From: Caldivirga maquilingensis IC-167
GTDB lineage: Archaea; Thermoproteota; Thermoprotei; Thermoproteales; Thermocladiaceae
Length of the DNA: 32,000 nt
Assembly (NCBI RefSeq): GCF_000018305.1
Contig: NC_009954.1
Coordinates: 1,140,001 to 1,172,000 of the forward strand
Reading direction: 5' to 3'
The notes under the pieces: generated by a model
Databases searched by the model: none
What the model was told of the DNA's origin: nothing
The model's input: only the letters and a program-made list of their open reading frames with translations
Position numbers and translations under genes: made by a program
Part shown: in pieces, positions 1-32,000 of the stretch
Numbering within the stretch: the stretch's first letter is position 1
How the letters are laid out: every line of letters begins with the position of its first letter

Positions 1-87
1 TCACCAATAATAGCTGACTTTGTTGAGCATGTCCCCATAAGTAATAGGACTAGGATAAAGGTTCCATTATACGCGTTAGCCTACTTA

Positions 88-447
88 ATGATACAAGGCT
101 TCCCACTCAGCCAGGTTAATGCAACGATGCTTAAGGTCGCCGTCATGAAGGTTTCCCGCTACCTGGTTCACGATAAGGAGCAGTTGAGTGAGTATGAGGC
201 CTTCCTAACCGCCCACCTACCTGATGAATTACTTAAGGTAAGTGACCTGGTTAGTGAGGCTAAGGCATTGTTAAACAATAACATGGTTAATGAGGCGGCT
301 CAGAAGATTAAGGAGGCTGAGGAGACTTTGAATAAGCTTAAGGCTAGGTGGGATAAGTCCCTCCTAAGCCTATACATTAGTGAAATAGAGGAGACAGAGT
401 ACCTAATCCAGAGGTTAAGGGGTGCTATATATGGGTCAGAGCAGTGA
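88..447 (+). CDS. hypothetical alpha-helical/coiled-coil protein; may be the 3' end of a longer gene cut by the window edge
   Basis: The ORF track gives 119 aa. Frame 1 has no stop codon between nt 1 and the ATG at 88, so the true start may lie upstream of the window. The C-terminal half is K/E/L-rich. The 3' end overlaps the next ORF by 26 nt. Confidence 0.5.
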   Translation: MIQGFPLSQVNATMLKVAVMKVSRYLVHDKEQLSEYEAFLTAHLPDELLKVSDLVSEAKALLNNNMVNEAAQKIKEAEETLNKLKARWDKSLLSLYISEIEETEYLIQRLRGAIYGSEQ

Positions 448-1777
448 AGAGGATTACGGTATACTACTTAACGTTGATTATGATGAGGAGTTAACCCGGT
501 ATAGGCTTAGGGAGGTTTACCTAATGGCTAAGCGCCACATGATACCTAACCTTGATAAGTTAAGGAACTACATACTCGCCGACTCATTCTACATACACTA
601 CAGGCAACCAATACTTAGGAGTGGTAATGATAGTAATAATTATAGGGCATTATGGAGAATGATAGTTAGCAATTACATTAATAGTGAGCAGTATGCTGAA
701 GTCTCCAGGTTAACTAAACTAAATGGTAGGTTATCCAGGATAATGGCGGTTAAGTTACTTAGAATATACGTTAACATGCTTAATAGGATTGAAAGGAACG
801 AGAGACTTGCCAATGCATTGAGGGATGCGTCAAATAAATCGTCGCAATCATCAAGGGAGAGTAGAAATATGCTTGATAGGGAGATTAGATCATTAATCTC
901 ATTTTACATGGGGAACATGAAGAAGGTTAATGACACTATTAATAAGGCTCGCTCCGTTCTAGGACCGGCTATAGGCCATGAGGTTGCTGAATTAATACTG
1001 GATACGGACATAGACCCATATAGGGCTAGGTTAGTTAACATGCTTAATTCACTGCTTAAGCTAGTCACGGAGTCAAGCCGCATGTATGATGAGGGGATAC
1101 TTAATGAGATGCTTGATAAGGGGGTTATGACTGGTATTAAGAGGATGGATAAGGTTAATGAGGTTAAGGACCTAACCCCAACCAATAGGGCATTGGCTAA
1201 GTTCGCTAAACCAATATACGCCTACAAGTTAGCCACAGGGAGCTTAACGGTTAAGGAGAGGAAGATGATGAGGAAGCCTAAAATATACCTGGTTATAGAT
1301 AAGAGCGGCAGCATGTTCTACACAGTTATGAATAACATATTTGAGTACAGTAGTGTGAGTAAGATAACCTGGGCAGCCGCATTAGCCATAGTAATGGTTA
1401 TGAAGGGTCATGAAGTCGTGGCAAGGTTCTTCGACCAGCAGATATATCAATTAATGACTAATAAGAAGGACATAATAAAAACACTCCTATCCCTGGTCCC
1501 ATTAGGTGGAACAAACATAACCTCAGCCATTAGGGTAGCCTACGATGATGCTCACAGGAACCCAGCCTTAAGGAATTATAAACTAGTGCTAATAACTGAT
1601 GGTGAGGATGATGAACTTGACTTAGCGTTAATTAAGCAGGGTTTATCAGGTTTCAGTGACTATAGGATAATACTAATAGGTAATGAACACTCAGCCCTTG
1701 AAATGCTTGGACCAAAGGTAACTAAGATACATAACCTTAACGCTAGATCATTAATAAGCGTACTAAGAAAAATATAA
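422..1777 (+). CDS. von Willebrand factor type A (VWA) domain protein, CoxE-like architecture (about 290 aa helical N-terminal region plus C-terminal VWA)
   Basis: MIDAS-type motif LVIDKSGSM (DxSxS), followed by GGTNITSAI and LITDGEDD, in the C-terminal about 160 aa. Confidence 0.8.
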   Translation: MLYMGQSSEEDYGILLNVDYDEELTRYRLREVYLMAKRHMIPNLDKLRNYILADSFYIHYRQPILRSGNDSNNYRALWRMIVSNYINSEQYAEVSRLTKLNGRLSRIMAVKLLRIYVNMLNRIERNERLANALRDASNKSSQSSRESRNMLDREIRSLISFYMGNMKKVNDTINKARSVLGPAIGHEVAELILDTDIDPYRARLVNMLNSLLKLVTESSRMYDEGILNEMLDKGVMTGIKRMDKVNEVKDLTPTNRALAKFAKPIYAYKLATGSLTVKERKMMRKPKIYLVIDKSGSMFYTVMNNIFEYSSVSKITWAAALAIVMVMKGHEVVARFFDQQIYQLMTNKKDIIKTLLSLVPLGGTNITSAIRVAYDDAHRNPALRNYKLVLITDGEDDELDLALIKQGLSGFSDYRIILIGNEHSALEMLGPKVTKIHNLNARSLISVLRKI

Positions 1778-1862
1778 TCAAGGGGCTTTCCCTAATTACT
1801 ATTCGTAATCAGTTAATTCACGTGTTTTAAAAAGCGAGTCATTCATTCACCATAGTCTCCAT

Positions 1863-3062
1863 TCACAGAACCGATAATTCCCTTAATAACTCAGCAATCC
1901 TCTCCACACCTTCACGAAGCCTATCAGTTGACTCCCTGGTGAAGTTAATCCTAATGTGTAACGCACCCCCATCACCGAACGCGGAGCCTGGTACAACACC
2001 AACATGCTTCTCCCTCAGTAATCGTAGTGAGAAATCTAGGTCATTCATCTTAATCCTGCTTAAGTAACTAGATAAGTCAGGGAACATGAATAATCCAGCC
2101 TTAGGCTTAAGCACCTTAGCATCAGGCAGCATGGATTTAATACTATTGTAAACCACATCCCTCCTCTCCTTGAATAATGGTATAGTCTCTTTAATGAAGT
2201 TCTCCTTATACTTACGTATGTATAGGAGACCAATGTACTGGGCTGGGGTTGGTGGATTAATGTTAATGTACTGCTTAACCCTATTGAATACGCTAAGTAT
2301 ATCCTCATCAGCAACCACGAATCCAAGTCTCCAACCTGGTAATGCAGGATCCTTTGAGAATGTGTTTAATGCAATGACATTACTCATATTGTACCTTAAC
2401 GCATACACATGCTCACCCTCATAGTAAAGATGCCTATAAGCCTCATCATAAACTAGTAATGAATCATTATCCACAGCCAGATCCACCGCAGTCTTAACAA
2501 CCTCACTCCTAAGGGTTGAGCCGGTTGGATTATCTGGGTTAACCAGTACTATTAACTTAGTATCCTTATCCACGGCCTTCTTCAATTCCTCAGGATCAGG
2601 GTTAAAATCATTACTAATACTCACCTTAACCTCAGTGACCTTAGCATTAAAATACTGCATAATCGGCTTATAAAGTAGGTAGGTTGGATTAAGTACAACA
2701 GCCTTATCACCTGGGTTTAGGAAAGCCATGGCTAACGTTATTATTGCCTCAGAGGAACCTGTGGTTACTGAGATATTTGATGGAGACACCTTAACACCCG
2801 AGTACCTGTGGTAATCATCAGCAATAGCCTCCCTTAACTCAAGTATCCCAGGTGTTGAGGAGTAGGCGCTTAACTCAAAGGACTTCTCCTTAAGTAGCCT
2901 CGTGAACTCATCTATTAACCCACTTGAGGGTGGTACACCAGGTTGACCAATATGCATCTTAATCACGTCCACTCCCCTGTCCTCAAGCTCATTAATCAGT
3001 GCGTTAACCTCCCTAATCATCGAACCCTTTAAGTACTCAGACCCCTTGGCGGGCTTAGGCAT
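1863..3062 (-). CDS. PLP-dependent class I/II aminotransferase (aspartate aminotransferase-like)
   Basis: Contains NPDNPTG, the YDEAY region, and SFSKDPALPGWRLG with the PLP lysine in SxSK. Length is 399 aa. Confidence 0.85.
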   Translation of the reverse strand: MPKPAKGSEYLKGSMIREVNALINELEDRGVDVIKMHIGQPGVPPSSGLIDEFTRLLKEKSFELSAYSSTPGILELREAIADDYHRYSGVKVSPSNISVTTGSSEAIITLAMAFLNPGDKAVVLNPTYLLYKPIMQYFNAKVTEVKVSISNDFNPDPEELKKAVDKDTKLIVLVNPDNPTGSTLRSEVVKTAVDLAVDNDSLLVYDEAYRHLYYEGEHVYALRYNMSNVIALNTFSKDPALPGWRLGFVVADEDILSVFNRVKQYININPPTPAQYIGLLYIRKYKENFIKETIPLFKERRDVVYNSIKSMLPDAKVLKPKAGLFMFPDLSSYLSRIKMNDLDFSLRLLREKHVGVVPGSAFGDGGALHIRINFTRESTDRLREGVERIAELLRELSVL

Positions 3063-3125
3063 TTAATTCACCTTAATTCTAGGTTTAGGTATAATCTATT
3101 TAAGCTATACTTAGCCAAATAACTG

Positions 3126-4373
3126 GTGCTGGTTAGAAGTGAATGGGATAGGTTAAGTGAGGTTATGGTTCATAGACCTGGCGTGGAAATGTTCTACGGG
3201 TTACTATACCCCAAGGCCTTCCTCTACGAGGGTGTGTTCAGTATGGATGAGGCGCTTTATGAACATCAAAACATGGAGCACGTAATGATGAGTGAAGGGG
3301 TTACTGTACATAGGCTTAAAAGCATAGTAATACAGAGAATGAGGCATAGTAGTGAGTTCAGGGAGGCTGTGGTGTCTGTTGTTAAATCATCAATAGTTTA
3401 TAAGGGGGATTTAAGTGATGAAGCCTACACCGACTTCCTAAGAAGCCTAGCCTCATATGATCCTGAAACATTATTCAACATACTCATACTGAGGCCAATG
3501 ATAATTATTAAGAGGACTAAGACCAATCTAATGGCAAGAATCATCAACAGAAACCCAATGGCTAACCTATACTACACTAGGGATCAACAGTTAGTAGTTA
3601 AGGCAGGTGTGGTGATGGGGAGAATGCGAATGATTCAAAGGAGGCTTGAACCAATGATCACTGAACTCTTCTTCAAGGCTATAAACACACCCATAGTGTA
3701 TAAGTTGATTAAGCCAGGCTTCCTGGAGGGGGGTGACTTCATGCCCATGGGTGACTTCGCGGTGATTGGGTATGGGTGGAGGAGTAGTATTAATGGTGTT
3801 AAGCAGATAATGGGTCTCCTAGACTTCGACGAGTTAGTTATTGCTAAGATACCTAAACACCCATGGGGGGATAACATGCTTGTAATGCACCTTGACACTT
3901 ACTTTAACGTTGCCGGCGACGGCTTAGTAATAGGGAATGAGGAGTTAATGAAGAATACCCAGGTCACAGTTTACGCGAGGTCTCCAGATGGGTTAGAGAA
4001 GGTGAGTGAAGCCACGTTACTTGACTACATTAGGCAAAAGGGCTTCAACGTAATTAACTTATCCATTGTTGAGCAAGCCGCCTTCGCCTCCAATTTCCTA
4101 ACCCTTAAGGATAGAAGGATACTGGTGCCTAACATTGAGATGAATATTAAGAAGATGATTAGGAGGCTGCGAAGCAGTAATGACCCGGTTAGGCAAGCTA
4201 CATTACAGTACGTGGAGTCAGGTTATGGGAGGATGAGGAGTGAGGGGTATATTTTCCCATATAGGCCTGATGTGCTTAATGAAGGTGTAGACTTCATAAC
4301 AATAGACGTCAGTGAACTTGTTGGTGGTTACGGTGGTGTTCACTGTGCCACAGCCACTATACGGAGGACTTGA
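3126..4373 (+). CDS. arginine deiminase-like enzyme (guanidino-group-modifying / amidinotransferase superfamily)
   Basis: Contains EGGDFMPMG, MHLDTYFNV (compare the ADI motif MHLDTVF) and a C-terminal GGVHCAT with the catalytic Cys. At 415 aa it is ADI-sized. It has a GTG start with a TATA-like ATCTATTTAAGC about 27 nt upstream. Confidence 0.6.
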   Translation: MLVRSEWDRLSEVMVHRPGVEMFYGLLYPKAFLYEGVFSMDEALYEHQNMEHVMMSEGVTVHRLKSIVIQRMRHSSEFREAVVSVVKSSIVYKGDLSDEAYTDFLRSLASYDPETLFNILILRPMIIIKRTKTNLMARIINRNPMANLYYTRDQQLVVKAGVVMGRMRMIQRRLEPMITELFFKAINTPIVYKLIKPGFLEGGDFMPMGDFAVIGYGWRSSINGVKQIMGLLDFDELVIAKIPKHPWGDNMLVMHLDTYFNVAGDGLVIGNEELMKNTQVTVYARSPDGLEKVSEATLLDYIRQKGFNVINLSIVEQAAFASNFLTLKDRRILVPNIEMNIKKMIRRLRSSNDPVRQATLQYVESGYGRMRSEGYIFPYRPDVLNEGVDFITIDVSELVGGYGGVHCATATIRRT

Positions 4374-4431
4374 GGTACTTAAAGCCTAATGTGGGGCTAA
4401 GTTTAATAATTTATAATCCATTATCCCACTA

Positions 4432-5484
4432 ATGTTAATATGGTTTGATGCATTAACGGCTAAGCAGGCTAGAATAGCCTCAGTGTTGGTGCTGGAGGGT
4501 GGGAGGAGGGGTTACGGGTTCATAATTACATGTAGGAATTACGATTACGTAATTAATGTGTTAAAGATGTATGGTGTAAATGGATACTGTGAGGGTAAGC
4601 ACGGTGAGGATACTAAGAGTAAACTGATTAATGGGCTTACCAGGAGCCTTAAATTAATCAATATAGTTAATGGTTTTAATGTCCACGTATCATTAACATC
4701 ACCTGATGCTTTTCGAGTAGCCTTCGGTTTAGGTAAACCATCAATAGCCTTAACGGATACTGCCCACGCATTCCATGTTAATAAATTAACATTACCCCTA
4801 GCCAGCAGTGTTATTGCGCCTGCAGCCATACCTAAGAGGAGGCTGATGGCCTATATTCCACATGGGGAGGAGGGTAAGGTTAAGTTCTTTAACGGTGTCT
4901 TTGAGGTAATGTGGGTTTATAGGTTTAAGCCTAATTGGGGTGAGGTTGAGCAATTGGGTTTAAGGAATGGTGATGAGTATGTTGTGTTTAGGTTTGAGGA
5001 GAGTAAGGCAGCCTACTATAATTACAGTGAACAGTCTAAGATTGCAGTTAAGGCTATTAAACTCCTATTAAAGGAGGGCTTTAAGGTTATTGTATTCCCT
5101 AGGTATGATGACCAGAGGAAGTTAGTGATGAGTAAGTTCCCCCAGGAATTAAAGAATAATAACGTGATAATGCCGGATAAGCCTATTGACGGCCTTCAAT
5201 TAGCCTACTACTCAAGTCTAGTTATAACTGGTGGATCAACCTTCGCAGTGGAGGCTGCGTTACTGGGTGTTCCATCGATATCGTACTTCCCATCAACCTA
5301 CTACACTGATAAGTATGTGATTAAGGCTGGTGCACCATTAATTAGGGTTAAGCCAAGTAGGCTAGTTTTCAGCATACGTAAGGCTATGGGAATGGGTAAG
5401 GTAGGTTTAATAAAGGGCCTTGAAGACCCCACGGATTTGATACTTAATGAGGCTGACATGTTGGCTAACGAAAATAAGGGATAA
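4432..5484 (+). CDS. DUF354-like protein (GT-B/epimerase-like fold, function unknown)
   Basis: The N-terminus MLIWFDALTAKQARI resembles the DUF354 start (MKIWIDI-type). The C-terminal ITGGSTFAVEAALLGVPSI is a GT-B-like nucleotide-sugar motif. The family is assigned from memory only. Confidence 0.45.
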   Translation: MLIWFDALTAKQARIASVLVLEGGRRGYGFIITCRNYDYVINVLKMYGVNGYCEGKHGEDTKSKLINGLTRSLKLINIVNGFNVHVSLTSPDAFRVAFGLGKPSIALTDTAHAFHVNKLTLPLASSVIAPAAIPKRRLMAYIPHGEEGKVKFFNGVFEVMWVYRFKPNWGEVEQLGLRNGDEYVVFRFEESKAAYYNYSEQSKIAVKAIKLLLKEGFKVIVFPRYDDQRKLVMSKFPQELKNNNVIMPDKPIDGLQLAYYSSLVITGGSTFAVEAALLGVPSISYFPSTYYTDKYVIKAGAPLIRVKPSRLVFSIRKAMGMGKVGLIKGLEDPTDLILNEADMLANENKG

Positions 5485-5644
5485 TACTTATTCTTGACTG
5501 CTTAATTATTATATAAAAATCATAATCTACTATAGTACTTATATATTATTTATCTTAGCTGCTAAGTATTGTAAGCACTTTACTGAAGCCTAATGGAGAA
5601 AGGTTTATTAATATGATTGGTTAAAGGCGGCTTAAGAACCATTT

Positions 5645-8257
5645 ATGGATTGTACCTTTAAGGTGATTTCCGACTTAGATAAAGATCTCAGGTTCAGGAA
5701 TAGTGAAGTATGCTTAACAAATGATAATAGAATAATAGTGAGTAGTGATGGTAAGGAGGAGTCTTATCAATTAAGTGATGTGCAGAGGGTTTATGTTGAG
5801 GATGGTATAGGTATAGGTAAGCTTATCCTAGTTATGAAGAATGGTGAGGAGGTTGAGGCTGCTTACTTCACGAAGAAGCCTATTGAGGAGTTTAGGAGGT
5901 TTGCAATATTTGTTAATGGGCGTATAAACGGTAATGGGCATTATGAGGGTGTTACGTTAAGTAGGGAGAATAGGAAGCCTAACGTTAGGAGTACGTTGCT
6001 TTGGTTACTTAACTTCATGAGGCCTTACTGGCATAAGATGCTTATAGGGATTATATTATCTATAAGCATAGCAATGCTTAACCTGGTTCCACCCTACTTA
6101 CTTAAAATACTGATTGATAGCGTCTTCTTAACCAAGACCCACTCAATGAAGCTCTTCGTTAATTTAACACTAACACTAATAGGGTCATATATTGGGGTTA
6201 CGGCATTATCCATAGCCCAGAACTACATACTCAACACCGTTGGGCAGAGGGTTGTGAACGATATAAGATCCAAGGTTTTTGAGCATGTTATGAGGCTTTC
6301 AGCATCATTCATAGATAGGATGTCAACGGGTAGAATACTCTCAAGGCTAACTAATGATGCAGGCAACACTCAGTGGCTAATGGTCTGGGGCTTACCAACA
6401 CTCATAGTTAATATACTAACTCTAATAGGTATAGGTGTAATATTATTTACCATGGATGTTAAACTAGCCCTATTCGTACTACTGCCGACTCCAATAATAG
6501 CTTACATGATATATAGGTACCGTAAGAGGTCGCATAGGGTCTACCACAGGAATTGGAGGAGGAGTGCTGATGTAACCAGTGCTCTATCAGACACTATACC
6601 TAATTATATGGTTATAAAGTCCTTCGCCAAGGAGGATTATGAATCAAATAGGTTAAATGACTTACTCAATAGGCTTTATGAGTCCCAGGTTAAGGTAACT
6701 AAAATGAATGTTAGTTACTGGCCATTCCTAGGCCTACTTACATCATTATCAACAGTCATGATGTGGTGGTTTGGTGGTGAGCAGGTTATTGCAGGTACTA
6801 TTCAATTAGGTACCTTGACCGCGTTCGTATCCTACATGGCCCAGTTCTACGGACCTATAAACAACCTAAGCAACATAATACCGTTCATCCAGCAGGCTGT
6901 GACCTCGGGGGATAGGCTTAGGGAGATAATGGAGGCTGAGCCTGATGTTAAGGAACCTGAGAAGCCTAAGAGACCTGACTTGAAGGGTGATATACTGTTC
7001 AGTAATGTTTGGTTCAGTTACGATAAGTACACGCCTGTCTTAAAGAACATAAACCTGAGGATAAGGGTTGGTGAGAAGGTTGCAGTGGTTGGTAAGAGTG
7101 GTTCAGGGAAGAGTACGTTATCTAAGCTACTGCTTAGGATGTATGATGTTGACTCAGGGGAGATAAGGATAAATGGGGTTAATGTGAAGGAGATCGACCT
7201 ACAGTACCTTAGGGATAGGATAGCGTATGTGCCGCAGGAGGTGGCTTTATTCGATAGCACTGTGGCTTACAATGTGGCTTACGGTAGTGGGAGGCATGTT
7301 GAGCCTTGGGAGATCATAGCGGCTTGTAAGGCGGCTAGGATTCATGACGAGATTATGCAGTTGCCTTTAGCCTACGACACTAACCTGGGTGAGAGGGGTT
7401 CATCATTATCCGGCGGCCAGAGGCAGAGGATTTCAATTGCTAGGGCTATTATTAAGCAGCCGGATATCGTAATACTTGATGAAGCAACGTCAAACCTTGA
7501 CGTTATTAATGAGGCTGAGGTCTACAGAGCCATCATGAACCTGGCTAAGGGTAGGACTGCAATATTCGTTACTCATAGTTTCGTTGAGGTCATGAGTGCG
7601 GATAGGGTTATAGTTATGGCAAATGGGGAAATTGTAGAGGAGGGTAAGCCAAGTGAATTATTGGCTAAGAGGGGGCACTTCTACAATATGTTTAAGGATC
7701 AGCTTGAATTATTCACCGGTGAATTGAAGCTTCTTGAGAATGATGACGGTAATGGGAATGCCTTAACCCTTAGGGATTACGTTAAGGACGTAATGGTTGA
7801 GCCAGGTAAAGTTAAGGTTAAGCCAGGGAGTAGGAGGAGTCTAGTTACATTGATCGTTAATGGTGAGGTTTACAAGGATCTTAAACCAAAGTTACCGTTC
7901 CCAATATCCCAGCCTGAGTACGTCATATTCTATGATAAGGATGGTAAGGAACGCTTCATTCTGAGTAATTATAAGGCACTCGACGCTGAATCAGTTAAGC
8001 TACTTGAGACCGCAATAGCCTTGAATAACTTCAAGCCCGTAACGTTGAGTGTTAAGAGGATTGATGTTAAGGGTGATGAATTGGAGTGGCATCTAGTGAC
8101 TAACTACGGTGAGGTTGTGGTTAATACTAGGGGCAGGAGGAACGTGATGATCATGGATAGTAAGTTAACTTTAGTTGATATTCATGATAATATATATGAG
8201 ATTGACTTAAAGAGACTTGATAAGGATAGCCTTAAGCTAATAGCAGACACAGTGTGA
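5645..8257 (+). CDS. ABC exporter (fused permease + ATPase) with an extra N-terminal PH-like domain and a C-terminal DUF1854-like domain
   Basis: Walker A GKSGSGKST, Q-loop YVPQE, signature LSGGQRQR, Walker B IVILDEATS, H-loop FVTHS. A six-helix ABC_membrane-type region spans aa about 115-420. About 110 aa lie before the TMD and 180 aa after the NBD (nt 7715-8254). Confidence 0.9.
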   Translation: MDCTFKVISDLDKDLRFRNSEVCLTNDNRIIVSSDGKEESYQLSDVQRVYVEDGIGIGKLILVMKNGEEVEAAYFTKKPIEEFRRFAIFVNGRINGNGHYEGVTLSRENRKPNVRSTLLWLLNFMRPYWHKMLIGIILSISIAMLNLVPPYLLKILIDSVFLTKTHSMKLFVNLTLTLIGSYIGVTALSIAQNYILNTVGQRVVNDIRSKVFEHVMRLSASFIDRMSTGRILSRLTNDAGNTQWLMVWGLPTLIVNILTLIGIGVILFTMDVKLALFVLLPTPIIAYMIYRYRKRSHRVYHRNWRRSADVTSALSDTIPNYMVIKSFAKEDYESNRLNDLLNRLYESQVKVTKMNVSYWPFLGLLTSLSTVMMWWFGGEQVIAGTIQLGTLTAFVSYMAQFYGPINNLSNIIPFIQQAVTSGDRLREIMEAEPDVKEPEKPKRPDLKGDILFSNVWFSYDKYTPVLKNINLRIRVGEKVAVVGKSGSGKSTLSKLLLRMYDVDSGEIRINGVNVKEIDLQYLRDRIAYVPQEVALFDSTVAYNVAYGSGRHVEPWEIIAACKAARIHDEIMQLPLAYDTNLGERGSSLSGGQRQRISIARAIIKQPDIVILDEATSNLDVINEAEVYRAIMNLAKGRTAIFVTHSFVEVMSADRVIVMANGEIVEEGKPSELLAKRGHFYNMFKDQLELFTGELKLLENDDGNGNALTLRDYVKDVMVEPGKVKVKPGSRRSLVTLIVNGEVYKDLKPKLPFPISQPEYVIFYDKDGKERFILSNYKALDAESVKLLETAIALNNFKPVTLSVKRIDVKGDELEWHLVTNYGEVVVNTRGRRNVMIMDSKLTLVDIHDNIYEIDLKRLDKDSLKLIADTV

Positions 8258-8303
8258 TTTAACCACAAGTAATCACGGTGCTTTATTATAACATATTTCA
8301 ATT

Positions 8304-9005
8304 TTAAGTAGGCTTTATTATGAACCTTGCGTCCACTGCGTATGAACCTTTCCCATTCTCAAGCATTATAACTGGGTTCAAGTCTGCTTCAGAGATCTGC
8401 GGATTCTCAATCATTAGTCTGGAGAATTTAACGATTATATCCACGAGTGAGTAAATATCCCTTCTCGGCATACCCCTGTAGCCTATCATTAATTGGTAAG
8501 CCTTAGTCTCCTTAATCATGCTTAAGGCATCATCCTCAGTGATTGGGGCCACCCTCATTGAGGTATCCTTATATAACTCAGTTAATACGCCACCAATTCC
8601 AAATAGGATTACTGTACCGAATATTCTATCCCTTAAACCACCCACAATTACCTCCAGTCCCCCTTGAACCATGTGTTGAACCAGGAAGCCGAATACCCTG
8701 GCGTATGGTGCCAGGTGTTTAATGTTATTGGTCATTTCTCCGCAAGCCCTCTTAACGTCATCATCACTGTTAACGTTAAGTATCACACCTCCCACATCAG
8801 TCTTATGCATTATGTCAGGGGAAATCACCTTTATTGCCACTGGGTAACCAACCTCATTAGCGGCCTTAATGGCTTCCTCGTAATTAGACACCACCCTATA
8901 CCCAGGTGTTGGTATGCCGTATGCCTCAAGTAGCTCATATGCCTCATGATCAAGTAGCTTAAACCTACCCTCTGAGAGTGCTTTAGTAACTATATCATGG
9001 ACCAT
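8304..9005 (-). CDS. acdB: ADP-forming acetyl-CoA synthetase, beta subunit (ATP-grasp)
   Basis: At 233 aa it matches archaeal ACS beta in size and N-terminus (LLDHEAYELLEAYGIP, YPVAIKVISPDIMHKTDVGGV). It lies 1 nt downstream of the alpha-subunit gene. Confidence 0.8.
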   Translation of the reverse strand: MVHDIVTKALSEGRFKLLDHEAYELLEAYGIPTPGYRVVSNYEEAIKAANEVGYPVAIKVISPDIMHKTDVGGVILNVNSDDDVKRACGEMTNNIKHLAPYARVFGFLVQHMVQGGLEVIVGGLRDRIFGTVILFGIGGVLTELYKDTSMRVAPITEDDALSMIKETKAYQLMIGYRGMPRRDIYSLVDIIVKFSRLMIENPQISEADLNPVIMLENGKGSYAVDARFIIKPT

Positions 9006-9006
9006 A

Positions 9007-10440
9007 CTACTCCACCTCCTCCCTAAGCATCCTCTTAATCATACTGTACTGCACCAGGGCCCATAGTGCCCTAGCACCCCTATCTGGTGTTGCGTAAACT
9101 GGTATTCCATTATCCTCCAGGGCCTCATTGAACTTCTCCATCATTGCGCTACCGCCGAAGGAGACTACAACCATGGGTTTCCCATATCTTTTAGCATCAA
9201 TAATGTAGTTGACGAGGTTTGGGGTTAAGCCAGGTATCTGCATTAAGGCTACTATGAGGGCCATGTCAACGTAACTAGTGGGTAGGATTGAGTCAAGCAC
9301 TATCTTATAGTACTCATCAGTCGCACTACCGGTTACGTCAACCGGATTCCTAACTATTGCCAAGGGTGGTAGGAATTTCCTAAGCATTGATTGGATCGTT
9401 TCAGGTAATTCAGGAACTTCAAGACCAAGCATTGATAAGGTGTCCACTGCCTGAATCCCCATTCCACCGCTATCAGTAAGCACAAGCACCCTCCTACCCC
9501 TTGGTAATGGTTGCGTGGCTAAGGCCTTGGCTAAGTCAAACATCTCCCTAACACTATTAGCCTCAATTAAACCAGCCTGCCTAAAGGCACCCCTGTAGAT
9601 TTCATAGTCACCGGCTAATGCCGCAGTATGGCTTGCCACAGCACCTGCCGATGCCTTAGTTCTACCAGCCTTATAGACTATTACCGGCTTTATTTGAGTA
9701 ACCTTCTTAGCTGTTTCAAGGAATCTTAAGCCCTCGCCAGGGTACTTTAAACCCTCCATGTATATTGTAATCACCTTAACATTACTATTATTAGCCAGGT
9801 ACTCCAGTAACTCTGACTCATTAACATCAAGCTTATTACCGTAATTCACAGCTAAACCTATGCCCAGTCTCCTCCTTGATGCCCAGTCAAGTATCGCCGC
9901 TGCAACCGCCCCCGACTGGCTTATTAAGGCTATTGGGCCCTTAGGCGGCCTACCCATCCTATCCTCAGGTAGGAAGAAGGTGTCGAGGCCATTATCAGCA
10001 TTATAAACCCCTATGCAATTTGGGCCAAGAACCCTAACCTGAGTGTTCTTAACAATTTCCCTAACCTCATCCTCAAGTCTCCTACCTTCATCCCCAACCT
10101 CACTGAAGCCACCGCTGATTATTATTAATGCCTTAACATTCTTCTTCACAGCCTCAGCGGTAACCTGGGGGACCACGGGGGCTGGTACAGCTATTACTGC
10201 TAAGTCAACTTCATCATTCACCTCAGTGATGCTCTTATAGCATTTAGCACCATTTATTGAATCATACCTTGGATTAACTAGAATAACCTTCCCCTTAAAT
10301 TTACTCAGTAAATTACTCATTATGACGTAACCAACATGACCCGGCTTAGGTGTCGCCCCAATTACTGCAACCGATGATGGGTAAAACAATGCCTCAATCC
10401 CCCCTTTACTGACTGCTTCCCTGGTTTGTTCAATAACCAT
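9007..10440 (-). CDS. acdA: ADP-forming acetyl-CoA synthetase, alpha subunit (CoA-binding / succinyl-CoA-synthetase-like)
   Basis: Contains the CoA-binding segment VAVIGATPKPGHVG, GPNCIGV, SQSGA and a phosphohistidine-loop-like AVASHTAALAG. Length is 477 aa. A TATA-like TTTAAATATATT lies about 30 nt upstream. Confidence 0.85.
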   Translation of the reverse strand: MVIEQTREAVSKGGIEALFYPSSVAVIGATPKPGHVGYVIMSNLLSKFKGKVILVNPRYDSINGAKCYKSITEVNDEVDLAVIAVPAPVVPQVTAEAVKKNVKALIIISGGFSEVGDEGRRLEDEVREIVKNTQVRVLGPNCIGVYNADNGLDTFFLPEDRMGRPPKGPIALISQSGAVAAAILDWASRRRLGIGLAVNYGNKLDVNESELLEYLANNSNVKVITIYMEGLKYPGEGLRFLETAKKVTQIKPVIVYKAGRTKASAGAVASHTAALAGDYEIYRGAFRQAGLIEANSVREMFDLAKALATQPLPRGRRVLVLTDSGGMGIQAVDTLSMLGLEVPELPETIQSMLRKFLPPLAIVRNPVDVTGSATDEYYKIVLDSILPTSYVDMALIVALMQIPGLTPNLVNYIIDAKRYGKPMVVVSFGGSAMMEKFNEALEDNGIPVYATPDRGARALWALVQYSMIKRMLREEVE

Positions 10441-10538
10441 ATAGTACTAAATAGTTACTAGTGGTTTAAATATATTCTCACTCCCTTAAACACACATTAT
10501 ACCCTTCTGCGAAGGGTTTATTTAAAGGGGCAAGTATT

Positions 10539-11663
10539 ATGGCTGCAATGAGTCAGCATAGTGAGGTAATGGGTAACATTGACTATGTTGGGTTCTATAA
10601 GGATGAGTTAACGGATTACTACGTGTACAGTACCCTTGCTAGGGTTGAGAGGAATAAGGATAGAAGGAGCGCGTTAATGGAGATTGCCTCAACAGAACTT
10701 AGACATGCTAAGTATTGGGAGGCAAGGGCTAGGGAGTTAGGGTTAAGTGTTGGTGAGTTTAAGGTTCCGTGGCTTAAGATTATTTTCTACCTAACCCTAA
10801 GGCTACTCTTCGGTCTTGCAGTTGTTATTAGGCTTAGGGAGAGAGAGGAGGATGAGGCTATAGTAAGGTATGTTAACGCCAGGGATGTTGTTAAGGATCC
10901 TGCGCTTGATGAGATAATTAAGGATGAGGTAATACATGAGGATTACTTCATAGAGGAGGCAACTAAGATGAGTGAACGCTTCAATAATATTAGGGACTTC
11001 ATATACGGTATGAGTGATGGCCTAGTTGAAGTAATGGCAGCATTAGCCGGATTAGTGCCCGTTGTAGTTAACCCACTGTTAATAGCCATGGCCGGCTTAA
11101 TAGTTGGTGTTGCCGGTACAATATCAATGAGTATAGGAGCCTACATGTCTGTTAAGGCTCAGTCCGAGTTAATGAACTACAGGGTGAATAAGGTTAAGAC
11201 AGCCCTCAGGGTAATGCCCATTAGCACCGTTACCGATAAGGTACTTGACATTTTAAAAAGCAGCGGCGTACCCGAGGAGAAGGCTAGGAGTATTGCAAGG
11301 GAATTAAGCGAATATAAGGATGCGGTATCGGACATGGTTATAACAAGGGAATTAGGCTACGTGGAGTCCACTGAGAATGCCGCTAAATCAGCCGTGAGCA
11401 CCGGTGTATCCTACATAATCGGCGCTGCCTTAGTCATATTACCGTTCCCAACCATTGGATTAGTGAACAGGTATGCGGCATTATTCACGTCAATAGTACT
11501 AATGATTATAGCTACATCAGTGGCCGGTGTATTCACTGCAGCTTCAAGTAACGCTAAGATGCGTAGTGTTATTGCGAGGAATGTTGGATTAAGCCTACTT
11601 GCATTAACGGTAACATACCTAGTGGGTTCACTGGCCCATGCCCTAGGCGCCACGGTTACGTGA
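10539..11663 (+). CDS. VIT1/CCC1-family Fe/Mn transporter with an N-terminal ferritin/rubrerythrin-like domain
   Basis: The N-terminal part has EL-H and E-x-x-H helices (ELRHAKYWE, DEVIHEDYF). The C-terminal part has GMSDGLVEVMAALAG and several TM helices. The second in-frame ATG at 10548 fits the upstream TATA spacing better. Confidence 0.8.
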   Translation: MAAMSQHSEVMGNIDYVGFYKDELTDYYVYSTLARVERNKDRRSALMEIASTELRHAKYWEARARELGLSVGEFKVPWLKIIFYLTLRLLFGLAVVIRLREREEDEAIVRYVNARDVVKDPALDEIIKDEVIHEDYFIEEATKMSERFNNIRDFIYGMSDGLVEVMAALAGLVPVVVNPLLIAMAGLIVGVAGTISMSIGAYMSVKAQSELMNYRVNKVKTALRVMPISTVTDKVLDILKSSGVPEEKARSIARELSEYKDAVSDMVITRELGYVESTENAAKSAVSTGVSYIIGAALVILPFPTIGLVNRYAALFTSIVLMIIATSVAGVFTAASSNAKMRSVIARNVGLSLLALTVTYLVGSLAHALGATVT

Positions 11664-11750
11664 AGCAGGCTTAATGATTCATAACTGGAGTTATAATCCA
11701 ACATTAGGCCAGTACCCTCTTAAGGCATTTAAGTCCAAAGTTAACACCTA

Positions 11751-11774
11751 ATTAGGTTCATCAATGAACCTAAT
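11751..11774. repeat. 24-bp palindrome ATTAGGTTCAT-CA-ATGAACCTAAT (11-nt perfect arms, 2-nt centre)
   Basis: Read directly and reverse-complement checked. It lies 88 nt after the VIT1 stop and about 130 nt before the orphan gene start. Confidence 0.9.
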
Positions 11775-11870
11775 GTAGCCTCAGTCATGGATGCCGCCCA
11801 AGTGGCCTCATAAAGGTGAGTAACATCCAAGGCCTCGGCATACAGCTCTTAAGGCGTGAGGAATAGTGTC

Positions 11871-11885
11871 AAAAGCTTTAAATTC
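11871..11885 (+). promoter_or_regulatory. putative BRE/TATA element for the 11903 orphan gene (AAAAG-CTTTAAATTC)
   Basis: TTTAAA at 11877-11882 lies 21-26 nt upstream of the GTG start and is preceded by a purine-rich stretch. The spacing matches other leaderless genes in the window. Confidence 0.4.
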
Positions 11886-11902
11886 TTATATTTCACTTCT
11901 AC

Positions 11903-13525
11903 GTGACAAGCGTGATATTCGAGGTTCCCTCCTATTTACGTCTTAAGGATTCTTTGGAGGGCAATGAGCCGGTTATTGTAACCGGTCTACCTCGTAGCGG
12001 TATATCCACAGCCCTCAACTGGGTTTTAAACACCAGTGACGCCGCGGGAATTGGTAAAACAGGTTTTAAGATTATGGAGTTACCCAAAGCGTTTAATGAA
12101 GATGCTCAACTGTCTATGCTTCTTTCCAAGCTCAAGGGGCAGCTCGATCAGCATGGGGAACGTTTTATCGTTAGTGGTAGAAGCAATGTTGTAGAGTTTG
12201 TGTTCAGTAACGGGGGCAACGTACGTGGTGGCAGGGATTGGTTTATAGGCATTTATCAAGGTCTAAGGAGCTTGAGACGTAGGCTTCTTTCCCTCTCCTA
12301 TGAATGGGAGCCGGTGATTGTTGATGGTTTCCGCACATACATGTTCTCCTTCAGTAAGGAGGATGCCGTGATCTTGGCTGAACACTTGGGTGTTAGAAGG
12401 GATAAGGATGTTGATGCTGTTTTAGAGTACTCGAGCTTTAAATCACTTTTCCGCGGGGTGTATTTGCCTGGGCTCATTGTTGAGGGAACACGCAAAATAC
12501 TTAATGGTGAAGAACTCTTCGAGCAGAATGAGAGAATCGGTGAGTCGGAGCGCATGTTTGTGTTCAGTGCCCCTCTCCTTACCTCCGCAGCAGAGGCTTT
12601 TGCTGAATCACCGGTGGAAGCCGCGAGTAGTATTGCGGAAACCGTGGGTAGGTTTATTACGGGCATGGGGTTAGCTTGGGAGCTGGGTGTGCTCTTCGCT
12701 TCATTTTTTGGCTTTGGATCATTCTCAGAGAAACGTTTTGAAAAGGAACTTGTCAGCGTGGGTAATGCTTGGCGCACGCTTCCAGAAGACAAGCGTGAGG
12801 TGATTGCGAGTGTGTACGATCGCGAATTAAAACTTATCCCAGGCACCTCAAGATCGGTCTTAGATGACCTCTTCCTAGGGGTTTCAACTCTCAGATCTAA
12901 AGTTGAACAGGCGTGGTCGTATATTAGACAGGTGGAGGTGCATCAGACCTACGACACACTACTTTCTAGACGGGACGCCTCTCTTGAGCTTGTGAAAATT
13001 ATTAAACAGTCGCATACAGGGGTTCAACTCACTTCCAAGGGTCGTGGAAGTGAAGTGGCTGAGCTTACCTCGTTGATTAGAAACGCAAAGGAAGAGGTAC
13101 GCATTTGGAGACAGGGCTTTTCAGCAGTGAATGAGCTCATCCCCGTTTTTAAAGAGTTCTTAACACGGCCAAACACCGAGATAAAGGTCTTACTAAAGAT
13201 TGATCAATTCTCACTGCAAAACGCATCGCGTCTACTCGAACTAGCTAGGGTATACCCTAACCTAGAATTAGCCCACTTTGATTCATCCCTAAGAGGAGAA
13301 ATATACGATCAGCTTAAGCTACGCCTCGTAACGAAGACTCCGCGCACACCTACCACTATAGATGACCCTCGCGTCCCAGGCACCGACTCAGAGTTTTACT
13401 ATGCTGTTTGGCTCACAGAGGACAAGGAGTGGCTTGACTTCGCGCTGGGCCTCTGGGATTACTGCTGGTCTAAGGCTGTTCACGACGTCGAGTCAGTTAT
13501 ATCCACATTCAGAGAACTAATGTAA
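11903..13525 (+). CDS. orphan 540-aa protein: degenerate P-loop-like N-terminal region, one central hydrophobic helix, uncharacterised C-terminal alpha/beta region; foreign codon usage
   Basis: A long ORF with a GTG start and its own TATA. Contains PVIVTGLPRSGIST (Walker-A shape with Ile in place of Lys), EPVIVDGF (Walker-B-like) and FITGMGLAWELGVLFASFFGFGSF (aa 251-274). I recognise no family. Confidence 0.75.
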   Translation: MTSVIFEVPSYLRLKDSLEGNEPVIVTGLPRSGISTALNWVLNTSDAAGIGKTGFKIMELPKAFNEDAQLSMLLSKLKGQLDQHGERFIVSGRSNVVEFVFSNGGNVRGGRDWFIGIYQGLRSLRRRLLSLSYEWEPVIVDGFRTYMFSFSKEDAVILAEHLGVRRDKDVDAVLEYSSFKSLFRGVYLPGLIVEGTRKILNGEELFEQNERIGESERMFVFSAPLLTSAAEAFAESPVEAASSIAETVGRFITGMGLAWELGVLFASFFGFGSFSEKRFEKELVSVGNAWRTLPEDKREVIASVYDRELKLIPGTSRSVLDDLFLGVSTLRSKVEQAWSYIRQVEVHQTYDTLLSRRDASLELVKIIKQSHTGVQLTSKGRGSEVAELTSLIRNAKEEVRIWRQGFSAVNELIPVFKEFLTRPNTEIKVLLKIDQFSLQNASRLLELARVYPNLELAHFDSSLRGEIYDQLKLRLVTKTPRTPTTIDDPRVPGTDSEFYYAVWLTEDKEWLDFALGLWDYCWSKAVHDVESVISTFRELM

Positions 13526-13700
13526 ATAGAGATGCAGTTAAAGAGTAACGAAGGCCACACTGTGTAAGTGAATTTTCTTAATTGCATCGTGGTTTACACC
13601 GCTCGCCTACTTCTAATCACTCTATTTATTAAGTAGGGAAATTAAGTGTTACTGCAGTTTATCATGAGATTAAATTACTAGTGATGTGCAGTATGGTGAT

Positions 13701-14630
13701 TCACTTAATTGAGTAAAGTTCAACATCACCCTCCTTAATAATCCTAAGCAGCCTCCTCCTCTTATAGAATCTTATTATAGCGTTGGCTGTTATTAAGGCC
13801 TGTGGGTACAGGCTCCTCTTAACCCCATACTCATGTATCAGGTTATCCGCAAACTCGCAGATTGTTAATGGTCTTTCACTGAGGAGTACCTTGGCTATCC
13901 CCAGTAGCCTATTCATAGCCTCAATTGAGGCTTCAATAAATTCTTCAACTTCATTCCCCTCAAGAACCCTCTTGGAGAATGGTAGGTAATTATGCCCTGG
14001 TACAAGCATCTTAACCTTAATACTCTTAAGCGTATTCAGTGTCTGTAAGTAATCGTCAATCGATGAAACCTGTGGTATTGAATCTGTTGTACTCAACCCC
14101 CTTATGCCTAAACCCTGCACTGCGTCTGATGTAAACATTACATCATCCACAATACACACCACAGTACCTGAAGTGTGGCCGAAGGCTTCAATACACTTAA
14201 CGCCATTTAAATTAAGCATACCTCTAAAGGATTCGTGAACCACTGGTGAACCAACTTTACTCCTAAAGTCTCTTATGAAGGATTCCGTGAATTCAGGGGT
14301 GAAGCATGACCTATATTTAAGTGAGAAGAAGGAATCCACGTTAATGACATTATTGTATAAGAACCCTCTGGCAGCCTCATGCGCAATCACCCTAACACCC
14401 CTACTGGCTAAGTAACCGCTTCCACCTGCATGATCCTCATGGGGATGCGTTATTATAGCCACCTTAGGTAGCCCTATTACCTTAACCACATCCTCAATTA
14501 TGCTTGAGGTTGATGTATCGAGTAATACTCCACTATCCTTTACGTAAACCATGTTTAACTCAACATCACCGTAATACGTACCTACGAGACTAACCCTACT
14601 GGTTAAATCCCTAATAGTAACCTCAACCAT
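13701..14630 (-). CDS. metallo-beta-lactamase (MBL) fold hydrolase
   Basis: Contains the HxHxDH motif ITHPHEDHAGG, a later GHTSG, and PGH. Length is 309 aa. Confidence 0.85.
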   Translation of the reverse strand: MVEVTIRDLTSRVSLVGTYYGDVELNMVYVKDSGVLLDTSTSSIIEDVVKVIGLPKVAIITHPHEDHAGGSGYLASRGVRVIAHEAARGFLYNNVINVDSFFSLKYRSCFTPEFTESFIRDFRSKVGSPVVHESFRGMLNLNGVKCIEAFGHTSGTVVCIVDDVMFTSDAVQGLGIRGLSTTDSIPQVSSIDDYLQTLNTLKSIKVKMLVPGHNYLPFSKRVLEGNEVEEFIEASIEAMNRLLGIAKVLLSERPLTICEFADNLIHEYGVKRSLYPQALITANAIIRFYKRRRLLRIIKEGDVELYSIK

Positions 14631-14756
14631 ACCCTAAGCCTAGGTGTGATATTTAAAGTATTACACCATTAATATATTATTCCTCATTACGTAGGCGTCT
14701 CATTAAGGTTAATTATTGAAGCTGTTTAAATCATCACTAAGACTCCTGATGCGTTA

Positions 14757-15644
14757 TTAACGTTGAGTTGAGTTACGTCTCTTAAGTATCTTAATTACTG
14801 CTGAGAAATCATCATCACTTAACCCATCTGCCTCGCTCATTCTATATAATTGAAGCGCCAATGCAGCCATTGGTACTGGGACCCCTAACCTGCTAGCCTC
14901 CTTATTAACCAAGTCGAGGTCCTTTCTCATGTGTTTAGTGGCGAATTGAGTGGTGAAATCATTGTTAATCATCTTAGGTACCTTAAGTTCCGAGGTTGGT
15001 GACCTAGCACTTGACAGTTTAGTTAAAACATCCATTATTACACTACTGCTTAACCCCATGGCTTCACCTAAATTAACCACCTCGGCTAATGCTGCTACGT
15101 AGGAGCCGAGTAGGGCATTATTAATTAACTTTGCGTAGAGTCCATACCCATTTGGCCCAACGTGAACTACATAGCGGGCAAAGTGCTTAACTACCTCGTA
15201 GGCCCTCTCGTAAGCTTCCCTCTCACCACCAATAAGTACCACAGCCTCACGCTTCTCAATGAGTATTGAAGTACCTATGATTGGTGCATCAACCATTAAC
15301 CCACCCTTCTCCTTAATCTTGTTAGCTAACTCAATTGATGTGGAGGGTGATATTGTTGACATTTCAATCACTAGGGAACCTTGCTTAATCCCATTAATTA
15401 CACCGTTCTCACCCAGCATAATGGATTTAACGGCATCATCATCAGACACTATTGATAATACTACATCAACGTTCCTAGCTAATTCAGCAGGGTTATTGAA
15501 CACATTAACCTTATTCTCCTCAGCGAACTTAATGGCCTTGCTCATAGTCCTATTAAACACCCCTATTAATAATCCATCATCCTTAAGATTCTTGGCAATC
15601 CTCCAGCCCATTGTACCTAACCCTATTAACCCTACATTAACCAT
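14757..15644 (-). CDS. NAD(P)-dependent 3-hydroxyisobutyrate / 6-phosphogluconate dehydrogenase-family oxidoreductase
   Basis: The N-terminal Rossmann motif is VGLIGLGTMGWRIAKNL. The catalytic-Lys region is ATKHMRKDL. Length is 295 aa. Confidence 0.85.
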   Translation of the reverse strand: MVNVGLIGLGTMGWRIAKNLKDDGLLIGVFNRTMSKAIKFAEENKVNVFNNPAELARNVDVVLSIVSDDDAVKSIMLGENGVINGIKQGSLVIEMSTISPSTSIELANKIKEKGGLMVDAPIIGTSILIEKREAVVLIGGEREAYERAYEVVKHFARYVVHVGPNGYGLYAKLINNALLGSYVAALAEVVNLGEAMGLSSSVIMDVLTKLSSARSPTSELKVPKMINNDFTTQFATKHMRKDLDLVNKEASRLGVPVPMAALALQLYRMSEADGLSDDDFSAVIKILKRRNSTQR

Positions 15645-15812
15645 AAGCCCACTTACCCTGATTAAAGTTAAACTTAACGCTCACGTTAACCCCTTCAGAG
15701 CATTAGCTTACTTCCTTAAATCCAAGGCCTTGAGTAGGTTTAAGGCATCATGTCTATTAATGATGATTACGCTTAGGCTAAACTATATTTACCACCCTGA
15801 TGTTGATTAGTT

Positions 15813-15998
15813 ATGGAGTTGGATCCAAGTGTAGCACGCTTAGCATATACGCTATCTATAATATTCCTAGTCCTGGCTCTCTTCGCATTACCCTTTGATA
15901 TTCATGTTGAGGCAGCCTTAATAATCGACCTAGTGGTAATAGGAATGTTGGCTGCATTCCTAGTATTCATCATAGTTAACGTTAAGAGGAGTTCATGA
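15813..15998 (+). CDS. small hypothetical membrane protein (two predicted TM helices)
   Basis: A 61-aa ORF with two hydrophobic stretches and no recognisable family. It is supported only by ORF length and position upstream of the rSAM genes. Confidence 0.35.
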   Translation: MELDPSVARLAYTLSIIFLVLALFALPFDIHVEAALIIDLVVIGMLAAFLVFIIVNVKRSS

Positions 15999-16090
15999 GT
16001 AGGTCCACCTTAATGTGGAAGCATCATTGTGCAGTAAGTTGGTTTAATGGGTAAACAGGCTAATATTCAGGTAATGCATTATGAGGAATT

Positions 16091-17596
16091 ATGTCCTCAA
16101 TCATGGATAATATTACTAATAAAGTCTCTGAGAGAAGTGGTACGGGTGCATTAATCGCCGCCATTAGGATGCTTAATAGGGGTGCTGTACGTCATGCATT
16201 ATCAGCCTTAATGAAGGAGGTTGAGTTTAATGGTGAGAGGAAGCCACTGCTTGAGTGGGTTATGGCGGCCTACGCTGGTAATGAACCCTGCCCAACCATT
16301 GCTCATTTGGCGTCACCGTTCTTTAAGGCTATGGTTAAATTAACCATGAGCTACTTCCATGCTGATGAGGATGAGGTTAAGCAAATACTGAGTGACCCAG
16401 CTATTAGGAGGGGTATTGTTACTACACTTAAAGGTATTGCACTATTCGGTGTAACCACGCCTCAGAAGCTTCCAGCCCCATTCTTCATAGTTTGGAACTT
16501 CACTAACCTATGTAACCTTAAGTGTATTCACTGTTACCAGAATGCTGGTAGGCCATTACCAAATGAATTAACCCTAGAGGAGAAGCTTAGGGTTGTTAAG
16601 GAGCTTGATGAGGCTGGTGTACCGGCAATAGCCTTATCAGGTGGTGAACCAACAATACACCCAGACTTCTTAACAGTATTAAATGAAATGAATAGGAGGG
16701 GTTTCTACTCCGCAGTGGCCACTAATGGGCTCATGTTCGCTAATATGGAGTTCGCTGAAAGGGTTAAGAAGGCTGGGTTAAGGTACGTGGAGATTAGTAT
16801 TGATGCTGCTGATCCAGCAGTCCACGATAAGTTTAGGGGTGTTGAGGGGGCTTGGGATAAGGCGGTTAGGGGGCTTATTAACGCCGTTAAGTTAGGCTTC
16901 AGCACTGCCTTAGCCTTCACAGTGACTAAGACTAATATTGACCAGGTTGATAAGATACTTGACCTAGCCCAGGAAATAGGCGTGAGGAGGGTTGTCTTCT
17001 TCAACTTCGTCCCAGTGGGGAGGGGTCGTGAAAACCTGGATATTGACCTATCCCCCGAGGAGAGGGAGAGTTTCATGAGGCATATTTACATGGAGATGAA
17101 GAGGAGGAACATGGAGATAGTCACCACGGCACCATACTACGGTAGGGTTGTTAACCAATTAAGTAACAATAAGGACAATGCCCCAACACACTTCGTGATC
17201 GCCAATGACCCGATAACAAGGGAATTAACAGAATTCATCGGTGGCTGTGGAGCTGGCAGAATATACGCGGCCATTGAACCAGAAGGCACTCTCACTCCAT
17301 GCGTCTTCTTACCTTACCCAGTGGGTAACCTTAGGACTAAGTCGTTCTGGGATATTTGGATGGATCCGTTTATGGAGAATTTCAGGGATAGGGGTAGGCT
17401 TAAGGGCTTCTGTGGTCAATGCCCATATAAGATGATTTGCGGTGGTTGTAGGGCTAGGGCATACGGCTACTTCGGCGATGTCCTAGCCCCGGACCCAGGC
17501 TGCATATATAATTCCAAGGAGTGGAGGAGGCTTAAGGAGGAGGCTGAGCAGTGGGCTAAGATTAAGGTCACTGCTTCTAAGCTAGGGTTTAAGTGA
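16091..17596 (+). CDS. radical SAM protein with a C-terminal SPASM domain and an N-terminal extension of about 120 aa
   Basis: The CX3CX2C motif CNLKCIHC lies at nt 16511-16534, followed by GGEPT. The SPASM cysteines are GGCGAGRIYAAIEPEGTLTPC, CGQCPYKMICGGC and PGC. There are 11 Cys in total. Confidence 0.9.
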   Translation: MSSIMDNITNKVSERSGTGALIAAIRMLNRGAVRHALSALMKEVEFNGERKPLLEWVMAAYAGNEPCPTIAHLASPFFKAMVKLTMSYFHADEDEVKQILSDPAIRRGIVTTLKGIALFGVTTPQKLPAPFFIVWNFTNLCNLKCIHCYQNAGRPLPNELTLEEKLRVVKELDEAGVPAIALSGGEPTIHPDFLTVLNEMNRRGFYSAVATNGLMFANMEFAERVKKAGLRYVEISIDAADPAVHDKFRGVEGAWDKAVRGLINAVKLGFSTALAFTVTKTNIDQVDKILDLAQEIGVRRVVFFNFVPVGRGRENLDIDLSPEERESFMRHIYMEMKRRNMEIVTTAPYYGRVVNQLSNNKDNAPTHFVIANDPITRELTEFIGGCGAGRIYAAIEPEGTLTPCVFLPYPVGNLRTKSFWDIWMDPFMENFRDRGRLKGFCGQCPYKMICGGCRARAYGYFGDVLAPDPGCIYNSKEWRRLKEEAEQWAKIKVTASKLGFK

Positions 17597-17601
17597 GGTG
17601 A
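17595..17601 (+). promoter_or_regulatory. Shine-Dalgarno GAGGTGA for the downstream rSAM gene
   Basis: GAGGTGA overlaps the TGA stop of the upstream gene and lies 4 nt before the ATG at 17606, which implies one transcript. Confidence 0.6.
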
Positions 17602-17605
17602 TTAA

Positions 17606-19018
17606 ATGAGGGTGCTGTTGGCGGTTCCACCGGGTATTGATAAAATGGAGATATATAAGGTCCTTGGACTCAGGGCACCACCACTTGGGTTAGCTTGGAT
17701 TGCAGCGGTCCTTGAGAAGGCTGGTCATGAGGTTAAGATAATTGACTCACCCACTGAGGGTATTGACTTAGGAGCCTTCATCAATGAGGTTAAGGCATGG
17801 AGCCCTGATATTGTTGGCTTAACATCATTAACCCCAACAATATATAAGGCTTATGACACAGTTAAGGCAATTAAGGAGTATGATAAGGACTTACCTGTAA
17901 TAATGGGTGGACCACATGCATCATTCATGTATGAGGAGGCTTTAAATAATGGGGTTGACGTAGTGGTTAGGGGTGAGGGTGAGTACACTACCCTGGATCT
18001 CGTTAACACCATTGAGAAGACTGGGATGAATAGGAATGGGCTTAAGGAGATTAACGGTATAGTATTCAGAAGTGGTGGCGAGATCATTAAGACGAGGGAT
18101 AGGCCACCAATAAGGAACCTGGATGAGTTACCATTTCCAGCACGCCACTTATTACCAATGGATAAATACACCATATTCGGTAAGCCAATTAAGATAATTC
18201 ACGTAATGGCCAGTCGCGGTTGCCCATATGGTTGCTCCTTCTGCTCAACCTCATACTACTGGGGTAGGTTAATTAGGTATAGATCCGCTAAGAATGTTGC
18301 AGATGAGATTGAGGACGCTGTTAATAAGTATGGTGCAAACACAATAGTCTTCACTGATGATGAATTCACCCTAGGTAAGAGGTTTGTTTACGAATTCCTA
18401 AGGGAACTGGAGGAGAGGAAACTGGACATAAACTTCTCCTGTGGTTCAAGGGTTGATACCATTGATAAGAAGATGATGAGTGAGTTATTAAGGCATGGGT
18501 GCACTGCACTGTACTTCGGTGTTGAGTCAGCAAGCCAAGACACAATAAATAGGATTGGTAAGAAAATAACCATTGAGCAGGCTATTAAGGTGTTTGAATG
18601 GGTTCATGAACTTAAGGTTAATGCAGTGGCGTCATTCGTCATAGGCTTCCCGTGGGAAACCATAGATGACATGAAGAATACTGCTAAATTCGCGGTTAAG
18701 CTTAACCCATCATACGCTCAATTCACGGTAGCTACACCATACCCTGGCACACCCCTTTACTACCAGGCTGTTAACGAGAATCTCATTGAGGATTGGAACT
18801 GGGAGCATTATACAACATTAAGGGCCATCATGAGGGGTTACAGGTTCACTAGGCAGCAGGCTGATAAGATGCTTCAATACGCCTACAGGGTCTTCTACCT
18901 AAGGGCAGGATTCCTAGCGAAGGAGCTGTTAAGCGGTAGGTTAAGCATGGTTATTACAGCTATTAAGAATTCAATTGTCCCATGGTTCATTGATAGGTTA
19001 ATGAGGCGGAGTGAGTAA
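17606..19018 (+). CDS. B12-binding-domain radical SAM protein (class B rSAM)
   Basis: The N-terminal cobalamin-binding-like Rossmann region is VLLAVPP...PPLGLAWIAAVLEKAGHEVKIID...PDIVGLTSL. The CX3CX2C motif is CPYGCSFC. Length is 470 aa. Confidence 0.9.
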   Translation: MRVLLAVPPGIDKMEIYKVLGLRAPPLGLAWIAAVLEKAGHEVKIIDSPTEGIDLGAFINEVKAWSPDIVGLTSLTPTIYKAYDTVKAIKEYDKDLPVIMGGPHASFMYEEALNNGVDVVVRGEGEYTTLDLVNTIEKTGMNRNGLKEINGIVFRSGGEIIKTRDRPPIRNLDELPFPARHLLPMDKYTIFGKPIKIIHVMASRGCPYGCSFCSTSYYWGRLIRYRSAKNVADEIEDAVNKYGANTIVFTDDEFTLGKRFVYEFLRELEERKLDINFSCGSRVDTIDKKMMSELLRHGCTALYFGVESASQDTINRIGKKITIEQAIKVFEWVHELKVNAVASFVIGFPWETIDDMKNTAKFAVKLNPSYAQFTVATPYPGTPLYYQAVNENLIEDWNWEHYTTLRAIMRGYRFTRQQADKMLQYAYRVFYLRAGFLAKELLSGRLSMVITAIKNSIVPWFIDRLMRRSE

Positions 19019-19062
19019 TCACTTATGTAAGGATTTTAATTTAAACACTAAGTTAATTTAAA

Positions 19063-19719
19063 CTAAGCATCCCTTATTATTCGTAGAATCCTCTTCGTCG
19101 GCAGTAAGGCATTCTCAAACTGCTCCTTACTTATTCTCAACCCCAGTAGATTAACCATGTTTAATACTGTATTAACCTCACCGGAGAGTTCACCTCTCTC
19201 CATGTAATTATGAACCAGGTCCAGGATTGATACAGCAGTCTCCTTACCGAAAACCTTCGCAATCCATATTAATGCATCGGGAACATTAATGAGCACCATA
19301 TTCCTACCGGAGAGCCGTATAAGTAGGTAAATGTAGAGTAGGGTCACGTTATTCACCGTTATGCAGCCATTTAACCTACTGCAGTCACGGTTACTCATCA
19401 TGTAGCCATCATAAATGTGGATACTACCCTTGGTTTTTGAAATCCTTAAGTAAACCTTAATATCACCTAACTCAAGTAGCTTAATGTTCTTACCCAATTT
19501 ATTCCTCATTCTAAGTAACCTCCTAATTAATTTATATACAGAATCCCTATCGCAATTCCTCATTGTTAACACTGATGTTGAAACAACTGGTAATCCCATA
19601 CAGTCTAAGCCCAGTGATAAACATAAGTTCGCCCTACGGTAAAGTATGTGTAAGATTAGATGCATTGCATCGAAGTGTAAGATTGGACAGGTATGTTCTG
19701 GAATTGATTTATAATCCAC
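19063..19719 (-). CDS. hypothetical protein
   Basis: A 218-aa ORF with a GTG start at 19719 and a good TATA (TTTAATAAATAT on the minus strand, + coordinates about 19739-19751) about 26 nt upstream. An alternative ATG lies at 19563. I recognise no family. Confidence 0.5.
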   Translation of the reverse strand: MDYKSIPEHTCPILHFDAMHLILHILYRRANLCLSLGLDCMGLPVVSTSVLTMRNCDRDSVYKLIRRLLRMRNKLGKNIKLLELGDIKVYLRISKTKGSIHIYDGYMMSNRDCSRLNGCITVNNVTLLYIYLLIRLSGRNMVLINVPDALIWIAKVFGKETAVSILDLVHNYMERGELSGEVNTVLNMVNLLGLRISKEQFENALLPTKRILRIIRDA

Positions 19720-19796
19720 AGCTAACTAAAGTAGTGGCATATTTATTAAACATACCCCATGGTAAAGCCATGAAGAGGTATAGGCTTTATTCATTG

Positions 19797-22334
19797 TTAA
19801 CTATGGCGCATGAGTAGTGATATTATGAGACCCATTATGATGGCTAATGCATATATTGTGAAAATATACCATGGGATTCCAAACACACCTGAGACAACGT
19901 AGACCACAATGGGGCCTACGTAAGCATCATTAAGCCACTCATTCCCAAGGTACTTAACGTAAATAATCCAGGGCCCAGCCTTATCAGTAACTATCCTTAA
20001 TACCGTTTCATTACTCACCACAGTATTAATACTTCTTACTCTTCCACTTGAATTAACCAGTATTGATGCATTAGCCCTTGTTGGTAAATTATTATTAACC
20101 TTAATTAGTATGAGCATTATTATTGAGCTGCCTGAGGCTATTGTACCATTATTAAGTACCCTAATTGATACCCTTGGATTAGCCTTAATTACCTTCACAA
20201 ACTCATTGAGGCCACATGATAGGTAATTATTGTTACCGGGCCAGTATACGGTAATATTGTATAATCCTGGGTAAGGTGGTTTATATGATTCTTGAAACTT
20301 ACCGTTAGTTACATAGGCTATGATTAATGACTTATTTACGTAGATTGGTATTTGACTAATTGGTGCAGTTACATTACCACTTATTGAGAGTTCACTCCCC
20401 ACTATGAATGATCCATTAATACTCATTCTAATTGTGCAGGGAGCCTTCAACACCATTAGTGATGCCTCAGCCACTGATGGTAAGTAATTACGGGAACCTG
20501 GGTAGTATATTGTTAAGTTAAAGTAACCTGCCTCATTAGGTTTCACATGCGTGTAACCTGTACCATTGATTACATTAATGTAACCTATGAATGATTTATT
20601 TAAGTATAGGTAAACTGAGGCTGTGATTCCTGGATTTAAGTTAACCATTACTGTTAATGAATCCCCGTACACTATGGTTGAGTTAACTAAGTAACTTATA
20701 TTGACCTTAGCCGGTGCAACAATTACCTTAGCTTGGCTAGTTATTGAGAATGATTGCGATGGGGAGTATGTTACGTACACTACGTAAACACCAGTATCAT
20801 TAGGCTTAAATGTTAATGAGGCGTAACCACTTGAATTCGTGGTTATTGAGCCTAATGCAACGTTAACCCCATTTAAGGTTACTTGGTATTGAAGGGTTTG
20901 ATTAACTATACCGTATCCCTCAGCTGTTAAGTTAACTAGCATACTGGCTAATTCCCCGTAAGTTATGTTAAGTAACTCAGGTGTAATACTCATGGTTGGC
21001 TTGAGTACGTTAAGTAGAATTATGGTGCTGTAGTAGTATGAGTATCCCCCGTAATCAACCATGATTAGAGATACGTTTAAAGGCATTGGGCCGGGTTGAA
21101 GCGCCAGTAAACCAACTTCAAATCCTCCATTACCCCTCAGGGCCACTGGGCTACCAGTAATGCTTACTGGGAACTGGGGTGATAATGGGGAGATGTACAC
21201 CTTCTCATTAACTATTGGGGCTGGTACATTAACATTAAAAACGATCCTAGAATTAACACCAAGCGGCACCGTTGAGTTAGGTGATGTAATCAATGGTACC
21301 GGTTCATACGCATTTATGCTGAATTTAACCAACCCAACAGTGCAACTACCGTACATGAATACTACTTGAGCATTATAAGATCCAGTGTCAACTATGAGGA
21401 AGCTATTACCGGTAACTTGATTATTAATCATGGTTTCCATGGTTAAGTTACTTAAGTATGAACTATAGAAGTTCACGCTATGACCAGTTACCACGGGGAT
21501 ACTTGAACCGTTAGTAACCCTTAAGGATGCTGAACCATAGGTAACGTTAATGGAGTACCATGGTCTCACTGAATTAACCTGAAACATATACGTGGAGTAA
21601 GCCTGCCCATTGAATGCTAATTGAGCTGAAACCGTACCATTCATGAATGTTAACGGTTCCCGGAACACGTACTTACCATTAATGGTAACGTTATAAGATG
21701 AGTAAACACCACCCATATTACTAACCAGGTTTAATTTAACAGGTTCAGCTGAGTAAAGTATAAGGTTTAGTATCGGTGATGAGTAAGGTATAATTACCTC
21801 AGAGTTATTACTGGGTGACGTGGTTAAGCCGCATTGAGTCAAGTATGCGTTAACTATTGTTGGTTTATACATTATTAGGTTATAGAATCTGCTTGTTGTG
21901 AAGTTCATTACACTTAAGGTAACGTTAATGGAGTAGTTACCATATGGTAGTGAGTAGACTGGTACATTAACTAATTGATAGGAACCCGCAGTGAGGTTGA
22001 GTAGAGTTGAGTATGAGTATACGTTGCCAATCCTAATACTTAGCATTGTACTCTCATTAATGGGTTCAGTGGAATTAATTATTGATGCGTTAATTAGCAG
22101 GGTGAAGTAGTTTAAGGGGGTTGACACCACGTTATTAACCGGGTACTTAACCCAATTCTCATACGTTAAGCTGATTAAATTAACACTAAGAGTAATGTTG
22201 AGCACGGGCTTAGTGTAGTTGGTTATGTGGGTTGCATTAGTTAAGCCACCGGGCGGGTTAAGCTGCGGATTAGCTACAATAGCCAGTGAAGCCATTGCAA
22301 GCACTAATATTAGTAATAGTTTCCTCATATTCAA
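19797..22334 (-). CDS. large secreted, C-terminally membrane-anchored surface glycoprotein with tandem Ig-like modules (possible S-layer-associated protein or adhesin)
   Basis: Signal-peptide-like N-terminus MNMRKLLLILVLAMASLAIVA. The C-terminal TM helix is IPWYIFTIYALAIIMGLIISLL. I hand-counted about 36 N-x-S/T sequons. The motif G-x-Y-x-[IL]-T-[IV]-Y-[WY]-P-G-x-x-N-Y recurs. Confidence 0.8.
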   Translation of the reverse strand: MNMRKLLLILVLAMASLAIVANPQLNPPGGLTNATHITNYTKPVLNITLSVNLISLTYENWVKYPVNNVVSTPLNYFTLLINASIINSTEPINESTMLSIRIGNVYSYSTLLNLTAGSYQLVNVPVYSLPYGNYSINVTLSVMNFTTSRFYNLIMYKPTIVNAYLTQCGLTTSPSNNSEVIIPYSSPILNLILYSAEPVKLNLVSNMGGVYSSYNVTINGKYVFREPLTFMNGTVSAQLAFNGQAYSTYMFQVNSVRPWYSINVTYGSASLRVTNGSSIPVVTGHSVNFYSSYLSNLTMETMINNQVTGNSFLIVDTGSYNAQVVFMYGSCTVGLVKFSINAYEPVPLITSPNSTVPLGVNSRIVFNVNVPAPIVNEKVYISPLSPQFPVSITGSPVALRGNGGFEVGLLALQPGPMPLNVSLIMVDYGGYSYYYSTIILLNVLKPTMSITPELLNITYGELASMLVNLTAEGYGIVNQTLQYQVTLNGVNVALGSITTNSSGYASLTFKPNDTGVYVVYVTYSPSQSFSITSQAKVIVAPAKVNISYLVNSTIVYGDSLTVMVNLNPGITASVYLYLNKSFIGYINVINGTGYTHVKPNEAGYFNLTIYYPGSRNYLPSVAEASLMVLKAPCTIRMSINGSFIVGSELSISGNVTAPISQIPIYVNKSLIIAYVTNGKFQESYKPPYPGLYNITVYWPGNNNYLSCGLNEFVKVIKANPRVSIRVLNNGTIASGSSIIMLILIKVNNNLPTRANASILVNSSGRVRSINTVVSNETVLRIVTDKAGPWIIYVKYLGNEWLNDAYVGPIVVYVVSGVFGIPWYIFTIYALAIIMGLIISLLMRHS

Positions 22335-22376
22335 TGAATTGGGTTAAGGGTATCCTTATTAAGCATTATTCAAACC

Positions 22377-22922
22377 TCATTGATTAACCGCTTGCCCTCC
22401 CTGATTAACCTGTTGAGTTACCTTAGCCTTAACTATGCGTGACGTTGGTGCGAAGCCTATGCCATCCTCAAGGTTCCTTGGGACAAGGTAACCAGGCGAC
22501 CTGACTCTAACACCATTTATTGATATGTGACCGTGCACTATTAATTGCCTGGCCTCATGAATTGACCTAGCCATACCCTTCCTATACACTAGTGTTTGAA
22601 GCCTGCGTTCAAGTACTGCTGTTACATCCAGTGCTAGTACTGAATCCAATGGTATATTAATATCGCTTATTAACCCCATTCTAAATAACCTATCCTTAAG
22701 CCTCTTCTCAGCCTCCCCCCTAATCTCCATTGGTGCTGAAAGTATCTCCCTAGCCCTATGCTTAATGCTCCTCAATAATGCTCTGGCTAACCAAAGCTCC
22801 TTCTTATTCCTCAAACCATACTCACCAATAAGCCTAAGCTCACTCATCAATAAGTCACTATTCCATAGCCTCTTCGGCTTCCCCTCAACATACTTCTTCT
22901 TCGGCCTCTTAGGATCCCCCAT
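22377..22922 (-). CDS. rps4: 30S ribosomal protein S4 (archaeal S4 / eukaryotic S9e type)
   Basis: The N-terminus MGDPKRPKKKY...LIGEYGLRNKKELW and the S4 RNA-binding domain RLQTLVYRKGMARSIHEARQLIVHGHISINGVRV are present. I prefer the ATG at 22922 over the track TTG at 22931 because a TATA (AAATATTTATATA) lies about 27 nt upstream. Confidence 0.9.
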   Translation of the reverse strand: MGDPKRPKKKYVEGKPKRLWNSDLLMSELRLIGEYGLRNKKELWLARALLRSIKHRAREILSAPMEIRGEAEKRLKDRLFRMGLISDINIPLDSVLALDVTAVLERRLQTLVYRKGMARSIHEARQLIVHGHISINGVRVRSPGYLVPRNLEDGIGFAPTSRIVKAKVTQQVNQGGQAVNQ

Positions 22923-23024
22923 TACGCTCAACGTGAGTATATGGTATATAAATATTTCCCATCATTAATTCACCGGGGTAATTATAATAACTTAAAGTTC
23001 ATACTGCTTAATCTAAAAATAGGG

Positions 23025-23058
23025 CCCACCACGGATACCACTTTAGGTGGGTATTTTA
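23025..23058 (+). other. GC-rich hairpin (CCCACC-15 nt-GGTGGG) followed by TATTTTA, between divergent genes
   Basis: Read directly. The 6-bp stem pairs 23025-23030 with 23046-23051 and is followed by a T-rich tail. An extra TATA-like AATTATAATAAC lies at about 22979-22990. Confidence 0.3.
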
Positions 23059-23102
23059 CTTCATAGTGAAATTAATTAACCTAAGAATTGGGTATACGAG
23101 TT

Positions 23103-23957
23103 ATGAGTAATGAAGTGGCAGTATGCATGGGTCAGATTAAGGTTAATTTCAGTGATGTTGAGGGTAATTTAAGTAGGGCTATTGAAGCCATTAAACGCTC
23201 CGCATCAATGGGTTGCAGTATTGTTGTCTTACCTGAAACACTGGATGTTGGTTGGCTTAACCCTGATGCAGTGGAGTTAGCTAAACCAATACCCGGCCCA
23301 TATAGTGATGCATTAGCGGATGCTGCGAGAGAAAGCGGCATCTATGTTGCGGCTGGTTTAACTGAGAGGTATGGTGGGAGGATTTATGATGCCGCAGTGT
23401 TCTTATCACCTAAAGGTGATTTGCTTTGGAAGTATAGGAAAATTAATCTTCTTCCTGATGAGCAGTCAATATATGAGGTTGGTGATAGGGTTGGGGTTGT
23501 GGAGACTGAGTACGGTAGGATTGGTGTCAACATATGCATAGATAACGCACCTAGTAACCTAGTTCTAGCGCACTCAATGGCTAGAATGGGGGCGGTTATG
23601 ATACTTTCACCATCAGGTTGGGCGGTACCATCCACGTATGATTTAAGTAGGGAAGGTTACTTAAATGGACCCTATGGTAAACATTGGGTAGTCTCATATA
23701 CCACAATGGCTAGATTATATGACATAGCCATGATTGGTGTAAGCAGTGTTGGCGAAATGAGTAAGGGGCCTTGGAGGAGCTGGAGGCTAATAGGCTCATC
23801 ATTAGCAGTGGGACCTGGAGGAGTAGTATTGGCTAGAGGTAAGGAGGGTTATGATGCTGAGGATTTAATAAGAGTCAACATTAATGCATCACCAAGACAG
23901 GTTAAAGGTACTAAGTATGCTGAATTCCTATGGAGCAGAGGCTACTTCATGCCTTAG
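23103..23957 (+). CDS. carbon-nitrogen hydrolase (nitrilase superfamily amidase)
   Basis: The Glu-Lys-Cys triad contexts are VVLPE, YRKINL and VNICID. I prefer the ATG at 23103 over the track TTG at 23088 because of a TATA-like ATTAATTAAC about 28 nt upstream. Confidence 0.85.
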   Translation: MSNEVAVCMGQIKVNFSDVEGNLSRAIEAIKRSASMGCSIVVLPETLDVGWLNPDAVELAKPIPGPYSDALADAARESGIYVAAGLTERYGGRIYDAAVFLSPKGDLLWKYRKINLLPDEQSIYEVGDRVGVVETEYGRIGVNICIDNAPSNLVLAHSMARMGAVMILSPSGWAVPSTYDLSREGYLNGPYGKHWVVSYTTMARLYDIAMIGVSSVGEMSKGPWRSWRLIGSSLAVGPGGVVLARGKEGYDAEDLIRVNINASPRQVKGTKYAEFLWSRGYFMP

Positions 23958-24046
23958 CCACTTCATTAAATCTACAACCACAAAGTGCTTAAGCCCTCAT
24001 TCACTTGGCTTAATCATAGCATAAGCTAGTTTTAGCGTGATCTTGA

Positions 24047-24262
24047 TTAATTAACCCTGTATGTTCTTGAGGCGGTATCGTAGGTGAATGTGGTGAATGT
24101 TAAGCCGCCGTAAATCACGAATACTTCATTACTGGGTTTCCTATTATCTTGCTCATAGTCTATATATGTGTTGTTAACCTTAACATTGGTGATTCTATTC
24201 CTCATGATTCCTTTAGTTAAACCTAATGTGAAACTTCTTCTTGGAATGTTCATTTTACTCAC
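24047..24262 (-). CDS. small hypothetical beta-rich protein (68-71 aa)
   Basis: TTTTATAAAA (+ 24287-24296) lies about 29 nt upstream of the GTG at 24262. GGTGA lies 5-6 nt upstream of an in-frame ATG at 24253. No family recognised. Confidence 0.4.
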   Translation of the reverse strand: MSKMNIPRRSFTLGLTKGIMRNRITNVKVNNTYIDYEQDNRKPSNEVFVIYGGLTFTTFTYDTASRTYRVN

Positions 24263-24328
24263 CTCGAGTTACTCTCCCACCCTAGGTTTTATAAAACTTT
24301 CTCCTTTCAGAAAACTTAACTCATAGTT

Positions 24329-24362
24329 AATATAGGGGATTCAGTGATCAATATAGGTGATT
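24329..24362. repeat. 13-bp direct repeat AATATAGG(G/T)GATT x2 with 21-bp register
   Basis: Copies lie at 24329-24341 and 24350-24362 and match 12/13. They sit upstream of the TATA of the small minus-strand ORF. Confidence 0.7.
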
Positions 24363-24414
24363 AATTCCACAGGTATTAATGAGTCTTTTGAATTCACGTT
24401 AATTATCTTACTGA

Positions 24415-25722
24415 TTATGCATCCTCCTCAAGGATCCTTAATCCAAGTAGCCTTGCCATTACCTTTAAGTCCTCCCTCCAGTCACCGTAAAACACTACCC
24501 TATGCCACCCAGCTCTCCAAACCCAATTCCTCGCCAATGCCTCTACATTAGTCTTAGCCACCAGCTTCGTGGCGCATGCCTTTAAATGGTATTCATTATT
24601 AATTGCCTTAGCCGTATGTATGGCTAATAACCTCTCCTCTGGGCTTAAGCCAATCACGGTCACGGTTTCATTCACAGGTAGCTTAACGTGTATTGAAAGC
24701 TTCTTACCACCTCCATGTGCTGGTGTTATTATGTATGGGCTTAAGTCACTTGAATCAAAGCCCCTAGCGTTTACTGGTGCGTAGCAGTGGAAGTAAACAA
24801 TCTCGCCTTTACCCATATCTGGTGCTGGATCATTTATGAAGCCTGGGACATTAGCGTAAAACTTCATCAGCAGCATTAATGTTCCTGAAATCAAGTCTCC
24901 TTCACATACTGATACAACCCTATCCCTAAGTGTAAGCTCCATGAATGGTAAGCATGGCCAAGTATCTAGGAAGCCACTATTATAGAGCACTATATCATCA
25001 ATTGTCACTGCATCTGCCTTATAATCTTCAATAAGCCTCCTAAGAGCCAGGTAAAGCTTAGCAGGTTTAATTAAGTCACTTATAGTGTGTTCAATAACCT
25101 TCTCAGCATTGTTGAACCACCTCTCCGCAATAGGCTTAGCCTCATCATCAGTAACTCTACTGTAGTACTTCTCGTTGAAGTCCCTAATGTTAATTAAATC
25201 CACCTTAACACCGAATATTGATTGAAGGTAAGACGGTAAACTATAGAGATCTATGCTTAACGGGTACTCTAGGTGCATTAAATTCAATTCATCAGGCCCA
25301 ATCAAGGCAATAATCCTAGAATCCCTTAACCTACCTATGGTCTCAAGCATCCTCACGTACTTATCCAGTGGACTTAAGTTAAATAGGTCCCTTAACACGA
25401 TACCGAAAACTGGTAAATTAGCCTTAAGCGCCCTGGAGTACTCCATTAGGAACTCACCTGAACCACCGTAAGTATCTGAGACTAGTATTGTTGGTATGCC
25501 CCTTGATAATATTGGCCTAACAATACCTGGAATACTCCAGAAGTTAAAAACCAGTGAACCCACAGTGCCACTTGGTAACTTGGACACTGAGTCCACTGCC
25601 TCATTAATACTTGATATAGTGAAGAAGTTAAACTCAATGCTGGGGAAGGCTTTCAATAGGTGTTGCTCAGCATTATCAATGAAATCCTTAGAAGCACCTA
25701 TGAAGAACACTGAAACCCTCAT
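24415..25722 (-). CDS. L-fucose/L-arabinose isomerase-like family protein (uncharacterised sugar isomerase)
   Basis: Contains VCEGDLISGTLMLLMKF and a C-terminal GWHRVVFYGDWREDLKVMARLLGLRI, which resemble FucI/AraA-family core and C-terminal motifs as I remember them. Length is 435 aa. Confidence 0.5.
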   Translation of the reverse strand: MRVSVFFIGASKDFIDNAEQHLLKAFPSIEFNFFTISSINEAVDSVSKLPSGTVGSLVFNFWSIPGIVRPILSRGIPTILVSDTYGGSGEFLMEYSRALKANLPVFGIVLRDLFNLSPLDKYVRMLETIGRLRDSRIIALIGPDELNLMHLEYPLSIDLYSLPSYLQSIFGVKVDLINIRDFNEKYYSRVTDDEAKPIAERWFNNAEKVIEHTISDLIKPAKLYLALRRLIEDYKADAVTIDDIVLYNSGFLDTWPCLPFMELTLRDRVVSVCEGDLISGTLMLLMKFYANVPGFINDPAPDMGKGEIVYFHCYAPVNARGFDSSDLSPYIITPAHGGGKKLSIHVKLPVNETVTVIGLSPEERLLAIHTAKAINNEYHLKACATKLVAKTNVEALARNWVWRAGWHRVVFYGDWREDLKVMARLLGLRILEEDA

Positions 25723-25879
25723 AAATATAGAATATGTTCCTTAAATATAAGTTTTACCATAATATTACGTAATTTTAATTCATTCATAGTCTAAACCCCA
25801 GTACTAGTGGATCAGTTGCATGATTTAATGGTAATTAACATGTGGCAGTTATGTAAACCAGTATTGAGTAGGGGAAACC

Positions 25880-25887
25880 CTTATAAA
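25880..25887 (+). promoter_or_regulatory. TATA box (CTTATAAA) of the tRNA gene
   Basis: Centred about 27 nt upstream of tRNA position 1. Confidence 0.55.
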
Positions 25888-25910
25888 CACTCCACCTCTT
25901 CAAGAACTTC

Positions 25911-25984
25911 AGCGGCGTAGGGAAGCCTGGTATCCTGCGGGGCTCATAACCCCGAGGTCGGTGGTTCGAATCCACCCGCCGCTA
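25911..25984 (+). tRNA. initiator tRNA-Met (anticodon CAT), no intron, CCA not encoded
   Basis: Hand-folded cloverleaf: acceptor AGCGGCG/CGCCGCT, D arm GGGA/TCCT, anticodon arm CGGGG-CTCATAA-CCCCG (CAT at 25945-25947), T arm GGTGG-TTCGAAT-CCACC, discriminator A. The A1:U72 pair and three G:C pairs at the base of the anticodon stem mark an archaeal initiator. Confidence 0.93.
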
Positions 25985-26058
25985 CTTCCCGTATGCGTAA
26001 TGCTCAGCTTAAGTGAATTCAACTTGTTTAATACATTATGTTGGTTTAGATTCATTGA

Positions 26059-27084
26059 GTGAACTATGAAGATCCAGGGTTTCATTATTATGTACTTGGG
26101 TTAATGCTTAATAAGGGGACTATGCATTACTCATGGCGATTAGGCGTAATGAGTAGTGTAATGGATCAGGTTAGTAGAATGGGTACGTACTTCATAGAGT
26201 TTGAGACTCCATTCAGTTGGCATTTAAGGGCTGTTAATAGGGTCCTCTACTCAGGTGAATCAAAGTACCAGAGGATAGCTGTGGTTGAGTTTAAGGATTT
26301 AGGTAAGGCACTGGTGCTTGATGGTAAGGTTCAGAGTTCGTTATTCGATGAGTATGTTTACCATGAATCCCTAGTTCACCCAGCAATGGTGCTTAATGGG
26401 AATCCAGAGAGGGTGCTTATAATTGGTGGAGGGGAGGGTGCAACAGCTAGGGAGGTGCTTAAGTGGGATACGGTTAAGGAAGTGGTGATGGTTGATATTG
26501 ATGAGGAGGTGGTTAGGGTTTCCAAGGAGTATTTACCTGAAATGCACGGTGGATCATTCTACGATAAGAGGTTCAAACTGATTATAGGTGATGGGAGGAG
26601 GTTCCTGGAGGAATCCAGTGAGAAGTTTGATGTAATAATAGTTGATGCAACAGATCCATTGGAGGGTGGTCCCTCATACCTCCTCTACACTGTTGAATTC
26701 TATAAGCTTGCTAAAAGTAGGCTCACACCCAATGGAGTCTTAGCCACGCAGGCAACCAACATGGCTTATGCCTTAAGGGTTCTATCAGTGATATACAGGA
26801 CTATTGGGAGTGTGTTCAGTAAGGTGAGGCCTTATCAATCATACATGCACTCCTACGATGCCCCCTGGGGATTCATGGTGGCCAGTGATACTGCTGATGC
26901 CCTTCAATTAACTCAAGCGGATGTTGATAACGCCTTAATGAGGCATGTTAAGGGTAATACCAGGTATTACGATGGGTTAACCCACGTTCACATGTTCACT
27001 TTACCAAGGCACATAAGAATCGCACTTGAAGATAAGGAGGTTAAGCCAGCCACTGACTCAAACCCAACCTTCATGCCCATGTAG
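26059..27084 (+). CDS. speE: spermidine synthase / polyamine aminopropyltransferase
   Basis: Contains SKYQRIAV, GGGEGATAREVLK, VDIDEEVV and VDATDP. The track start is a GTG, and the real start is probably an internal ATG (26122 or 26149). Confidence 0.9.
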   Translation: MNYEDPGFHYYVLGLMLNKGTMHYSWRLGVMSSVMDQVSRMGTYFIEFETPFSWHLRAVNRVLYSGESKYQRIAVVEFKDLGKALVLDGKVQSSLFDEYVYHESLVHPAMVLNGNPERVLIIGGGEGATAREVLKWDTVKEVVMVDIDEEVVRVSKEYLPEMHGGSFYDKRFKLIIGDGRRFLEESSEKFDVIIVDATDPLEGGPSYLLYTVEFYKLAKSRLTPNGVLATQATNMAYALRVLSVIYRTIGSVFSKVRPYQSYMHSYDAPWGFMVASDTADALQLTQADVDNALMRHVKGNTRYYDGLTHVHMFTLPRHIRIALEDKEVKPATDSNPTFMPM

Positions 27085-27090
27085 CCTATG

Positions 27091-27123
27091 ATGCCTTATA
27101 GTGTTAAAACTAAGGTAAGGCAT
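27091..27123. terminator. hairpin ATGCCTTA-17 nt-TAAGGCAT between convergent speE and nadE, followed by a T/A-rich tract
   Basis: The 8-bp perfect arms at 27091-27098 and 27116-27123 were read directly. The hairpin starts 7 nt after the speE stop. Confidence 0.35.
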
Positions 27124-27197
27124 GTATTTATAAAATTAGGTTCATAGTTATGAATCACTGCGCCTAAATATTGATGAGGTGTATTAGAAGCCTTACC

Positions 27198-28055
27198 TTA
27201 GTAGCCATTGTAGTGAACCGGCATACGCCAGTCAAGCCCAATAGTCCTTAACCCAATCCTAGGCACCACTGGGGTTCTACGCTTATGCTCAGTTGTAACC
27301 ACTCTCCTCCATACCTGTTCAATAAGGTTAAGAGGCTTCCCAGTGGCCTCCTGAGCCTTCTGTGGATTCATCCTTAAGTCAACTAACGCATGGAGGATAA
27401 CATCAATATCAGCGTAACTAACACCCAATTCACCCTCAGCGGTCTGACCTTCCCATAGGCGTGGGCTTGAGGGTTTCGTGACTATTGAGTCAGGTAAGCC
27501 TAAACGCCTCCCAAGCATTCTAACTTGACTCTTATACACATCCCCTATTGGCAATATATCAACACCGCCATCACCATACTTAGTGAAGTAGCCTATCAAT
27601 AACTCACTCTTATCCCCGGTACCGGCGACAATCATGTTGTTTAGGTTGGCGTAGTAGTACAGTATCGTCATCCTTATTCTAGCCAGTATGTTGCCGTTAG
27701 CAACAATTTCACTTTCCTTGAAGGCAGGTATTGTGCTTGAGAATGATGCCCTAATGGGGTCTATGTTAACAACATCATACTTTACACCCAGCATCTGGGC
27801 TAGTTGAATAGCGTCCTTAACATCCTCAGGCGGCGTTGTCTTGTATGGCATTATTAAGGCTAGGACCTTATCCTTACCTAAAGCCCTAACCAGCAGTGAT
27901 GCGGTTACACTTGAGTCAATACCACCACTAAGCCCTATAACAGCACCCTTAGCGCCCACGCTGTTTACGTATGTTCTTATGAAGTCCACTATCCTTCTTT
28001 CAATGTAATCGTAATTAACGTTCAGTATCCTATCAAGGGTAATCCAAGGCTGCAT
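27198..28055 (-). CDS. nadE: NH3-dependent NAD+ synthetase
   Basis: Contains the PP-loop GLSGGIDSS and the GTGDKSELLIGYFTKYGDG motif. At 285 aa it has no fused CN-hydrolase domain. Confidence 0.9.
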   Translation of the reverse strand: MQPWITLDRILNVNYDYIERRIVDFIRTYVNSVGAKGAVIGLSGGIDSSVTASLLVRALGKDKVLALIMPYKTTPPEDVKDAIQLAQMLGVKYDVVNIDPIRASFSSTIPAFKESEIVANGNILARIRMTILYYYANLNNMIVAGTGDKSELLIGYFTKYGDGGVDILPIGDVYKSQVRMLGRRLGLPDSIVTKPSSPRLWEGQTAEGELGVSYADIDVILHALVDLRMNPQKAQEATGKPLNLIEQVWRRVVTTEHKRRTPVVPRIGLRTIGLDWRMPVHYNGY

Positions 28056-28203
28056 AATAGGTCACGCCACCTAGCCTAATTAACGCTTTCGTCTTAAGGT
28101 TAACGGAATCAATAGTCATACGTTGTGCTTAAACCTAAGTATTATTAGGTGTATTTAACAGGAGTGGTTTTTAACTAATCATTAATCTTATTGCATATTA
28201 CTG

Positions 28204-28247
28204 ATGAATTAATATGAATTAATACGAGTGTTTAGGAGTGTTCTAGG
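28204..28247. promoter_or_regulatory. two sets of tandem direct repeats in the nadE/phoU divergent promoter: ATGAATTAAT x2 (perfect) and GAGTGTT(T/CT)AGG x2
   Basis: Read directly: 28204-28213 equals 28214-28223, and the imperfect pair spans 28226-28247. They lie immediately upstream of the TATA-like GATTTTTTAAC (about 28253-28262) of the AbrB-PhoU gene. Confidence 0.6.
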
Positions 28248-28284
28248 GTAAAGATTTTTTAACTGGTGTGTGTATTAGGAATTC

Positions 28285-29280
28285 ATGTCAATGTACCGTA
28301 GGGTTATTAGAATTGGGGAGAAGAGCATAGGGGTAACGTTACCTAAGCAGTGGCTTGATTCATTGAATATTGGGCTTGGGGACTTAATAGAGGTTAAGGC
28401 AGTGGAGGATATGTTAATAATAAAGCCCGTTGTCTCCGAGCATGGTTCAAGCAACGCTGTCGTATTATCATCGGGTGATAGTTCTGATGAGGCCATGAGG
28501 ATAATAATAGCCGGCTACATTGAGGGTTTCGACGACATAATGGTTAAGGGTCCTAGGGAAAGCATTAGGCGAGCCTACCAGATTATTGAATCCAAGCTCC
28601 CTGGCTCCCTCATACTTGAGGGTGAGGAGGGTATTATAGTTAAGGTTGCTACATCGGAGACAAACATTGACCTTAAGATGGTTATAAACAGTACTTCAAC
28701 AATACTCAATGCCATGTTTGATAAAATATCAACGTACCTAGAATCCAACGACTCCTCACTACTTGATGAAACCGTGAGCATGGATGATCAAGTTGATAAG
28801 CTTTACTTCCTAGCCTTAAGAACAATTAAGAAACTATCCTTCAGGGATCCTAAGGAATCAATAGATGATACAATAATAGTGAAGAACATGGAGCATGTTG
28901 CCGATGCCCTAGATAGAACGGCGAGAACCCTTAAGAGAATGCAGAATATTGAGTCTGAATGCCTCAGGGAGCTTAACAATAGGATTAAGGATGTTTGGTC
29001 ATACACACTTAGGGCAATAAACTCCTATCAATCCGGCTCTAAGGAACAGGCATTGAAGGTTATAATGAGTAGGGAGGAGTTATTAAACAGGATGTTTAAC
29101 CTAGTGAGGAAACCATGCGGTGAAGAGATGGCTGGTATAATGCATGAACTGCAGTTAATAATAGCCTTATCAGTGGATATAGCTGAGGCAACGTTCTCAA
29201 ACTACGTTAGATCAGTCACCAGGAGGCAACCCAGTAAGGAGATTGATAAGGATGATGAAAGCCAGCTTAATGAAACATGA
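28285..29280 (+). CDS. AbrB/SpoVT-type DNA-binding domain fused to a PhoU-like domain (archaeal phosphate-uptake-regulator-like)
   Basis: The N-terminus IRIGEKSIGVTLPKQWLDSLNIGLGDLIEVK is a swapped-hairpin AbrB/MazE-like motif. The C-terminal helical repeats carry PhoU-like D-x-x-x-D features (MDDQVDKLY, EHVADALDR). Confidence 0.75.
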   Translation: MSMYRRVIRIGEKSIGVTLPKQWLDSLNIGLGDLIEVKAVEDMLIIKPVVSEHGSSNAVVLSSGDSSDEAMRIIIAGYIEGFDDIMVKGPRESIRRAYQIIESKLPGSLILEGEEGIIVKVATSETNIDLKMVINSTSTILNAMFDKISTYLESNDSSLLDETVSMDDQVDKLYFLALRTIKKLSFRDPKESIDDTIIVKNMEHVADALDRTARTLKRMQNIESECLRELNNRIKDVWSYTLRAINSYQSGSKEQALKVIMSREELLNRMFNLVRKPCGEEMAGIMHELQLIIALSVDIAEATFSNYVRSVTRRQPSKEIDKDDESQLNET

Positions 29281-29297
29281 ATCATAATGCATTTGAA

Positions 29298-29849
29298 TTA
29301 AAGTATACTTGACGCCTCCCAGAGAATCTTCGATGCAATTGACTTATCTCCAAGGTAGTATCGCTCATGGGCAGCATCCGAAAGGGCAACTGAGGCCAAT
29401 GCCCTAAGGGGCATGTTAACGTAGGTACGCGTAATCTCCTTAATCCTAAGCCTTAGGTCACTTACCCTCATTATTAATGCTGACCCAATAATAACCATTG
29501 AATCACCCAACTCCTTAATTAAGCCATTAATCCTTGACACACCCTCCTCGGTAATAGCCATCATGGTAATCCCCCTATCCCCACTATACCTATTAACTAG
29601 GCCATTATTAATCAACTTCCTTAAAGCATTCCAAACATCACTTGAGTACCATGGTGGATACTCGTAACTTACCCCCAGGTGATTCCTGAGCAGGTACAGT
29701 ATCATGAATAGTCTTAAAGCCTCCATCCTAGATTCACTCAATATGAGTAATATTACGTCACTAAGCTCAAGCCTTCTAAAGCCCGGTAAACCACTGAGGT
29801 TACTGGTATTACTCATTAATGGGTTGGTTAATGTCCAGTTATTAAGCAT
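29298..29849 (-). CDS. hypothetical protein, possible winged-helix DNA-binding domain
   Basis: The segment VWNALRKLINNGLVNRYSGDRGITMMAITEEGVSRI looks like a wHTH recognition helix plus wing. No family identified. Confidence 0.45.
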   Translation of the reverse strand: MLNNWTLTNPLMSNTSNLSGLPGFRRLELSDVILLILSESRMEALRLFMILYLLRNHLGVSYEYPPWYSSDVWNALRKLINNGLVNRYSGDRGITMMAITEEGVSRINGLIKELGDSMVIIGSALIMRVSDLRLRIKEITRTYVNMPLRALASVALSDAAHERYYLGDKSIASKILWEASSIL

Positions 29850-29889
29850 TTGCGGAAAGGTTTATTATCCTACTCCTTAATTCAATGCA

Positions 29890-30081
29890 GTGGAGTATTT
29901 AATCGTCAGATGCCCCAGGTGCAGTATGCCCTCAGCCGTGAGGCTTGGTTCAGTAAGCCACATGTGCCCCTACTGCGGTAGTAGGTTCAGGATAAGTGAA
30001 GGCACTATAATTACTAAGGCTAGGAATGGTAGGGAGGCCAGTGAACTCATAAGGAGGATCCTGACTCAATCCCATTATTAG
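29890..30081 (+). CDS. small zinc-ribbon protein (DUF1922-like)
   Basis: Contains CPRC...x17...CPYC in a 63-aa protein with a GTG start. Confidence 0.55.
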   Translation: MEYLIVRCPRCSMPSAVRLGSVSHMCPYCGSRFRISEGTIITKARNGREASELIRRILTQSHY

Positions 30082-30613
30082 GCTTAGTGAGTTCATCAGC
30101 CCTCATTATTAATCCACCAAACTCACTCTCGTTAAACCACCCGCATCCCTGAATCCTCACCCTAATTAGTCCTGAATCCAAGGTAATGATGGCCATGGTT
30201 CCATCCCCACTGTTTAAACCCATTAATGAACCAGGATTAACCACTATTAATTCACCCAGGTCCTGGATCATTGCCTTATGAGTATGGCCAGTTAACACTA
30301 ATCTGGCGTTAAAGTAATGGGCTAGCCTCCTTAAATGCAGCCTAGCCTCCTTCTGATGACCATGAATAATGAGAAGCCTTAAACCCTCAAGTTCAAGCAA
30401 CTCCTTATCCGGCAACGGCATTGGATCGCTTTCACCAGCAACCACTATTAATTCACCCAGTTTCCTTAAATCATTTAAAACATGTTCATTAGATAAATCA
30501 CCAGTGTGGATTATTAAGTCAAAGTGCCCGTTGGTGATAAGCCTCAATAGGCAATTATCAGGTAATCCACCATTAACTATATGGGTATCACCCACTACAG
30601 CTAGCCTAATCAT
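30047..30613 (-). CDS. metallophosphoesterase, YfcE/MJ0936 family
   Basis: Contains VVGDTH, HTGD, IIHGH and LTGHTH. A TATA-like GTTTAATAAC lies about 28 nt upstream of the ATG at 30613. Confidence 0.85.
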   Translation of the reverse strand: MIRLAVVGDTHIVNGGLPDNCLLRLITNGHFDLIIHTGDLSNEHVLNDLRKLGELIVVAGESDPMPLPDKELLELEGLRLLIIHGHQKEARLHLRRLAHYFNARLVLTGHTHKAMIQDLGELIVVNPGSLMGLNSGDGTMAIITLDSGLIRVRIQGCGWFNESEFGGLIMRADELTKPNNGIESGSSL

Positions 30614-30704
30614 GCAGTTACTGGTAAGCCTCCAGTGTTATTAAACCCACACCCTAGTGATTGGCCCTGGGAATCTTTATAATTTAAGCCACTGGATATT
30701 AATT

Positions 30705-31136
30705 ATGAGTTGCAATTGCCAGTGTGAGGAATTGAAGGAACTCCTGGAGGTAATGAGGAGAATTGAGGATAAGCTTGATAAGGCTGGGTTATCAGTGTTA
30801 GCTGACGTTGACCTATCATCAACACTAACATTAGTTATCAAATTATTAACTGAACCTAAGGTAATTGACCTAGTTGATAAATTAACTAAGATACTTAACA
30901 TGCTAAGCCTAATAAACCCCTCAGCCCTTGTAACATTAACCTACTCCCTAAGCTGTATGAGTAAGAGCCTAGATAACGCTGAGATACTAAACGCACCTGA
31001 GGTCACATTCAATGACTTATTGAAAGAGTTATCTAAGCCAGAGTACAGTAAGGCATTGGGCATCGTACTATTAATACTTAGGAATGTGGCCAGCTGCATT
31101 GAGGGGGATGCACGTGTTAAAGGGAGTGGTACTTGA
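30705..31136 (+). CDS. hypothetical protein, DUF1641-like C-terminus; N-terminal CxCxC
   Basis: I prefer the ATG at 30705 (MSCNCQCEE...) because TTTATAAT lies about 25 nt upstream, whereas the track start is a GTG at 30657. The C-terminal FNDLLKELSKPEYSKALGIVLLILRNV resembles the DUF1641 motif as I remember it. Confidence 0.45.
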   Translation: MSCNCQCEELKELLEVMRRIEDKLDKAGLSVLADVDLSSTLTLVIKLLTEPKVIDLVDKLTKILNMLSLINPSALVTLTYSLSCMSKSLDNAEILNAPEVTFNDLLKELSKPEYSKALGIVLLILRNVASCIEGDARVKGSGT

Positions 31137-31770
31137 CTTGGATGGAACCCTAGCGGACACTGCGGTGATTCATGGTGAGGCATGGAGAATGGCGATGAGG
31201 GATTTAGGCATACAGGCGCGTATTAGCGTTGAGCAGTTATTGGGTAAGAGGGCTCCTGAAATAGCCCTAGAGCTTGTTGAGGGTAATACTGAGTTGGCTC
31301 AGAGATTATTGGAGAAGAAGAATATTTACTTCAAGAGTCTTGTGGGTTTAGCTAAACCCAAGGCCTGTGCAGTTGAATTACTCAAGAGCCTTAGGAATGC
31401 TGGGATTAAGTTGAGTGTAGTCACTTCATCAAACAGGGTTTCAGCATATTCAGTACTGGAGGCAGTCAACATGATTAATCTCGTGGACTACATTATAACA
31501 GGTGATGATGTGAATAAGGGTAAGCCTGATCCAGAACCGGTTATTAAGGCGCTTAGGTTAATGAATAATGAACCAAGAGAAGTAATGGGTGTGGGGGACA
31601 CTATACATGATTATGAGGCTTACTTGAGGGCGGGCTTAAAGGCAATAGTGATAGTGATTAACCCACTCATGGTTAACCACATTGCTCAATTCAAGGATGC
31701 AATAATCATTGATAACCTATGCGTACTACTTAATGCACTTGACGTAATAATGAAACATAATGCTGAATGA
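31108..31770 (+). CDS. HAD-superfamily hydrolase (beta-phosphoglucomutase / phosphatase-like)
   Basis: Motif I is VVLDLDGTLADT, motif II VVTSS, motif III KGKPDPEP and motif IV GVGDTIHD. I prefer the start at 31108 (MHVLKG...) to the track start at 31084. Confidence 0.85.
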   Translation: MHVLKGVVLDLDGTLADTAVIHGEAWRMAMRDLGIQARISVEQLLGKRAPEIALELVEGNTELAQRLLEKKNIYFKSLVGLAKPKACAVELLKSLRNAGIKLSVVTSSNRVSAYSVLEAVNMINLVDYIITGDDVNKGKPDPEPVIKALRLMNNEPREVMGVGDTIHDYEAYLRAGLKAIVIVINPLMVNHIAQFKDAIIIDNLCVLLNALDVIMKHNAE

Positions 31771-32000
31771 GGTAATAACCCATCTAATGCTTGTTAGTAA
31801 CATTACTTATAAGGAATGGTATTAATGGCAGGAATAATCTATAATCCATGCCTCATAATGTCATAAAAGCGGCAAAATACGGCTAAACTTAATTTCATGA
31901 GTGTTGGAATATGTTAATAGAGAATAATCTACTCCATTGAAGTAAATAGGAAAATATAGGTAAGGTAAACTAAAGGTGGTGTTGATTCTCAATAGGCTTC

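Follow-up and report, generated by a model that had tools for sequence, protein, structure and literature searches.

Gene replacement between VIT1 and the MBL-fold gene

A foreign segment of ~1.9 kb carrying one gene was acquired horizontally by Caldivirga maquilingensis and replaced most of a resident MR_MLE (enolase-superfamily) gene, a conclusion that we hold with high confidence. The segment (11783-13687, plus strand) lies in the 32,000-nt stretch of the genome that was analysed (hereafter the window) and has no counterpart in the relatives, in which ~1.4 kb (9239-10644 of the relative's locus L001) occupies the same place. In both Caldivirga sp. UBA161 and MU80 the flanking VIT1 and MBL genes are conserved and enclose a host-like MR_MLE gene (420 aa in UBA161, 425 aa in MU80; Pfam MR_MLE_C, E = 6.5e-58 on the intact genes), which is AGG-rich (21 of its 27 Arg codons). 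The displaced gene is sugar-acid-dehydratase-like.

An earlier note, made from the nucleotide sequence, had proposed a recent, horizontally acquired single cargo gene, and this proposal is upheld: the two congeners have no orthologue of the gene, and the last 29 codons of the MR_MLE gene persist in the window (11694-11780, minus strand). This remnant was found by tblastn with the intact proteins of the relatives; residues 392-420 of the UBA161 protein match the window at 11780-11694 with 62% identity (E = 6e-6), and residues 397-425 of the MU80 protein match it with E = 1.6e-4. The finding named in that note as contrary to acquisition, host-like orthologues at the same locus in the relatives, was made neither in UBA161 nor in MU80.

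The junctions are sharp. On the left, the window from 2532 to 11782 aligns with L001 1-9238 at 88% identity (blastn), the spacer that follows VIT1 (11664-11782) being homologous to the relatives up to the left breakpoint (...AATGTAGCCTC|). On the right, 13700-14672 aligns with L001 10645-11618 at 90% identity (blastn). Base-level alignment to L001 places the end of homology at 11782 and its restart at ~13688, just before the stop codon of the MBL-fold gene (13701-14630, minus strand; Pfam Lactamase_B), so that the right flank extends over 13688-14630. Because homology breaks and resumes at these positions, the event was a replacement rather than an insertion into an empty site; thus the empty-site alignment that the note had suggested confirmed the acquisition, but revealed a replaced resident MR_MLE gene instead of an empty site. 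No local alignment was obtained between the insert of the window and that of L001 on either strand, and tblastn of the 540-aa product of the acquired gene against the relatives' loci L001-L003 gave nothing significant (best E = 0.73).

The foreign DNA thus overwrote most of the MR_MLE gene in the lineage of the C. maquilingensis strain and left the last 29 codons behind as a stub. The imported gene still uses codons in the manner of a ~49% GC genome without CpG depletion. A search for integrases and transposases in all ORFs of the window was negative, no tRNA lies near the gene (the sole tRNA of the window, a tRNA-Met, is distant, at 25911), no RNA family was detected at the locus, and a search for flanking and junction repeats returned short chance matches only, none of them meaningful. 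Within the window, therefore, the absence of integrase, transposase, tRNA and clear terminal repeats, as noted earlier, is confirmed. As no recombinase or repeat is recognisable, the event is ascribed to illegitimate recombination or a similar mechanism. Atypical codon, dinucleotide and tetranucleotide composition is common to classical islands and single-gene acquisitions; the absence from congeners at a syntenic site and the patchy distribution are likewise those of classical islands. In contrast to classical islands, the present locus lacks integrase and transposase genes, a tRNA target and direct repeats, and the event deleted resident DNA, leaving a gene stub.

Organisation of the acquired gene

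The acquired gene is an intact ORF of 540 codons (11903-13525, plus strand), annotated as a 537-aa protein from the GTG at 11912. The alignment with its single full-length homologue (P0034, see below) begins at codon 1-3 of the 540-aa ORF, which favours the GTG at 11903 as start codon. The TATA-like box TTTAAATT, read from the sequence at 11877-11884 (plus strand), is located inside the foreign segment, 19-26 nt before the GTG at 11903, in agreement with the previous description of an own TATA at leaderless distance; its position is as expected if translation begins, with no leader or almost none, at one or other GTG, and archaeal promoter geometry makes it a putative promoter. The ORF is bracketed by spacers of 239 bp and 175 bp, exactly as reported before. 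The first of these is neither the longest in the window, since the ORF list includes spacers of 446 bp (15645-16090) and 457 bp (23958-24414), nor plain non-coding DNA, since it contains the 3' remnant of the deleted gene. The foreign segment continues beyond the stop codon as a 3' untranslated tail (13526-13687, plus strand) with no homology to the relatives, no ORF of at least 25 aa and no terminator-like site in a sigma-70 and terminator scan, which is not informative for an archaeon. An antisense ORF (12298-12846, 182 aa) was considered as the real gene and rejected, the conserved homologues being those of the plus-strand product. The surrounding genes are housekeeping genes and do not form a defence island.

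Codon usage and composition

The codon usage of the acquired gene is foreign to its surroundings. CGN codons account for 21 of its 39 Arg codons, the very figures estimated by eye in the earlier note, as compared to 49 of 519 when the other 25 ORFs (at least 119 aa) of the window are pooled (Fisher exact p = 7e-11), these ORFs, and not the genome, being the host baseline for all codon statistics. The neighbouring VIT1 gene, described as CGN-poor from its first 15 Arg codons (about one CGN), is so over its whole length (2 of 23). The shifts previously noticed in Leu, Lys, Glu and Phe codons are real: the fractions in the acquired gene and in the other ORFs of the window are 0.25 and 0.07 for CTC, 0.16 and 0.37 for TTA, 0.38 and 0.16 for AAA, 0.42 and 0.30 for GAA, and 0.53 and 0.26 for TTT, respectively; AGG falls from 0.74 to 0.15. 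The leave-one-out log-likelihood of synonymous codons is -0.09, while the other ORFs score 0.173 +/- 0.040 (z = -6.6). CpG observed/expected is 0.86 in the ORF and 0.27-0.75 elsewhere. The 3' half of VIT1 also shows raised CpG. The tetranucleotide check that the note had suggested, run within the window, marks the region of the ORF as an outlier, the distance reaching the maximum of the window inside the foreign segment (12001-13500, z = 3.8). The GC contrast reported before is a rise, but a marginal one (47.6% versus 38.8-46.8% for the other ORFs), and on GC alone the ORF goes unflagged.

Relatives of the 540-aa protein

The 540-aa protein is 100% identical to a C. maquilingensis hypothetical protein. 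No significant match was found in Pfam, NCBIfam or PHROGs (best PHROGs E = 0.53); in a word-index protein search it was alone in its cluster, and word-index searches with the protein and both domain profiles (see below) returned almost only the query or known members. An exhaustive HMMER scan detected 26 relatives, one of which is full-length: P0034, from Marsarchaeota group 2, which is 41% identical (E = 4e-107) and has 547 codons to the 540 of the C. maquilingensis gene. This homologue supports the coding status of the ORF. The gene for P0034 has 49% GC, CGN in 19 of 40 Arg codons and a CpG observed/expected of 0.95, and the composition of the C. maquilingensis ORF matches it.

The family behaves as part of the flexible genome. 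The locus of P0034 is variable, lying between MazE-PIN and RHH-PIN toxin-antitoxin pairs and beside a TnpB-like insertion, and reference Marsarchaeota MAGs retain only the last 70 codons of the gene. Fragments of 63 aa and 89 aa are common in the family. Another relative, the STAND gene P0025, is split. IMG/VR and JGI metagenome contigs, scanned with the protein and a two-sequence alignment (the domain alignments being too divergent to seed such scans), yielded nothing, and the literature searched on the TrmBL2/PLD fold, nSTAND3 and horizontal transfer in Caldivirga contains nothing on the family.

The N-terminal module

The N-terminal module (aa 10-345; 11930-12937, plus strand), delimited by phmmer matches and alignment A2, consists of a small P-loop domain, a helical region, a hydrophobic helix and a conserved W..LPE.KRE...YD..L.L.PG motif, with W290, D306, L311, P313 and G314 as invariant residues. 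Its phmmer matches are the N-termini of archaeal proteins of 900-1550 aa, in which an nSTAND3 or nSTAND5 NTPase and TPR/HEAT repeats follow downstream; BBE42418.1 of Conexivisphaera calida is one of the STAND relatives. A PDB profile search with the module returned generic P-loops only, such as zeta toxin and Der. One of the STAND relatives (P0017) is encoded beside a phage-type integrase, GmrSD_N, a DNA methylase and NOV_C, and some others are singletons among housekeeping genes. A 468-aa gene next to the P0004/PLDc_2 pair was tested as a split N-terminal module and rejected.

The Walker A motif of the C. maquilingensis protein is degenerate (GLPRSGIST, aa 28-36; 11984-12010, plus strand) and departs from GxxxxGK[ST] at Ile34 (codon ATA, 12002-12004), where every homologue covering the region has Lys. 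The consensus in alignment A2 is VTGxPxSGK[ST], and P0034 has GPPRAGKTT. Since the Lys to Ile change occurs solely in this copy, NTP hydrolysis by its N-terminal module has probably been lost, and the acquired gene may be drifting towards inactivation.

The hydrophobic helix (aa 251-275, FITGMGLAWELGVLFASFFGFGSFS; 12653-12727, plus strand) is a candidate membrane anchor or hairpin, as judged by a hydropathy scale only. Its maximum over 19 residues on the Kyte-Doolittle scale is 1.56, just under the usual transmembrane threshold of 1.6, whereas each of the 14 relatives reaches 1.8-3.2 at the corresponding position; AF2 confidence is low for the helix.

The C-terminal module

The C-terminal module (aa 346-540; 12938-13522, plus strand), delimited by profile A1, AF2, Foldseek and hhalign, begins with a long, presumably coiled-coil helix, after which comes a PLD-fold domain devoid of the HKD motif, and resembles the C-terminal part of TrmB/TrmBL2. 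Profile A1 matches TrmBL2 (PDB code: 5box) with E = 8.5e-5. AF2 gave a pLDDT of 76.9 with a 27-row alignment (the single-sequence model, at 38.6, is useless) and above 90 in the PLD-fold domain. The best Foldseek match is TrmBL2 (PDB code: 5bpd; E = 9e-9 over ~280 columns including the helix); NucT (E = 6e-6, TM-target 0.67), Nuc (3e-5), Zucchini, the NgoAVII R-protein, FAM83 and TrmB were also matched. By hhalign, the first two thirds of the domain align with a true PLDc_2 protein at 82% probability.

The catalytic signature HxK(x)4D(x)6GSxN is absent; the aligned region, in a register set manually against the L009 PLDc_2 protein, reads S-L-R-G-E-I-Y-D...V-T-K-T. In this register the position of the catalytic His varies among the family members, an invariant Arg stands in place of Lys, and VTKT in place of GSxN. 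No variation is seen in the module at R464 and K478 and almost none at H458 and D469, H458 being Phe in the closest homologue P0034. The small relatives of the C-terminal domain carry an N-terminal winged-helix-like region, a TrmB-like layout. One relative (P0003) belongs to a conjugative-element-like block with a T4SS pilin and TraC, directly after a Prim-Pol gene; another (P0004) is located beside PLDc_2, AbiTii, Dam methylase and ATPase_2 genes, the PLDc_2 pairing recurring on two contigs.

Searches for known defence, viral and plasmid proteins

The earlier note had classed the gene as a typical defence, toxin or virus-derived singleton and had suggested database checks, which gave no support to a known system or a viral source. 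PADLOC (PADLOC-DB v2) returned a single sub-threshold match to DrmC (E = 0.018, 12.9 bits), and DISARM partner genes were absent from the window. No tblastn match to the 540-aa protein was found in 50,697 phage records and 72,556 plasmids, nor any match in IMG/VR, and BFVD yielded generic PLD and P-loop folds only. What survives of the suggested class is the domain sharing with STAND NTPases and the contexts of the distant relatives.

Comparison with characterised systems and proposed function

We infer that the 540-aa protein joins two modules in the manner of archaeal conflict systems. A long helix and an HKD-less PLD-fold domain are shared with TrmB and TrmBL2, archaeal wHTH regulators and a chromatin protein (PDB codes: 5box, 5bpd, 2f5t, 3qph), but the DNA-binding wHTH is missing, its place being taken by the P-loop/hydrophobic module of aa 1-345; the second, sugar-binding subdomain of TrmB is absent as well, and the protein falls below every Pfam TrmB and Regulator_TrmB threshold. 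With the HKD PLD nucleases (Nuc, NucT, Zucchini and DrmC of DISARM) it shares the fold and a detectable sequence similarity to a PLDc_2 protein; it differs from them by the absence of the catalytic motif, in which it resembles the pseudo-PLD domains of FAM83 (DUF1669) and TrmB. Over its first 340 aa the protein is homologous to the N-module, undescribed so far and without a Pfam match, of STAND NTPase immune proteins (Avs/AVAST-like; nSTAND3, nSTAND5); at least one of these proteins is found in a defence-island-like context, but unlike them the 540-aa protein has no central STAND/NB-ARC-type NTPase and no C-terminal repeat sensor. The literature searched contains no immunity test of any STAND protein bearing the N-module. 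KAP-family P-loop NTPases combine a P-loop with presumably membrane-inserting hydrophobic helices, occur in conflict-system-like contexts, and in this resemble the 540-aa protein; the latter, however, has no Pfam KAP_NTPase match at E <= 1, and its hydrophobic helix follows the P-loop domain instead of being inserted within it.

We propose that the protein would be membrane-associated and would dimerise through the long helix and the pseudo-PLD half. This half is the putative equivalent of the part of TrmB/TrmBL2-type proteins that dimerises and binds ligands. On detecting a ligand or a nucleic acid, it would regulate the N-terminal module, whose site of action would be the membrane; the whole would be a single-protein counterpart of the NTPase-switch arrangement of the STAND relatives. 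In the STAND NTPase-TPR/HEAT proteins the N-module seems to occupy the position usually held by an effector, and it is from this position that we argue for an effector role; as the module has a P-loop of its own, it could also be a second regulatory NTPase. A role in defence or conflict is suggested by context only. The functional reading draws on domain sharing and the contexts of distant relatives (20-35% identity), and as a whole it is tentative, with roughly one chance in three of being correct; taken together with the gene replacement, it commands moderate confidence. A bolder version, which we judge improbable, is that the 540-aa protein and P0034 represent an archaeal module, so far undescribed, that confers immunity or abortive infection as a single protein. 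In it, a TrmB-type pseudo-PLD sensor of a ligand or nucleic acid would replace the STAND NTPase-TPR sensor in driving a membrane-acting P-loop/hydrophobic-hairpin effector.

The strongest competitor, to which we give a little under one chance in three, is that the gene was acquired horizontally, is inert in its host and persists only since the event is recent. The loss of the Walker A Lys that every homologue has, the weakest hydrophobic helix of the family and the truncation-prone habit of its members (the 70-codon MAG stubs, the 63- and 89-aa fragments, the split P0025) agree with such decay, and the unameliorated codon usage indicates that residence has been short. The ORF is nevertheless intact at 540 codons against 547 in its homologue, a plausible promoter of its own precedes it, and all other invariants (W290, D306, L311, P313, G314, R464, K478 and D469) are kept. 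It is less likely that the gene came in as cargo of a virus, plasmid or integrative element of which the rest was lost, and that it serves this element (in exclusion or addiction, for example) rather than the host. The neighbourhoods of P0003 (the conjugative-element-like block and the Prim-Pol gene), P0017 (preceded by the phage-type integrase) and P0034 (the toxin-antitoxin pairs and the TnpB-like insertion) are those expected of such cargo, but the phage, plasmid, IMG/VR and BFVD collections give generic PLD and P-loop folds at most, the foreign segment is merely 1.9 kb long with sharp junctions, and the locus and its surroundings lack an integrase, att-like repeats, a tRNA target and any further gene of an element.

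That the C-terminal domain is an active non-canonical PLD nuclease or phosphodiesterase, and the protein a membrane-tethered nuclease toxin, is quite unlikely. The Foldseek matches to NucT, Nuc, Zucchini and the NgoAVII R-protein, the weak DrmC match in PADLOC and the conservation of R464 and K478 (with H458 and D469 nearly invariant) would accord with activity, and the two contigs on which P0004 is paired with a genuine PLDc_2 gene hint at a heterodimer built like the Nuc homodimer. Against this, HxK(x)4D(x)6GSxN is missing, with a variable His, Lys changed to Arg and VTKT for GSxN; H458 is Phe in P0034, and the best match in structure as well as in sequence is the non-catalytic TrmBL2. Least credible is a native Caldivirga gene whose codon oddity reflects expression level, strand or amino-acid composition. 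The GC of 47.6%, only slightly over the neighbours' maximum of 46.8%, and the likewise raised CpG of the 3' half of VIT1 could be cited for it. Two congeneric species, however, carry a different gene at the syntenic locus, the MR_MLE remnant persists in the window, the best match beyond the protein's own entry is 41% identical and comes from another phylum-level lineage, and the codon score lies 6.6 SD off the 25 neighbours with a qualitative switch of Arg codons; synteny effectively refutes this explanation.

Implications

Two domain families have been delimited that have no match in the Pfam, NCBIfam and PHROG libraries searched. The HKD-less PLD-fold domain combines with winged-helix, transmembrane or P-loop partners, and occurs in conjugative elements and in defence-island-like neighbourhoods. 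The other family, the N-module that certain archaeal STAND NTPases carry, may be a new effector; should it prove to be an immune effector, it would enlarge a very short list of defence parts specific to archaea, and should it not, the gene would be an ordinary horizontally acquired orphan. If the immunity module proposed above is real, the archaeal STAND immune receptors would have an effector domain not recognised before, and the TrmB sensor domain a new use outside transcription. For C. maquilingensis itself, the locus offers a base-resolved and dated case in which foreign DNA took the place of an archaeal gene without recognisable mobility machinery; a stub of the enolase-superfamily gene is left, and codon usage of the donor type has been preserved.

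A foreign gene in place of an enolase-superfamily gene

The ORF that the earlier note described at 11903-13525 is present; it lies on the plus strand, comprises 540 codons and opens with GTG. Syntenic loci were retrieved through VIT1, the product of its left neighbour, from Caldivirga sp. UBA161 (L001, about 88% nucleotide identity) and MU80 (L002). All three genomes share the gene order on the left (ABC, ATP-grasp/CoA-ligase, VIT1) and on the right (MBL-fold hydrolase at 13701-14630 on the minus strand in C. maquilingensis, dehydrogenase, two radical SAM genes). In UBA161 and MU80 the VIT1-MBL interval is occupied by a minus-strand gene of 420 and 425 aa, respectively, with the MR_MLE_N and MR_MLE_C domains of the enolase superfamily (E = 6.5e-58) and arginine codons of the host type (AGG, 21/27); no significant match to the 540-codon ORF was found in either locus. 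Homology between the window and L001 extends to 11782 and restarts at about 13688-13700, and the two inserts show no detectable similarity on either strand.

The 239-bp spacer upstream of the ORF, which the earlier note took to be non-coding and the longest in the window, is neither: 11694-11780 (minus strand) encodes the last 29 residues of the relatives' MR_MLE proteins (tblastn, 62% identity, E = 6e-6), and the spacers at 15645-16090 and 23958-24414 are longer. Since this remnant persists, the MR_MLE gene was ancestral here in the C. maquilingensis lineage. Unrelated DNA of about 1.9 kb (11783-13687) has taken the place of about 1.4 kb of that gene. C. maquilingensis has thus lost this locus copy, whose product was probably a sugar-acid dehydratase or racemase.

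The foreign segment came with upstream sequence of its own, in which a TTTAAATT box lies 19-26 nt 5' of the GTG at 11903. This start is favoured over the annotated one (GTG 11912, 537 aa) because the closest homologue aligns from codons 1-3 onwards. No tRNA, integrase or transposase accompanies the gene, as had been noted, nor does any Rfam family or significant repeat, and neither repeats nor a recombinase were found at the replacement junctions. What distinguishes this island is the clean replacement without mobility hallmarks.

All remaining genes of the window are housekeeping genes: they encode an aminotransferase, arginine deiminase, an ABC exporter, ADP-forming acyl-CoA synthetase subunits, VIT1, the MBL hydrolase, the dehydrogenase, two radical SAM enzymes, S4, a nitrilase, spermidine synthase and NAD synthase, among others. 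The ABC exporter (5645-8257, plus strand) is a single ORF of 870 aa in which ABC_membrane and ABC_tran are fused to a C-terminal DUF1854, a fusion conserved in UBA161 (L001 3110-5722). The adjacent radical SAM genes (16091-19018, plus strand; a SPASM-domain protein of 501 aa and a B12-binding-domain protein of 470 aa) follow a 446-bp spacer (15645-16090), are kept in both Caldivirga relatives and could work as a pair in peptide modification or cofactor maturation.

Codon usage and composition

The codon usage reported as foreign was borne out against a baseline made up of the window's 25 remaining ORFs of substantial length. A recount gave exactly 21 CGN codons among 39 for arginine, the same as first estimated, vs 49/519 in the pooled baseline (Fisher exact p = 7e-11); single baseline ORFs range from 0 to 29%, and VIT1 has 2/23. 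The dominant host codon AGG falls from 74% in the baseline to 15%. The shift in leucine codons is likewise real (CTC from 7% to 25%, TTA from 37% to 16%), and AAA, GAA and TTT are all raised. The leave-one-out log-likelihood of synonymous codons is -0.09 vs 0.173 +/- 0.040 for the other ORFs (z = -6.6), CpG observed/expected is 0.86 vs 0.27-0.75, and the strand-symmetric tetranucleotide distance reaches its window-wide maximum at 12001-13500 (z = 3.8). The GC content, in correction of the spot counts, is raised only marginally, to 47.6%. The locus is a textbook case of a compositional island, which synteny confirms, and the horizontal acquisition proposed earlier is supported as the replacement of an MR_MLE gene.

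Two other segments deviate in composition. In the native VIT1 gene, the 3' half (11000-11750) also has a raised CpG ratio (0.89-0.91 in 500-bp windows); VIT1 uses host arginine codons, its protein is 90% identical to the UBA161 orthologue, and the raised ratio may simply be an effect of amino-acid composition. An ORF of 845 aa with a Big_3_5 Ig-like domain (19797-22334, minus strand; GC 38.8%, 17 Arg codons) ranks second in tetranucleotide deviation (z about 3 at 20251-22250) and is probably a composition-biased surface protein rather than foreign DNA.

Relatives and the type of donor

A word-indexed search of 5.8 billion proteins returned only the protein itself (a C. maquilingensis hypothetical protein, 100% identity). 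An exhaustive search of 1.84 billion representatives with HMMER matched 26 proteins. Full-length similarity is confined to one family from hot-spring metagenomes, P0002/P0034 (547 aa, 41% identity, E = 4e-107). The P0034 contig is 95-98% identical to contigs of Marsarchaeota group 2 MAGs (e.g. GCA_003019435.1). The P0034 gene (GC 49% on a contig of 49%, CGN 19/40, CpG observed/expected 0.95) has essentially the same composition as the Caldivirga gene, which shows that the foreign codon style is of the kind that a P0034-like lineage produces and has undergone little amelioration since. At 41% identity, the P0034 lineage itself is not the direct donor.

Reference Marsarchaeota group 2 MAGs retain no more of the P0034-type gene than its last 70 codons, so the gene is polymorphic for presence and truncation there too; fragments of 63 and 89 aa are annotated on dozens of contigs. 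The P0034 locus (L005 213-3754; L017 and L019 5980-7046) is flanked by MazE-PIN and RHH-PIN toxin-antitoxin pairs, and in the variant with the full gene a TnpB-like insertion of ~1 kb (Cas12f1-like_TNB) interrupts the downstream PIN gene.

Two modules shared with different proteins

The protein has no match among the Pfam, NCBIfam and PHROG families, and PADLOC gave a single sub-threshold match (DrmC, E = 0.018, aa 371-461) and no system. It belongs to no described protein family. The HMMER matches split it into two modules. One is shared with TrmB/TrmBL2, the other with a group of STAND proteins from archaea.

The N-module (aa 10-345) matches the extreme N-terminus of archaeal proteins of 900-1550 aa, one of them from Conexivisphaera calida, which continue with nSTAND3/nSTAND5-type NTPase domains and TPR, HEAT or other repeats. 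At its start stands a Walker A motif, VTGxPxSGK[ST], kept in all members covering the region (GPPRAGKTT in P0034); the Caldivirga protein alone deviates, with GLPRSGIST, in which Ile replaces the essential Lys. A helical region and a hydrophobic helix follow; the latter is present in every member (Kyte-Doolittle 19-mer maximum 1.56 here vs 1.8-3.2 in relatives). The best-conserved motif, W290..LPE.KRE...Y-D306..L311.P313-G314, lies at the end of the module. A PDB profile search with the N-module returned generic P-loops only.

The C-module (aa 346-540) matches proteins of 195-335 aa, the N-termini of which have either two transmembrane helices or a stretch that weakly matches winged-helix domains (those of Hop2 and RPA32, E = 0.03-0.4). 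Its profile matches the archaeal chromatin protein TrmBL2 (5box, E = 8.5e-5). An AlphaFold2 model from a 27-row alignment has a pLDDT of 76.9 overall, above 90 in the C-half and mostly 60-90 in the N-module, with some segments below 50. Foldseek against the PDB placed TrmBL2 first (E = 9e-9, the preceding long helix included), followed by NucT, Nuc, poxvirus F13, FAM83 DUF1669, Zucchini and TrmB; the modelled fold is a PLD fold. Against a genuine PLDc_2 protein, hhalign gave 82% probability for the initial two thirds of the domain. The C-module lacks the HxK(x)4D(x)6GSxN signature: in a manual register the His position is variable, Lys is replaced by an invariant Arg (R464), Asp is retained (D469) and VTKT, with the invariant K478, stands for GSxN. 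H458 is nearly invariant in the family (Phe in P0034). Because the signature is missing and fold and profile resemble TrmBL2, we read the C-module as a TrmB/TrmBL2-type PLD-like domain that is either non-catalytic or non-canonical, possibly with a divergent active site. The protein differs from HKD enzymes by lacking their catalytic motif, from TrmB regulators by lacking the wHTH, and from STAND NTPases by lacking the NTPase core.

Genomic contexts of the modules

P0003 (two transmembrane helices plus the C-domain) directly follows a Prim-Pol gene in a block with a T4SS pilin and a TraC-like ATPase, adjoined by methyltransferase, ResIII, UvrD and PD-(D/E)XK genes. P0004 (195 aa, the C-domain only, HKD-less) has a PLDc_2 partner gene on two independent contigs. 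In L009 (3588-6235) and L010 (260-2064) P0004 is directly followed by this genuine PLDc_2 gene (173 aa, HAKLIVID...GSAN); a 468-aa gene comes next in L009, and L010 stops 188 residues into the next gene. In L009 P0004 is neighboured by a Dam methylase, AbiTii and ATPase_2. The hhalign similarity between P0004 and the PLDc_2 protein (82% probability) suggests a paralogous pair of active and inactive PLD proteins, possibly a heterodimer.

P0017 (N-module plus STAND) is preceded by a phage-type integrase; it has GmrSD_N and a DNA methylase to one side and a SACS/NOV_C protein to the other, and the order in L014 (398-15172), GmrSD_N, DNA methylase, phage integrase, P0017, a 702-aa protein and SACS/NOV_C, resembles a defence island. 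P0020 (N-module, STAND, TPR) is a singleton amid ribosomal and transcription genes, and P0025 is a STAND gene in fragments. No relatives were found in the phage, plasmid, IMG/VR and BFVD collections. The picture is of two modules that inhabit the flexible portion of archaeal genomes that is tied to conflict, not of a viral gene family. Of the earlier suggestion of a defence, toxin or virus-derived gene, the role in defence or as a toxin stands as a hypothesis, and a viral origin found no support in any collection searched.

Possible functions

In STAND immune receptors (STAND/Avs architecture) the output domain is normally at the N-terminus; since the N-module holds this position, this P-loop/hydrophobic module is a candidate membrane-directed effector or effector-proximal switch. 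In the Caldivirga protein and P0034 the helix plus pseudo-PLD half takes the place of the STAND-repeat part. In TrmB-family proteins this half serves dimerisation and ligand binding, and the fold match suggests that it might do the same here. Our tentative best guess, put well short of even odds, is a dimeric, membrane-associated sensor-effector fusion engaged in inter-genome conflict.

Somewhat less probable is an inert passenger: the Walker A substitution, unique to this copy, is probably inactivating and suggests that NTP hydrolysis was lost and that the gene may be drifting towards loss, while the reading frame is intact over 540 codons. We consider it unlikely that the gene is leftover cargo from a lost mobile element; in favour, a phage-type integrase precedes P0017, and against, the junctions here carry neither repeats nor a recombinase. 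A membrane-tethered non-canonical PLD nuclease, which overlaps the sensor-effector reading, is less likely still; in favour, NucT and Nuc are among the fold matches, and against, the catalytic signature is missing. That this is a native gene with odd codons is very improbable, being refuted by synteny.

The locus is a solid, well-delimited case of horizontal transfer, and it points to two uncharacterised domains.

Follow-up and report, generated by a model that had tools for sequence, protein, structure and literature searches.

STAND proteins are laid out with an N-terminal effector, a central NTPase and a C-terminal sensor, and nSTAND3 is the NTPase of Avs5 (10.1101/2025.07.08.663546). Members of the KAP and YobI/Tmn families act in signalling or defence; PifA and Tmn are among the membrane-bound P-loop NTPases that function in defence, which is abolished in Walker A mutants of Tmn (PMC13001434). 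In TrmB and TrmBL1, the TrmB-type C-terminal domain serves to sense small molecules (PMC4877046). Here, we describe an ORF from a 32,000-nt stretch of the Caldivirga maquilingensis IC-167 chromosome (NC_009954.1, positions 1,140,001 to 1,172,000; hereafter the window), which joins a STAND-like module with a dead P-loop to a non-catalytic, TrmBL2-like PLD-fold domain (Table 1).

Table 1. Features of the ORF and its flanks; positions are those of the window
Feature	Position	Strand	Basis
Putative archaeal BRE/TATA element, CAAAAG-CTTTAAAT	11870..11883	+	read from sequence
Complete ORF, 540 aa, GTG start	11903..13525	+	sequence; judged real
N-module, aa ~9-349, AAA+/STAND-like P-loop core followed by helical region	11927..12949	+	homologues, alignments, model, hhalign
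Degenerate Walker A, VIVTGLPRSGIST	11972..12010	+	alignment of homologues
Glu59 in KIMELP, Walker-B-equivalent, retained	12077..12079	+	hhalign, alignment columns
Strand 4, RFIVSGRS, sensor-1-like, Arg93 retained	12161..12184	+	hhalign, alignment columns
Hydrophobic Gly/Phe-rich segment, aa 251-275, followed by charged EKRFEK stretch	12653..12727	+	Kyte-Doolittle, alignment
Most conserved N-module motif, W290..LP.E.RE.IA..YD306....L.PG314.S...L..LF	12758..12877	+	alignments
C-module, aa 340-540, two helices and TrmBL2-type PLD-fold domain	12920..13522	+	alignment, profile, model
Degenerate HKD region, HFDSSLRGEIYDQLKLRLVTKTP	13274..13342	+	alignment, HKD PLD mapping
T-rich stretch, GAATTTTCTTAATTG, 3' of the stop codon, possible archaeal terminator	13571..13585	+	sequence only

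The ORF corresponds to C. maquilingensis ABW01923.1, for which the NCBI model starts at the GTG at 11912 and has 537 aa. Its DNA was identical in three independent SRA assemblies/sequencing runs, all of the same strain, and one SRA contig covered both VIT1 and the ORF, stopping 20 nt past the ORF stop codon. The VIT1 iron transporter gene was located 240 bp upstream on the same strand, a gene for an MBL hydrolase was also adjacent, and the neighbours in Caldivirga were housekeeping or metabolic genes. Based on the established archaeal promoter consensus, the putative BRE/TATA element lies approximately 20-30 nt 5' of the two candidate GTG starts, and the T-rich stretch may tentatively be taken as a terminator. 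It was also noticed that GC is higher in this ORF than anywhere else in the window, and that of all long genes there it has the most atypical codon usage. Elsewhere in the window, neither an HKD PLD as partner nor a paralogue of the ORF was found.

In the preliminary description, the protein was regarded as an orphan, which it is only in curated libraries and in a word-indexed search. Searches of Pfam, NCBIfam, PDB (phmmer) and PHROGs gave nothing significant (0 Pfam families at E up to 10), the word-indexed protein search returned the query itself only, with profiles contributing just 2-3 more sequences, and none of 5.8 billion database proteins was a close orthologue (50-99% identity). In contrast, an exhaustive HMMER search retrieved 26 relatives, the matches of which divided the protein into two modules: P0002 was a full-length relative (E 4e-107, 41% identity), one group matched residues ~346-540 only, and a second group ~10-347 only. 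The family set is small, with 15 N-module sequences (including homologues P0009, P0014, P0017 and P0019-P0028; alignments A1 and A3) and 14 C-module sequences (alignment A2); a joint full-length alignment of both module families was misaligned and set aside. A2 and A3 were too divergent to serve in pattern scans. The genome-contig collection, in which the source genome seems to be masked, gave no match to the query and a Thermoplasmata locus only with A4, the metagenome scan gave no match with A5 and a single locus, L003, with A6, and neither the viral contigs scanned with A5 and A4 nor the phage genomes searched by tblastn contained a relative. L003 carries a 547-aa metagenomic orthologue with 41% identity.

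The peptides quoted in the preliminary description were found at the residues given for them. The two modules were modelled separately and subjected to structural search, as had been suggested; the C-module was TrmBL2-like, and the N-module had AAA+/STAND matches that were non-significant. The N-module model (pLDDT 74, pTM 0.76) comprised four parallel strands (residues 24-28, 55-59, 87-93 and 144-148) and then helices. Its Foldseek lists contained AAA+/STAND proteins only (such as Avs5, RFC, MuB, CED-4 and Apaf-1), all of them below significance (best E 0.007-0.014, TM about 0.3). Profile-profile comparison by hhalign aligned the core with nSTAND3 cores at a probability of 93.7% (E 1.9e-7), and the A3 HMM also matched the nSTAND3 region of P0020. 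The parallel-strand core, the helical lid and the profile similarity place the module in the ASCE/AAA+/STAND division, in agreement with the divergent and catalytically compromised STAND/AAA+-like N-terminus proposed earlier; it is an undescribed P-loop family of this type, for which Pfam, NCBIfam, PADLOC and PHROGs have no entry.

Alignment of homologues revealed that VIVTGLPRSGISTAL, within the region (aa 22-40) previously read as a Walker A with Ile for Lys, occupies the true Walker A position. This site has G-K in 11/11 aligned homologues and in the L003 orthologue, which reads VIVTGPPRAGKTT, whereas in the query Ile34 (codon ATA, 12002-12004) replaces the invariant Lys, giving G28-LPRS-G33-I34-S35-T36 in place of the functional GxxxxGK[ST]. 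The replacement is reachable by one nucleotide change (AAA to ATA), and because the L003 orthologue keeps an intact GKT, the loss of Lys is specific to Caldivirga. A sequencing error at this codon was rejected given the concordance of the three runs, although all are from one strain. Two further motifs could not be upheld: AAGIGKT (aa 47-53), suggested as a second P-loop, is a chance motif in a variable gapped region and occurs in no homologue, and EPVIVDGF (aa 136-143), suggested as Walker B, is unconserved and lies in the loop before strand 144-148. In the hhalign alignment, the hhhELP of the query was set against the hhhDD/DLP of nSTAND3, which makes KIMELP the Walker B; FIVSGRS, also considered for the Walker B strand, was rejected since it aligned as the sensor-1 strand. 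An acidic residue of strand 4, located at position 91 or 94 in 13/13 homologues, is missing from the query. Catalytic motifs are loose in the N-module family, with GKK replacing GK[ST] in one subgroup and the Walker B acid present in 6/14, so that the idea of an NTP switch may fail even for the relatives.

The hydrophobic segment noticed earlier in the middle of the protein is real and conserved, 15/15 aligned family members having a corresponding stretch of 19-33 residues without charge. Each member has one such segment of ~25 residues, Pro/Gly-rich (Kyte-Doolittle 1.4-3.2) and followed by a charged or polar cluster that is usually rich in Lys/Arg. In the query, the Kyte-Doolittle 19-mer maximum was 1.56 with Glu260 inside, which is borderline for a membrane helix, and the model had a pLDDT below 50 over residues 227-273; the segment may serve as a monotopic hairpin or anchor in the membrane. 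In the strongly conserved helical motif that follows, W290, D306, P313 and G314 are invariant, and the pLDDT was 82-94.

The suggestion that the C-terminus has a PLD-like/TrmB fold lacking HxK proved correct. This module was modelled with a pLDDT of 93.4, and TrmBL2 was its best match by both profile and fold. Comparison of the sequence profile with PDB gave 5BOX as best (E 1.3e-4), and Foldseek placed TrmBL2 on top (5.8e-9), then NucT (8.9e-7), Nuc (4.2e-6), FAM83 and TrmB (2F5T, 4.5e-5; 3QPH, 5e-4), with PLD1/2, Zucchini and PssA also matched. The module therefore qualifies both as a PLD fold and as a TrmB-type C-terminal domain, in which the Trp-rich tail forms the last strand and the C-terminal helix. 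The catalytic HxK(x)4D(x)6GSxN is absent, and no HxK occurs anywhere in the 540-aa protein. Mapping against a true HKD PLD (L007:4298-4819) by hhalign, hmmsearch and manual extension of the alignment put the His at Ser462 (a variable column), the Lys at the invariant Arg464, the Asp at Asp469 and the Ser of GSxN at the invariant Lys478, the aligned position reading S462-L-R464-GEIY-D469...T-K478-T-P; His458 is absent from the closest orthologue. The A2 profile also detected the genuine HKD PLD neighbouring P0004. Since the HKD His is lost, the C-module is non-catalytic. An effector-like C-terminus, as envisaged in the preliminary description, is unlikely because a variable residue stands in for this His and the nearest structure is the non-enzymatic TrmBL2 domain, and it is the N-module that holds the effector position in nSTAND3-TPR relatives. 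By extrapolation from TrmBL2 and TrmB, the C-module would fit an oligomerisation or ligand-sensing domain.

Relatives of the two modules differ in their partners. In large archaeal relatives (900-1550 aa; Thermoplasmata and Conexivisphaera), the N-module is N-terminal to an nSTAND3 NTPase (nSTAND3/AAA_16) and TPR or HEAT repeats. In relatives, the C-module is fused to two transmembrane helices or, in some of them, to probable N-terminal winged-helix domains, which gave sub-threshold matches only. The gene neighbourhood of the Caldivirga ORF is conserved in no relative, and the phyletic distribution is extremely patchy.

The analysis shows how the domains are related and folded, which motifs are lost and which positions are conserved; from this we infer membrane association, oligomerisation, a sensor/output logic and any biological role. 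The explanation that we tentatively prefer is a two-module archaeal protein that would act as an oligomerising pseudo-NTPase at the membrane, with its origin in modules of signalling or conflict systems. The hydrophobic segment would tether the protein to the cytoplasmic membrane face as a monotopic hairpin, and the C-module would either drive dimer/tetramer formation or sense a ligand via the conserved R464/D469/K478 pocket. For those family members whose P-loop is intact, a membrane-associated output may be gated by the nucleotide that the N-module binds. In C. maquilingensis, this switch would be broken by Ile34 and by the missing strand-4 acid, so that the protein may be an NTP-independent scaffold or pseudo-enzyme, or a disarmed copy.

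Alternatively, the gene could be a decaying or functionally dead remnant, acquired horizontally and having lost its NTPase too recently for frameshifts to accumulate, which we consider unlikely. Such a history would be consistent with the single-nucleotide route to Ile34, the loss of a strand-4 acid that every homologue has, the atypical GC and codon usage, and the absence of an orthologue of 50-99% identity among the 5.8 billion proteins; decay is also apparent in relatives, P0027 terminating beside a DDE transposase and a Conexivisphaera paralogue having its N-module broken across two ORFs. However, the frame is unbroken over 540 codons, all non-catalytic invariant positions are kept in both modules (W290, D306, P313, G314, R464 and K478), and the plausible BRE/TATA is at the right distance. 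Moreover, pseudo-NTPases without the Walker Lys are often functional.

The preliminary description raised, as pure inference, a single-gene defence or abortive-infection protein. In an active protein of this kind, the C-domain or linker would sense infection, upon which the N-module, together with its hydrophobic segment, would perturb the membrane, in analogy with KAP/PifA, YobI/Tmn or pore-forming STAND effectors. We find this idea doubtful as a whole, although it gains something from the position of the N-module as effector in nSTAND3-TPR proteins, nSTAND3 being the Avs5 NTPase, from the defence role of PifA and Tmn (PMC13001434) and from the atypical composition of the ORF. Some distant domain relatives are indeed in mobile or defence-like loci: 1) P0004 is surrounded by AbiTii (weak), a D12 methyltransferase, an HKD PLD and ATPase_2, 2) P0003 sits within a TraC/Prim-Pol/UvrD-PDDEXK element, 3) the L003 orthologue adjoins an RHH/PIN-like pair and TnpB, and 4) tandem Conexivisphaera paralogues adjoin TnpB. 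On the other hand, PADLOC-DB 2.0 gave no significant defence model for the query, whose sole match was DrmC (E 0.018, in the PLD-fold region), and only weak generic P-loop or TPR matches for the large homologues; relatives were found neither in the phage genomes nor in PHROGs, and housekeeping genes are the neighbours in both Caldivirga and the Thermoplasmata MAG. In addition, the query has lost the Walker Lys that Tmn-type proteins require, and its C-domain is without the catalytic His.

A further, quite improbable proposal is that the N-module represents an output domain of a new kind, which inserts into the membrane and is gated by nucleotide, in archaeal nSTAND3-TPR immune-type receptors, and that Caldivirga-type proteins use a second, STAND-independent control, with a pseudo-PLD (TrmBL2-like) sensor/oligomeriser replacing the STAND-TPR part. 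The occurrence of the pseudo-PLD beside a genuine HKD nuclease at L007 hints that PLD nucleases, too, can be regulated by this domain, through the formation of heterodimers. Least probable by our estimate is a housekeeping role, in which the protein would be a sensor or scaffold associated with the membrane and its TrmB-like ligand-binding domain would signal a metabolite to a process there, possibly one linked to the neighbouring VIT1 or MBL hydrolase. Although small-molecule sensing by TrmB and TrmBL1 C-domains (PMC4877046), the metabolic neighbours, and the same-strand proximity to VIT1 with an SRA contig joining the two genes agree with it, the neighbourhood is kept in no relative, the query, like TrmBL2, lacks the subdomain with which TrmB binds sugar, and so patchy a distribution is atypical for housekeeping.

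Whichever role the preferred pseudo-NTPase may have, what had been a hypothetical orphan is resolved into two traceable modules. One of them exposes a family of P-loop domains that contain a hydrophobic segment of their own and that are found repeatedly where archaeal STAND proteins have their effector. STAND and innate-immunity-like systems of archaea have been poorly characterised, and an output module directed to the membrane might provide a useful handle on them. The TrmBL2-type pseudo-PLD is a mobile building block, combined with probable winged helices, transmembrane helices or an NTPase-like module, and its fusion to such varied partners indicates that its use extends beyond transcription factors. 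The Walker-Lys-dead Caldivirga copy and the intact orthologue together constitute a natural experiment.

Compared with known systems, the N-module most resembles nSTAND3 (Avs5-like)/AAA+ proteins, in that its P-loop core can be aligned and a helical region follows the core, and it has weak structural resemblance to Avs5, CED-4, Apaf-1, RFC and MuB. It differs from STAND/AAA+ proteins in having no Pfam nSTAND or AAA match, no Walker Lys and no repeat sensor, and in carrying a hydrophobic segment within the helical part; the query thus has neither a curated STAND model nor the effector/NTPase/repeat-sensor layout. In the large relatives, the N-module is additional to a true downstream nSTAND3 domain and does not replace it. 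For the archaeal ATPase family (ATPase_2, PF01637), the query had no Pfam or NCBIfam match. With KAP proteins (PifA, Kidins220) and YobI/Tmn it shares, in concept only, a P-loop NTPase tied to hydrophobic segment(s), but the query has one segment of ~25 residues, located after the strand core, instead of 2-4 clear transmembrane helices between core elements. KAP/YobI membership was rejected because neither KAP_NTPase (Pfam) nor Tmn (PADLOC) matched.

As for the C-module, the fold is common to HKD PLD nucleases (Nuc, NucT and Zucchini; Pfam PLDc_2), and the query conserves Arg464, equivalent to their Lys, and Asp469, whereas their nucleophilic His has become a variable residue and GSxN has become xKxP. 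In this respect it resembles the pseudo-PLDs FAM83 DUF1669 and MITD1, both of which were among the structural matches. The closest counterpart is TrmBL2, a Thermococcales chromatin protein (PDB 5BOX/5BPD), residues 99-261 of which match the query C-module at E 1.3e-4 and with an identity of ~20%. Unlike TrmBL2 and TrmB, the query is without an N-terminal winged helix (Pfam TrmB and HTH models were silent) and has its N-terminal 340 aa taken up by the P-loop module, hydrophobic segment included; like TrmBL2, it ends in a PLD-fold domain without the extra sugar-binding subdomain.

The 540-aa ORF at 11903..13525 (+) was present in the window with a GTG start, and its product was identical to Caldivirga maquilingensis ABW01923.1 (WP_012186142.1, UniProt A8MDR7), the database record of which is annotated from GTG 11912 to give 537 aa; residues are numbered here from GTG 11903. 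Searches of Pfam, NCBIfam, PDB sequences and PHROGs revealed no significant match to the protein, PADLOC matched only DrmC, a PLD-fold protein (E 0.018, aa 371-461), and a word-indexed search of 5.8 billion proteins returned only the protein itself. When 1.84 billion cluster representatives were scanned exhaustively with HMMER, however, 26 relatives were identified (13 with E below 1e-10), so that the label "orphan" used in the preliminary description applies to curated databases only. The relatives fell into three groups: 1) full-length, represented by P0002 (E 4e-107, 41% identity), whose complete form of 547 aa is carried by metagenome contig L003, 2) C-terminal, proteins of 195-335 aa with the match confined to aa ~346-540, and 3) N-terminal, proteins of 900-1550 aa whose own N-termini match aa ~10-347 only. 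Since N-terminal-only and C-terminal-only relatives occur separately, the protein is a fusion of two separable modules, an N-module (aa ~9-349) and a C-module (aa ~340-540).

In the large relatives of the N-terminal group, Pfam placed nSTAND3, AAA_16 or nSTAND_NTPase5 at residues about 430-600 and TPR or HEAT repeats after them; the first ~400 residues, being the part homologous to our protein, matched no Pfam family. Five elements were conserved in the N-module alignments (A1 and A3): a Walker A (VTGxPxSGK[ST]), two strands (hhhELP and hhhh(E/x)GR(x/D)Y), the motif YFPGLI, and a stretch of 19-33 uncharged residues rich in Pro and Gly that leads into a charged/polar cluster (usually Lys/Arg-rich) and, after it, the strongest motif, W290..LP.E.RE.IAY.YD306....L.PG314. 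An hhalign comparison between the N-module profile and nSTAND3 cores taken from these large proteins (probability 93.7%, E 1.9e-7, 100 columns) placed hhhELP opposite the Walker B hhhDD/DLP and hhhhxGR opposite the sensor-1 strand, indicating that Glu59 is the Walker-B-position residue and Arg93 a sensor-1-like residue, both kept in Caldivirga; the A3 HMM also matched the nSTAND3 region of P0020, a Thermoplasmata relative. The AlphaFold model of the N-module (on A3; pLDDT 74, pTM 0.76) predicted strands 24-28, 55-59, 87-93 and 144-148 alternating with helices, with a helical region thereafter. The N-module is thus a STAND/AAA+-related P-loop domain that has lost the Walker lysine: Lys was found in 11/11 homologues covering the site and in the L003 orthologue (VIVTGPPRAGKTTAI), and the Caldivirga protein has Ile34, encoded by ATA, from which AAA is one transversion away. 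A one-off sequencing error is unlikely as the source of Ile34, because the window DNA was 100% identical in three independent SRA assemblies (SRR253096, SRR9435970 and SRR9435971), all from one strain. The acidic residue found at position 91 or 94 in 13/13 homologues was also absent (S91, S94), and the protein is probably catalytically dead. Across the family the catalytic motifs are relaxed (acid at the Walker B position in 6/14, one subgroup with GKK), the best-conserved parts being the non-catalytic motifs, of which the Caldivirga protein keeps every invariant.

It was also noticed that the subgroup of P0018, P0020, P0027 and P0028 has SGKK instead of GK[ST] in Walker A and lacks the Walker B-position acid, with R-[DE] present on the next strand; family-wide, the acid on that strand occupies one of two alternative positions. 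Two motif calls of the preliminary description, EPVIVDGF as a Walker B and a second GKT as a P-loop, were wrong, both lying in variable regions unconserved even in the 41% orthologue. Otherwise its observations were largely right, all peptides it quoted being found at their residues, and its interpretation was partly supported.

The hydrophobic segment that it had noted was conserved in every N-module family member (Kyte-Doolittle 1.44-3.16), with P0018 having a stretch long enough for two clear transmembrane helices. In our protein the maximum (aa 251-269) was borderline at 1.56 and contained Glu260, and residues 227-273 were helical in the model with pLDDT below 50. As a single pass would split the two cytoplasmic NTPase domains of the large relatives across the membrane, a monotopic or re-entrant hairpin would be the topologically consistent reading; alternatively, the segment may be a buried oligomer interface.

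The C-module has a TrmBL2-type, HKD-dead PLD fold. Its alignment (A2) gave a model of pLDDT 93.4 and pTM 0.89, the A2 profile matched TrmBL2 (5BOX; E 1.3e-4, TrmBL2 residues 99-204 and 232-261), and Foldseek with the model ranked TrmBL2 top (5.8e-9), followed by the HKD nucleases NucT and Nuc, FAM83 (pseudo-PLD) and vaccinia virus F13, with further matches to phosphatidylserine synthase (PssA), the TrmB sugar-binding domain, phospholipase D enzymes and Zucchini. [quoted passage not shown] HxK was absent from the whole protein. The catalytic positions were mapped on a genuine HKD PLD (motif HAKLIVIDHSIALVGSAN) adjoining P0004, a stand-alone C-domain relative (hhalign probability 86%, E 5e-6; hmmsearch E 1.8e-4); with its His lost and three polar residues conserved, the domain is a PLD derivative that is non-catalytic but keeps a polar pocket. 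The Trp-rich tail forms the last strand and C-terminal helix of the module, with W522 nearly invariant. Relatives P0003, P0006 and P0007 have two transmembrane helices N-terminal to the domain, and other relatives have a region of ~100 aa with sub-threshold but consistently winged-helix matches (Hop2, RPA32C, Z-alpha, HTH_24, Mnd1).

Sites in the window, HKD positions in the C-module and contexts of the relatives
Feature	Location	Observation	Basis
Putative BRE/TATA element, CAAAAG-CTTTAAAT	window 11870-11883	~20-30 nt upstream of both candidate starts	archaeal promoter consensus
tRNA-Met (CAT), single gene	window 25911-25985	only match in the window	Rfam or ARAGORN
HKD His	Ser462	variable column	alignment to HKD PLD, extended by eye
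HKD Lys	Arg464	invariant	alignment to HKD PLD, extended by eye
HKD Asp	Asp469	nearly invariant	alignment to HKD PLD, extended by eye
GSxN Ser	Lys478	invariant	alignment to HKD PLD, extended by eye
Full-length orthologue	L003	RHH and PIN-like pair, TnpB	
P0003	L004-L006	TraC-like, Prim-Pol, UvrD and PDDEXK element	
P0004	L007, L008	D12 methyltransferase, AbiTii (weak), PAS-HATPase_c sensor kinase, HKD PLD, ATPase_2	
P0006	L009, L010	His_Phos_1, near IS21	
P0014 (Conexivisphaera calida BBE42418.1)	L011	second nSTAND3-TPR paralogue with partial, split N-module; TnpB	
P0020 (Thermoplasmata MAG)	L001	housekeeping genes	

The contexts of the relatives were mixed, and PADLOC gave no meaningful match for the large relatives. 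P0004 lies directly upstream of the 173-aa HKD PLD (HAKLIVID...GSAN), to which it is detectably paralogous, and the pair is kept on two contigs (L007:3588-4819 and L008:260-1491; surroundings on L007 as tabulated), suggesting a pseudo-PLD/PLD heterodimer or regulator pair. In C. calida (AP018732.1, L011:2571-5658), the N-terminus of the nSTAND3-TPR gene directly upstream of P0014 aligns to HMM positions 197-316 alone, which make up the distal half of the N-module, and the Walker A region is matched by another ORF, of 118 aa. The gene appears to be a tandem paralogue whose N-module has been split or is decaying. P0027 (L017:783-3026; 435 aa, N-module only) stops 12 nt short of a DDE transposase gene in convergent orientation, and an IS insertion may have truncated what was a large STAND protein.

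In Caldivirga the neighbours were housekeeping genes (ABC transporter, both ADP-forming acetyl-CoA synthetase subunits, VIT1, MBL hydrolase, 3-hydroxyisobutyrate-type dehydrogenase and two radical-SAM enzymes), and no paralogue or HKD PLD was found elsewhere in the window. The ORF had the highest GC (0.476) among the window genes and the largest codon-usage distance among those of >300 aa (0.124; others 0.065-0.10), which mildly favours a foreign origin or low expression. A T-rich stretch follows its stop codon. Two short contigs were identical to window 10621-13545 (L016, SRR9435971) and 10190-14570 (L015, SRR9435970), and one of the two covers part of VIT1 and the entire ORF, ending 20 nt past the stop codon; if these runs were RNA-seq, the gene would be expressed and co-transcribed with VIT1. 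A 182-aa Ser/Pro/Thr-rich antisense ORF inside the gene (12298-12846, -), without other support, most likely exists only as a shadow of the coding strand, which is richer in GC.

Elsewhere in the window, two adjacent radical-SAM genes (16091-19018, +), one with a SPASM domain (501 aa) and the other with a B12-binding domain (470 aa), and a 61-aa hydrophobic ORF just upstream (15813-15998) could form a peptide- or cofactor-maturation cassette. An 870-aa ABC transporter at 5645-8257 (ABC_membrane and ABC_tran) has a fused C-terminal DUF1854 domain. An 845-aa ORF with a TTG start (19797-22334, -), with the lowest GC (0.388) and GC3 (0.378) in the window and a weak Big_3_5 (Ig-like) domain as sole match, may encode a surface protein.

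What is new here is an undescribed P-loop family and its fusion with a TrmBL2-type domain. In STAND proteins the effector is N-terminal and the sensor C-terminal (10.1101/2025.07.08.663546); by this layout the N-module would occupy the output position and the parts C-terminal to it (STAND-TPR or pseudo-PLD) would be regulatory or sensing, the reverse of the N-terminal sensor and C-terminal effector proposed initially. Without the Walker lysine, the Caldivirga protein would most simply be either a pseudo-enzyme, serving as an oligomeric, membrane-associated scaffold independently of NTP, or a disarmed copy. Rival readings are a housekeeping sensor, among neighbours of that kind, and a gene in decay, in which every non-catalytic invariant nevertheless persists; a defence protein, as first proposed, is a minority hypothesis. 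Membership in the KAP/PifA or YobI/Tmn families failed at the sequence level, and it is as functional analogues that these membrane-tethered P-loop NTPases stand nearest to the Caldivirga protein (PMC13001434).
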